From Hormiphora californensis (Eukaryota; Animalia; Ctenophora): a stretch of DNA of 64,000 bases. A program made the position numbers and the translations under genes. The stretch lies in contig CM035352.1 of NCBI GenBank assembly GCA_020137815.1, forward strand, positions 2,728,001-2,792,000. The letters are read 5' to 3'. Below are positions 1 to 64,000 of the stretch, piece by piece. Numbering within the stretch: position 1 is the stretch's first letter; the number at the start of each line of letters is the position of its first letter. Below the pieces are notes generated by a model. That model worked only from the letters and a program-made list of their open reading frames with translations, searched no databases and was not told the DNA's origin.

Positions 1-539
1 GTACAGTTTTTAATCTAGTTTACCACTGTACCGGCCGTTTCACTCTCCGACCTAAAACAAAAATCGCAACCCCACAAAACTTCAAAATAATGAAATTCGC
101 ATCTCGCATGTCGTGTTGCATGTCGTGTCATGTTATTGACGCGCTCGCGTTCAACTCTCACACAGCAGCTGCAGAACATGGCGGGAAACATCGAGGAGTA
201 GAGAGAGGGTCGGTGCCGAATCAAATATTTCTTGATCTTGATCTACTCCATCTCTCAGCTATCCTACCCCTCATCAACTCGATCTCTCAGCTACCCTACC
301 CCTCATCTACTCCATCTTTCAGCTACCCTACCCCTCATCTACTCCATCTTTCAGCTACCCTACCCCTTATCTAGTCCATCTCTCAGCTACCCTACTCCTC
401 ATCTACTCCATCTCTCAGCTTCCCTATTAGGGAAGCATAGAGATGGAAACGATTAGGGGTAGGGAATCCCTATCCATAATCGTTTCCATCTCTATGCTTC
501 CCTAGCCCTCATCAACTCCATCTTTCAGCTACCCTACCC

Positions 540-1465
540 CTAATCTAGTCCATCTCTCCGCTACCCTACTCCTCATCTACTCCATCTCTCAGCTACCCTA
601 CCTCCCATTTACTCCATCTCTCAGCTACCCTACCTCCCATTTACTCCATCTCTCAGCTTCCCTACCTCCCATTTACTCCATCTCTCAGCTTACCTACCTC
701 CCATTTACTCCATATCTCAGCTTCCCTAACTGCCATTTACTCCATCTTTCAGATACCCTACCTCCCATTTACTCCATCTCTCAGCTTCCCTACCTCCCAT
801 TTACTCCATCTCTCAGCTACCCAACCTCCCATTCACTCCATCTATCAGCTACCCTACCTCCCATTTACTCCATCTCTCAGCTTCCCTACCTCCCATTTAC
901 TCCATCTCTTAGCTTACCTACCTCCCATTTACTCCATATCTCAGCTTCCCTACCTCCCATTTACTCCATCTCTCAGATACCCTACCTCCCATTTACTCCA
1001 TCTCTCAGCTTACCTACCTTCCATTTACTCCATCTCTCAGCTTCCCTACCTCCCATTTACTCTATCCCTCAGCTACCCTACCTCCCATTTGATCCATCTC
1101 TCAGCTTCCCTACCTCCCATTTACTCCATTTCTCAGCTTCCCTACCTCTCATTTACTTACTCCATCTCTCAGCTACCCTACCTCTCATTTAGTACTCCAT
1201 CTCTCAGCTACCCTACCTCCCATTTACTCCATCTCTCAGCTTCCCTACCCTCCCATTTACTCCATCTCTCAGCTTCCCTACCTCCCATTTACTCCATCTC
1301 TCAGCTACCTTACCTTCCATTTACTCCATCTCTCAGCTTCCCTTCCTCCCATTTACTCCATCTCTCAGCTACCCTACCTCCCATTTACTCCATCTCTCAG
1401 CTTCCCTACCTCCCATTTACTCCATCTCTCAGCTTCCCTACCTCCCATTTTACTCCCATCTCTCA
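540..1465 (+). repeat. 30-bp minisatellite CCTACCTCCCATTTACTCCATCTCTCAGCT, ~30 copies
   Basis: Directly visible tandem units, with degenerate units back to ~240. Confidence 0.95.
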
Positions 1466-1487
1466 GGGGTAGGAATGTTAGGATAAA

Positions 1488-2340
1488 TGAGAGATGGAGT
1501 AAATGGGAGGTAGGGAAGCTGAGAGATGGAGTAAATGGGAGGTAGGGAAGCTGAGAGATGGAGTAAATTGGGAGGTAGGGAAGGTAAGCGATGGAGTAAA
1601 TGGGAGGAAGGGAAGCTGAAAGATGGAGTAAATGGGAGGTAGGGAAGCTGAGAGATGGAGTAAGTGGGAGGTAGGGTAGCTGAGAGATGGAGTAAAATGG
1701 GAGGTAGGGAAGTTGAGAGATGGAGTAAATGGGAGGTAGGGAAGCTGAGGGATGGAGTAAATGGGAGGTAGGGAAGCTGAGAGATGGAGTAATGGGAGGT
1801 AGGGAAGCTGAGAGATGGATAAATGGGTGGGTAGGGTAGCTGAGAGATGGAGTGAATGGGGAGTAGGGTAGCTGAGAGATGGAGTAAATGGGAGGCAGGG
1901 ATGGAGTAAATGGGAGGTAGGGAAGCTGAGAGATGGAGTAAATGGGAGGTAAGGTAGCTGAGAGATGGAGTAAATGGGAGGAAGGGAAGCTGAGAGATGG
2001 AGTAAATGGAAGGTAAGGTAGCTGTGAGATGGAGTAAATGGGAGGTAGGGAAGCTGAGAGATGGAGTAAATGGGAGGTAGGGAAGCTGAGAGATGGAGTG
2101 AATGGGAGGTTGGGTAGCTGAGAGATGGAGTAAATGGGAGGTAGGGAAGCTGAGAGATGGAGTAAATGAGAGGTAGGGAAGCTGAGAGATGGAGTAAATG
2201 GAGGTAGTAAGCTGAGAGATGGAGTAAATGGGAGGTAGGGAAGCTGAGAGATGGAGTAAATGGGAGGTAGGGAAGCTGAGAGATGGAGTAAATGGGAGGT
2301 AGGGTAGCTGAGAGATGGAGTAGATGAGGAGTAGGGTAGC
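1488..2340 (-). repeat. Same 30-bp minisatellite in inverted orientation, ~28 copies
   Basis: Units read AGCTGAGAGATGGAGTAAATGGGAGGTAGG on the + strand. Confidence 0.95.
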
Positions 2341-3332
2341 GGAGAGATGGACTAGATTAGGGGTAGGGTAGCTGAAAGATGGAGTTGATGAGGGCTAGGG
2401 AAGCATAGAGATGGAATTTGGAAACGATTATGGATAGGTATTCCCTACTCCTAATCGTTTCCATCTCTATGCTTCCCTAATAGGGAAGCTGAGAGATGGA
2501 GTAGATGAGGAGTAGGGTAGCTGAGAGATGGACTAGATAAGGGGTAGGGTAGCTGAAAGATGGAGTAGATGAGGGGTAGGGTAGCTGAAAGATGGAGTAG
2601 ATGAGGGGTAGGGTAGCTGAGAGATCGAGTTGATGAGGGGAGGATAGCTGAGAGATGGATTAGATCAAGATCAAGAAATATTTGATTCGGCACCGACCCT
2701 CTCTCTACTCCTCGATGTTTCCCGCCATGTTCTGCAGCTGCTGTGTGAGAGTTGAACGCGAAGCGCGTCAATAACATGACACGACATGCAACACGACATG
2801 CGAGATGCGAATTTCATTATTTTGAAGTTTTGTGGGGTTTAGCGATTTTTGTTTTAGGTCGGAGAGTGAAACGGCCGTACAGTGGTAAACTAGATTAAAA
2901 ACTGTACGCCTCATTAGACGGCGATTTTTCCTATCTTGTCTGGTTCCTGAGATATGGCCCCCTAAAAAGTTTTGGGGTTTTCAAACTGCTGAATCGGGGT
3001 CACGCGAGGAAAAAGGGGTCAGTTTGCGTGTACTGCTCCTTTTTTTACGGGGCTTGAAGGGGTGACGAAACTCACCCTTTTCATGGTTCCTTACATTGTG
3101 TTTAAATCTAAAAGCTGAGCGCATGCTTTTAAAAACCTTGACGGTTTATTTCTCGCAACGCGCCGCACTAGCAAAAACCCACATGCATTCACACCCTATT
3201 ATAAATTAACTACCCAAACCCCAAACGGTTTAGTTTAAAAAGGGGATTTAGAATTTTTTTCTTTTTTTTTCCCTTCATTTCAAACCTCCCCTTTTTCTAC
3301 CCCCCCCGACAGTTGATTTATGATTCCCTCAG

Positions 3333-3581
3333 ATAATGTATCGTGGCTTCAGCGCTACTTGCCTTCCTTTGCTCTACAATGATATTATCTCTCATCTAAC
3401 TGGCAAGGTATGTTTTAAACTATGGGTGGGAACAAATTGTGAGTTTTGAACCATTTTCCCCCCGAGAGAAAAAACCGTAGTGTATCCCTCAAAGTCTCAC
3501 AATCAAATTTGCAATTCAAAGCTGGGGACTGCTTGCCAACCTCCAACTCTGTCCCCTCAGGTTGCGTTGAAAACTAGGTGA
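3333..3581 (+). CDS. Possible last two exons (3333-3407, 3561-3581) of a gene starting left of the window
   Basis: ccctcag|ATAATG...GGCAAG|gtatgt and gtcccctcag|GTTGCG...TGA join to give IMYRGFSATCLPLLYNDIISHLTGK-VALKTR*. No recognisable homology. Confidence 0.25.
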
Positions 3582-5263
3582 CCAGCTGTAACTGGACTAT
3601 AAGCACTGATATTTGTCTTCCCGGAATGCCTTTTAGAGGGGAACAACTATCGGGGAAGACGGGGAGGGGTGACTCGGGGGGAGAGGGTGACTCAGAGGAG
3701 GGGGTGACTCGGAGTAAGGGTTGACTGATCGGTTGGGTTTGGAGAAGGGATTCATGTTTGATGCCATCTGTTGTAAAGTCTCTGTTTCTGTCATTCAAGC
3801 TAGTCATGGTATGAACTTTCTTATCAATTTTTCACCCCCCCCCTTTTCATGACTCGTTCTAGTCTTGGGAACCGGTGGGGGTGGGACTTGGGGGGCCTAG
3901 AGGGGGTTTGGGATGGGGTGCTAGGGGGAGGGAAAATTGTGGGGGGTAGGGGGGGGCTAGAAGGTACTGGTTGGAAAACAGGACCTGTGTCACAGGTGCA
4001 CCTGGTGCAGGATGATCAATGGGCCGGGATGAGGACAGTCTGTTTATTTTAGGACACATTATCCCATTTTCTCAGCTCCTTTTCCCTTTTTAAATTTCAC
4101 ACTAGAAAAAGAGAAGAGAAGAGAGAGAGAGAGAGAGAGGAGAAAAGGGGAGGGAGAGAGAGGGAGAAGAGAGGGAAAGGGGAGATAGGAGAAGAGGGTC
4201 AGGGAGGTGAGAGGGAAAAAAGGGGGGAGAGTTTGCGCCTTTTCCCCCCAAACTAGTCTTTTTCCCCCACCGATCCTAAGACCATTTGTATAAAGAACAG
4301 GTCACAAGAGCTATGCTTCTGCTTAAAAGGGGGTTTGTAGCTTTCTAGTACTAGCCCCACTCTCTCCTAACCCTCTCTCTCTTTTCTCTTTCTCTCTTCT
4401 CTATCCCCCCTTTTCTCTCTCTCTCCTTTCTCTCTTTCTTTCTTTCTTTTCCCTCCTTCCTTTCCTTCTTTCCTCTCTCTCCTCTCTCCTCCCCCCTCTC
4501 CTCCCGGTCTTTCCCTTTTCCCCCCCTCTCTTCCACCCCTCCCTTCTCTCTCTCCTCTCCCCCTTTTCCCTCGTCCCCGGAGCTTATGGGCCCCCCCCTT
4601 TCCCTTTCCCTCTCCCCCTTTTTTTTTTCCCCTTTTCCCCCCTGGACCAATACCCAGGCTGCTCTATCCATCATCCACCATCCTGATCGATCAATGAACA
4701 CAACGTCTTTAGACTTTATGGCTCTATTCTTCCGAATATGAGCCAGTCTTCTGTTTTATTAGATCGTGTACTTGTTCAATGAATATGCAGCGATTCAATG
4801 TCACTAGTTTAGACCTATGTTTGTGGAGTTGCCCCATACAGCTTTCTTGAATCATGTTTTACTTTAGGTCATACTTATCATGTTAGAAAAACTTGGTAGA
4901 ATGGGTTCTTGATTTGTAACTATATCAATATGTAGGCCTGGTAATGATCGAGATCATGACGCAACGACACGTGTATCTGCGAAGTAGCTCACGCTTCACC
5001 TCCCTAAAATGATTCCTATCAAAGTTGGTTCTATATCCACCTCATTGTTTCAATATGTGGCAGTATCACATAGTTTTCCATTTGATGTTAGTTTACAACC
5101 ATTCCTAACATGATTGTTTGGCACTCTAAGTATTGCCAGTAGTACCATGGAAACAGATAATTCTTGTAACCAGTTACTACTGCGGTCCACTGTATCTCGC
5201 CCCACAATCTTCACATGGCCAGATGCACGTGCAAACCACAGAGGTGAAGAAGGGAGCGAGACT

Positions 5264-5267
<4 letters not shown>

Positions 5268-5335
<68 letters not shown>

Positions 5336-5357
5336 GAGAGAGAGAGAGACAGAGAGA
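5268..5357. repeat. (GA)n microsatellite
   Basis: Directly visible. Confidence 0.95.
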
Positions 5358-5848
5358 AAACAAAAAGCTCTTCTATAGCAAGTAGAGGATGTTTTACAGC
5401 GACTGTGTGAGTGTGCAGGTGCTTGTCTTAGTTCTACGTAAACTACTGGGAGGGAGTAGATAGAAAGAGATAGAGAGAAAGAAGAACGAGATAGAGATGG
5501 AGAGAGAGAAAGCAAGACCACAAATGCATGTGTTTCGTAAATTTTTACAATAATAGTGCAAGTGATTTATTGATCAGCCATTGTTGTCTCTTAAAATTGT
5601 TCTGTATTGTGCAGTGGAACAATTTGAGTTTGGTCTTGGGAAATAGTTATCAGAAATTGTTTGAATTCTTGTTTCCTAATCAGAATCTATAATACCGTGT
5701 TTATTTAGCCAAGTGATTATGATCATGTGTATACGCAGACAATACAAATTGTCATTAGTTGTTGTATCCTGTGTATTGCTCTAATCATCTTGTGTAATTG
5801 GCGTGTTTAACAATTACTGATGAACGGCACGCCACCTACAAATAGCTC

Positions 5849-5882
<34 letters not shown>

Positions 5883-7114
5883 GATCTATCTTTTTTCTAT
5901 CGTTTTCTACTGGTGTGAAGCACGTTTTACAGATCACAGAGCGTGCCGGTAATGGTATCGATAAAGTAACTAGATGGTTTAAACTCCGGTAACTTGTAAC
6001 ATCACTTTTAACTGTCTAATTACAAGTTAAATGTGCCTGTTAAAGTGAACATAACTCGGCTAATAGCCCCATTTGGATAATTACAAAGTTGAACTTTTAC
6101 ATTTTTATTCGTTTAACCATGATGCCCCGACTGTCAGAGCGATCCCTCAGCCTGACAGCGAATGATCCGATGAAGCGTATAATGTTTTTGTGGTTTCGAT
6201 TGATTTTTCTTTATCTCTCTCAGCCATCTCTCGATTTTCTTTATTTCCTCTCCATTTCCATTCTTTGGAGTGTCTCTCTCATCTCAAAGTGTTAGAACAT
6301 TATGTATTTAGTGGCCGCACCTGTCCATCTGAGGATTTTTTGTTTTTCCCCCTTTCCCCCCTTGTTTTTTTTCCCCTCATTCCCCCTCCTGGGGGAACCT
6401 TTCGAACCAATTGGGAACTTCCCAATACCGGGGGTTTCCCAATTTGGGCCCTTAAAACTTAAAAGGCTAAAAGTTTTTTTGTAGTATTTTCAGGCTTGAT
6501 TCCGGGTAATTTTTTTGGGGACCGATTTTACCCAAGACCCCTACATTGGGAAAATGCCCGGTGATAAAAAAGGGTTTTTTGGGTTTTTGTTAAAAAGGGG
6601 GTTTAAAAAAATTTTTTGGGTTTAATTTTCCCTTTTGCTTTTAACATTTTTTTAATTTTTTTAAAAAACTTTTTGGGATTTAAAAAAATTCCCCCAAAAA
6701 TTCCCCCTTTTTGCCAATTTTTAATTTCCCTTATTTTTTAAAAGGTTTTAACCAGGCAATTGGTCCCATTTCTTTTTTTTTCCCAATTTGGACGACGGAA
6801 ACCGGGGGGGCGGGCCTACTTTTAGGGGCGAAAAGGGGGGCCCCGCATTTGTTTTAAACCTACTTGGTATTTTATCACGCATATAATGCTTGTTGTGTCA
6901 CAAATTTTAAAAGGGGTCATTTTGGGAGTTTTTTCTCAAGCTCCTATAAAATTTTTTCCAATTTGGCCCTGGGCATGATCTGCAGTCACTCACTTTCCTC
7001 TTGAATCTCTCTCTCAGTACAGTTCTCACATCTCTATCTTTCTCCTGTAGCTTGTATCAGATCAGAGAGAAAGCAAATGGATCCTGATTGCAAAAAGCCA
7101 TCAAACACAGTACA

Positions 7115-7280
<166 letters not shown>

Positions 7281-8089
7281 ATCCCAATGTCTGCATGTTA
7301 TCACACGTTTTACTGCCTACGCCGAAGTTCAAAAACTCTCGGTGTTCGTTCTCCGTCAGTTAATTGGACGTACCACCTTTCTCTCTCCATCTCCATCCCT
7401 CCCTCTCTATCTATCTATCTATCTCTATCTCTCTCCCACTCTCTTCTCACTCAAGTGGGGCATTATTATGTCTCACAGTTTTGCTGGTACATAGTCTCTT
7501 ACACAGTATAATAATCAATTAGTGGACCTCACTTCAGCGTGTGTGATATAATGTGCTCACCCCACCTGACCCCTGCTGCACCACCACACCCAGGCACGCG
7601 GTGGGCTGGACAACACTTCCCTTCCAATAGAGGTTCCTTTGGGGCGATGATTATACTGCCGTCTAGTTCTATCCGAGATACAGATACATTACTGTTAGAT
7701 CGTCGGTGTGGTTATGTCAATCAAGAATCAGTTATGGGGTCGAAAGTTTACTTTTCAAAGACATGTCGATTTGGTGATTGGACCAATGAACTCGTGTAAT
7801 TTAGCTCCCTGATGTTTGGGCTGCCCCTCCCTAGGTGTAGTACCCATGTGAGCCTAGCCTATACAGTCGAGCTCTCTCTCCCTTCTGTTTCTCTCTCCCC
7901 TACTCTCTTTCTCTCCTCTCTCACTTTCACTCTCTCCTTTGCCCTTCTCTCTCCGTCTTTCCCTCATGTGTAACGAGCTTCCGCTACATCCAAGTTTTTT
8001 GTGCTCCGAACCGAGGTCAGCCCTAGTTCGAACTGGCTTTTAATTGGTCATACCGCTCGATCAAAGTGGATAATGCATCCTAGCTCATC

Positions 8090-8939
<850 letters not shown>

Positions 8940-9110
8940 CACTGCATGGACAGTTTAGTACACGTCAACATTATTCAATTTACCTTTTTTCGTTGTGCTG
9001 TTTCATTCTGACGATTCTGGACAAACACCGCCACAACACATTGTACACGTGCAAATTGCACCGGTTTATTTTTACTGAACACAGTCTTGTGACCAACTGC
9101 ACTGACAACG

Positions 9111-9531
9111 ATGAAGCGGGCTCTGGAAGAAGATGGTAAGAATTGTTCAATAGACAAGGTTTTTGTATTGATCATCTATTAGGAGACTGGTTAGCACTAT
9201 CTGATCTTGATTCAGCCACGATGACATGCTAAGTGATTGTTCTGTCTTGTTATTTACTACATGTGTAACCCAGTACGTGGGTCTAGACCTCGTTTACCAA
9301 TCTATATCCAGGAAAAGCCTCCTAGGATATGATGCGGTTTGCTTTATAGGCTGACACACGGCTCGTATCATGTTTTTATGACGTAGGTAGGCCTCTTAAT
9401 GTAGTTGTTTCTTGTTTTTTGTATCTTAGAACAGACTTGACTAACTATAGTCTTTACTATCATTTATTAAGTCATTGCCATTTGAGATAATTGAAACATA
9501 AATAATGAGGCAGATCAGAGAGAGGAGAGAG

Positions 9532-9605
<74 letters not shown>

Positions 9606-11993
9606 CTGGTGAGATTGGTTTGTTCGATTGAAATGACTCCTGCGAAGAGTGAAATATTTGACTGCTATTTCCGTGTTGTTAAAAGCTTTTAAGATTTTAA
9701 AAGGCTCTTTTGCACTTTATGAAGGGAGAAGGTGCGATGCAACCATGCCTATTGGTTAGCAATATGTCTCAATTAATCTGAATCTCAACATGCCTAATAG
9801 CCTTAGCAGTAGCCCCGCCTCTTCCTAAAGGTGGATTCTAGTAATTTAGTGGTCGTCGAACTTCTCTTTATCCATTCCGCTTCATCATAATTCTGATTTT
9901 GTAGAATTTATATTGGCAGTTTACCTCATGTGGATGTATGCACGTGAGCGTTAGGACAGATTCAGCTCATATGGACGTGTCAACTTTTTCCCAAAATGCC
10001 AGCTAACTTCGCAATATGCTGCAATACGCGAATTTCCACAATACATATCTCACTGCAACTGCACTGTAGTACTGCAGCAGTACGACCTAAAATGCAAGTA
10101 AAGCATTCACACTACACTTGTACGACAGGTCGAGTGGGTCACATATGATTTCTTTCCTGGATTGCACTTTGCCGACAGTATTATAGTTCCTTTCCCTTGA
10201 TGTACCGAACCCAAGCAGCCCATCCCCCCTTCCGCCGCTCGACAGTGATACATACAGTGATACACACCTCGAATATTAGCTGCATCTGTTGTTTCGGTGT
10301 GGGATTGTAGGATCATTTCTGTGTTCTAGATTCCGCTTACTTGCCAGTTATTAGAACTTGTACTATAGGGCTGAGGGCATATTTCATACCTCATCTGAGT
10401 CATATCTATCTTGCATACAGTCATTCTGACTGCAGAGTCTGCAGTCAGAATGATTTGGTAATTTCTAAATTAGGGATATCAACCTACCATAAAAGTGTGG
10501 TATATTGTTGTGGAAATTAGGGTTGCATATTATTGATATTGTTACAGGTTATAACACCTCGTCCTATGTTATTTTTACTTGCAACTGCACCTCCCAATTG
10601 GCACCTCCCTTTGGAACATAGACAGAACACGCCATGTGGAGAGAGAGAGAGAGGAGAGGGTCAGAGACAGAGCGGAGAGTAGAGAGGAGTAGAGAGAGAG
10701 CTGAAGAGACTGTGAGAGGACATGTAACAAATTAAAATATTTGACATTGAACAATTGTCGCACCGACCTCTATCCACACTACCGGTATCGTTTGCGTTGC
10801 TCCTTCTGTCTTCTCCTTTCACATGCGTTCTAAAGCCAAAAAAAAAAAAAAAAACCCCCTCCCCCCCCCACTGCTGTGCAAATGCACCTCCTTGGGCTAA
10901 TGCTACTCCTTCCCTTGACCCTCTGGCCTCTCAAACATAGCAAGTTGCATCGTTGTCTCAATCATAGTCTCCCATCACCAACCACTTGCACAACCACTTG
11001 CACTATCCACAGTGCTCAATATATCTGCAGTATTATCGGGCACTAACCAAATACATCTAACAATTTGGTGGTCCGTGGATTATTCTCGCCCACTGTATTT
11101 ATATTTTATCCGACCTATTTTGCAGCAGTCTAGACCTTGATATTTCTAAGCCATCCCCAACTAATTCATGCAAGACCAATCGGCAACTAGGGACGATGGC
11201 ACAGCTGCAAAAGGTGCAAATTGAGACCCTGCTCGTTTAGAAGAATATCAGGCGGGGGTGATTGTTGGTGTCTATAAAAATATCGATTGTGTGAGATCCC
11301 CACACACTATATTATTGAACTGATAACGGACACACATACAGAGAGAGAGAGGGGGAGTCTCCCGGCTAACTCTGGGGCCCCTACTTTAATTCGCCTCAGG
11401 TTTCTAGCCGATCGCCCCCAAGGTTTCTCTCTCTATCTCCCTATCTCTATCTCTCTCTCTCTCTCCCTTGAGCTGGCTTCTCCCCTGGGCACTCTCTACG
11501 TATCGCTAAGTGTTAAATTCCACGGAGCCTCGAGCCAACACTGCTTTATCAATTCTTTCTCTTTCTCTCTCTGCTTCACCCTTCAGTTAGTACAGAAAAT
11601 TGTAGCCCCTGCTTGGTCCATTGGAGAGAGAGATTAGTAAATGGTGGAGATAGAGAGGGTTAACGAGAGGGAGAGAGAGAGAGAATCAGAGACAGGTTAC
11701 CGGAAATAGATAGCAATGTGAATTTACCAATGATCAGATATTTTTCTCTCGCAAAAGTAGAAAATCATTTTCTATACCGAGGCTGGTGATGTTGATTATC
11801 ATTCTGCTGGCTGGTCTATACCAACAGATCATGAGATCGAGAATTTAATTTCGTCTTTTTCCGTTTTTCTCTGAAACGATTTCATTTTTCTCTGAAACGG
11901 TTTGACCTTGTGTGAGCTTCTTCCTGTTGTAGATTTATCTCAGGATCTCAGCGTGTATAACTGACCACAACAAGTTCGAGTCTCTCCGCACTA

Positions 11994-12047
<54 letters not shown>

Positions 12048-12256
12048 TCTCTCTCTCTTTCTCTCTCTCCCTCTCTCTCCGAGTCTCCATCTATCCCAGT
12101 GTGCAGATTGGTTAATGCTCTTGTTCGATCGCTTCCTCTCTCTCCCGCACGTGTCCTTCTCGCTCCAGTTGAAACGTCTCAAGTTTTCCCAAATCTTAGC
12201 TCAAAGCTCTGAAGCCAGCTCCTTAATTTCTACCAAACGCTATCTAACGCTATCTA

Positions 12257-12302
<46 letters not shown>

Positions 12303-14206
12303 GCTATCTCTCTCCCTCTCTCATCCGGGTCTACTTAAATTTCTTGTTCAACTCGGATGTTTGTTCAACGTTTCACTGTCCATCATTTAACTGGCCTGAT
12401 CGCTATCCCTTTTTGTCAATAGAGATCATATCAGGATCAGTTCGTCACGCTCCGGCAGACAGGTATCATGAGCTGTTATTTCAAATCTAGCTTTGATAAT
12501 ATCCCACTGCAGTGTTGCAATCTCGGGAGGTCGCAATATCATGCAGTCTTCTGCAGTAGCTCTGTATCTTGATTCTTGTGGTTACAAATTTTTAAACTAA
12601 GGGGCGGACTTAAAGGGGTTTCAAAGGACGTAAAATCCCACAGTTCCCTTGTTTGATTTTCCCCTTGAATTTTTAGTTTTTTGGAAAGGGGTTTAGGAAA
12701 TTTCCCTTTTTTTAAAAAAGCCCCCTTGTTGTTGGCCTTTATCCAGATTTTTCCCCCGGGAAAAGTCTTTACATGAATGGCGTCAACCCCCTCGTGTCTT
12801 CAAATTATTAAAATAATTACAAACTGTGTTTATATTTTGTGTACCATCCACCCTAAGAAAAACGAACTGTAGAGATCTTTGGGCGATCGTCTAAATTTCG
12901 CCCTTTTCAGTCCCCCGGAAATATGCAGCACCACCCACGGACTTTTTTTTTTTTCACAAATACCCTTCTATTATGTGAGTAAATATTACAAACATTTCAC
13001 CCGGATTAGCGATACCCCTATGTGATACCTATCTTTATTCTTTACGAAAAAAATATGAGGAGAAAGGGGGGAGAGGGAGAGAAAGAGAGAGGGGAGGAGG
13101 GGAGAGAGAGAGATCCGGGGGGTTTTGTGTCTGGGTGTTTTTTCCACCCGTCCTAGTTACTTCCGCCATGGGTGGATTAGGTAAAAGTTTGTGGGGCATT
13201 GTCTTGTTTCAAAATGGGGAAAGTTTAGTAGTAGTTTGGTGCTCTTTCTCTCTCCCTTTTTTCTTTTCCTTTCTCTCCTCTCTCTCTTTTCCTCTCCTTT
13301 TCTCTTCCCCTTTCTCCCCTTTCTTTTTTCTTTTCCCTCTCTTTTCTATCCCCTTTTTCTTTCTATTTCTCATTTTATCTTTTTTGACAGAATTTTTCCC
13401 CCCTTTTATTTTCTCTGAAGGATGGGTTTTTTATCACTTTAAACCTTTTTTTTTAATTTTTTTTGGCCCCCTATCACCACCCAAAAAATTTTTTTCAAAC
13501 CCCCTCCTTCCCTCCCCTTTTTTTTTTTTCCCTTTTTTTTTAACCCCCCCAAGTCTTAAAATCCCAAAACCCCCTTTTTTTAAAAACTTATGGTACAAAA
13601 TAGAAACCCCTTTTAAAATTGGGTTTCGGTCAAAAAGCTGATTTTTCAAGTCCTGTCTTTCTTTTCTCCCTCCCTCTCCCCCTTTTTTTATTTTTTTATA
13701 ATTCAAAACACATAAAACCACCCAGTTTTTGACCCTAATATTAGGTTCCGTAAACATATGTCTGTGTAAATTTTTTTTCTCGGTTTTGACACCGTTGGTT
13801 ACCTTTTAATTATTTTTTTTCTTCATTTCCCCTAAAAAAAGTAAAAATGCCCAAAACCTTCCCCAAATTTTTTGGGTTAAAAACATTGGGCAAATAACAA
13901 ATACTTACTAAATTTTTAACTAAAACCCACTATAATACAGCCCCTTTTTTGAACGTTTTTAACCGGGCCCCTGTGAATCCTTTTTCAGGAGGTTACCCTT
14001 GGGGGGGGATACATAAAATTACCTTCCCCACTTTTTTCCCCCCCTTTTTTTTTCTTCCCCCTCCTTTTCCCCTTTTGGGCCCTTTTTTCCCCTTGGGGGG
14101 TTTTCCCCCTTTTTCTCTCCTTCTCTCCTCTCTTTCTCTCTCCTCCTCTTCCTCTCTCTCTCTCTTCTCCTACTTCTCTTTTTCCCTTTCTCTTCTTTTC
14201 TCTCTC

Positions 14207-14259
<53 letters not shown>

Positions 14260-14970
14260 TTCTATCTACCTCTATACCTATCTCCATCTCGGATCGAAAC
14301 ACTCGTTTGAAGCGGAGAGACGCTATTTGTAGACATAATCTATTGCTCGACCCTCTCTTTGATAGCTCGATCGAATAAAGGGCTCGACAAATTTGCTTGA
14401 AAGAGCAACTGCAGTTTGTTCCTGGACAGAGCGTGCATGTCCTGAGTCACTAACGAACTTGTGTCTGATTCACAACCCCCTCCCCACAAATATCATCGTC
14501 TCACCCCTTTCTCTTTCTCTCTCTTTAGTTCTCTCCCTCTCTCTCCTCCGTTCTCATACCTCTTGGGTTTTGCCGTGTTTTTAAATTCAATCAAAAACCC
14601 GATACCTCCGTATTTTTCAATGAAACGTTCCAAGTAAAAGCTTAAGAATTTCATTCCTCTACGACCACGGACCTGCCCCTTCTTTTTTATTTTAGGTTCT
14701 ATATCAGATCTAAAAGTAGCACAATGTTTTTTTATTATCCTGATATTTGTAACTTGTTTTCTCACACACGCAGAATGTGGGTGTACCAAAGACTAATCGC
14801 TCTCCCTTCTTGACCTCGTTTAATTCTTTATTAGTTGTGTTGCCTTAGGCTCTCTGTATACTGTTTGGACTGATTAGAGAGACGAAGGGGAATGTGGAGT
14901 GACAGGAAGACTACGTCCACTGTCGCCCCAGATAATCAGAGAGTGAGTGCCTCCGGTCTGTAGATGAGGA

Positions 14971-15011
<41 letters not shown>

Positions 15012-16319
15012 GAGAGAGAGAGAGAGAGAGAGTGAGAGAGTGAGAGTGAGAGAAAAGAGAGAGACTGATTTGAAAGGAAGCAATGTGATAAAGAACATGC
15101 ACGTGGAAGAAAGCAGTTTTTCCTATGTTTTTTACTTGACTTCACACGTTCTCCTCACACCCCTGACACAACCACTAAACACCAGCCTACTCGCACTTTT
15201 AGTTTTATGAAATAATTTGCCCTAGCTTTGTATTTTTGTTCACCGAAACTTTCTTTGGAAATAAGGAGGGACTGAGAGAGAGAGAACGCTTTCGGGGTGC
15301 CTCATGTTTTGACACCTAAACCCAGTATTTGATAATTTATTTGTCCGCAAGTCCAGTTTTTATGGCACTGGGAAACTTTACATAATTTAGTCTGGGAATT
15401 GGGGCCTCAAATAGTAATCATGCCGGATCACATTTCAACCTAATTGATGATCTATGTAATAGCGTTACTGTCAGTGTCTCAATAAATATCTCAATTCTGA
15501 CTCTCCTCCTCCCCTGATGATATTATAGATAACAGCAGTGGCAATGTGACTGATGGAACCAACAGACCCATGACAAAACGTGCCCGTAGTCCCTCCCTCT
15601 CGAGCGGTAAGCAACCTGGGGTTTATTATAATTGGGTGATGGGGCCCGGGGGTGGGGGGGGGGGGTTGGTTAGGGGGCATATTGGTCGGAGTGATATGAA
15701 GTTTGTGGGGGATTTAGTAGGAAATAACCATGTAAATGGGCTGGTGGTATGTTCTAGAATGTAGTGTGTGTTGAGGGGAGTATTGAGATGTTCTTCAGAA
15801 TGTTTCTAGAGATGTTTCTAGAGACTGCTGGGGTGGGGGCACAATGTAGACACACCATTACATACGTCATCACTTTACTTGGTGACGTCATCACATTACA
15901 TCGTGACGTCATGACTATAATGATAGGAAAAGCGCACAATATTAGACCAGCAGGGCTGAAAAGCATGACTCAATTGAAGGAACTGGTAATTGGGCCAGTA
16001 ATTTCATCTGTTGATGTGATTCCCCCATTACACCCTCCCCTCCCAGAGGGTGTGGGCGGGGGAGGGGGGGGGGGCAAAAGCATGACTTTATATTTTACAA
16101 CCGTATCCTTTCACCTTTTTCTCTCACATTCCACTCCCTCTCTTCCTCTCCATTACCTGGTAAAAGTATCCCTCTCTCCCCTTTGTCTCTCTCTTCTTTT
16201 CCATCTCCCTCGCTTGGGGGTCGGAACGTCTCTCCCCAGACATAGATGTAGTCCTGTACGTGTTGCGTCATTGAGTACACGTGACATATAGGAAACTGGC
16301 CGCCACCCAAATACCTCCA

Positions 16320-16406
<87 letters not shown>

Positions 16407-19400
16407 CCCCCCCCCAAGATGCCCTACACCCACTTCTGGCAGAGTACTACTTACAGTGTCGTGTTCAAGTTGTTACGGATTGTTGTTTATAATCTTTACT
16501 TGTAACAAGTTTCAATTCGCTAAAAGTGGATTTGTTTGAGAGGACAGTTGTATCTTTTAGGCACCTCTCCCTCTCTTCCAGGCCTCCTCATCGCCCCTAT
16601 CGTCCATGTTGGGGTAATTGTAACTTGTTACTTGAATGAGGGGACTGTAGGGGGAAAGGGGACTGATGGGACTGTGATGATGACTGGCAGGGGGAATAGG
16701 AAGTGGGAGGGAGAAAGGGAACTGGGTGGGGGGCAATGGGTACCTAGACTGACATTGCTCTTAGTTGAGAAGTTTTGGCTACTTTTTGAAGCAGGCCATG
16801 GTAGGAAATGTTCGATAAAGTAGTAGTGTGGTTGTTATTGTAAAGTATGATATCAGATCTGTAAACACACACCATCCACTCTCTCATGATATCATGTAGT
16901 ACACTACCAAGTCAACAACAGCAATCTCCCCACTCCCCCCACCAGGCCATGTAACATGTGCCATTTTGTTACAGTCATGAATCACAACCATGAACCCCTG
17001 TCCTTATCATTCCAAAAGTTCTGAATAACATGATCACCCTACATGCTGAGAGTTGAGATGAGTAAAGTGAGGCTGCCCCCTGATAAAAGGCCCGGGTTGA
17101 CTGTGTTTATAGAATGCGTGGGATAGTGGCACAGTATAGTTAATAGTGATGCATTGTCGTACATTATATAGAGCGCTGTATTATATTCATCTGTGTTGAT
17201 TGTCTGATTACTACACCATGCCCAAACGGTCATTAGCTGAACTCCTAAATGGTAGGATATATAGTCCTAGGGTGTGTGATTTGGTAGAGCCTCTAAATGG
17301 GACTATTTTCGGGGCTTCAAGCTAAACCTGTAGTGTTGTATGAGTGGGGACTACAGCAGTATTATTATAGTAGTAGACATGTTGTCTAAAGTATTTCCAT
17401 ACAGTCTCTCACTAGCCCCATCTACCATATCAATTTGAGAACAAGACCACCATGCACCGTATAACCGGTGTAACTGCATGCCTATAGCCCATCCTCTCAA
17501 TAAGTGTCCACTTTCCGCCCACCCGTCTTGCATGCAGTTAGCACTCCCTGCAGTACCAGTGTCCAATGTCTAGCCACACATGCATACCCTAATTAGGTCT
17601 ATCATTACGGGGCAAGGGGGTGGTCCTCTATCAAGTGGGGGAGGGAGTGTCACGTGACCCATCTCACATACCACACTAACTGTCCAGTTAACTAATTGGG
17701 GGAGAGCAATCACTGATTGAGTCATCCCACCATTTCACGATTACACATCAATTGTTACGTTTGTCATTGTCCCCATCTTCTATCGTGGCGTCCAGAAACA
17801 TATCGCACCCTGGTGGTGGTAGGGAGGGGTCTGGCCAGGAGGAGGGAGGTGGTTTAGAGGGTGCATTTGCTAAGTTATCTGTGTCCCGTGCAGAGGACGA
17901 GAATAGAACGTACGAGGAGAGTGGCACCCAGACTAGTCAGGATTCAAACAGGGGTGAAGTCCTGCCTGGTAGTGGAGGGGAGGAGGATGAGGAAGAGATC
18001 ATAACTGACGGACGACGCATCGTGGGACAGGTTTGTTGTGTTTTGAACTTTGCCCCGTGAATTAACTGCACGTGTATCCTAGTTCTGATCGTACAGTGTT
18101 TCTTTGTCATGTTGTTGCCTTTACCCTGTCACTAATATGTACTACAAAATAATTAGCCCCCTACTGCAATGAACCCTCAGATACTACATAGCCCCAAAAT
18201 AATTAGCCCTAAACTGCAGATAATATTACTACAATGAGCCCTTTGTCTTTTGAACCTATGTGTTTCCATAATATCCCCCATCATGACTCTTACCAAGTGA
18301 ACTCCCTAGTGACATCCTGTTCTAATGTCCCCTCCTTTCAGGTCAAGTGGTTCAACGTCAAAAAGGGTTGGGGATTTATCATCGGTGAAAATGGGGAGGA
18401 TATCTTTGTGCATCAAAGTGGGGTTAACAAGGCTGGCTTCCGGTCCTTGGATGACGGTGAGATGGTTGAATACGAGATTAGGAACACAGACAAAGGACCT
18501 GAGGCCTGTAATATCACCGGACCACAAGGTATGGAAGTTGTGACTAGGAAGTTGTCAGTATCAGAAGTCAGTAGTAGTTTGTACCTCTTACTAGCTGTGT
18601 ATTTTGGTAATTATTATACCCGCATACCGTATAACACCGTGTTTTTATGCTACACGATGTACGTCCATCTATACTGCACATGTAATGCCCAGTTGTGAAC
18701 TAGTCCTCCATTTGTCTAACTCAATTTACCACTCTCTCTCTCTCGTAGGTTCTTCTGTCCTGGGCAGTCAACGGAGAAAGAGAATGAGAATTTTACAAAA
18801 ACAGCGGAAAAACAGGTAGGTCACCCGCACCACTATATCGGTTTAAGTTCGGTTAATTGTCCTAAAAATATCTCGACTTCACCGTTCTGCTACCTGTTAT
18901 AAACTGTCTTGGAACCGGAAGCCATGGTTTACAAATAGTTAAAAATGGCTGCCGATGTATGAAACAGATGTTGTGCCTGAACTGAACTTGGTTCAGTTGA
19001 AAAATAACTAAAACAATAATATCCTAAGCTGAACTAAGCTGTGTGTATAACTATTGATGTAAATCAAGTTGATTCTATATGTACGTGTTGATATGAATTC
19101 TTGTGAACTGTATTGTAAGCTATCTGATCGACACCGAGCTAACTAAAACCAAGAGAGATCGGTGTCACACAACATGCTTTATCTGTCTAGATCACACATC
19201 AGAACATAGTGTCAAACATTGTCACTATATTCTGATGTGTTCCCAATTCCTGATCCTATAAATGCTGTTTATTATCCCCATATCTCTCTCTACCCCATTC
19301 TTTCTTTGTAGGTGTTTCAATTGTAACGTTGAAGGACACATTGCTAGTACATGTCCTATCCCAAACACTACAAAAAGGTGCCATGTCTGTCTGAAGGAAG

Positions 19401-20421
19401 ATCACCTCATGAGACAATGCCCCCACCAACCCCTCCTATTGCAACAGGTGCGGTGCAGAGAATTCTATCTCCCAGCTCCATTAATTATTTGATCTGACTA
19501 ATTCTAACAGTTAATGAATTCTCCCATTTGAGAAAGCTTTATTACCGAACAATCTAACCAATATATCTGATTCAGGAGGGACTCTCCCCCGGATCTCCGC
19601 CCCAAACGGTAATATCAAACGCAGCAGCAGCAGCAGCAGCGGCGGCAGCTGCTGGAATTCCTCCCGGGATGAGACCCGCTCTTATGACTTCACAGTCAGC
19701 CCTACAACCTCCCCAACCCTCCACTAGCCTCATAACTCAGGTATGTGTGGGTGAAACTCTCACCTGGTTTATTTTAGTTCTCCTCCTGATGGGATGGGCG
19801 TAGTTATAGCCGGGATTGTATTGTTGTTTTCCCTTGCTCCAAGCGGGATCTACATCATTAGACCGGTTTAGATTTCCAGTTCCCAACATTTCCCAGACAC
19901 CCCCCCCCCCCCCCAATTAGCTAACTGCCCTGCTAACTGCCCGCAATTAACACACACTAACTGTTTTCCAGATTCAACTCCAACAACAAGCACTACAACA
20001 ACAGCTGCTACATCAGCAACTCAACCCAGCTGGTGCCCAACAAGCCCTCATTCATGGCCAACAACCCTTCTTAGCGCCCTCCAGCCAGCAGTTAACACCT
20101 CAACTGTTCTATACGATGGGGGCTCAGCAGCATCTTGGGCTACAACCCATGAATTTAATGGACCCTTCCTTTGAACCGGTAAGATATCTGAGGTTCCCAT
20201 TTGGTGGTATCAAGAACATATTTGTGCTGTAAAAATACCTAACACCCCCTCCCTCACCAAATACCCCCTCTCCCTCACCTACCATCCCTCACCTCTCTTA
20301 CCTAACACCCCTCTCTATCACCTAACACCCTTTCCCTTCCGAGCCACCACCTAAAACCCCCTCTCTCACCTAGATCCTGTATACCTACATGCCACGGTTC
20401 CCTCCTGGACCCCCTATATGA
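9111..20421 (+). CDS. LIN28: Lin28-like RNA-binding protein (cold-shock domain + two CCHC knuckles + poly-Ala/Gln tail). Exons 9111-9135, 15529-15606, 17894-18030, 18342-18528, 18749-18815, 19312-19447, 19576-19740, 19972-20178, 20374-20421
   Basis: CSD GQVKWFNVKKGWGFI...DIFVHQS...GFRSL...ITGPQGSSVLGSQRRK, basic linker, then RCFNCNVEGHIASTC-PIPNTTKR-CHVCLKEDHLMRQC, the canonical Lin28 layout. All junctions are GT-AG and phase-compatible. The two 5' exons and the last exon are less certain than the core (17894-19447). Confidence 0.85.
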
Positions 20422-21323
20422 GGAACACCGCTACACCAGCCACCCCAGCTATCATATCAGAGAGACGAAACACCTGAAGATGCGTGATGGTGTACAGTGT
20501 GTGTGTAGGACAGCATATGTGTGCGGAAGAACTGCACAGAAAGAGAGGGATATAATATTGATTATGTTTGAGTTGTTTCGGATTGAGATTGGTTGACATT
20601 AGTTTGTGGAAAGGTTTGTTTTTTACAAAGTCTGATCTGGGACGGACGAGAGAGAGAGAGAATTAAATTATTATCAATTGTATTATGCTCCGGAGTGAGG
20701 AGAGAGAGATATAAGTGAAACTGAAAGCACATATTGCACACATCTCACCAGTACAGCAGCCCAGCCAGCAACTTTATATTTTATGCAGCTCTTTATTTTT
20801 CGACCATTTCATTTTATACATAACCTGCTCGTGTCTGTATACAGTGGTAGGAACCCTTTATTATAGATCTGTGTGTTGTTTAGTTCGAAGTGATTGGGTA
20901 ATACCAGAGTGTGTTACCAATCAGTGAGAGTTCAGTACCTTGTAGCCCCATTGTTTGATTTGTTAGTTGCTTCTCAAGTGAGTCATTGCCAACTAATTAC
21001 CGTGTTTTCATTCTCGTGGAATTAAAGGGGACCATTCATAAAACTTTCCAATTCCATGCCCCCCTGGCCCTCCGGAAATTCTCACTCCTACTTATTCCAA
21101 ACCCCAGAGCCAATAATCCACCTCAACAGGCTCAATTCCGAATCAATGTTTTATGAATGGTCCCGGAGAGATAAAATCAAATAAATCCGGGGTTCAAGAA
21201 TCAGAATAAATAGATCCATGACCAGCAAGGATTCACAAAATAACAAGATCCTCTATCGGGTGCTAAACAGGAAACTAGCAGACACGTTCTCAACAACAAG
21301 TTGTAACAGAAATGAAAAGTGTT

Positions 21324-21718
21324 TCATCGGGTTATAGAGTTTGTTTGACACTCATCCACAAATTCCTTAACACGCTCAGTGAGGCTGTCACTTTGTTCAG
21401 CTAGATGATCTAGGTAGGCCTCGATTTTCTCCATATCTTCCATTATAAGCCGCATCTCCTCTTCTTCTGGACCTAAAGTGGGAGCAAGGGAGTTAACAAA
21501 CACTAAACAGACTCCTAAATCAGTTATACTAATCAATCTATAGCTGCTTCATCAGAATAAAAAGAAGATACAATATGGGGATAGACTGAGCCCTGGGAAA
21601 ACTGACCGGTCATGTGATCGTCCCCTTCCTGGTGTTCGGCAGGTTCATCAATATCGGGGTGATCATTCAACTCGATCCCATTTTCAAAACCATTGCTTTC
21701 TCCCTCACCATCAACCAT
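21324..21718 (-). CDS. Bublin/C9orf16 (UPF0184)-like small coiled-coil protein; exons 21718-21607, 21472-21324
   Basis: Acidic N-terminus, then EEEEMRLIMEDMEKIEAYLDHLAEQSDSLTERVKEFVDEC, resembling the UPF0184 motif (LDQI..CLDHLEEKND.L). Phase-1 GT-AG intron. Confidence 0.65.
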
Positions 21719-22042
21719 ATCACTGGCTACAAGTGCTGCATTTTTTAGAGTGAAATTCGCTGAGTAAAATGACTCTTGGGCGCTTGTCAGTACACAATTG
21801 GACCGTGGGAATATTTGCGCGCGAGTCTTTAGAAAAATATCCCAGCGCGTTACTGCTTACGGAAACTGGGGGGGGATACACACAGAGGGGTCTACAGCGG
21901 GGGGAGGGGGGTGCAAACGAAATAAATGATAAATACTAGTAAATGAAAGATAATAAATGAAAGATAATAAATTAAGATACCGGACATGCAGTAAAATGTG
22001 ATAAAAATGTTCAGATTACAATTTCAATTGTATTCATCATAC

Positions 22043-22518
22043 TCATTCAAGACCTAGGTCTTTCATTTGCTTTAATGTTTTTTGATGTGCCTCCTCAATA
22101 ATTTGAGTCAGAAATACGTGATTTTCAGTGATGAATTTATCACTGTCTGTCTCACCGCAACTATACATGTACCCCAATATCAATGACTCCATCATGTCTT
22201 TAAACTTCTTCTTTTTCTCTTCGCCCTTTTGCAATTCTGAAAAGGGGAGAGCGGATTAAAAAATAATGCCGTGGTTGCTGGTTTAGAGGGTTTATCATAA
22301 TGAACAGGAAAGAAACTATAAGTAAATTTATTGTATGAAATCAACTAACCAAAGTACTTCGCTCTCTCTTGAAGATATTCGTCCCTCCTCATTTCCATAA
22401 CGAGGTCCAGGTCTTCAGATTCACTAACTTCATCCTCCATGCCTAAGTTATGGAGAGGAAAGAAGTTTTATTGAGGTAACTTTTTTTGGAATAAGCCAAG
22501 GGATAGAAAGTAAACATG

Positions 22519-22568
<50 letters not shown>

Positions 22569-22571
22569 TGA

Positions 22572-22640
<69 letters not shown>

Positions 22641-22754
22641 GGTAGGGTAAAGGAGATAAAGACAGCAAAACATACAAGCCATGTTACCTGTTTCGTATCC
22701 CTGTTCTTCCTCCGCCGATTCGTCAGATTCACTAATTTCATCCTCCCGTACCAT
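22043..22754 (-). CDS. Small acidic protein of unknown function (~117 aa); exons 22754-22688, 22442-22350, 22236-22043
   Basis: Three exons join in phase via GT-AG introns into a stop-free ORF. No family recognised. Confidence 0.6.
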
Positions 22755-22819
22755 GACTAAGTTATCAAGAGGAAAGAGTTATAAAGAGGAAAGAGTTATA
22801 AAGAGGAAAGAGTTATATA

Positions 22820-23645
22820 GAATGCTTTATATTGGGAGATATTGGGATAACTTTTGGGATAAGTCAAGGGATGGAAAGTAAATATGACTGCTTATGGAAA
22901 CTAGGGAGTAGAGCACAGGGGATATATTGCTAATTGCACAGATAGGGTCTATCGAGAGCCAAGGTTTTAATTTGGGATTGAAACACTGCAAGGTTTTGTA
23001 AAACGTTGTAAAATTGTAATTCGGGGCCTGGCAAGGCCCCCCGACCCGAATATAACCCAAACTCAATCCATCCCCCCTAAAACATCCCCCCTAAAACTAA
23101 AACAACGGGGCCGAGCCGACAGGCCCTTAATACCAGATGAAAAAAAAACCATAAAACCATAACCATAACCATAACCATAGATATTTTTAGAGTGAAAGTT
23201 TTGAAGCCCGCTGAAGTAGTAGAGAGGTGTTCTATGGCTCGTTGGAAAGGTCCCGAGGTCCCGCGACGTATAGGGGGTGTGGCGATGGCCATACCCAAAC
23301 CTATAAGGGGTAGGACGCGAAAAACAGTCAAAATAAGGGGTATACAGAACTCGGCAATTAGAAGGAGTAGAAAGGTGTTCTAGGGTGCGTTCGAAAGCTC
23401 TCGAGGTGCTGAAGTAATTGGAATGTAATTGGAAGTAATTACATGTAATTAAAATGTAATTACATGTAATTAAAGGGTAATTACATGTAATTAAAAGGTC
23501 TAAATGACCCCAAATGACAATTCAGACATATTTTGACATATTTGGAGGCCCTGAGACCAGCGGGTGGCAAAATTTAATCCGGTTTCGGGTCGGCTGACGT
23601 AAAAACTCCGCGTTTTGGTCGAGTAAGATATAAAAATATATAAAT
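22820..23645. repeat. Probable interspersed repeat/transposon remnant with (AACCAT)n and (GTAATTACAT)n-like internal repeats
   Basis: Short tandems at 23147-23178 and 23414-23494 and a duplicated gtagtag..ggtgttcta motif. No TIR or TSD resolved. Confidence 0.4.
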
Positions 23646-23652
23646 CTAAAAA

Positions 23653-26600
23653 TCAATTATCGAACTCGATTTCACTGTCACTCAGCTCCTCCGAGTCCAC
23701 TAGATCTGCAGCAGTGTCACTGCTAACATCCTCCTCCTCCTCCTCCACTGATCCATGATCTTCCTCTTCTATATCTTCCCCTTCTTTATCTTCCCCTTCT
23801 TTATCTTCTTCCACCACTTCATTCCCAGCCTTCTTCCCCTTCATTTCCTCTGATTGGCGTGGCATGATACAGGGTCTCTCGGGGTGAACCATGTGCAAAT
23901 GAGTCCTTAGTCCTTTCAATGAAGGGTTCAGATACGAACAATAAACGCATTGGTAACTCGAAGGATTATCGTGGAGCTTCAAATGTTTTTGAATGTCTGC
24001 AAATGCTTCATCCCTCTGGGAAGTGTAGTCGCACCGGGGACATTGAACCGCCATGGGAAGATCGGAGTGGAACTCTTTCTGGTGAGCACGACGGTCAGCC
24101 CTAGTCTCACCAATATAAAGACAATAGGGACATTTGAAAGAGGTTTTATCTTTGAGTCGTTTCACGTTCGGTTCGTACATTTTAACGTCCAGCAGTTTTC
24201 CCGGGTGTACTTTTGTGACATGGAATTTTTGGGCTTTCATCTCTTCACTCAAATAATCGCAATACTTGCAGACATAACCGGTAGATCTCAAATGGGCCTT
24301 CATATGTTTCCCCAGTGTTTGAGATGCATATTTTCCTGTTGTGAAAAACCGACATTTCGGACATTGCATCTTAATTCTGTCCACTTTTTCTTTTTTACCC
24401 TTCCCTTCTCCGGTTCCATATTTACCGGTAGCCTTATACTCTGTCGAGGGATCATCAGGCTTCAATTTAAGGGTAAATGGTAAACCAGGGTGATGTTTTT
24501 TGTGGTGGCTTACCTGCCCCTTAAAGGACATGTTCAAAAAAGGGCAATGTTCACATGTGTAGTTGAGAGGGGAGTTGTGGGCCTTGATGTGTTTAGCAAG
24601 TTTCTGGGAGGAATGCACTCCTGTAGCAACAAATGGACACGATAGACACGGTCTTCGATCTTTAGTCCCTTCACTTTCCATTACATCATCTTCATCATGG
24701 GTCTCTTGCTCGGTAGTTTGCCCTTCCTTTTCTAATTCATCATCTTCTCCGACTGTTTCCTCGTCTTCTTCAATTGTATCATTATCATCATTATCAGTTT
24801 CTGCCTCATCTTCATTGTCCTCATCTGATTCCTCCTGAGCCCCCACCTCATGCCCACTGACGTTGCAGGCTTCCTTCCACCTCTGTCTGGGAAGATCCCG
24901 ATGCTTGTCCGTATGGTGCCTCCGCAAGTGCCTCTTTGAGAGACACATGTAAGAACAGTACTGACAGGTGTAGTTTACACGAGAGCGGTGGGCCTTTATG
25001 TGGTAAGCCATCGCCCGAACGGTATCCGGTACATAGTCACACTGTGAGCACTGTTCACCACGGGCATACTTTACTTGGGGATCAGCTGACTCTTTTGTAG
25101 AGTGGTACTTTCTTTTGTGTGTAGTAAGAAAGCTATGTCTGCTGGTAAGGAAGGGGCAAAGATCGCACTTGAAACTCCCCGGGTCCTTATGAAGTTTCAT
25201 GTGTCTGTTCATGGTGACAGTTCTCCAGCCGTCGTTCCCCTGATGGACTGTTAGTGTGTACTCACAAATATCACACTTCATATCACTGGACATGGTGACT
25301 TTACCAGATCCAGTAATGCTTGGTGTTGGTGACGTAATCTCCCCTCCACTATCAGCCGTGCACTGGAAGCCATCATCATCACCAATCGATTCTGTAATGG
25401 CTGGTGTAGGCATCTTTATGGGTTTCAGGGACTCATCAGGGTGGTAGCGCTCTCATATGCTGGATGTAGTTTTTGCGAGTTCCCAAGAAATGACAAGCAT
25501 CACAGCTGTATGCGTCATCTAGAAGGTGGGCTTCTGTATGTACGGTTGCTGGTCGACCTTTGTAACCTCGCCATGGACATTTTGGGCAAGAAACTTTAGG
25601 TTTATTTTGTGTAGTCATTTCCTTGGGTTTGAGGGGCTCATCCGGGTGATAAGCCTTCATGTGGCAGATGTAGTTTTTGCGGGTTCCCAAGAAATGACAA
25701 GCATCACAGCTGTATGCGTCATCTAGAAGATGGGCTTCTGCATGCACGGTTGCCGGTTGACCTTTGTAACCCCGCCAGGGACATTTTGGGCAAGAAACTA
25801 TTGGTCGATTCTTTCCGATAGACAAAGGATGTTTGATCTTGAGTATCAAGGGTGGTTTACTGGTCTGACCACTAGGCCTCAGTAACACTTGGTTTGGAAC
25901 TCAGTTGCGGACTTGGTTTGGTAATTGACGTGATCGGCACTGCTGTACAGTCTATCGGCTTCACGGGCAGTCCCGGGTGAAGTTTCCTCATGTGCTGCCT
26001 GTAGTTTTTACGATTTCCCAAGAAATGGCAAATAGTCGCAGAGATATGAGTTATCTAGAAGATGGGCTTCTGCGTGCAAGGTTGCTGGTGGACCTTTAAA
26101 ACCAACCCAAGGGCATTTCGGACAGGATGTCAATGCACTTTTTTTCTCTACTTTTTGCTTACCACCATTCTCCACGGCTACATCAGTCGGAATCATTCTA
26201 CAACAGAAACACTTCCCGTTGTTGAAACTTTGAGAGGTTTAATCCTTAGGAACAGTGGTTCTGGAATGTTAGTTGGAGTAGAATCAGCTTCAATTTTCTT
26301 AGTCAGCACTTTCGATTGGTGCTACAACTCTCTTATCCATAATCGGTGCACCCCGGTGGTTTTTCCGCATGTGTTTCCAATAACTCTCGTATTTTGCACT
26401 AATAAAATAGCAGATTTCACAGCGGTAAGTCTCAGGCTGACGATGGGCCTCAGCGTGTCGGTAGGCCACATAACCAGTAGGCCCCTTCCAGGGACACTCA
26501 GGACAGGACACACGTTTGTGTGTTCCTTTTGCACTGCCTTTCACTTCATTCGTTCTATCCTCCTCAAAACCAGGATTCATCGTAAGATTCATCAGAAGGT

Positions 26601-28539
26601 TTCCGTGTCTTCCATGCTGGATCGTTAGGGTGAGGTGGGACGTTAGCTGGTAGACCATCATGCTTTCGATGCACGTGCTTTTTATAATTGCTGTAATACA
26701 CAGAGAGGAATAAGCAGTGTTCACACTTTGTAGCTCCATGGGGAGGCATGTGCTTTGATGTGTGCTGACATTACTATAGAGCTCAAGTGAAACCATCCAC
26801 AATGAGGGCACAACTGACTACTGCTGGCTCCAGTTCCACATTTCCTCCGTTTTTCACCCCGTCCTGAACGATCTCCTTTACTAACACTCTTGCTCGGGCT
26901 AGGGGGTTCCTCTCCTTCCCACTGTAAAGGTGTTACTTTTCCCACTTTCAGTCTGGTCCGGGTCATCTGGATGAGGTGGAAGGGTAGCAGGTAATCCCGG
27001 ATGCTGCCGATAGACGTGCCTCCTGTAATTTCTGTGGCTAACAGTTAGATAGAGGCAATACTCGCACTTGTAGTTCCATGCTGCCTCATGTGCCTGGATA
27101 TGTAGATCCATCACTGTGACGTGTCTGTGACGCCAGACACAATAAGGACAGGTAATCCCGTCTTCGGGGTGACGCTGTAAGTCTTGCGGCTGATTGGGAT
27201 GTTGCTTATTACAGTGTGCTTTGAATAGTTTGTAGTCTACTGTGATATATAGGCAGAATTCACACTTGTAATTCCAAGGTGCCTCATGTGCCTCGATGTG
27301 CCGAGCCAAGACCTTGTCACTTTTCATCTGTCGATTCCATGCACAGTAAGGGCAGCCGTTTGTATTCTTGGTTTCGTTTCCGTCCGGTACCTCCTCCCCC
27401 TCCTCTCCCTCACTTTCATCGCCATCCCCTTCATCGGATAACTTCCGCTTCACGCCTTGGGTACTGGCCTCTTCTTGTTTGTCTTCATCTGGATGAGGTT
27501 GAAGGGTAGCAGTTAACCCAGGATGCTGCCGATAGTTGTGCCTTTTGTAATGACTGTAACTAACAGTGAGATACAGGCAATATTCGCACTTGTAGTTCCA
27601 TGCTGCCTCGTGCGCCTGGATGTGTAGGGCCATGTGACTTGAGTTGTTGTGATGCCATGCACAGTAGGGACAAGTAATCTTATACTTCGTCTCCTTCCTA
27701 TTTGGTTCTTCTTCGTTCTCTTTGGTCCCTTCTGTCTCTCCCTCCTCTCCCTCACTTTCATCTCCATCTTCCTCATTGGACAATTTCCGCTTCACACCTA
27801 GGGAATTACTGGCCTCGTCTTCGGGATCACGTTGAACGTTGTGTGGAAGATTGGGATGTTGCCTATTTGAATGTTGTCTATAAAGGCTGTAATTAACAGT
27901 GAGATACAGGCAATACTCGCATTTGTAGTTCCATGGTGCCTCGTGTGCCTGGATGTGTAGGGCCATGTGACTTGAGTTGTTGTGATGCCATGCACAGTGA
28001 GGGCAACTCATTTTCTGGTTCCTACGTTCATTTTCAAAGTTTGCTCCCTTCTTCTCTGCAGGCTTTCCGTCACCATTATTTGTGGGGTGTTCTGAACGGA
28101 CATGGATGGACAATTTGGAGCGATCCGTTGTTGTGTAGGTGCACTGGGAGCAGAACAGTTTATCAGACTGCCGTGCCCGCTTTCCTCCGCCCTCCCTGTG
28201 AGTCTTCATGTGTTCCAATACCCTGATTTGACAGGTATCCTTGAAGTCACAGTACATACATTCCGCCCTTTCATCTTCCACCTCCCTTTCACTCTCCTCC
28301 TCTTCTTCAGACTCCAACAACTCAGGATGAAATCGCCGGATGTGAGCTGTAAACTCTCCAAACTCCTTACTCCTAAAGGCGCAGTGGTAGCAGCGATGGT
28401 CAGGAAGGAAGCTATGTCGTTGAGACATGTGAGTGTTGTACTGGTCAGCTGTTTGACAGGAAAAGTTGCAGGCCGAACAGGTGAACTCATACTGATTGTT
28501 GAATAGCTCACTTTCATCTTTTTCTTCTTCGATAGACAT
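23653..28539 (-). CDS. Large intronless multi-C2H2 zinc-finger protein (~1600 aa if continuous), with several frameshifts between ~25430 and ~26930
   Basis: Repeated CxxC..H...H doublets (CPYCAW..H..AHEA.WNYKCEYCLY..H...HP) run through ORFs 26899-28632, 26721-26966, 26564-26749, 26299-26811, 26008-26196, 25436-25888 and 23653-25413. The ATG at 28539 matches the paralogue's start (MS.EEEKD.SELF). Confidence 0.8.
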
Positions 28540-29106
28540 TCGCCTAGGAAAAGTTGAGATTATTTCGTGATATTTGCAAGGCAATGCAGTAAGAAAAGGG
28601 TGCTGAAACGAAACAAAAACAGGCGAAAACAAAATTTAAAAAAGGTGCTTAAAAAAAGAGAAAATCGAACGAAATTTTTTAAAAGTTTATGCTTAGCTGA
28701 GCCGCGCATTAAATGGCAGGGCTTTAACATTTTAATCTGCGCGTTACATCAATCGTGTCGCGCACGCCGCTCTGATAAAATGTCAAATTTATTATTTTTA
28801 ACTTTAAACTTTTCGTTGTTGCTTTCTTCCAGGCCCCGTTTGTTTCTGTCAACCTCGGGGCCTGGCCCAGCCTCCTTAGCTCCTTACACGGTCGCTTGTA
28901 GTGGGAAAACGGTAATGGAAAACGAAGATACAGTAAGACGACGCGCAACCGTGACCAATCAGGGCGCTAGTACGTGCTGACACATGAACTTTTTGCCACG
29001 CGTTATGCACCGTGCGCGTCTCCTTACTGTATTTTGCGTTACCGTATTTTGACTGCAAGCAGCACTGTAAGCAAAACATCACAAAATAATATTTTTTCCT
29101 AGTCGA

Positions 29107-30801
29107 ATGTCTGTGGAAGAAGAAAAAGATGACAGTGAACTATTCAGTAATCAGTATGAGTTCACCTGTTCAGCATGCAACTTTTCCTGTCAAACAGCTG
29201 ACCAGTACAACACTCACATGTCCCAACGACATAGCTTCCTTCCCGACCATCGCTGCTACCACTGCGCCTTTAGGAGTAAGGAGTTTGGAGAGTTTACAGC
29301 TCACATCCGGCGATTTCATCCTGAGTTGTTGGAGTCTGAAGAAGAGGAGGAGAGTGAAAGGGAGGTGGAAGATGACAGGGCGGAGTGTATGTACTGTGAC
29401 TTCAAGGATACCTGTCAAATCAGGGTATTGGAACACATGAAAACTCACAGGGAGGGTGGAGGAAAGCGGGCACGGCAGTCTGATAAACTGTTCTGCTCCC
29501 AGTGCACCTACACAACAACGGATCGCTCCAAATTGTCCAACCATGTTAACTCCGAGCACACCTCAAAGACTGCATCTAAAAGAGAAATACCCGATAAAAA
29601 GGTAGCACTCATCGAAAATGAACGAAATGGTCAGAGAGTACCTGAAAAAAATATAACATGTCCCAAATGTCGGTTTATTGCAACTGGAAGATTTGCCGCC
29701 CAAACCATTGCAAAGCACATCAAGTTACACTCAGTGACGACGGGCCCGACATATGTCTGTAGGTACTGTGACTATTTGAGTAAGGCGAAGGAGTCTCAAC
29801 ATACCCACGCTCGACAGTTTCACAAAGGGAAGGCACCGATCTTTGACATTAAAACGCCTGATAAGGGTCCTTTGATGCCACCCACTTCCGATCCCACTGG
29901 CTGCCAAACAATACCCCAGTGCGAGTCTTTACCGGTGATACCGACGCCTAATACAGATCAGATCTCCAAGGCTACACCAGTTAAACAGACAACCACTACT
30001 CAAAATGATAGCTCATCTGACAGTGATTCAAGTATAATGCCAACTGGAGAACAGATATCGTGCCCTAGGTGCGAATACACAACACACTCTAAAGCGGGTA
30101 TGAAGATTCACATAGCGTTACATGACTCTGATGGAGTAGTGTATAAGTGTCCGTATTGTTCCTATCTGAATAGAACCATGTCCAAACAGCGGAAACACAA
30201 AAGAAAATTCCATCCTGGTCTTCCTATGCTGGTTAAAACTAAACCGATAGAGACTACATGCCTGAATAATGCATCTGAAGCCCAGGTTCAGAATTTAAAG
30301 AAGTGTCCTGAATGTGAGTATACCAGAACGGGAGAGACGGCAGGTCATTACATCAAGAAACATCTTGAAGTCCACAAGTCTCCATGGTGTTACAAGTGTA
30401 ATTATTGCCCTTTTATTAACCTATCATATGTAGGGCAGAAGCAGCATGTCATCCAGAAACATCCTGGACTTCCACTGAATCTGGAACCCCACCCATTAGA
30501 CACTTCAGATAGATTGGGTTTGGGACGGCCGGAGCGTAATAAACATATTAAAACTTTGTTTGGGAACGGTGAAACAGGGTCTAGCAAGGCAACTAAAACT
30601 ACTAAAAGTACCAAACCTATCAAAAGAAAAAGGGGCAGACCTAGGAAGGTTCGGAGAAATCCTAAAAAAGAGGAAGAAAATAATGAGGTGGTGATGAAAT
30701 GTGAAGATGAAGAACAGTATCATGATCAGTATGGTAACATGGAGAGTGCCGATGAATTGGATTTGAGTGAGAGTGAATTTGGGAAAATTATTGGGTTATG
30801 A
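29107..30801 (+). CDS. Intronless C2H2 zinc-finger protein with C-terminal AT-hook (564 aa)
   Basis: Intact ORF with about ten C2H2-type fingers and KRKRGRPRK near the C-terminus. Confidence 0.9.
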   Translation: MSVEEEKDDSELFSNQYEFTCSACNFSCQTADQYNTHMSQRHSFLPDHRCYHCAFRSKEFGEFTAHIRRFHPELLESEEEEESEREVEDDRAECMYCDFKDTCQIRVLEHMKTHREGGGKRARQSDKLFCSQCTYTTTDRSKLSNHVNSEHTSKTASKREIPDKKVALIENERNGQRVPEKNITCPKCRFIATGRFAAQTIAKHIKLHSVTTGPTYVCRYCDYLSKAKESQHTHARQFHKGKAPIFDIKTPDKGPLMPPTSDPTGCQTIPQCESLPVIPTPNTDQISKATPVKQTTTTQNDSSSDSDSSIMPTGEQISCPRCEYTTHSKAGMKIHIALHDSDGVVYKCPYCSYLNRTMSKQRKHKRKFHPGLPMLVKTKPIETTCLNNASEAQVQNLKKCPECEYTRTGETAGHYIKKHLEVHKSPWCYKCNYCPFINLSYVGQKQHVIQKHPGLPLNLEPHPLDTSDRLGLGRPERNKHIKTLFGNGETGSSKATKTTKSTKPIKRKRGRPRKVRRNPKKEEENNEVVMKCEDEEQYHDQYGNMESADELDLSESEFGKIIGL

Positions 30802-30985
30802 AAGTAGTTACTATTTTGGTTTTTAGCATACTTTTTATTTATTCAGCATACTTTTTATTTAGTAATTTTAACGATTTTTGGCAGCCGTGTTTTACTTTAT
30901 TGCATATGATACATCCTCGCCCTCTTCTCCCATTAAATTATATGCCTGACCCCGATAACTAACCCCCCGAAATCTCTAGCTCGAA

Positions 30986-32082
30986 ATGTCTCTTCCATCA
31001 AGTTCGAAGCAGTCAGTTGATATAATAGAGATTGAGCCAAGTGAGAAGCTCTACTTCACAGGACCGTTTACTGAGATATCTAAAACACACATTACATTAA
31101 AGAACTTGACTTTCAAATACATTGTCTTCAAGGTTTGTAGTGTATTTCTCTGATTTATATTCGCCACTGTTCTGATTTTGAAATGAACTACTCATAACTC
31201 TGTACTCACAACCCTTCTTCCGCTCCCCTCAGATAAAAACAACAGAGCCCAAGCGGTACTGTGTCCGACCCAACCTGGGAGTAATTGGTCCCCAGCAAAG
31301 CCTGACAGTAACAGTGATCCTCCAGCCCACTGATGACAGTATTCTAGGATGTCAGGGACTGCACAAGTTCCTAGTCCTCCACTCCGTCAAGGAGGATATG
31401 GACCAATCCAAACCTGTGACGTCAGAGGTGTGGTCGAGTATCAACCCTGCCCTGATATTCCACAATAAAATCAGGTGCTTCTTCGAGACTGTGGAGCAGG
31501 GAGAGGAAAGGAAGAGGAATGAGAAGCAGGAAGTGAAGGTTGAAACGCTACTGGATGCAACCAAAATGGTAGGGAGTAGTGAATCTTTCTGAATCATGCA
31601 CACCATTGCCTATATATCTTCCCTGAATATCTGCCAACTATCTTTCTCTCTCTCATGATCTCCTGCTGACTCCACCAGTCACCAACTATATTACCCCCCC
31701 CCCCCAGATTGGTGATCTGAAATCCCGTATTGAGGAAGTTCAACGACAAAACTCCAAACTAACAATCAGTGTAAGTTAGAACTTAGAGGGTCTGTACTCG
31801 GTACTCCTTCCTTCTACTTTGTTCATCCTCTTGCACTATAATTAAAATTAATTATGTTATTTCTATACGAGTTACCGCCAGCAGGCAGCAACACTGCTTA
31901 TCTCCTCTCCGTTTTATCATGTCTACCTCCCTTGCTGCACCCTGACACCCACTATCATGTTACAGCTAAAAGACACACAAAAACGATTGGACATCGCCCT
32001 CAAGCCCTCCCAGTTTCCTGACCTACTAATTTACATAACAATTGGAATTCTTGGCTGGTTATTTGCCAAGTTTGTCATGTAA
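30986..32082 (+). CDS. VAP-family (MSP domain, coiled coil, C-terminal TM) protein; exons 30986-31132, 31233-31568, 31708-31770, 31966-32082
   Basis: IEPSEKLYFTGPF...VFK|IKTTEPKRYCVRPNLG is the VAP signature (FKVKTTAPRRYCVRPNSG-like). C-terminal anchor LLIYITIGILGWLFAKFVM. Confidence 0.88.
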
Positions 32083-32329
32083 AGTAATAACTATATGGAC
32101 AGATCTTAGTTGATTAATTAATGTTAGAATTCTAAGAGTTTCTTTATTTTGTAAATGTTTATGATGAAGTTATCTGAGAGCTTGATGATTTAATTGAATA
32201 ATGAATGGATGAATAATATGTGTTTGTTTTATAATTTTAGTCTGTACAGTTATATGTAATTTACACAAATTATCTTTATTTGCTAGAAACTTTGTAAAAA
32301 TATATTAACAACTGAGCAACCTTGTTAAT

Positions 32330-33270
32330 TTAAAAGCGAGAATAGTAGATCACAGGTCCCCTTATTACCCCTCCAAAGACCCGTATCACAACCTTTAAAA
32401 TCATTAAAATCGGAGAGTCCTGGGTTATTTCCAACCCAACACTCTGCACAGAAAACATATCGTAAATTGTCCCCATTGCCGCAGTCACCAAGTCCATGTT
32501 TAGCAGATAGTGAAGAAGAAGAGAAAAGTTGGTTATAAAACTGGAAATAATAAGACACCAAACAAGCACTTTTGTAGCAGTTTCACACAAACTACCACGT
32601 GTCCTACATCTCACTATTACTCCTACTACATTCCACAACATTGAGCAGACTTGAATGTGAAGTAGAAGTGTCAGAAACAGCCCTGGAAGGGTATAAAATA
32701 ACAGAAATAGTTGACCCTTCCACGATATAGTGTTACCGGGCGGGATAGAGTGTGATGTTATAACATTGATAACATGTTCCAACCACGTCAAATAGCTCGG
32801 GGGGATGGCTGTGTTAAAACATGTCTTATCAACCCGCCACCACTTTTCTCTGTAAATAAAATGGAGGTAGGAAGCGAGGGAGAGGAAGGAAGTAGTAAGG
32901 AGAGTTAAGAGCACAGTTTTTAACAGCAGTCCAGTGCAGCATGTGGGAGATGACGTGTGGCGGTTTGGGGTACTGTAGTATGGTACACAGGTGTAACCAT
33001 TATCATGTTGCTGGTCTAGTTGTTGTTGGTGGTAGAATAACCGTGCTACTTTCTTTATTCTTATCGCCTGAAACAATACAGTTGCAGGAACCGACCGAAA
33101 CAAGTAAACAACCAATCAGAATTCGTTATTTAGGTCACGTGACTGGTTATCAGCCAATCAGGGACCAGTATTTTCTGATTCGGTCGGTTCATAATAGAGT
33201 TCTGATAGATCTTTAGATTGATTGTGTGTTAGTATTGAGTAGTGAGACAAGTAGATACCTCAGTGTACAT
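32330..33270 (-). CDS. Multi-pass membrane protein of unknown family (~249 aa); exons 33270-33259, 33067-32330
   Basis: 12-nt first exon ATGTACACTGAG|gt joins in frame to the acceptor at 33068. Several hydrophobic helices. The listed ORF start lies inside a MITE and is spurious. Confidence 0.6.
33086..33190. mobile_element. Short MITE (~105 bp) in intron 1 of the membrane-protein gene
   Basis: TIRs gaaccgaccgaa / ttcggtcggttc; internal ccaatcag motifs and ggtcacgtgac. Confidence 0.75.
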
Positions 33271-33342
33271 GTGGTCATGACATGATACCTAACTATCATT
33301 AGGATCTACAGCTGTAGATCGAAAAATGTAATGGTTTGGGAA

Positions 33343-34109
33343 CAGTGGCGTAGCCAGGGTTTTGAGCATGGTAGTGCATTAAGAATTTGAAGTAGTGCAC
33401 CTTTAATGACGGAAAATTTTACCAATTTTTGTCGACTTTTGACAATCTGAGAGCAATTTGAAACAATATGAAGGAGGCACAGCCCCCACGGGCAGGGTCC
33501 AGGGGCTGCAAGCCCTGGCGGGGGCGTGGGGCGAAGCCCCCGGAAATTTTTCCTGATTTTTGTCAATTTTGACAATCTGAGAGCATATTGAATATATTAA
33601 TTGAGGCAATATGACGGGGAGAAAGCGCCCACGAGCAGGGTCCAGGGATTGTAAGCCCTGGTGGAGGCGTGGGGCGAAGCCCCCTGGAAATTTTTTCCCG
33701 ATTTTTATCAATTTTGACAATCTGAGAACAATTTGAACACAATCACGCAAACCAAGAAGGGTAATACACCATGGATAGCACAATCCTAGCAATTGGGTTG
33801 TGTGCTCTTATCCCATCGAGGCAGGAAACGCATGGTACTGGCGATTGCTCTCTATAAACATGTCACCTGAACCCCTCTCTTTTTCTCATTCTTTGTGCTT
33901 TATCTCTATTTGTTTGGGATTCAGTGTCGTATATTACATCTCAAAGTTCAAACGCTAATTTCAAGTTTATATCCTACCGAACTCCGAAGTAGTGCAATTT
34001 CGATAAAAATTTAGGCGTGGTAGTGCAAATCACGAAAATTTGAGGTAGTGCAGTTGGGAGCGCTCAGGTAGTGCAATGCACGTTTGCACATACCCTGGCT
34101 ACGCCACTG
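33343..34109. mobile_element. Non-autonomous hAT-type MITE
   Basis: Perfect 18-bp TIR CAGTGGCGTAGCCAGGGT; 8-bp TSD TTTGGGAA at 33335-33342 and 34110-34117; internal ~150-180-bp direct repeat. CAG ends with an 8-bp TSD are typical of hAT. Confidence 0.9.
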
Positions 34110-35165
34110 TTTGGGAAATTAGAACATGAGTTTTTGTTGTGTATGTGCGTGAGACAATTCTACCATCTTACAAAACATATTATTCCACGGATCAGTATGT
34201 GAAAGAGGAACTAGGAAGAAGCACGCACGGTGTGGGGCTACATCACGTGCAGTGTTATCTCACTCTTTTTCTCAACAGGTTTCACCATTCACTGTTTTGT
34301 TTACCTCGGCCCTTCGGCCCCACTTTTGCTCCTCTCTCTGTAAAGTCCGTCTGTGGACTGTTTCCCGGCCTGTACTGTCCAAATATGGTGTTAGGGAGTC
34401 TGTGTCTGTACTGGCTGTCGAGGATAGCATACTAAGTGCGAGGGAGAGATATAGTCGAGCAAGGCAGAGCTATGGATTTATATCAATGAATTCCTACTAT
34501 CAAGATGTCATGAGGGGTCTGAGACTGCTAAACAAAGAGTGTATCAGTTACAAAGACCGTTATTTGTGTGAGCCTACAGCCTCTATCATACTGTTAAGGG
34601 TGATTAAGAGATAGAAAGACAAATACTAATAGAGAGAGAGATAATGAGGGTTTTAGCGGTAAGAAAGAGAGAGAGAGATAATGAGGGTTTTAGCGGTTCA
34701 CATGTATCGACATATCGGCATATTGCATCAACATATTGTTATTGTGAAATGTAATACATGAGAAATATCCTGGCACGCCCCATATAGATCCTTATCTTGA
34801 GTATCCATGGTGACCGCACTGGGCCATGGTGTCTCACTATTCAGTGGACAAGGAGAGTAGCAAGAACGCCACTACATTACTCTCTTTTGCAAAATCCTAC
34901 TCTTTCTACGTTTTAGGATTACAGATCTGTAGTGTATTTTCTTTGGTGTTGCTTGACTTGCTCGATCTTTCACACCCTCTCTTTCTAGTAAAGGACACCT
35001 TTTTTGTCATCACAATCCCTTCCGACGGAAGACTTCCGTGTTGTCTTTAGTAGTTGTCTTTCATCAAAAACCCTCTCTAATGTTAGTTGTTACTAATTGA
35101 CCCTCTCCTAACGATTCCCCTCCTCCGAGCTATCCTAACCTCTGCTAACCCCCTCCCAGAGTGCC

Positions 35166-38100
35166 ATGGCTCGAGGCTCCCACTCAATTCAGAACGAGTC
35201 GGAGCCGCTCCTTTCAGCCTCGGACGATGAAGAGCTTGATGGGCCACCCCGGGACCACTACTCTCTCTCCTACATCGCCATGATAGTGTTCGGTCTCTCC
35301 GCTCTTCTTCCCTGGAACATGTTCATCACTGCTACCAGCTATTTCGAGACAAAGTTTGCTACCGGCAGCCCTTTTATCAAGAACCAGTATGAGAATTTCT
35401 TCACGATATTCTCACAAATCACATCGGTGGCATTTCTGTTCATCAACGTGCACCTCCAGAGTCGGTTCAGTGCGTTCTCCAGAATCATGGTTACCCTGGT
35501 AACGATGTTGGTGTTGTTCACTATGACAACGGTGCTTAGCAAGGTCAACACAACGGAATGGACAGACGGGTTCTTTGCTCTTACATTGGTGACGATAGTG
35601 CTGTTTAATGCGTGTACAGGGGTATTTCAGGGTGGTATATTCGGTCTGGCTGCATCCTTCACACCTCGCCACACTCAGGTAACAGCTTCAATTATAGAGA
35701 TATTTGAACATCACTTTCGTTTCACAGTTGGGTCAGAAGGTTTAAAAGCGACTTGAGGGTAGGTGAAAGATAACATGAGGCGGTTTTTTAGTACAGGGAG
35801 GGGGTGAAGTGTCAATTTACAGCTGTCTTATCAACACCATGCATATTATTCTGTGATGCAGGCGTGCTATCTAGAAATCCGAGAAAAGTGTCCTGGAGTA
35901 TTTTCTAGATTTATGGTTTCAGCCGTTAATACCCCTCCCTTATTTCAGGGGTTTATGAGTGGTCAGGGAGTAGCAGGAATCTTTGCAAGCGTTGCCAGTA
36001 TCATTTCCCTAGCCGTAACACATGGTAAGATTACTGAATGCTTCTTGATGACTAACTGAACACTAATAACAATGACCTTTTGTAGCGAGTTCATTTCTAT
36101 TACTACAGGAAAGAGTACTACATATAATCCCCCTATTTTACAAAATATCGACCCTGAAGCAAGTACAGAACTCTAAAATCCCCCGTTTTTTAGGTGACGA
36201 TCCTGTGGCGAGTGGATTCTATTATTTCTTTGCAGCAACTGTTGTCATAGTACTCTCTATGGCGATGTACCCCATATTCCTACAGCTCCCGATCTCTAAA
36301 TTCTACCTGGATCAAGTAGTGGACGAGGTTAGTCTGTCTGTAGAGTCCTCCCTCTGACGAGGTTTGTTTGTCTGTAGAGTGCTCTCTCTGTTCGTTTGTC
36401 TGTAGAGTCCTCCCTCTGACGAAGTTCGTTTGTCTGTAGAGTCCTCCCTCTGACGAGGTTAGTCTGTCTGTAGAGTCCTCTCTCTGACGAGGTTCGTTTG
36501 TCTGTAGAGTCCTCCCTCTGACGAGGTTAGTCTGTCTGTAGAGTCCTCCCTCTGACGAGGTTAGTCTGTCTGTAGAGTCCTCCCTCTGACGAGGTTAGTT
36601 AGTCTGTAGAGTCCTACCTCTGACGAGGTTCGTTTGTCTGTAGTCCTCCCTCTGACGAGGTTCGTCTGTCTGTAGAGTCCTCCCTCTGACGAGGTTCGTT
36701 TGTCTGTAGAGTCCTCCCTCTGACGAGGTTTGTTTGTCTGTAGAGTCCTCTCTCTGTTCGTTTGTCTGTAGAGTCCTCCCTCTGACGAGATTCGTTTGTC
36801 TGTAGAGTCCTCCCTCTGACGAGGTTAGTCTGTCTGTAGAGTCCTCCCTCTGACGAGGTTAGTCTGTCTGTAGAGTCCTCCCTCTGACGAGGTTAGTCTG
36901 TCTGTAGAGTCCTCCCTCTGACGAGGTTAGTCTGTCTGTAGAGTCCTCTCTCTGACGAGGTTAGTTAGTCTGTAGAGTCCTACCTCTGACGAGGTTCGTT
37001 TGTCTGTAGAGTCCTACCTCTGACGAGGTTCGTTTGTCTGTAGTCCTCCCTCTGACGAGGTTCGTTTGTCTGTAGAGTCCTCCCTCTGACGAGGTTCGTT
37101 TGTCTGTAGAGTCCTCCCTCTGACGAGGTTCGTTTGTCTGTAGAGTCCTCCCTCTGACGAGGTTAGTTAGTCTGTAGAGTCCTCCCTCTGACGAGGTTAG
37201 TCTGTCTGTAGAGTCCTCCCTCTGACGAGGTTTGTCTGTAGAGTCCTCCCTCTGTACCAGACCTGAGTAGCAGTGCCATCCCTTGTAGGGAACTACTCTA
37301 CCATTTTGTTTGTTTGTCTGTCTGTGTCAGACTATTATAAAACTTTACAGAGGGCACTCTCAGTTTTACATCATGTATTACTGAAGTGTACACTGGAAGT
37401 TTACGACTGTTCTATGTCGGTAAACCGTTTACTGTTGAACCCAGTCCTTATCCAGTATCAAGCTTACACTTTCCCTGTCTTTGGACTGCAACCAAACCAA
37501 TACAGCATGATTCACACACTTACACACATAAACTATGTCTTGAGATCCGAGAGCTAAATTCGTGAAAACTCAAATAGGTCTCACCTAACTGACAATGTTG
37601 CACAGCCCATACCATGACACGTGTGCTATACACGTGGGTAATTAGATAACTTTCTGCGTGCTCCCAGAGTCCCAATTGGACGTCCACTGATCTATACTGT
37701 ACATGTGCTGTTTGTCTGTGTACTAATTTAGAAAGTACCATCAGTATATCTTCTTTCTACGTTTCTCTCTACTTCTCTTTACTTCTTTCTATTTCTCTCT
37801 ACTTCTCTATAATTCTTTCTATTTCTCTCTACTTCTCTCTTCATTTCCGGTACACGGCTCAATTAAAAGTAGCTCACTAATCACTCGACTTTCAATTATT
37901 GTGGACGGGTCTGTAAATAATCTCTACATCAAGTCTACACCTCAATTAAATGTTTTAATAATCCCTTCCAGTGATAACCACTGCTAAGTTCAACCTCCGT
38001 CCAACTATTTCCAGTTCTAACCATCCCAGCCCTGCGCTAACCATTCCAACACTGTTCCAACCCTGTTCTAACCATCCCAACCCTGATTCTAACCACTCCC

Positions 38101-38678
38101 AGCTAACCACCCTTCTTTTTCAGTTATCCCACTCCTTCCGGTCGCCCACTGTATCAACCATGTCGATAATCAAGAGGATAAAATGGATGTTATTCTCTGT
38201 CTGGTTCACATTTACTGTCTCCCTGTCTGTATTCCCCGCTCTAACAGCCTCTATAAAGAGTGTCACGGCTGACACACCTCTCACTACAACCTACTGGACC
38301 CCAGTCACCTGCTTTCTCCTCTTCAATTTCGGTGATTTTGTAGGACGAACAGTAGCCGGATCTGTTCAACTTCTCAACCAACGGTGGCTTGTCATCTTGA
38401 CAGTAGCCCGGGTAGTCTTTATACCACTGTTTGCGTTGTGCAACACCCCCGGGACAGCCCATGCTATGTGGTTTGATAGCGATGTCTACCCCATTCTCTT
38501 TATGAGTCTATTCTCTCTCACTAACGGGTACTTTGCTAGTTTGGCGATGATGTATGGCCCTTCTCTGGTGCCACCCGGACCTGAGTCCAGCACAGCAGGG
38601 GCATACATGGCATTCGGGCTCGGAACGGGTCTTATGACAGGGGCCTTTTTATCGTTTGCAGTGAACGCTGTATTATAA
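35166..38678 (+). CDS. Equilibrative nucleoside transporter (SLC29/ENT); exons 35166-35678, 35949-36024, 36194-36327, 38124-38678
   Basis: PRDHY..YIAMIVFGLSALLPWNMFITA, MSGQGVAGIF, FTVSLSVFP, FLLFNFGDFVGR and FSLTNGY are ENT signatures. Phases are consistent. Confidence 0.93.
36328..37254 (+). repeat. 34-bp intronic minisatellite GTTAGTCTGTCTGTAGAGTCCTCCCTCTGACGAG, ~28 copies, starting exactly at the ENT exon-3 donor
   Basis: Directly visible. Variant units recur (28-nt units at 36362 and 36728; 32-nt units at 36628 and 37028). Confidence 0.95.
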
Positions 38679-39046
38679 GTGGCATGGGAACTTTTTAAAC
38701 ACTCATGGGGACTTGCATGACTTTCATTTTTCATGTTTTTTGTCAGGTATAATTGTATGCAGTATTTTGGAGGACGAGAGAAACTTTGTTTGATTATTTC
38801 TAATCTGTTGTGTGTCCGTATATTTATTTGTTTCGAGTATCCAAATCTTGCATTCTAAATGGCCTACTTCAACATTACTCCTCTGGGACTTCGTAGCATG
38901 AAGAATGCATCGGTGGCACGCGCGAGACAGAACATGGTGTTTGTCTCGCGCATTAGATTTGGAACGCGCAAAAGACTAACGCGCAGTTATACAATAAGAT
39001 GGCGCGCATGCGATTAAAATTTAGAAAATCAGGATGAAATTTCATA

Positions 39047-40443
39047 AGGAACCATAATAAAGTTCAAGAGCGTACCCTATCCAAGAGCGCACCACCTCCA
39101 AAAGACACCACTTCAAGAGCGGGTAAGTCGGAAAAACGTGTCCGTTTGTCTCATGAGGCCTCATGAGGCGCCTCATGAGACCTCATGAGGCACTCATGAG
39201 GCGCCTCATGAGGCCTCATGAGACATTTTCAGCTGTTTTAGTGCCTCATGAGGCCTCATGAGACATCATGAGGCGCCTCATGAGGCACTCATGAGGCCTC
39301 ATGAGGCCTCATGAGACACTGCTCATGAGGCCTCATGAGACATGTGCCTCATCCCGACTTTGTTTTGATGTCTCATGAGGCCTCATGAGCAGTTTTGACA
39401 TGAGGCATGTCTCATGAGGCCTCATGAGGCATATCTCATGAAACCTTAAAGTTAGTATAGCTATAGGATTAGGGTTAGGGTTAGGAATAGGGTTAGAGTT
39501 AGGACCGGGTTTCTGTTCCAGTTAGGAGTACGAACCTAACCACTAAGCCCTAACCACTAAGCCTAGGGGTTAACCCCAACCAATAGGCGTAGGCCTAGAA
39601 GTCTATCCTTAACCCTAACATTAACCCTAACCTTAATCCTAATACCAACCTAAAGTTAGGGTTAGGATTAGTGTTTGGGTTAAGGATTGAACCCTAGGCC
39701 TTGGACCTAGGTTTATCATATAGTCATAAAAGTTTGGGGTTAACCCCTAGGCCTAGTGGTTAGGCTCGTACCCCTAACTGGAACCGAAACCCGGTGCTAA
39801 CTCTAACCCTAGCCTTAACCCTATATGGCTATACTAACTCTAAGGTGTCATGAGATATGCCTCATGAGGCCTCATGAGACATCAAAACAAAGTCGGGATG
39901 AGGCACATGTCTCATGAGGCCTCATGAGCAGTGTCTCATGAGGCCTCATGAGGCCTCATGAGTGCCTCATGAGGCGCCTCATGATGTCTCATGAGGCCTC
40001 ATGAGGCACTAAAACAGCTGAAAATGTCTCATGAGGCCTCATGAGGCGCCTCATGAGTGCCTCATGAGGTCTCATGAGGCGCCTCATGAGGCCTCATGAG
40101 ACAAACGGACACGTTCTTCCGACTTACCCAAGAGCGCACCACATCAAAGAGAGCTCCCCATACAGAAGATACCGCGCGCAGGGGACACCACGCGCAGAAG
40201 AGACCGCACGCGCAAATACAACGCCGCGCTGGTCTCTTCTGCGCGTGGTGTCCCCTGCGCGTGGTATCTTCTGGATGGGGAGCTCTCTTTGATGTGGTGC
40301 GCTCTTGAAGTGGTGTCTTCTGGAGGTGGTGTGCTCTTGGATGTGGTCTCTTTTGGGTGTGGTGCGCTCTCAGGTGTGGTCTCTCTTCGATCGGGTGCGC
40401 TCTTGGGTGCTCTTGGAGGCTCTTGAACTTTATTATGGTTCCT
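39047..40443. mobile_element. Palindromic MITE with TA target duplication (host of a nested element)
   Basis: TIR AGGAACCATAATAAAGTTCAAGAGC / GCTCTTGAACTTTATTATGGTTCCT flanked by TA; long imperfect arms; central hairpin ~40140-40300. Confidence 0.85.
39122..40128. mobile_element. Nested fold-back MITE, Merlin-like (GG termini, 8-bp TSD)
   Basis: Ends GGTAAGTCGGAA / TTCCGACTTACC; TSD CAAGAGCG at 39114-39121 and 40129-40136. The empty site is preserved in the host's opposite arm. Arms consist of CCTCATGAGG units; the centre is TTAGGG/CCCTAA-like. Confidence 0.8.
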
Positions 40444-40476
40444 TATCCAAAAATCAGAAGTTTTCGTTTTCCTGAG

Positions 40477-40676
40477 AGGGATCCCTAAAAAAGTTCAGTA
40501 TTTACACAGCGTTTACACCAGAGCGCTGTGATTGGCTGAAATTTCTGACGATGGAAAATTTAAGCCAATCACAGCGCAGATTTCAAAATTTTTCTTCCCA
40601 CGCTACCGTGGGAAAAACTGAAATGGCTTAACTGGTGTAAACGCTGTGTAAATACTGAACTTTTTTAGGGATCCCT
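40477..40676. repeat. 200-bp inverted repeat/MITE-like hairpin with 44-bp perfect arms
   Basis: agggatccctaaaaaagttcagtatttacacagcgtttacacca and its exact reverse complement; inner inverted gcgctgtgattggct / agccaatcacagcgc. Confidence 0.8.
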
Positions 40677-41314
40677 AGCGCAAAACTCAAAAGTTTTCAC
40701 TTTTCCGTGGACTGCAGCAGGCATCCCCTGGACCCTGCTTGCGGGGCTCTGCGTCCTAAACTCCCGCTGGAGCTGGACCCTGCTCCCCCATAACGTGTGA
40801 CGAAGCGGGGCTTTGAGAGAAAGCTTCGCCCAGGCCCCGTTTCGTGCTTACTGATTTCCGATATGGAGTTTCCTTCTGGGCATTGTTGCCAGTTATGTTA
40901 CTTGTTTATACTTCACTACGTCATTTCTATTTGCTTCAAAGAGCCTACAAGTTTACAATTAAAGTTAAATTTAATAAGAAAGAGGCCTTCCCTGGACCCT
41001 GAAATTCAGGGCCTGAATGGGTCCACCTAAATAAATACCTAAATAAATACCTATTACAAGTTTGAAGTTACACTCATGTTGAAAGCGCCTAGGATTTATC
41101 AATGATCCTAGCCGCCGTTAAACGCTTTGAAAGCCTCTCTTTGATCGCAAAGTTCCATTCCAGTGCCGATCTCTAGTCGGTGGAAACACTCCAGCTAATA
41201 ACAGGTTACACAACAGTGTACCTTTTTTATTCTACCGAACACTACTCAGCAGTTAGCAGTGTACCCCTGTGGTCCCTCGTTGTAACAGAGTTTATCGTTT
41301 CCCACAGGAAAGCC

Positions 41315-42728
41315 ATGAAACTATCTGACTTCACGGCGTTATGCTTCGACATGGATTTCACCATGGTCAATTACAACCTTGATAACTTTATGCCATTCAT
41401 CTACCAGATCACAGCAGATTACCTTATTGATGTCAAGGGGTATTCCAGCAGTCTCAGAGTTTTTGAAGCTAATGACGTACGTATTCAAATTCCTCCAACT
41501 TGTCTCCTTACATACATTTTGATTTAGCTGTTCAAACCATTATTTCATAATTTCCAGGCACATTTTATGAGAAGAGGACTGGTGTTAGACTAAGCGAACT
41601 CACTGTGTTATTGATATAACCTCTAACGGAGGAATTAGAGCGGCCTACAGGGGGACAAAACGTTTATCAAATGGAGAGGTAGATCATTGTTTTTAACTGT
41701 TTCATTTTTAGCCTCGTAGTTATATAGTTTAAAAAATAGCAGTTCAAGATTTTTACCGTATTCCTGATTCCCCTCACTCTTCTCAGATATTCTACCACTA
41801 TCCAGACGGAGCATGGCCGGAATTCCAACGTTTCAGTGAGAACTTTGACTGTGAGAACAACAAACCACTCCACGAAGTCCCCTACTTTATATTCGACTCA
41901 GTGTTTGTTTCCCCGACAGTACCCCTTCTGATGAAGCAGCTAGACATCATATTCACTGATAACCACAGGGTGGACTCGCAGTGTAGGAACTTTTATGTAG
42001 ATCTCATTGCTTCCTTCGTCCACAACTTCAACCCTGATAACAATGCGGGCAGCTACTTCCCTAGCATTGAGCGACATATCGACATGTACATCCTAAAGGC
42101 CTCCACGGAGTTGAGGAATAAGTTGTTAGCACTGCGGGAGGGTGGTACTAAAGTAATTCTAATCACTGCATCTGATATCCCTTACACCGAACTCCTTATG
42201 ACGCACAGTTACGGAAAAGATTGGAGGAGCTTCTTTGATCTGGTCTGCTGTAAAGCGAGGAAGCCAGGTTTCTTCTCCACAACAGCCTACCGTCGGCCCT
42301 TCTTCAGGGATGGGATAGTGGTGGAGGAGTTAACAGGGGGAGGGACCTATATGGAGGGACATTGGACGAAGGTAGACAAGTGGGTGAGACATAACTCAAG
42401 TAAACCAGGTCGTATTGCATATATCGGGGACTCCTTTAAGTCTGATATAATTCCCACCAAAGTGGCAACCTCTTGGGACATTTTAGCGGTGGTGCTAGAG
42501 GGGAAACTAATGCACGTAGCAGCCTGTGAACACAAGAAATCAAGACCAGAAACTATTGGATGGAGTTCCTTCTTCGGTGAGAGGAACGATCCATCCATGT
42601 ACGCAGGCCGTTTGTTCGAGTTGGCTGATTTGACACTGACGGATGTAGAGGAATTGACACTATTGGGGGTTGATCAAGAAATGCCAACAAACAAAACCGG
42701 GAATTCCTTCACTTTTTCACCCTTTTGA
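41315..42728 (+). CDS. NT5DC1: 5'-nucleotidase domain-containing protein (NT5DC1-like, HAD family); exons 41315-41476, 41558-41678, 41787-42728; one apparent frameshift near 41595
   Basis: FDMDFT (HAD motif I), LITAS (II), ARKPGFF (III), YIGDSFKSDI (IV); GLVLD...AYRGTK pattern in exon 2. Confidence 0.8.
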
Positions 42729-43139
42729 GATATGTTGTGTATAGTTTTTAGCAGCAGTATATCACACATTTAGCAGAGAGAGTTTTAGTTTTAGATACAA
42801 ATCATCATACACTTGACTTCCCTTGACTTAGTTATCATAGTCAAGTTATTAATTGACTTATTTGACAGAAGTCACCACTCACCATCACTATAATAATTAT
42901 AAGAAATCATTAACCCTGGGTAGTCCGTCCGTCTGTGTGTGTGTGTGTGTGTGTTTTCTTATTATATATGGAGGTATAGTATGTCGAATCTAAATATATA
43001 TATTTCATACGAAAAATCTCCGCTTTTTACTTATTTGAATCGTCTTACTACCTCTTCAACAATAAACCTACAGCTCAACCTTCCCTATCTAGCAACACTA
43101 GGACCCTGGACTAGATCAGTGGTACTACTACATCGCACC

Positions 43140-43448
43140 ATGGCGATAGCTGCCTCAATATCATCCCGACTACAAAGTCGCTTCCTTCCCTCGGTTCTGC
43201 AAGTTATCAATGAAAGTTACATGCACAACGTCCCCAAAGACTCAGAGACCCATTTCAAGGTGGTGATAGTTAGTGAGCAGTTTGAAGGTATGCCTCTGAT
43301 CAAAAGACACAGGGCAGTTAACACTGAGTTGAGTGAGGAGATGCAGCAGATACATGCCCTCTCAATAGTTGCACGAACACCTAAACAATGGGAGGGTAGT
43401 CCTGAGTTTGCTGATAGTCCAAAGTGTATGGGTGGCTCAAAAAGGTGA
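43140..43448 (+). CDS. BolA-like protein (BOLA1 type); may carry a short upstream targeting peptide
   Basis: LQVINESYMHNVPKDSETHFKVVIVSEQFEG..LIKRHRAVN..IHALSI.ARTP.QW...SPKCMGG. Confidence 0.92.
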   Translation: MAIAASISSRLQSRFLPSVLQVINESYMHNVPKDSETHFKVVIVSEQFEGMPLIKRHRAVNTELSEEMQQIHALSIVARTPKQWEGSPEFADSPKCMGGSKR

Positions 43449-43617
43449 TCTGAAATGGGAATATTTTCGTGATAAAAAAGTCTAGTAAGTTGTGTATTTG
43501 TAAATGTGTGTTTTTGGTAATTTTGTGGACATTTTAAACCCTATTTGGTTACTCCTCCACACGACTACCCCCTTACAAACCCCATCTCTCAATTTCCTTA
43601 CCTTCCTAGCAAGTAGC

Positions 43618-45071
43618 ATGGATAACGGGGCACCAGATCAGATATTTGAAAATCAGGAAGAGGAAGAGATCCCTCCACCGGCCAGCGACGATTCACCCGC
43701 TGATTCTGCTGAACAGACTACCCCTGATGAACAGACTACTCCTGATGTAGTTCCTGGTGTAGTTCCTGCTAAATCCTCTGAGGATGTTTTACCCCCACAG
43801 GAGGCTGCACAATGTGAACCAGTGGATACACCTGCTGAACAAGTTGTTAATACACCAGTGGATGCAGCTGATGATTCTGCTGAAGCTATGGATGTAGATT
43901 CAGAACCTGCAGACGAAAGCGAAGTTGTACCTGCTCCTAGCGATTCTGTACCTGAGAGCAAGGCTGTATCTGAGCCTAGTGAAGCCGTGCCTGAGCCTAG
44001 TGCAGATAGTACAAAAGAAGCTACTGTATCATCTATTGAGCCCACCACAGAACAACCTGCTGACACTCCTGTAGAGGGCACCTCAGAGATGGAAACTGGG
44101 GAAACTGAAACAGTCCCAACACCGGCAGAGGAAGTTGTCCCAGAAGCCCCGGCAACTGAAGCAACCCCTGTCCCTCAAGCCCCTACAACTGAAGCAGCCC
44201 CAATTATTATTGAGACTCCAGCAGCTACTGAAGGAGGTCCAGTTACCAGTACAGCTGTTGTAGTTACAGAGACTGGGGAGGAAATGGAAGCTACTGTTAT
44301 TGAGCAAACAAATGCTGAGGTATGTCATCCCCCTCTTTCACCTGCTGAGGTATGTCACTCCCCTGAACCACCACAGCCGTGGGACCCCCTCCTCTTCCCC
44401 CTGGAACCCCCCCCCCCTCCACACACACGCCATGTTGTTCCCTAACACATTACCCCACACAGGGACACAAGACGATTGAGCTGTCTATCAACGGTAGCAT
44501 GGTTAGTGCTGAGGTGGTGGATGCAACTGCTACTGATACGACAGGTAATGCACAGTCTATGTAATAGCTCTTAATTCTTACTATTCCATATTCTCAATGT
44601 TGATAGTCGATTGTTTGTATTCCATATTCTCCCACAATCAACTGGGTGTTTTGAACAATATTACCCCCTGTTAACCCCCTAAAACACACAACCCCAATAC
44701 CAGGTGGTGAGCAGGAGAAGTTTGCAGAGATTATTGAGGAGGAGATAGAAGATAGTGGTACTCCTGTAGCAGCCCAGAAAGAGAAAGAGGCGGCAGTGCC
44801 ATCAGATGATGTAGTCACTTCAATGGAAACCACCCAACCAACACCCCAAGATGTACCTCAAGTACCACAACCCCCACAGAGGTATATTATTGAGGGTTCA
44901 ATTTTTTCAAGATGAATGGAGTAGTTTCTCTGTTTAGTTTCTCTGTAGATCCTATCCTATTTCTCGTCTGAATTCTCTGTGTGTGCTGCGTGCTATTCAT
45001 TCTCTGTGTGCTACTCATTCAGTGTAGTATGTGGCCAGCTGTGTGTGTGTGTGTGTGTGTGAGAGGCAGTG

Positions 45072-45161
<90 letters not shown>

Positions 45162-48100
45162 GCTTATTTATCTCCCTTCCTATCTCTATTCTCCCTCTCT
45201 CTATTCTCCCTCTCTCCTTCTCTGTCATTTCTTTCTATCTTGCATATATTCCTTCCCTCTCTACAATTTCTCCCTCGGCCTCATTTATATTCTCTCTCTC
45301 CCTTCTCTCTGTATTTCTCCATTCTCTCTCTCCCTCTCTCTCCCTCCCTTCTCTCTTTATTTCTCCATTCTCTCTCTCCCCGTTCTCTCTGTATTTCTCC
45401 TTTCTCTCTCTCCCTCCCTTCTCTCTGGACTTCTCTTATTTTACTCATCCTCATTTGTCTCTTCTCCCCTCTTCTTACCAATTATCTGATTTCATATGTT
45501 TCTAATATCCCTCCTCCTATTCCATCTCTTCACCCGTTTTATTATTTAATTTGGCTCTATCCCAAAACAAAACACAAATAATTTCCAATCCCAGGAGGCG
45601 TATCCAGGCGAAGGAGGATGCAGCTAAGAAACAGGATGAAACCATGTTGTTGTCGACCAAGAAGATTATTGATAGTACAGATGATGTGTTGAGGTCTGCT
45701 CAGGCGCTCCTGAAGAGTACGAACCAGTACGGCAGTGGAAGGGAAAAGAGGCAGAAGAAGAAGAAGCAGAAGGTAGTAGATAACCTGAAATTACGGGGCT
45801 GATCGGGAATTATGAGATGGACTGAAGTGATGTGTTTTTGACGGTGGGACTGGGATTCATTCTGAACGCGGGGAGGTGCGCGCAGCGGGACATGTGAGAT
45901 CAGTGGCTGTTGAAAGGATGCACTTTGTGCGCGCATTGAACACATTGAAAGTTAAGTGTTGTTAGCGTCCACGATAAACATAGCCCGCCCTTTGGAGAAA
46001 GGAAAGCTGTGCGATTGTTGTTGTACAGAGTGTCCCTGTAAGACTGTTCCCCCATTACTTCAGTAATTATCCCACCCGTCCATCCAGGCGGAAGCTCAGA
46101 AAGAGAAAGAGGTTGATCCCGATTACGATCCTGAAGATGAGTTCGATGACAAGCAGTTCCTTGCTCCTAAGGGTACGTAGCAAATAGTTAGACCCCTGAA
46201 TACTGCCAGAATAGAAGTATCTAATGCCCCCTCTCTCCTTCAATAGATCTAGAGAGTGCAGCGTTTGCTAGTAGGTTACCAGCGGACAGACTGACTAAAC
46301 AGGAGGCGATTAGTTTCTCTGATATTTTCAACGACAAAGAGAAACACCCACATTTCCTTTATATCAGGAACCGACTGGTAAGTTGAGGGTTGTGTGGCTC
46401 ACAATTCTCTGTGAGGATTCTGTAGATCACGATGAATGCACTCCATTATTCTAACACCTTCATTCCCAGTTGTATGTTTGGTTAGAGGACCCAAAGAAAG
46501 AACTAACTGTTGAGAGTGCCCTACCCAGAATTGAGCCCCCTCACCACGGTACGGAGAATGACTGAGGATTCTTCAAGTTAACAGATTTGCCACCGTTAGG
46601 GGAAGTGTATGGTGTAATTGTTCCCGCTCTAACTAATCCCCATCTCCCCTCAGATGATGAACGCCTGGTAAAGCTTGTATTCCAGTACCTAAACAGATAC
46701 GGTTTTATTAACTTTGGTGTCTACACCCCCACAGAAATTCCCCTCCCTACCCCCGCCGTCACTCCTAAAATCCTGGTGGTTGGTGCGGGTGTCTCTGGTC
46801 TCACAGCAGCCAGGCAACTCCAACACTTTGGTCTCAATGTAGAACTGATAGAGGCCCGGTCAGTAGTGGGCGGTAGAGTGTGTACATTCAGGGACGGAGC
46901 CCATACTGCCGATCTAGGAGCCATGGTAGTTACAGGTCTGGGTGGGAACCCTCTAGCAGTACTGGCTAAACAACTAAACCTGGAGTTAATGCCCATCAAA
47001 CAAGACTGTCCTTTGTACGAGTTCACTGGGCAGATGGTGCCCAAAGAGAGGGATGAGAGGGTTGAGAGGGAGTTTAATAGGTTGTTAGAGGCTACTACCT
47101 ACATGTCACATCAGCTCAATGTCAATAGTATCAATGGGAGACCTGTATCTCTTGGACAGGCTCTGGAGATCATCATCAAACTTCAGATCCGACAGGTATA
47201 GTTGAATATTGGGGTGGAATAATTTCAAATTTTGACGTATCTTTTTGTGTTCATTATCGTTTTATTGTTCTTTACATCTCCCCCTGTTCCTAGGTCAAGG
47301 AGAAGCAGCTGAGGCACGGTCGAGAGAGATGTGAGATACAGGACAAACTAAACCATATCCAACAAGCCCTCTTCCCACTGCACGAGAAAATCAAGGACTC
47401 CCACACCAAATATCTCGGTTAGATCAGATTATCTTTTTATTTTATCGATAGAATTGTGAACTATGTTTGTTAATTGAGTTACGAACTTCCAACATCAAAC
47501 CCCCGCCCCCTTTCTTTCCAGAACTAAAGATGAAGCACGAGGAACTGTCAGATCAACTGGGTGAAGTTATCAGGGATCAGAAGGCAGAGTTTGAGGTTAA
47601 CTCAGCCTACAAGGTCATGTTGGAAACATTCGCTGAGTACGATGGCCTCCTAAAGGAGCAGCAGGAGCTGGAGGTGAAGCTGACTAAAATGGAGCAGATG
47701 GTGCCCAATGAGATCTATATGACACCCCAAGAGAGGCATGTTCTGGATTGGCATTGCGCCAACCTGGAGTTTGCCAATGCAGCCCCTCTCTCCGCTCTCT
47801 CACTGAAGAACTGGGACCAGGATGATGATTTTGAGTTCACTGGAAATCATCTTGTAGTACACGATGGGTGAGTTGGTAGTAACTTGATCTAAGTTCTAAC
47901 CCTCCTTTACAATACACCTGCCGTATCTAATCGGGTGAGGGAGGGTCGAGCAAGGGACCGATCTGCTAGACCCTCTCTCATTCATTGAAATAGAACAATA
48001 CACTGGTGCAGTATGAGTTTCAGTATTCTCACTGATCCCACTCTGGCCCAGGATGTCCAAGATCCCGGAGGAGCTATCAAAAGGTCTAAATATCCGATAT

Positions 48101-49287
48101 AACACGGCGTGTGTGGGTATCAAGTATGGAGATGAAGGTGTAGAGATTACAACACGGGAAGTGAGCCAGCTGAATAACGGATGGGCTAATAATACCACAG
48201 AGACAACTACTGCTGACGCTGTTCTGCTTACCATCCCTCTTGGTAGGTCTGACCCCCTCCCCCGGTCAGACCCCTGTCTGAAACTGGGGAACCAGAACCG
48301 CTCTTTATTCTTTAGGGATTTGAAATGTGCTAACAATTCGTATGTTGGCAGGTGTACTGAAGAAAGAGAAGTTGAAGTTTGAACCGCCACTGCCTGACTG
48401 GAAGACGTCTGCAATTAAGCGAATGGGATTCGGAAACCTGAATAAGGTATTGCCAAGGCACCTTTAATTTCTGAAACTGATTGACACGAAATACCTTTCC
48501 CGAAACGCCTGTGTGTGTGTCCTATCTCAAACTACCACCCCATCCCCCCTCAGGTTGTGCTTTGTTTCAACAAGGTATTTTGGGACCCCAGTATTCACCT
48601 GTTTGGTCATGTCAGTAACTCCACCATCTCTCGAGGGGAACTCTTCTTGTTCTGGAGCATTTCCAAGGCACCAGTCCTCATTGCTCTGATCGCGGGAGAG
48701 GCCGCTACTGTGATTGAAACTGTACCAGGTAATTGGGGGAGAGATGTCAACTAGCTGCTTAGCGGTCGAGTTTTGGGATTTTATTTGGAATCACCAATGT
48801 GTGTTTTGAAGAGTCTTTTAATCTACCAAACCCCCTTTCAGATGAGGCAATTGTTGGCCGAGCTATGACGATACTACGGGCAATATTCGGCTTCCAAACA
48901 GTCCCCCAGCCCTGCAAACATCGCGTAACAAGATGGAGGGGCGACCCCTGGGCCCTTGGATCATATTCCTACGTGGCAGCCGGGTCAAGTGGAAATGATT
49001 ATGATGACCTTGCCCGACCTGTAGCACCGGTTAATGGTAAGCAAAACATATATCTCTCTTGGTTTCACAAATTAATCATACAATTTTACAAACAAACTCT
49101 GTACAAACTGTTCAAGATTTCTGAATCCCCTCTCTTTTCAGCTGCGACTGGTCAACCCAGATTGTTCTTCGCTGGGGAGCACACAATTAGGAACTACCCC
49201 GCCACTGTCCATGGTGCTATGTTGTCAGGTCTCAGGGAGGCTGGCCGAATAACCGATCAGTTCGTGGGACCTCCCTATGAAACATGA
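43618..49287 (+). CDS. KDM1A: Lysine-specific histone demethylase 1 (SWIRM, amine oxidase, Tower), ~15 exons, with long acidic N-terminal extension
   Basis: [82 protein letters not shown] (catalytic Lys), [23 protein letters not shown]. Upstream exons 43618-44319, 44463-44544, 44704-44881, 45595-45772 and 46088-46172 join in phase. Confidence 0.92.
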
Positions 49288-49598
49288 GGGGAGGGAGTGT
49301 GGACACTATATTTGTTGAAGCAAGGAAGAATGTTTCCGTTTTTATCGCATTATTATATCGAATTCAATTGTTTATGTTACAGAAACTCTCGATCTATTTA
49401 ACTTCTGGTGAAGCCCGTTGTTGTCGCTCTGTCTCCTCCCGACACTGTTCTAATAACTCATCCAGTACTGTTCTCGGTATTTCGGGCAGTTCCTGTGAGA
49501 GGGGTGTGTTTTAGTAACACGGTGTTACTGCGCGGCGCTAGTTACAATTACAAGATGGTACTGGTGCGCGCACACTCAATGCTGACATTACCACAGTT

Positions 49599-52268
49599 CT
49601 ATAAAACAGAGACCGCGCGGCGTACCTCAGGATCATCACTGGTGAGTTGTGACAACATTTCGTCAATCATCACAATCTTGTCATGTTCCACCTGTTTCTC
49701 CTTCAAGTTGCTGAGGACCCCTTCCCCAAGTTTATCTGCTGATTGGTCGTAGTGGCCTCGTAACCGTGATATCACATCAGTCTGGAGGAGAGCAGTAGTT
49801 TTGTAAAGGTTTGACACGGCTTGCCTCGAAGCTTCCGCCTTCCTCGACCTTGTTTCACCGGGTTTGAACAAAACAAGACATGACATCACGACAAGATTCT
49901 CCAACTCATTGAACACCCCTGATTTTGGAACAAACCTGTGCCGTCAATGTGGTACTCTGTGTGTCCCTGCTACACACACTCAGGGCACTACCCTCCTCAA
50001 CTATCAGTAGAGACTCGATCTCCTTCAGTCTCGTAGCCTCGCTAGGGGTCGCTCTAAAACCCTCATCTTCTAGCACCACAGGCAAATCAGGTCTTTCACT
50101 GACCTCCTGCAGGACACATATAAAGGAGGGTTAGAACATAACAACAGTTTGTATGTTTCTTTAGAATATCATACATATATTGTTGTTGAACAAAATGCAG
50201 GGGTCTATAACTGATTGATTGCTTCTGAATTGTGTAACATCACATTGCACAGAAGGAAGCAGCTTGGGAAAGTGTACCTGGTTATCAATATCCATTAACA
50301 GCTCATTAAGACGTTGTTTCTCCTCCTCGGTCATGGCTATCACTGAAGAGGCATCCTGGGCAAGTTCCTTATTCCTGGAAGATACTTTTAACTCAACAAC
50401 AAGATACAGAGTTAGGGAGCATAAAGGAGAGGTTAGAGCATGGATGACAATATAAAGGTGGCGCCGTGGCGGATTGGCCGATTGGCGGGGTCATCCAATT
50501 CTCTAGGAGTACAAACAACTGTACCTGGCGATGAAGTTCCTATTGTTTACAGATTTCTTATCCTCCTTAGCCCTCCTCAGCCCAGTACTACTTGCAGTTT
50601 TCTTGCTCCCTCGAGTGGTATTGGTCCTTGTAGAAGACAGTTTAGTAGTACTACTCTTTGCAGATATCGACACCGAATCATCCTCTATTTGTGTTGCAAA
50701 GATGGGTGGAAGGTCTGTTACAGAGGTGAGTTCTCCATCATCAATAATACTAACAGCCTCCCCCTCCTCCTGTTGCTGTTGCGATGGCGGTTCTACCAGA
50801 TCTTTACCAGCGTTGTAGAGTAGCAGCTGTCGGTTCATCACCTCTCTCTGCTTTTTAACCTGAAACATCGTGTCGTTATGAGTGAATTAACCATCTAAGA
50901 GACCAATATCACTGGGGGTAAGTAGGTAGAAGAACAACAAACCTCTTTCTCTTTCCGTACTATCATTTTGAGTTGGTTATCCAGTTGCTTCATCTTTAGG
51001 GCTGCTTTCCTGACTTTCTTATCCGGATGAATCGCCAACAATTCGTACATTCCCATTCTGAGAGTGGTGAAATTGGAAAGCACTGTGTGGTACATTATAC
51101 CAGATCTCACGAGAATGGACATTTTCTAATTCCTAAACCTACTTTTTAAAGACAGGTTTCTCTTCCTCTGTCTCCCCTGCTTGTGGTTCCTCATCCCCAC
51201 CAGCAGCAGACACACTTGTTGGTGGGCGAGTGGAGGCATCATCCCTCAGTGTTGACAGATCATCATCTGTCTGAGGCTCTGGGAGGACATCTTCCTCTCG
51301 GTCAGGTGTCTCCACTCTGACACCTGATCTTGGTGTCACCTCTGGAGTTATATCAATCGGAGGGAGCTTTAACTCGTCTTCAGCAGGTTCAGAGAGTTCT
51401 GTCTCTATGGAACCCAATGCTTCCTTAACAGCTTCCTCGTGACTCTCGAGGTGGGATGCTATCTCTTCCCCAAGGGAACCTGATAAAATAGAAATCTGTT
51501 AATCACACACTCTTGAAGACACAGCTGTTTACCGATCGAGATCCCCTTTGATTTGAATTCAAAAGTGCGATCGGTTCTGCCGCCCTAGAGAGCGAGAAAA
51601 TTACCAGCTGCAGGTTGCGAAGGACCCTCTCGAATCTCTCTTATCTCGGCCAGGAACTTCTCCAGCTCTTTATCAATCTTTAGATGAGCTTCCTCGTTTA
51701 GCTTTGAGGAGGGTAGTTCCCCCTCTTCAAATACAGAAACAGGCTTGTCAAGAAGGGACATCACTCCCGTGTTACTTTGTACTGTGTTTCGGAGGTTTGA
51801 AACCATTCCGTCCAAGAATTTCCTGGTTTCTTCACTAACTGGATGATCCTTTTTGACCTGAAAACAATTTTAGTATCACGAAGATCCATCGATGAGCTGT
51901 ATGTTGCTATCTGTGAGTAAAACAATTCTTTACCTTTTCTGGTTTTGGTACCGGGTTATTTTCAACCCACGATTCGGTTTTCTTCTGAAGGGCTATCCTA
52001 GACACAGCAGGAGGTGGTTCTGACCATGCTTCTCCAATTGTCGGTGGTCCCCAGCCTCCTTCAACCCTGAATAAAGTATCGAGATAAATGATATTTAGTA
52101 ATTTAGTAGTTACCAAAATATAATTTTATATACAGTTAGCTTTACTCACCCTGTTTCAGGCATTATCTCCATTGTGCTGGGAGTGTTCTGTGCCGAGGTT
52201 CGACGGACATGTGGCGATGTCAGTTTCTCGCGACGTGGATCATTCATATCTGTACTTTGTCTAGCCAT
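49599..52268 (-). CDS. FSIP1: FSIP1-like (fibrous sheath-interacting protein 1) coiled-coil protein, multi-exon
   Basis: VRKAALKMKQLDNQLK..RKEKEVKKQ and NFIARNKELAQD...MTEEEKQRLNELL match recalled FSIP1 motifs. Upstream exons from the ATG at 52268 splice in phase. Confidence 0.65.
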
Positions 52269-53480
52269 GGGGTGTATGGAATATTAATTAAATATTTTAT
52301 GAACGGCCTACGCTATACACACTGGCACACTTATCGCACTAAGAAGGGCTTCCCCTCTTCATTGTCAATAATGACCATCTGAGCAAAGAGACCTGAGTCG
52401 ACCCGAAAATCGAAATGATACGAATTACAAGGTTAAAAACGGTAAACGGATTACGAATACCATGGGGAACTGGAGATTGAATTCTAGAATTCGGATTATA
52501 GGGGTCCCTAATTCCCTTAAAATTCAGCCTTGATTCTTGACAGTTTTTACACAGACTTAATACACTCGTTTACGTTACAACCAGTCCCAGAGCGGCACGG
52601 CTCGTATTTTTTGCAGTATTTTTTTCGCCATGGCGGTCGCCGGTCAATTCAGTCAAATTCCTCGGTGACCGGAGGAATTTGTGTGATTGAATTGACCGCC
52701 GTGGCAAAAAGAAAATACTGCACATGCATGAGGGGGCACATTCCTGATTCCAGTGGCTCATTTCAAAACTTTGCGAACTTTTCGTGTTTTTTTTGGTTAA
52801 AAAGGTCAAAAAAAGTTTAAATTTTTAAAACGATTTCGCGAAATTTCGTTTCCACCGCGCGGCGTTCGGTAAAGTTTGCTGCAAACCACGCGCGGAGTCA
52901 GTTCAATTTCCAAATTTTGTTTGTTTTTTTGTTCCCGTTTTTTTTCTTCACTTTCAAAAGCGCTGCCTTTTTTTAGGCCAGCGTTAAAATCTGGGTGTTT
53001 TGGGAGTGCTGACAAACGGTTTTTTAGGGTTAGGGCTAAAGTAGGGTTAGGGTTAGGCCTTGAGATTCCCTACCAGATAAACTTTGAATCAGCCAAAACG
53101 GTTGAGTGGTTTGGCGGTTAGAGCCATTTTAGTGAATCAACTTTTTTGGCAGCGCGCACCTGTAAACAGGCCTCCAAACACCCAGATCGTAACGGCGCCC
53201 TTTTTTATATCCCGCGCTCGGCGCTGCCAACACTTCATATCACGCATCAAATCAATCAATCAATCAATTGTTGTCACGGATCATTTCCGAATAACATCGT
53301 CACCAGGGCTAAACTTTGTAGCAATTGGAGTTTTGAACTCGGCTTGCGCCTTGCAATAGTTACTGCTGCATTTTCTATGGAGGAACTAATTTATTATTTA
53401 ACCTTTTCTAAAAATTCTATGGTTAACCTTTTTTCCCTCCTTGCAGGATCAGGACACTTTATGGTATGTCCACCGGATAA

Positions 53481-56400
53481 ATGCATATCGAACACGGGGA
53501 AGAAGACGCCCTCATGAATCATTCATACACATACACAATCACTGATGACAACAACTCAACATTCCGGGTTCATGGACTCAAAAACTCTGTCCCTAAAATC
53601 ATCTTGACAGCCTTCTTAACGCTTCTTTCTGGTGGTGGACTACTCCTGGTGATGCACTGGTACCCTAACGTTGAAGTTATCTTGACTAAAAAGAAGGCAA
53701 AACTGAGAGAAGCAACCTATGTCCACGTACAATCTACTGTCACTGAAATTCAGGGGGTATCCAAAATCAGGCAAACTGAGGAAGGGCGGAACTTTACTTT
53801 CCAATACCTCAAGTATCAATGGAATGATGAACAATTTAACAGTATCAGGGGGCTAGAAAATCTTTATTATTCGGATATCCACGCCATGAGCAGCGGACTG
53901 ATCCAGGAGGTCCTATCTTTTAAGTTGTTACGATACGGTTACAACATTATTGACGTCCCAATCCCCTCGTACATCAAACTATTTTTCAAAGAGATCATCC
54001 AGCCGTTTTACATCTTCCAGATATTTGCGGTGGCTCTCTGGATGTGGGATGACTACAGACTGTACGCCACTGCCATCATCATCATCTCTCTAGTTTCAAT
54101 TGGCATCACTATTGTGGAGCAGAGAGGACAGAACAAGAAGATACACGATATGGCAGCCTCGTCCATTGATGTACATGTGTTGAGAGATGGTATTGAGACT
54201 GTTCTTCCTTCAAGTGAGCTGGTGCCGGGAGATGCCCTCCTTATACCTCGGGAGGGACTACTGCTGTGCTGTGATGCTGTCCTGGTGTCTGGGTCTGCCA
54301 TTGTGAATGAATGTGCTTTAACTGGAGAGAGTGTACCGGTAACTAAAGCCCCTATCCCCTACATTTCCAAGTATGTATATGAGGAAGGAGGAAACTCGGA
54401 GAGTAAGAGTGAGTTTAAAGTGACTGAAGACAAAATTTACGATTCAGCCGCGGATAAGAAGTTCTCACTTTACTCCGGGACTGCAGTGATCCAGAGCAAG
54501 CCTGGTTCTGGTGATAACTCTGTGGCTATTGTAATTAGAACGGGTTTCAACACATTCAAAGGCTCCCTCATTCGGTCCATCCTGTGCCCGAAACCGATCA
54601 AGTTTGATTTTGAGACGGATGCTAAACGGTTCATCACCATGTTATCCTTCTTCGCTGCTTGTGGGTTCATCTATACTGCATACATTTCCCTCAAGTTGGG
54701 TGGTTCAATTGGTAAGACCCTGAGGTTGGGTTTAGACCTGGTAACTGTGGTTGTTCCCCCTGCGCTCCCTGCTGCCCTGACCATTGGAGTTTTGTATGCT
54801 GTCCAACGACTCAAATCCTATAAGATCTTCTGCATTGAACCCCAGCGGATTAACTTCTGTGGGAAGATCCAGTACATCTGTTTTGATAAAACAGGAACAC
54901 TCACAGAGGACGGGTTGACGGTTCTCTCCGCCATTCCGAGTACAGAGAAGGGGTTTAGTGAGCCAGTAACAACAGGGGAAGGCCTATCCCAGCACCAACT
55001 CCTCCAATCAGCGCTAGCAAGTTGTCACGAGATCAGCACGATCAAAGGAGAGTTGGTAGGGGATCCTCTAGATGTGGAGATGTTCAAGTTTACTGGCTGG
55101 GAGATTGATGATGATGGTGATGTTGTGGTTGCCATGGTTAAACCACGCTCCTCACCAAGTGTTTACAGTAACCCTGAATTGGTGTCTGAGGATCCTGAGA
55201 TTGGAATTATCCGAGCTTTTCCCTTCACATCCGACCTGCAGCGAATGTCAGTTGTTTGCAAGGACCTGAATGGAGGAGATGACCTGGTTGTGTTTTGTAA
55301 AGGATCCCCTGAAATGATCGCCTCCCTTTCCTCCCCTGACTCAATCCCAGCTGACTTCGAGGAGACTCTTCTCTCTTATACCTCTGAGGGGTTCCGAGTG
55401 ATCGCATTTGCCTGGAAGCCCCTGGACATGCCTTGGCACAGCGTCCAGACGATGCCTCGTAGCGGAGCGGAGTGTGGCCTCCAGTTCATAGGACTGCTTG
55501 TGATGGAGAATCATTTGAAGGAAGATACCACTCAGTGCATCACAGAGTTGTCGCTTAGCAACACCCAGGTCTGCATGGTTACCGGGGATAACATTCTCAC
55601 AGCGATAACTGTGGGTAAAAAGTGTGGTATAATACCATCTGTAAACCATGATGTGATCCTAATGAAACCAGCCAACCGGGAGGGTAGAGGGGTGGCATTA
55701 CAGTTGGACTTCAGGGAGGATAGCTCAGTGGTATTATCTGATTGTTACACTGTTCAAGAGGTAGTGGAGGTACTGAACCAACTCAGTTCCAAACAGCATG
55801 TATTTGCAGTAGTCTTCAGCGGCATTTACCTCTCATCTCAACCTTCCATCCCATCCTGTATGATCTCCTGCTCACCAGGGGTAAGATATTTGCACGGATG
55901 AAGCCGGGTCAGAAGCAGCAGCTAGTTGAAGATCTCCAGAAACTGGGCTACATAGTTTCCATGTGTGGGGATGGGGCTAATGACTGTGGAGCCCTCAAGG
56001 CATCATCACGCAGGAGTTAGTTTATCTGAGGCTGAGGCGTCCATTGCAGCACCCTTCACCTCCACCACCCCTTCCATATCGTGCATGTTAGAGGTGTTGA
56101 GACAGGGTAGGGCAGCCCTTGTAACGGCCTCTGTCACATTCCGATTCATGGCCATGTACTCCATGATCCAGTTCATATCGGTGCTCCTCCATTACTCCTT
56201 TGGATCCAACTTGACTGACTCCCAGTTTCTCTTTATTGACCTGTTTGTGATTAGCGGGATAGCTGCCACCCTGGGACGGAGCCAGCCAGCGAGGGAGTTA
56301 GCACCCACTACACCCCAGTCCCAACTTGTGGACTTGAGGGTCTTTGTGCTCCTTGTATCACACGTCATCCTTACTGGTGCTGTACAGGTAAACTATAAAT

Positions 56401-57968
56401 GTGCACTGATTTCACCCCTTTCTAACTATCTCCTGCCACTTTGCCCCATTAAGCCCTAGCCCTCCCATTTAAACCTAGCCCTCCCATTTACACCTAGCCC
56501 TACTTTTCGAAGAGTCCCACCCTGCTGACAAGCTAAGTAATGGAGGGTGGGACACTTTAAAAAATCTGATCTATCGCCAATTTCCTACAGCTGTCTCTGT
56601 TGCAATATTTGAAATCCCAGCCGTTCTTTACGCCCTTTTCACCAAACGATGAGCTTAAGGAGGGAGCTTGCTTTGAAAACACCGCCCTTTTTACTATCTC
56701 TGGATTTCAATATGCCCTATACGGCCTTGTACTTATGAAGGGAGCTCCCCACCGAATGTAAGTACTTGTATTTCAGTATTGTGCGATGCGCTATGTGGAG
56801 GCCCTGCCTTGGTATGTACCATACATACCCCCTCCAAACCTCCGACCACTGCCCTGTATGGACAACACTGGTATTTTTGTATTGTCCCAGTATCAGTACA
56901 GTCTATATGGTTTAGTGCTGAATTCAGGCCCACCATTTAGAGAGTAAGTGTTGTACAAACCGGCCTAATGAACAAAGCGAGATGTATAACCACATGGGAT
57001 AATGTTATAAAGTGTACAATTTAGCATGAAACTCCATAGTCGTGAATTAAAACGACATTTTAAACAAAAAAATAATTTAGTGAGACAACTATGACAATTC
57101 AACTAATTTATAGTACTAGCTACCACCACTCAGCCGCCGTTAACTCAACATTATCCCCTTCAGGCCCGTTTACAAAAACTGGTTGTTCCTGATAGTGTAT
57201 TGTAACATGCACTGTCATGACTGGTCTATTCATCTTCCAGCCCTTTCCCTTGGCTTACTCGGCCTCATGAACCTGGTCTCTTTTGAAACCTTCTCTGTAC
57301 AGGTACATTCTTGTTATGTGTTCTAACCATCCCTCGACCCTCACGGGGCGTAGTGAGAGAGTGTCGAACAAGACAAGTACATACATCCAGTGTGTTGCGT
57401 GCTTGTAACCTGAACTTGACTTAAACTCCATTTCTCTGTCCTCAGATAACGTTTGTGATGGGGGTTACTATCAACTTGCTACTGGCTGCCATTATAGAGA
57501 TGGTGTTCAGCGGCCGTACAATCACAAGGTAGGTGGTGATGTACAAAACACAAATATGGGACTTCTTGAGAGCGTGGGGTTGGAGAGAGAGTTTAGTTGC
57601 TAAGTAACCACTGACCTGCTCACTTGTTTTGTGAGTGTGGATGCTGGTCCCCCAGTGTAATTGTATCAGTAGCACCAGATAAGGGGGGGGGGGGGACACG
57701 CGAGAGCTGCTGCACTAGACACACATTTATCCGCCCCATATTCATTCAAAATGTGACAATTTATAATTCCACAAAGAAAATATCCTCAAAATCACATCAT
57801 GGGGTGATCATATTGGGATTATTGTATTTCTGAAATAACAGTTTGTCCCCGAATAGGTTTTTGGAAAATGTCCGGTTCTTTAGCCGACCGAAGGCCCGGT
57901 ACATCCAGATCCAAGATCAATGGGGAGCTGCTTACAGTGATTTTACCTCTAAAAACTTCTACAAATAA
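53481..57968 (+). CDS. P5B-type ATPase (ATP13A2/3-like polyamine transporter); very long first exon (~53481-56387) with two apparent frameshifts (~55820, ~56000), then four short exons
   Basis: [21 protein letters not shown] (P5B signature), [48 protein letters not shown]. Confidence 0.92.
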
Positions 57969-59345
57969 CAGCGTTTACTGTTGAACTGCTCCTTTTCCTT
58001 ACGATGTATGGAAAAGAGGATCTTATCTCATATCTGTATTGACTACTGAGCGAGTCAAGAGATAGACAATTTAGTAGTGTGTAGTGGATCTGCCGTGATA
58101 GAATATTATGACATTATTCGTGCTTTTTACTCGATATTTCTATCATTTACATGGGTTACTGTAAATCTCTTTCTAATGATCAGAAGTTTACCAGATTTTG
58201 TGATTAAATTATTGTATGTAAAGTTGATTATTTAAACCGAAAAATTCTGAGATTATTTTAGAAAATATTAGCCAATTTAAATTAATTATTTTTCTCTAAA
58301 AATTTTGTGTTTTACTGTTTGCATATTATATGATTTATACTTTTCCCTTCTCAGCGGATGACCAAAAAAGGGAAGGTTAACTATCTAATACCCAGCTATC
58401 TGCTGCAGTAACACAGATCCCCTTCAGGCCCGTTTATCACAACTGGTTGTCCCAGATAGATTTATAACATGCACTGTCCTGACTGCTGACTGGTCTATTC
58501 ATCTTTCAGCCATCTTTCTGGCTTACCAACCTCATGAACCTGGTCTCTTTTGAAACCTTCTCTTTACAGGTACACAGACATAACTTTTGATATAGTTCGC
58601 GAACGTTCGTGCATTTAGTCAAAACCTTATTTTACTTCGAGTGTCGCTCTCTTTATTGGCTTGCTCTATCCTTCCTGCTCTCTGCTTTCTGCTCTCTCTC
58701 TGCTTCCCTCTCTTTATTTCTATATCTATATCTCAGATAACGTGCGTCATGGGTGTTACTATTAACTCAATCCTGGCAGCCATTATAGAGATGTTGTTCA
58801 CCGGACGGTTAATCACAAGGTAAGCGGGAGGGGGATCACGTCATAAAATCACGTAGTGGCTAGAGGGGTGTACAAAAATATAAATCTAGCTTTCTATATA
58901 CCCGTCTGGTTCATTTGTTCAGCCCAGAGAGAATGATAAAAACTCTGATAATCATAGCTTTCTATCACCATGAAATTTTGAGCCAGGGGAGGTGGTGATT
59001 GCAGTGAGGTTTGACTTTTTATATAGAGTGGTGCTGTATGATTTGAGAATCTCAAGACCCTTCATCGGGCGAGAGAGAGTTTGCTGCAGTAGGAGTTTGG
59101 TTGCTAAGTGACCCGCTCAGCCGTTTTGTGAATGTAATTGTATCAGCAGCACCAGATAAGGGGGAACACTAGACGCACATTTATCCGCCCCATATATTTA
59201 CAACGTGACAATAAACCCGTTGTTTTCCCAGGTTCCTAGATAATGTCCCAAACTTTAGCCGACCAAAGGCCCGCTACCTCCAGACCCAAGATCAATGGGA
59301 CGCAGTATACCGTACAATTTCTACAAATAACACTTGCACGTAATA

Positions 59346-59736
59346 TTGGTATCGAAGATGTTAATATGGTGGTGAGGGTTCGCAGAAGGAAGGTGTTAGG
59401 AAGGTGGACCAATGGAAACACGGTAGATAACGGGTGGGTATAACAAAATAGACGGAATAGGTAGTACAACGTTATGGTAGTTTGATATTGGGAATCTGAC
59501 AAAGTGCTTGTCATCTCAAAACTCATTCGATCTTCACAAAAAGCACGTGCACGCACTCGATATGCTCTTATCGAGTGCGCCCCTTATAAGGTCATTAGGT
59601 CACACACTAAAGATCTGCTCGCACGTTACGTCCGGTAGGCGGTAACGCAAACAATTGCGACAGTGTGTCCCACAGAACAAAACACTCATGACATACAGCT
59701 CATGACAGAAGACACCTTCGCGGCCTTCGTTACCAA
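59346..59736. mobile_element. 391-bp non-autonomous DNA transposon with 9-bp TSD (Mutator- or Merlin-like)
   Basis: TIR TTGGTATCGAAG vs CTTCGTTACCAA (11/12 match); CACGTAATA at 59337-59345 and 59737-59745; absent from the parental copy. Confidence 0.7.
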
Positions 59737-60095
59737 CACGTAATATAGGGTCTGAGTGAATCAAGGGAGGGAAATAATGAGATAATTACTGGTGTAGTGG
59801 ATTTGAAATGACATATCATATGCATGCTTTTTACTCAAGAAGACGAAAAGAAAAAAGAAGAAAATAAAAACAGGAAAAGACAGAAAAAAAGAAAAAAAAA
59901 AAGAAGGGAACGGGTTGATTCGTACCCCTTCATGTGAACCGTTTATTTTGGAGCAAATTGTTCCGAAAGGTATTTTTCCAAATTGGAGTTTAAGTGATTT
60001 TGTGATTTTGACTTTTTGTGATTAAATTATTGTTTTTTAAGTTGATTATTTGAACCGAAAAATGGTGACTTTGTTTTATAAAATGTTTTAAATTA

Positions 60096-60849
60096 GGGTA
60101 AGCTGGGGTAAAATGGCCCATTTTTTAACGTTTTAGGTTCTAAAATACGCAATTTATACAGCAGGAAGAAAAAAATTATATAGGCTATCCAATGAAACCT
60201 TTTCCTTTCAGCCGAGCTAAATTTTAAAATCTACAAGTTTTATTTAATGGGTTAATTAATCAATTCAAATAATTTGGTGAGGCGTTTTTTGGAAAATTTG
60301 CACCTGGGCAAAGTGGCCCAAGCCAATAGCATTGCTCGATTTTATCACGTGCCTGGTGTTGTTAGACGAAACGATCAAACTAGGGGCAAAGTGGCCCATG
60401 TTCTGCACCGGAACATGGGCCACTTTGCCCCTAATTTGATCGTCTGTACTACATTTTTGTGCATTCCAATGTCACGTGGTATTGCAGGCGCCATTTCATT
60501 GGTCCTAGAGGTGGGCCACTTTGCCCCAGACCGGACCACTTTGCCCCGGAGAGTGGGCCATATTTGCCCCGATTTCACTAAATTGACAATTAAGACAACA
60601 AAAATGCCAATTTCTTCAAAAATTTTTATACCACGTTTTAGAGAATTATAAAGCCTAACTGGCAGTTTTTGCAAAATTAAAATCGGCCAACCCAAACAGA
60701 AATGACAGCAGTTTTAAAGCGAAAATTCGGAACAGAACGAGCAGGTCTCCGCTGGAGAAAAAGTCACGTGACCACATGTAATAACTAGGGCCACTTTGCC
60801 CCATACATGGGCCACTTTACCCCACGGGCCATTTTACCCCAGCTTACCC
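60096..60849. mobile_element. MITE with GGG...CCC termini and TA TSD
   Basis: 24-bp TIR GGGTAAGCTGGGGTAAAATGGCCC; many internal gggccactttgcccc motifs. The empty site tttaaattaattat is seen in the parental copy at ~58276. Confidence 0.88.
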
Positions 60850-60941
60850 TAATTATCTTTCTTTAAACAAGTTGCGTTTTCATTTTCATAACATAATGAT
60901 TCATGTTATCTCTAATTGTCTCTAATTTCTCTTCTTATAGG

Positions 60942-63861
60942 ATGACAAAGAAAGGGAAAGGTGTCAATGTCAGCAAACCACATTACACTGGAACATCTAA
61001 TATAGCCTCTAAAAAGTAACCAATCTTGTTTTATTGTAAATTCAGATTCATTCACAAAATTTAGTTCTGCGAGAACTGATTTCCATAATTATATCCCAGC
61101 TAATACTTGACTTGCTCGACCCTCTTTCCATGAAAAGGAGGGTTAGAACAAGCTAATATATCTTCTCTCCTGACAGGTCTGCTACACCTGACTGTCCTCC
61201 TCCGCCACCTGCTGCTGCTGCTGCAGTTACCACTCCTCCAGTCCCCAGCTCCCCCGGACCCCCACCCGGGGAGATTGCTAAAGACTTTGAGTTGTTAGCA
61301 TTCCTGGTTTGCTTTATTACCTTACACAACATAACAGTACATAATGGGGTAGGTAATGGGGTTTGTAGTACCATTCAGTAAAAGGGAAATTGAGAACCCG
61401 TTTAGTAGTTTGAGTTGGTCACGAAATGACTCCTCACTCACTCTGAGGGGCCTGATTTGTGCCTTCTCCTTATCTTATCTCATTTCAGCACTGGCATAGT
61501 GTTAACAAGGAGATGCTATTGATTTCCCTGACTGTACTGTCCTACAAACCAATACTAGCACTCACAACTCTTGTAAGTTCAGTCTATCCTACATTTAGAT
61601 TACTCTGGCTCATGCAACTCTGGCTCATAGAATCTATGAGCCAGAATTGTAGGTCACCCCCTCACTTGTGCCGCAATTCTCTGTGTGTAACTTTCCCATG
61701 ACACTGTATACCACGGAGCACTTTAACTGTACTAACACCAATAACTTTGCAGTTCAAAAGTGGTCTAATGAGAGGGATCAGTAATGTATTGGTAAAGGCA
61801 GTGTTTGTTGTGATAGTTGGGGGAACTCTCTACTCTATTCTACCGCAAGTTCTCGAACCAGGAGCCGCTACCATGATTCCATTGTGAGTTTAGAATGTTT
61901 GTACCCCCGCTCTGAGATCCCCATTATAATACTGGCCTTATCCGACCCTCCTTCCCCGCGCCCCGGGTTTGAACAAAACAAACAATAACCGAGGAAGCAT
62001 ATTATGCCGCATGAGAGAAGTCATAATAAGTTACATCATAGCCAAAAATGTATTTCTGTCGGCCTCGTTTAATTTTCTTGGTTTCTTCTTTAACAGTCCA
62101 TATGTTCCATCCAGTAAAGTCCATTTTTATTCAACTGTTCACCCCTCAACTCGTGCGCGTGCGATATTTTAATTTACGCTGCGCGCGCTACACGTTAACA
62201 TGTGATAAACGCGCAAAACAATTCCGCGCACGACTTTGGGGGGTGAACAGTTGAAAAAAAATGGACTTTATCCACAAAATGGCAAAATGTGTAATATCAA
62301 ATATCATTGACGTTTGCTTTCCTTTTCTCAAGACAGCAGAATTCGATCTGTGCGTAACGCGCGGGGTGTCATTGGTAGGGGTAGTGGCGCGCAAGTCGGA
62401 AAACCATCTCCCGGAGTCCCCCATCTTACCGGTACCTGTTGTTCTGGTTTATATATTTAGCCATGGTGCTATCTCATTAGGGAGTGGGTGTAGACACACC
62501 TCTGTCCAGCTGCGAGAGAAGGTTCCTACTTGTAAGTTCCTAGGAATTTATAACCTTACACGTCGCACCAAGAAAATAGTAGGTATGTGTTTGCCTGAGC
62601 ACATAAGCTATAAGCATATCTCAATCCTCCACATATTTTAAACCCCCTTTATTTCAGCGTCACTCTGGTGTTCCTGATGTCAGATAAACCCGCTGCCTTC
62701 ATTGTGCCTCCCATTTCAAAAGGAGCTGGGGCCGAGGAGCTGCGGACACATGTTGACTCCCTAACTAGCCAACTAATCAAGAGACTTGAAAGAGTGGTGG
62801 TCTACTTCATGTGCATCAACTTTATTGGCCTTTACCTACCCTTTCTATTTGATAAACCTACTACTATTGCCAAGAGTAGCAGTTGTGTTGGAACACAGAG
62901 AATAGCTGCTATTATCCACCTTGCTGTTTTACTAATATCCCAGGTAAAACATGCATGTTATTAGTCGCCTGACACTGTGTTCGTGCTCCCTCTAACATAG
63001 AAAGAAAGTATGAGCAATTCAAATTATTCGGGGTCGAACGTAGCAAATTCTTGAGCCTTGAGTCAACCCCTTGACACCCCCTCTCATCCCCGGCCCTTGT
63101 ATTGAGTAGCTTCCTCCTCTCCTTTCACCCTTCCTCCATCAGGTATTCACTGTTGATCTAGTTATGGGGCTACACGAGGCATCCCTCAGTATTGGAAGGT
63201 GGCAGACTGCAGTAGTCTCAACTGGCAGTAACTCTAACATACCCGAGTAAGTTACTTGTTTTACCCCTTCAAACATATGATGCCAGATGTCCTCCTACGA
63301 CTCCTACGTCTCACTACTGACTTCATTCATGTTCATACATAGTATGACAACCTATAAAGACCTAATTCCCCTCCTAATTAGTAATCCCCCTCCTAATCCC
63401 CAGGTGGAAGGAAGGAACACAATACGAGGAGGGAAGTGTTGTGCGACACAGGGACACAACCTACCTAGCCAGTTCACCAAGTCTCACATCTGCCCACCCC
63501 GAAAGCAACAGTCAAGTCGTGATCTATAGTTTTTTCTGCAAACCGTTCCGTGTACTGAAAATACTGACACTCATTGAAGGTACACATAATGGAGTAATAA
63601 GATATTTCCCATATCCTTGCTTGACGACATAGCTGTTTGATGACTGGGCCCAGTCCACCTCTCTACAAATTCAACTTCTTCTAACCCCAAAACTATCTTT
63701 CAGCTGTAGTAGTGGTGGTACTATTCTACCAGTGTTTATCTCTACACTATTACCAGCAATTCCTGCCCACTGCCTTCATCATATTCCTACACCTTGATAC
63801 CATCTTCTCTCTAGCCCGAACTGCCAAATTGATTTACACCGAGAAGTCCAAAAACAATTAG
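60942..63861 (+). CDS. TMEM39-like ER membrane protein, ~9 exons; one probable frameshift in the 62461-62531 exon
   Basis: AEELRTHVDSLTSQLIKRLERVV, LHEASLSIGRWQ, WKEGTQYEEGSVVRHRDTTYLA and FFCKPFRVLKILTLIE parallel recalled TMEM39A motifs (LHKSAAHLGKWQ, WPQGVLVRH, FLFHRPLRLL). Confidence 0.7.
62117..62266. repeat. Inverted repeat inside a ~500-bp intronic, probably transposon-derived insert (~61930-62430)
   Basis: taaagtccatttttattcaactgttcacccc...cgtgcgcg vs cgcgcacg...gggtgaacagttgaaaaaaatggacttta. Confidence 0.7.
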
Positions 63862-64000
63862 GCTCTTCTGTCTGTGGTATCGACAAGGGACATTGCTACC
63901 ATTTTTATCATTATCAATATGTGTTATTTGCTCTTGGGGTTCATTTGTTTCATAATATTGCGATATTTATTAATAGTGTTTTAAAGTAAGTTCTCATGTT

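What the first reader, a model, noticed from the sequence alone, without database searches (positions are those of the whole stretch)
36322..37254. Tandem array of splice-competent units that could insert variable numbers of in-frame SPPSDE micro-exons into the ENT loop
Seen: ENT exon 3 ends GACGAG|GTTAGT and ~28 units of 34 bp follow immediately. A typical unit parses as 16 nt GT(T)..CTGTAG plus 18 nt AGT CCT CCC TCT GAC GAG (SPPSDE; variants SPLSDE, SPTSDE). The 18-mer ends in the same GACGAG as the real exon and is followed by a new GT. The intron is phase 0, so each 18-mer is in frame, while read-through of the first unit hits TGA. Established: this position is the large cytoplasmic TM6-TM7 loop of SLC29 transporters, a regulatory region, and it is unusually short here without inserts. 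Inference: 16 nt is too short to splice, but donor-i to acceptor-j jumps could add 0 to many Ser/Pro/acidic hexapeptides, or the array could act as decoy/poison donors. It may also be a neutral minisatellite; the acceptors lack an obvious CTAAC branch point.
Basis: partly seen in the sequence, partly recalled or inferred. Interest (0 to 1): 0.8.

Follow-up and report, generated by a model that had tools for sequence, protein, structure and literature searches.

The report
Comb-jelly splice-donor "mirage" minisatellite
In a likely comb-jelly nucleoside-transporter gene, a 34-base piece straddling an exon end is repeated 28 times into the intron, a repeat type already known from lancelets and human genes, and the in-frame six-residue "micro-exon" in most copies is likely a chance by-product that splicing would skip.

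Summary
The array is real: 28 units of 34 bp (36322-37254). The first unit spans the intron-3 donor of a four-exon ENT/SLC29 gene, 71% identical to a Bolinopsis (ctenophore) protein. 23 of 27 complete units hold the in-frame 18-mer, and 11 repeat the donor exactly.

The micro-exon reading is weak. The proposed acceptors score below 27 of 28 gene-model acceptors from this window and have another AG 5-14 nt upstream (0 of 28 real ones do). 18% of simulated donor-spanning duplications give such an in-frame cassette by chance. Variants show no protein-level constraint. Direct exon 3-exon 4 splicing gives a 27-residue loop segment, the same length as in close relatives, so nothing is missing.

No transcript covered the junction, so splicing is untested. 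Best reading: a tolerated donor-spanning minisatellite (amphioxus "mirage", human F7 IVS7 type), spliced at the first donor; any later donor includes a premature stop. Earlier scan notes report the same repeat type at other loci of this genome. Ordinary; low interest.

The parts
35166..35678 (+). ENT (SLC29) exon 1, coding part from ATG
   Evidence: stop-free spliced model; tblastn of Bolinopsis P0007, 74%; one X1 contig lies on it
35949..36024 (+). ENT exon 2
   Evidence: model; X1 contig joins it to exon 3
36194..36327 (+). ENT exon 3, ends after TM6 at the start of the cytoplasmic loop; its last 6 nt are the first 6 nt of the array
36328..38123 (+). ENT intron 3, phase 0, 1796 nt, the longest of 28 modelled introns in the window
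   Evidence: position likely shared with a Bolinopsis-cluster relative (P0013 starts MQ|LSRSF; inference)
36322..37254 (+). 34-bp minisatellite, 28 units; unit = 6 exon nt + first 28 intron nt; 24 downstream donor-like sites (11 identical to the real donor); 366-bp higher-order period
36355..36357 (+). in-frame TGA at the junction of units 1 and 2; included by every downstream-donor product
38026..38123 (+). real acceptor region of intron 3, with a degenerate 20/31-bp repeat and several CTAAC-like branch motifs
38124..38678 (+). ENT exon 4 (rest of loop, TM7-11, stop)
   Evidence: PF01733 E=2e-44; one X1 contig lies on it

Best explanation
This is a 34-bp minisatellite whose first unit spans the intron-3 splice donor of a nucleoside-transporter gene, likely a tolerated by-product of local tandem duplication that the spliceosome would skip by joining the first donor to the normal acceptor. 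Shown: each unit is the last 6 exon bases plus the first 28 intron bases; 12 of the 18 cassette bases are intron sequence; the TGA and the CTGAC exist only at copy-to-copy junctions; any later donor includes that TGA. Inferred: a short duplication was amplified by slippage or unequal exchange (an ~11-unit block repeat is visible); the most upstream donor is chosen, as shown for human F7; rare downstream-donor products would be truncated and mostly cleared.
For: Proposed acceptors score -3.6 to -9.5 against 1.9 to 14.9 for 27 of 28 gene-model acceptors (weakest -4.0) and a median of -2.5 for 100 decoy YAGs. 26 of 28 have another AG 5-14 nt upstream; 0 of 28 real acceptors and 55 of 100 decoys do. 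An in-frame, stop-free cassette arises in 1296 of 7098 simulated duplications of 26 other donors, and in 4 of 26 at the exact geometry. Cassette variants: 3 non-synonymous types to 1 synonymous (neutral expectation 42:12), and one of two cassette deletion types breaks frame. The direct splice gives a gap-free 27-residue loop segment, equal in P0001/L001, P0007, P0008 and L002; no SP[PLT]SDE in any protein held at that point. A second, two-copy donor duplication sits at 44310-44360. Precedents: F7, CBS, 6-16, LAMIN B2, PDGF (PMC1557585); amphioxus mirages (PMC3087553; PMC3902484).
Against: No transcript spanning exon 3-exon 4 was seen, so first-donor use is inferred from mammals and amphioxus. 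CTGAC lies at -21 in 24 of 28 units, a combination seen in only 3.6% of simulated units. In CBS and 6-16 two further donors are used. The splice model rests on 28 hand-picked introns from one window, and four variant types give little statistical power.
Confidence: 0.75

Rival explanations
1. Leaky decoy donors act as a dose control. Some transcripts use a downstream donor copy, include the TGA and are truncated or degraded, so array length or unit type would tune transporter output.
For: 11 copies equal the real donor (score 7.7) and 12 more score 5.6-6.3. All 27 downstream positions give the same premature stop, more than 50 nt upstream of the junction from unit 3 on. Two extra donors are used in human CBS and 6-16 (PMC1557585 introduction). 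No RNA structure hides the copies.
Against: Only the first donor is used in F7, LAMIN B2 and PDGF. Amphioxus mirages do not disturb splicing. No evidence here of regulation or conservation.
Confidence: 0.15
2. One reading: donor-to-later-acceptor jumps splice in 0 to about 9 in-frame SPPSDE-type hexapeptides, making a length-variable loop.
For: 22 of 27 units are AG + 18 nt + GT in a phase-0 intron. Branch-like CTGAC at -21 in 24 of 28. Jumps of three units or more exceed the shortest modelled intron, 74 nt. The loop tolerates change in hENT1 (PMC4583308).
Against: Decoy-level acceptor scores, G-rich tract and intervening AG. The branch motif abuts the previous unit's donor. Chance rate 18%. 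No constraint on variants. Loop length is fixed in relatives. The eMIC microexon machinery arose in bilaterians and needs long AG-free zones (PMC8797185).
Confidence: 0.04
3. The array, or its copy number, is partly an assembly artefact.
For: The window has frameshifts in otherwise intact P5-ATPase and 5'-nucleotidase coding regions, and no DNA run could be laid on the array.
Against: 13 unit variants with shared diagnostic changes and an 11-unit periodicity look like real turnover. The flanks and gene model are clean.
Confidence: 0.04
4. Recursive stepping: the GAG|GT at each unit end serves as a zero-length exon, so the intron is removed in steps, with the same final mRNA.
For: These AGs follow a C-rich tract and score about 0, better than the proposed micro-exon acceptors.
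Against: GAG is used by 0 of 28 modelled acceptors (25 CAG, 3 TAG). The intron is only 1.8 kb.
Confidence: 0.02

Closest known systems
Human F7 IVS7 37-bp VNTR, with CBS IVS13, 6-16, LAMIN B2 and PDGF minisatellites (PMC1557585; abstract, introduction and discussion read)
   Same: First monomer spans an exon-intron boundary (4 exon + 33 intron bp in F7; 6 + 28 here), so identical donor pseudo-sites follow the real donor; 6-16 has 25 pseudo-sites, this array 24.
   Different: Non-mammalian. More units than F7 (28 vs 5-9). Units also hold a weak YAG with an in-frame 18-mer. Polymorphism and splicing outcome are not measured here.
Amphioxus 'mirage' minisatellites: Adh3, BflGb6/BflGb9, troponin C, PGBD5 (PMC3087553 and PMC3902484; abstract of the first and passages of both read)
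   Same: Tandem copies of an exon-intron boundary, unit within the 10-160 bp range, many but not all units keep splice signals, signs of repeat turnover.
   Different: Found in a likely ctenophore. Allelic length variation and undisturbed splicing were shown in amphioxus and are untested here.
Schistosoma micro-exon genes (PMC10526429; abstract read)
   Different: MEG exons (3-81 bp) are separated by long introns of up to 5 kb and have verified products. Here the spacers are 16 nt, the units are near-identical copies, and no product is seen.
eMIC/SRRM4 neural microexons (PMC8797185; passages read)
   Same: 18-nt, frame-preserving size; branch-like motif upstream.
   Different: These need long AG-exclusion zones and pyrimidine tracts, absent here. 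The programme arose in bilaterian ancestors.

Membership tests
Boundary-spanning minisatellite (mirage / F7-IVS7 type) | Tandem repeat whose first unit spans an exon-intron boundary | tested here: met
   Unit = last 6 nt of exon 3 + first 28 nt of intron 3; 28 copies
Boundary-spanning minisatellite (mirage / F7-IVS7 type) | Many but not all units keep the splice signal | tested here: met
   24 donor-like sites, 11 identical to the real donor; one has lost GT and two have lost the exon hexamer
Boundary-spanning minisatellite (mirage / F7-IVS7 type) | Repeat turnover within the array | tested here: met
   366-bp higher-order period; unit difference lowest at lag 11, 2.75 vs 4.35-6.55 at lags 1-15
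Boundary-spanning minisatellite (mirage / F7-IVS7 type) | Length variation between alleles | not testable with these tools
   No genome held; no DNA run listed
Boundary-spanning minisatellite (mirage / F7-IVS7 type) | Normal splicing at the authentic site predominates | tested here: inconclusive
   No laid contig crosses the exon 3-exon 4 junction; relatives' continuous reading frames match the direct splice
Micro-exon gene (Schistosoma MEG type) | Short exons separated by long, spliceable introns | tested here: not met
   Spacers are 16 nt; the shortest of 28 modelled introns is 74 nt
Micro-exon gene (Schistosoma MEG type) | Transcripts with variable exon inclusion | tested here: inconclusive
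   No coverage of the junction
eMIC-type microexon | Long AG-exclusion zone and pyrimidine tract before the acceptor | tested here: not met
   Zone of 5-14 nt in 26 of 28 units, 4-6 G in the tract vs a real median of 0
eMIC-type microexon | Host encodes an eMIC domain | not testable with these tools
   No genome held; the paper places its origin in bilaterians
ENT/SLC29 transporter (host gene) | PF01733 match and alignment to ENT proteins across the 11-helix body | tested here: met
   PF01733 E=2e-44 for exon 4; 71% to Bolinopsis ENT3-like; P0001 matches human ENT1 structure 6ob6 at E=2e-71

The most novel reading that the evidence does not exclude
A minisatellite acts as a micro-exon ladder. 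Each unit supplies a branch point, acceptor, 18-nt in-frame cassette and donor, so splicing jumps between units add a variable number of Ser/Pro/acidic hexapeptides to the transporter's cytoplasmic loop, with the range set by array length. This would be a micro-exon system born in one duplication step in a non-bilaterian animal.
Probability: 0.04. Interest if true: 0.8.

Novelty: new member of a known kind. Interest (0 to 1): 0.17.

Why it matters
As read here it matters little: one more donor-spanning minisatellite. It does offer a natural test of whether a ctenophore spliceosome picks the most upstream of 12 identical donors, as the mammalian one does for F7; all alternatives carry a stop, so the read-out is clean. 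If the micro-exon ladder were real, it would show a repeat creating frame-preserving alternative exons in one step, outside Bilateria.

Tried and rejected
RNA: no RNA holder listed (2 runs, RNA status guessed). On the gene, X1 gave 3 contigs and X2 none; no contig covered the array or the exon 3-exon 4 junction, which is no evidence either way. The second lay (45600-64000) served only to confirm introns. Whole genome not held, so no genome-wide scan for similar arrays. Exon-3 protein search: 0 of 7 candidates passed. L003 is frameshifted and does not reach the loop; L004 is distant. RNA folding of 36280-36560: z=+1.74, 195 of 200 shuffles fold as well, so structural masking of decoy donors was rejected. 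The unit has no match elsewhere in the window or in L001-L004, which gives no sign of a dispersed element. Intron set: one 5'-nucleotidase intron dropped (frame failed) and three minus-strand candidates not used. The LSD1 homologue search served only to validate the intron set. Paper searches with no hit; one search listed no ctenophore microexon study among 3 papers; the library lacks most subscription papers. PMC10078293 and PMC2812944 (passages) gave general background only. Earlier-finding look-ups by sequence, words and near place were empty. No supplements were read.

Full report
Observation. TRF reports an array at 36322-37254, period 34, 28.0 copies, 91% matches, with a 366-bp higher period. 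It starts 6 nt before the end of exon 3 of a four-exon gene (35166-35678, 35949-36024, 36194-36327, 38124-38678) that translates to a stop-free 425-aa protein; intron 3 is phase 0 and read-through stops at codon 10. Exon 4 matches PF01733. Of 27 complete units, 23 carry the 18-nt cassette (18 SPPSDE, 3 SPTSDE, 2 SPLSDE), 2 a 12-nt and 2 an out-of-frame 16-nt version. The description is accurate.

Host. The modelled protein is 71% identical to Bolinopsis microptera ENT3-like proteins, so the host is most likely a ctenophore. Earlier notes say Pleurobrachia; I did not test that. A contig of run X1 joins exon 2 to exon 3 at the modelled intron, with one differing base, so the gene or a near-identical one is spliced as modelled there. 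P0001 aligns with the human ENT1 structure, placing intron 3 just after TM6. In hENT1 this loop is about 60 aa, variable, has predicted CK2 sites, and is dispensable for transport (PMC4583308, abstract and passages).

Is the loop missing something? No. The direct splice gives 27 residues between Y234 and W262, without gaps and equal to P0001/L001, P0007, P0008 and L002. L001 and L002 read through all three intron positions, so I take them as transcripts (inference). Among 51 more distant relatives of 350 aa or more, the median is 36, the range 16-116, and 7 are 28 or less. The short loop is thus the norm for close relatives. P0013 begins MQ|LSRSF, which suggests the same intron in a Bolinopsis-cluster relative (DNA not seen).

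Anatomy. Each unit is 6 exon bases plus the first 28 intron bases. Only DE of SPPSDE is exon-derived; the real exon ends QVVDE. The stop codon and the CTGAC arise only where one copy meets the next. Unit differences are lowest at a lag of 11 units, as expected after a block duplication. The unit occurs nowhere else in the window.

Are the splice sites usable? I modelled 28 plus-strand introns by eye. They are supported by stop-free spliced frames for five of seven gene fragments, 53% identity over 688 aa to an LSD1 homologue, three X1 joints and one loose end; one further intron was dropped. Their lengths run from 74 to 1796 nt. Donors: 11 copies equal the real donor (7.7) and 12 score 5.6-6.3, within the real range. 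Acceptors: the proposed sites score -3.6 to -9.5; 27 of 28 real ones score 1.9 or more (leave-one-out; weakest -4.0) and 100 decoy YAGs have a median of -2.5. They hold 4-6 G in the tract (real median 0, maximum 4), and 26 of 28 have another AG 5-14 nt upstream, against 0 of 28 real and 55 of 100 decoy sites. The two units with a long AG-free zone lack it.

Chance. I built 7098 simulated units from 26 other donors (unit 25-45 nt, 3-15 exon nt). 55% had a YAG, 18.3% an in-frame stop-free cassette, 12.4% also a read-through stop, and 3.6% also a branch-like motif; at the exact geometry 4 of 26 had a cassette. The simulated units overlap and are not independent. A second donor duplication lies at 44310-44360, and unreviewed earlier notes report many more in this genome, so some in-frame cases are expected. 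Cassette variants comprise 3 non-synonymous types and 1 synonymous type, near the neutral 42:12, and one of two cassette deletion types breaks frame. This is low power but shows no constraint.

Mechanism. The array was likely born by short tandem duplication across the donor and amplified by slippage or unequal exchange (inferred). Every downstream donor would include the TGA and cut the protein at 250 aa, before TM7, so a working gene must mostly use the first donor. Human F7 shows this: a 37-bp VNTR spanning the donor, where only the most upstream site is used by oriented scanning. CBS and 6-16 leak to two further sites; LAMIN B2 and PDGF do not (PMC1557585). Amphioxus mirages leave splicing undisturbed (PMC3087553; PMC3902484). 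That ctenophores behave the same way is inferred. No transcript crossing this junction was available.

Comparison. It is a member of the boundary-spanning minisatellites on the three features I could test; allelic variation and splicing outcome remain open. It fails the tests for Schistosoma MEGs (long introns; PMC10526429 abstract) and eMIC microexons (long AG-free zone, bilaterian origin; PMC8797185 passages). My 10 paper searches listed no case of a minisatellite spliced as a micro-exon ladder and no ctenophore mirage, within the library's limits.

Verdict. Real feature, known kind. Tolerated donor-spanning minisatellite 0.75; leaky poison donors 0.15; micro-exon ladder 0.04; artefact 0.04; recursive stepping 0.02. 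Interest 0.17.

Noticed in passing
window 44310-44360: Two-copy duplication of a donor with its flanks, 30 bp apart, in the first modelled intron of the LSD1-like gene: a second, minimal mirage.
   Followed up: partly
window 38026-38105: Degenerate 20/31-bp repeat just before the real intron-3 acceptor, multiplying CTAAC-like branch motifs.
   Followed up: no
window 55820-55850, 56000-56010 and 41585-41600: Frameshifts inside otherwise intact P5-ATPase and 5'-nucleotidase coding regions; assembly indels or recent pseudogenes.
   Followed up: partly
window 57150-57930 vs 58415-59300: The last exons and 3' region of the P5-ATPase gene are duplicated at 70-85% identity. A second version of an exon end with its donor lies at about 56890-56950 (read by eye). 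Possible alternative C-termini.
   Followed up: partly
window 39120-40130: About 1-kb palindromic element (80% self-complementary) with 10-bp repeat arrays in both arms and telomere-like hexamers in the centre; possibly a foldback or MITE-type element.
   Followed up: partly
window 244-2665: 32-bp minisatellite of about 30 copies followed at once by about 29 inverted copies, forming a large palindrome.
   Followed up: no
window 43618-49288: LSD1/KDM1A-like gene modelled as 14 introns and 1082 aa, with a long acidic N-terminus.
   Followed up: partly
window 23653-30801: Cluster of long C2H2 zinc-finger ORFs on both strands, two of them near-duplicates at the N-terminus (26899 and 29071).
   Followed up: no
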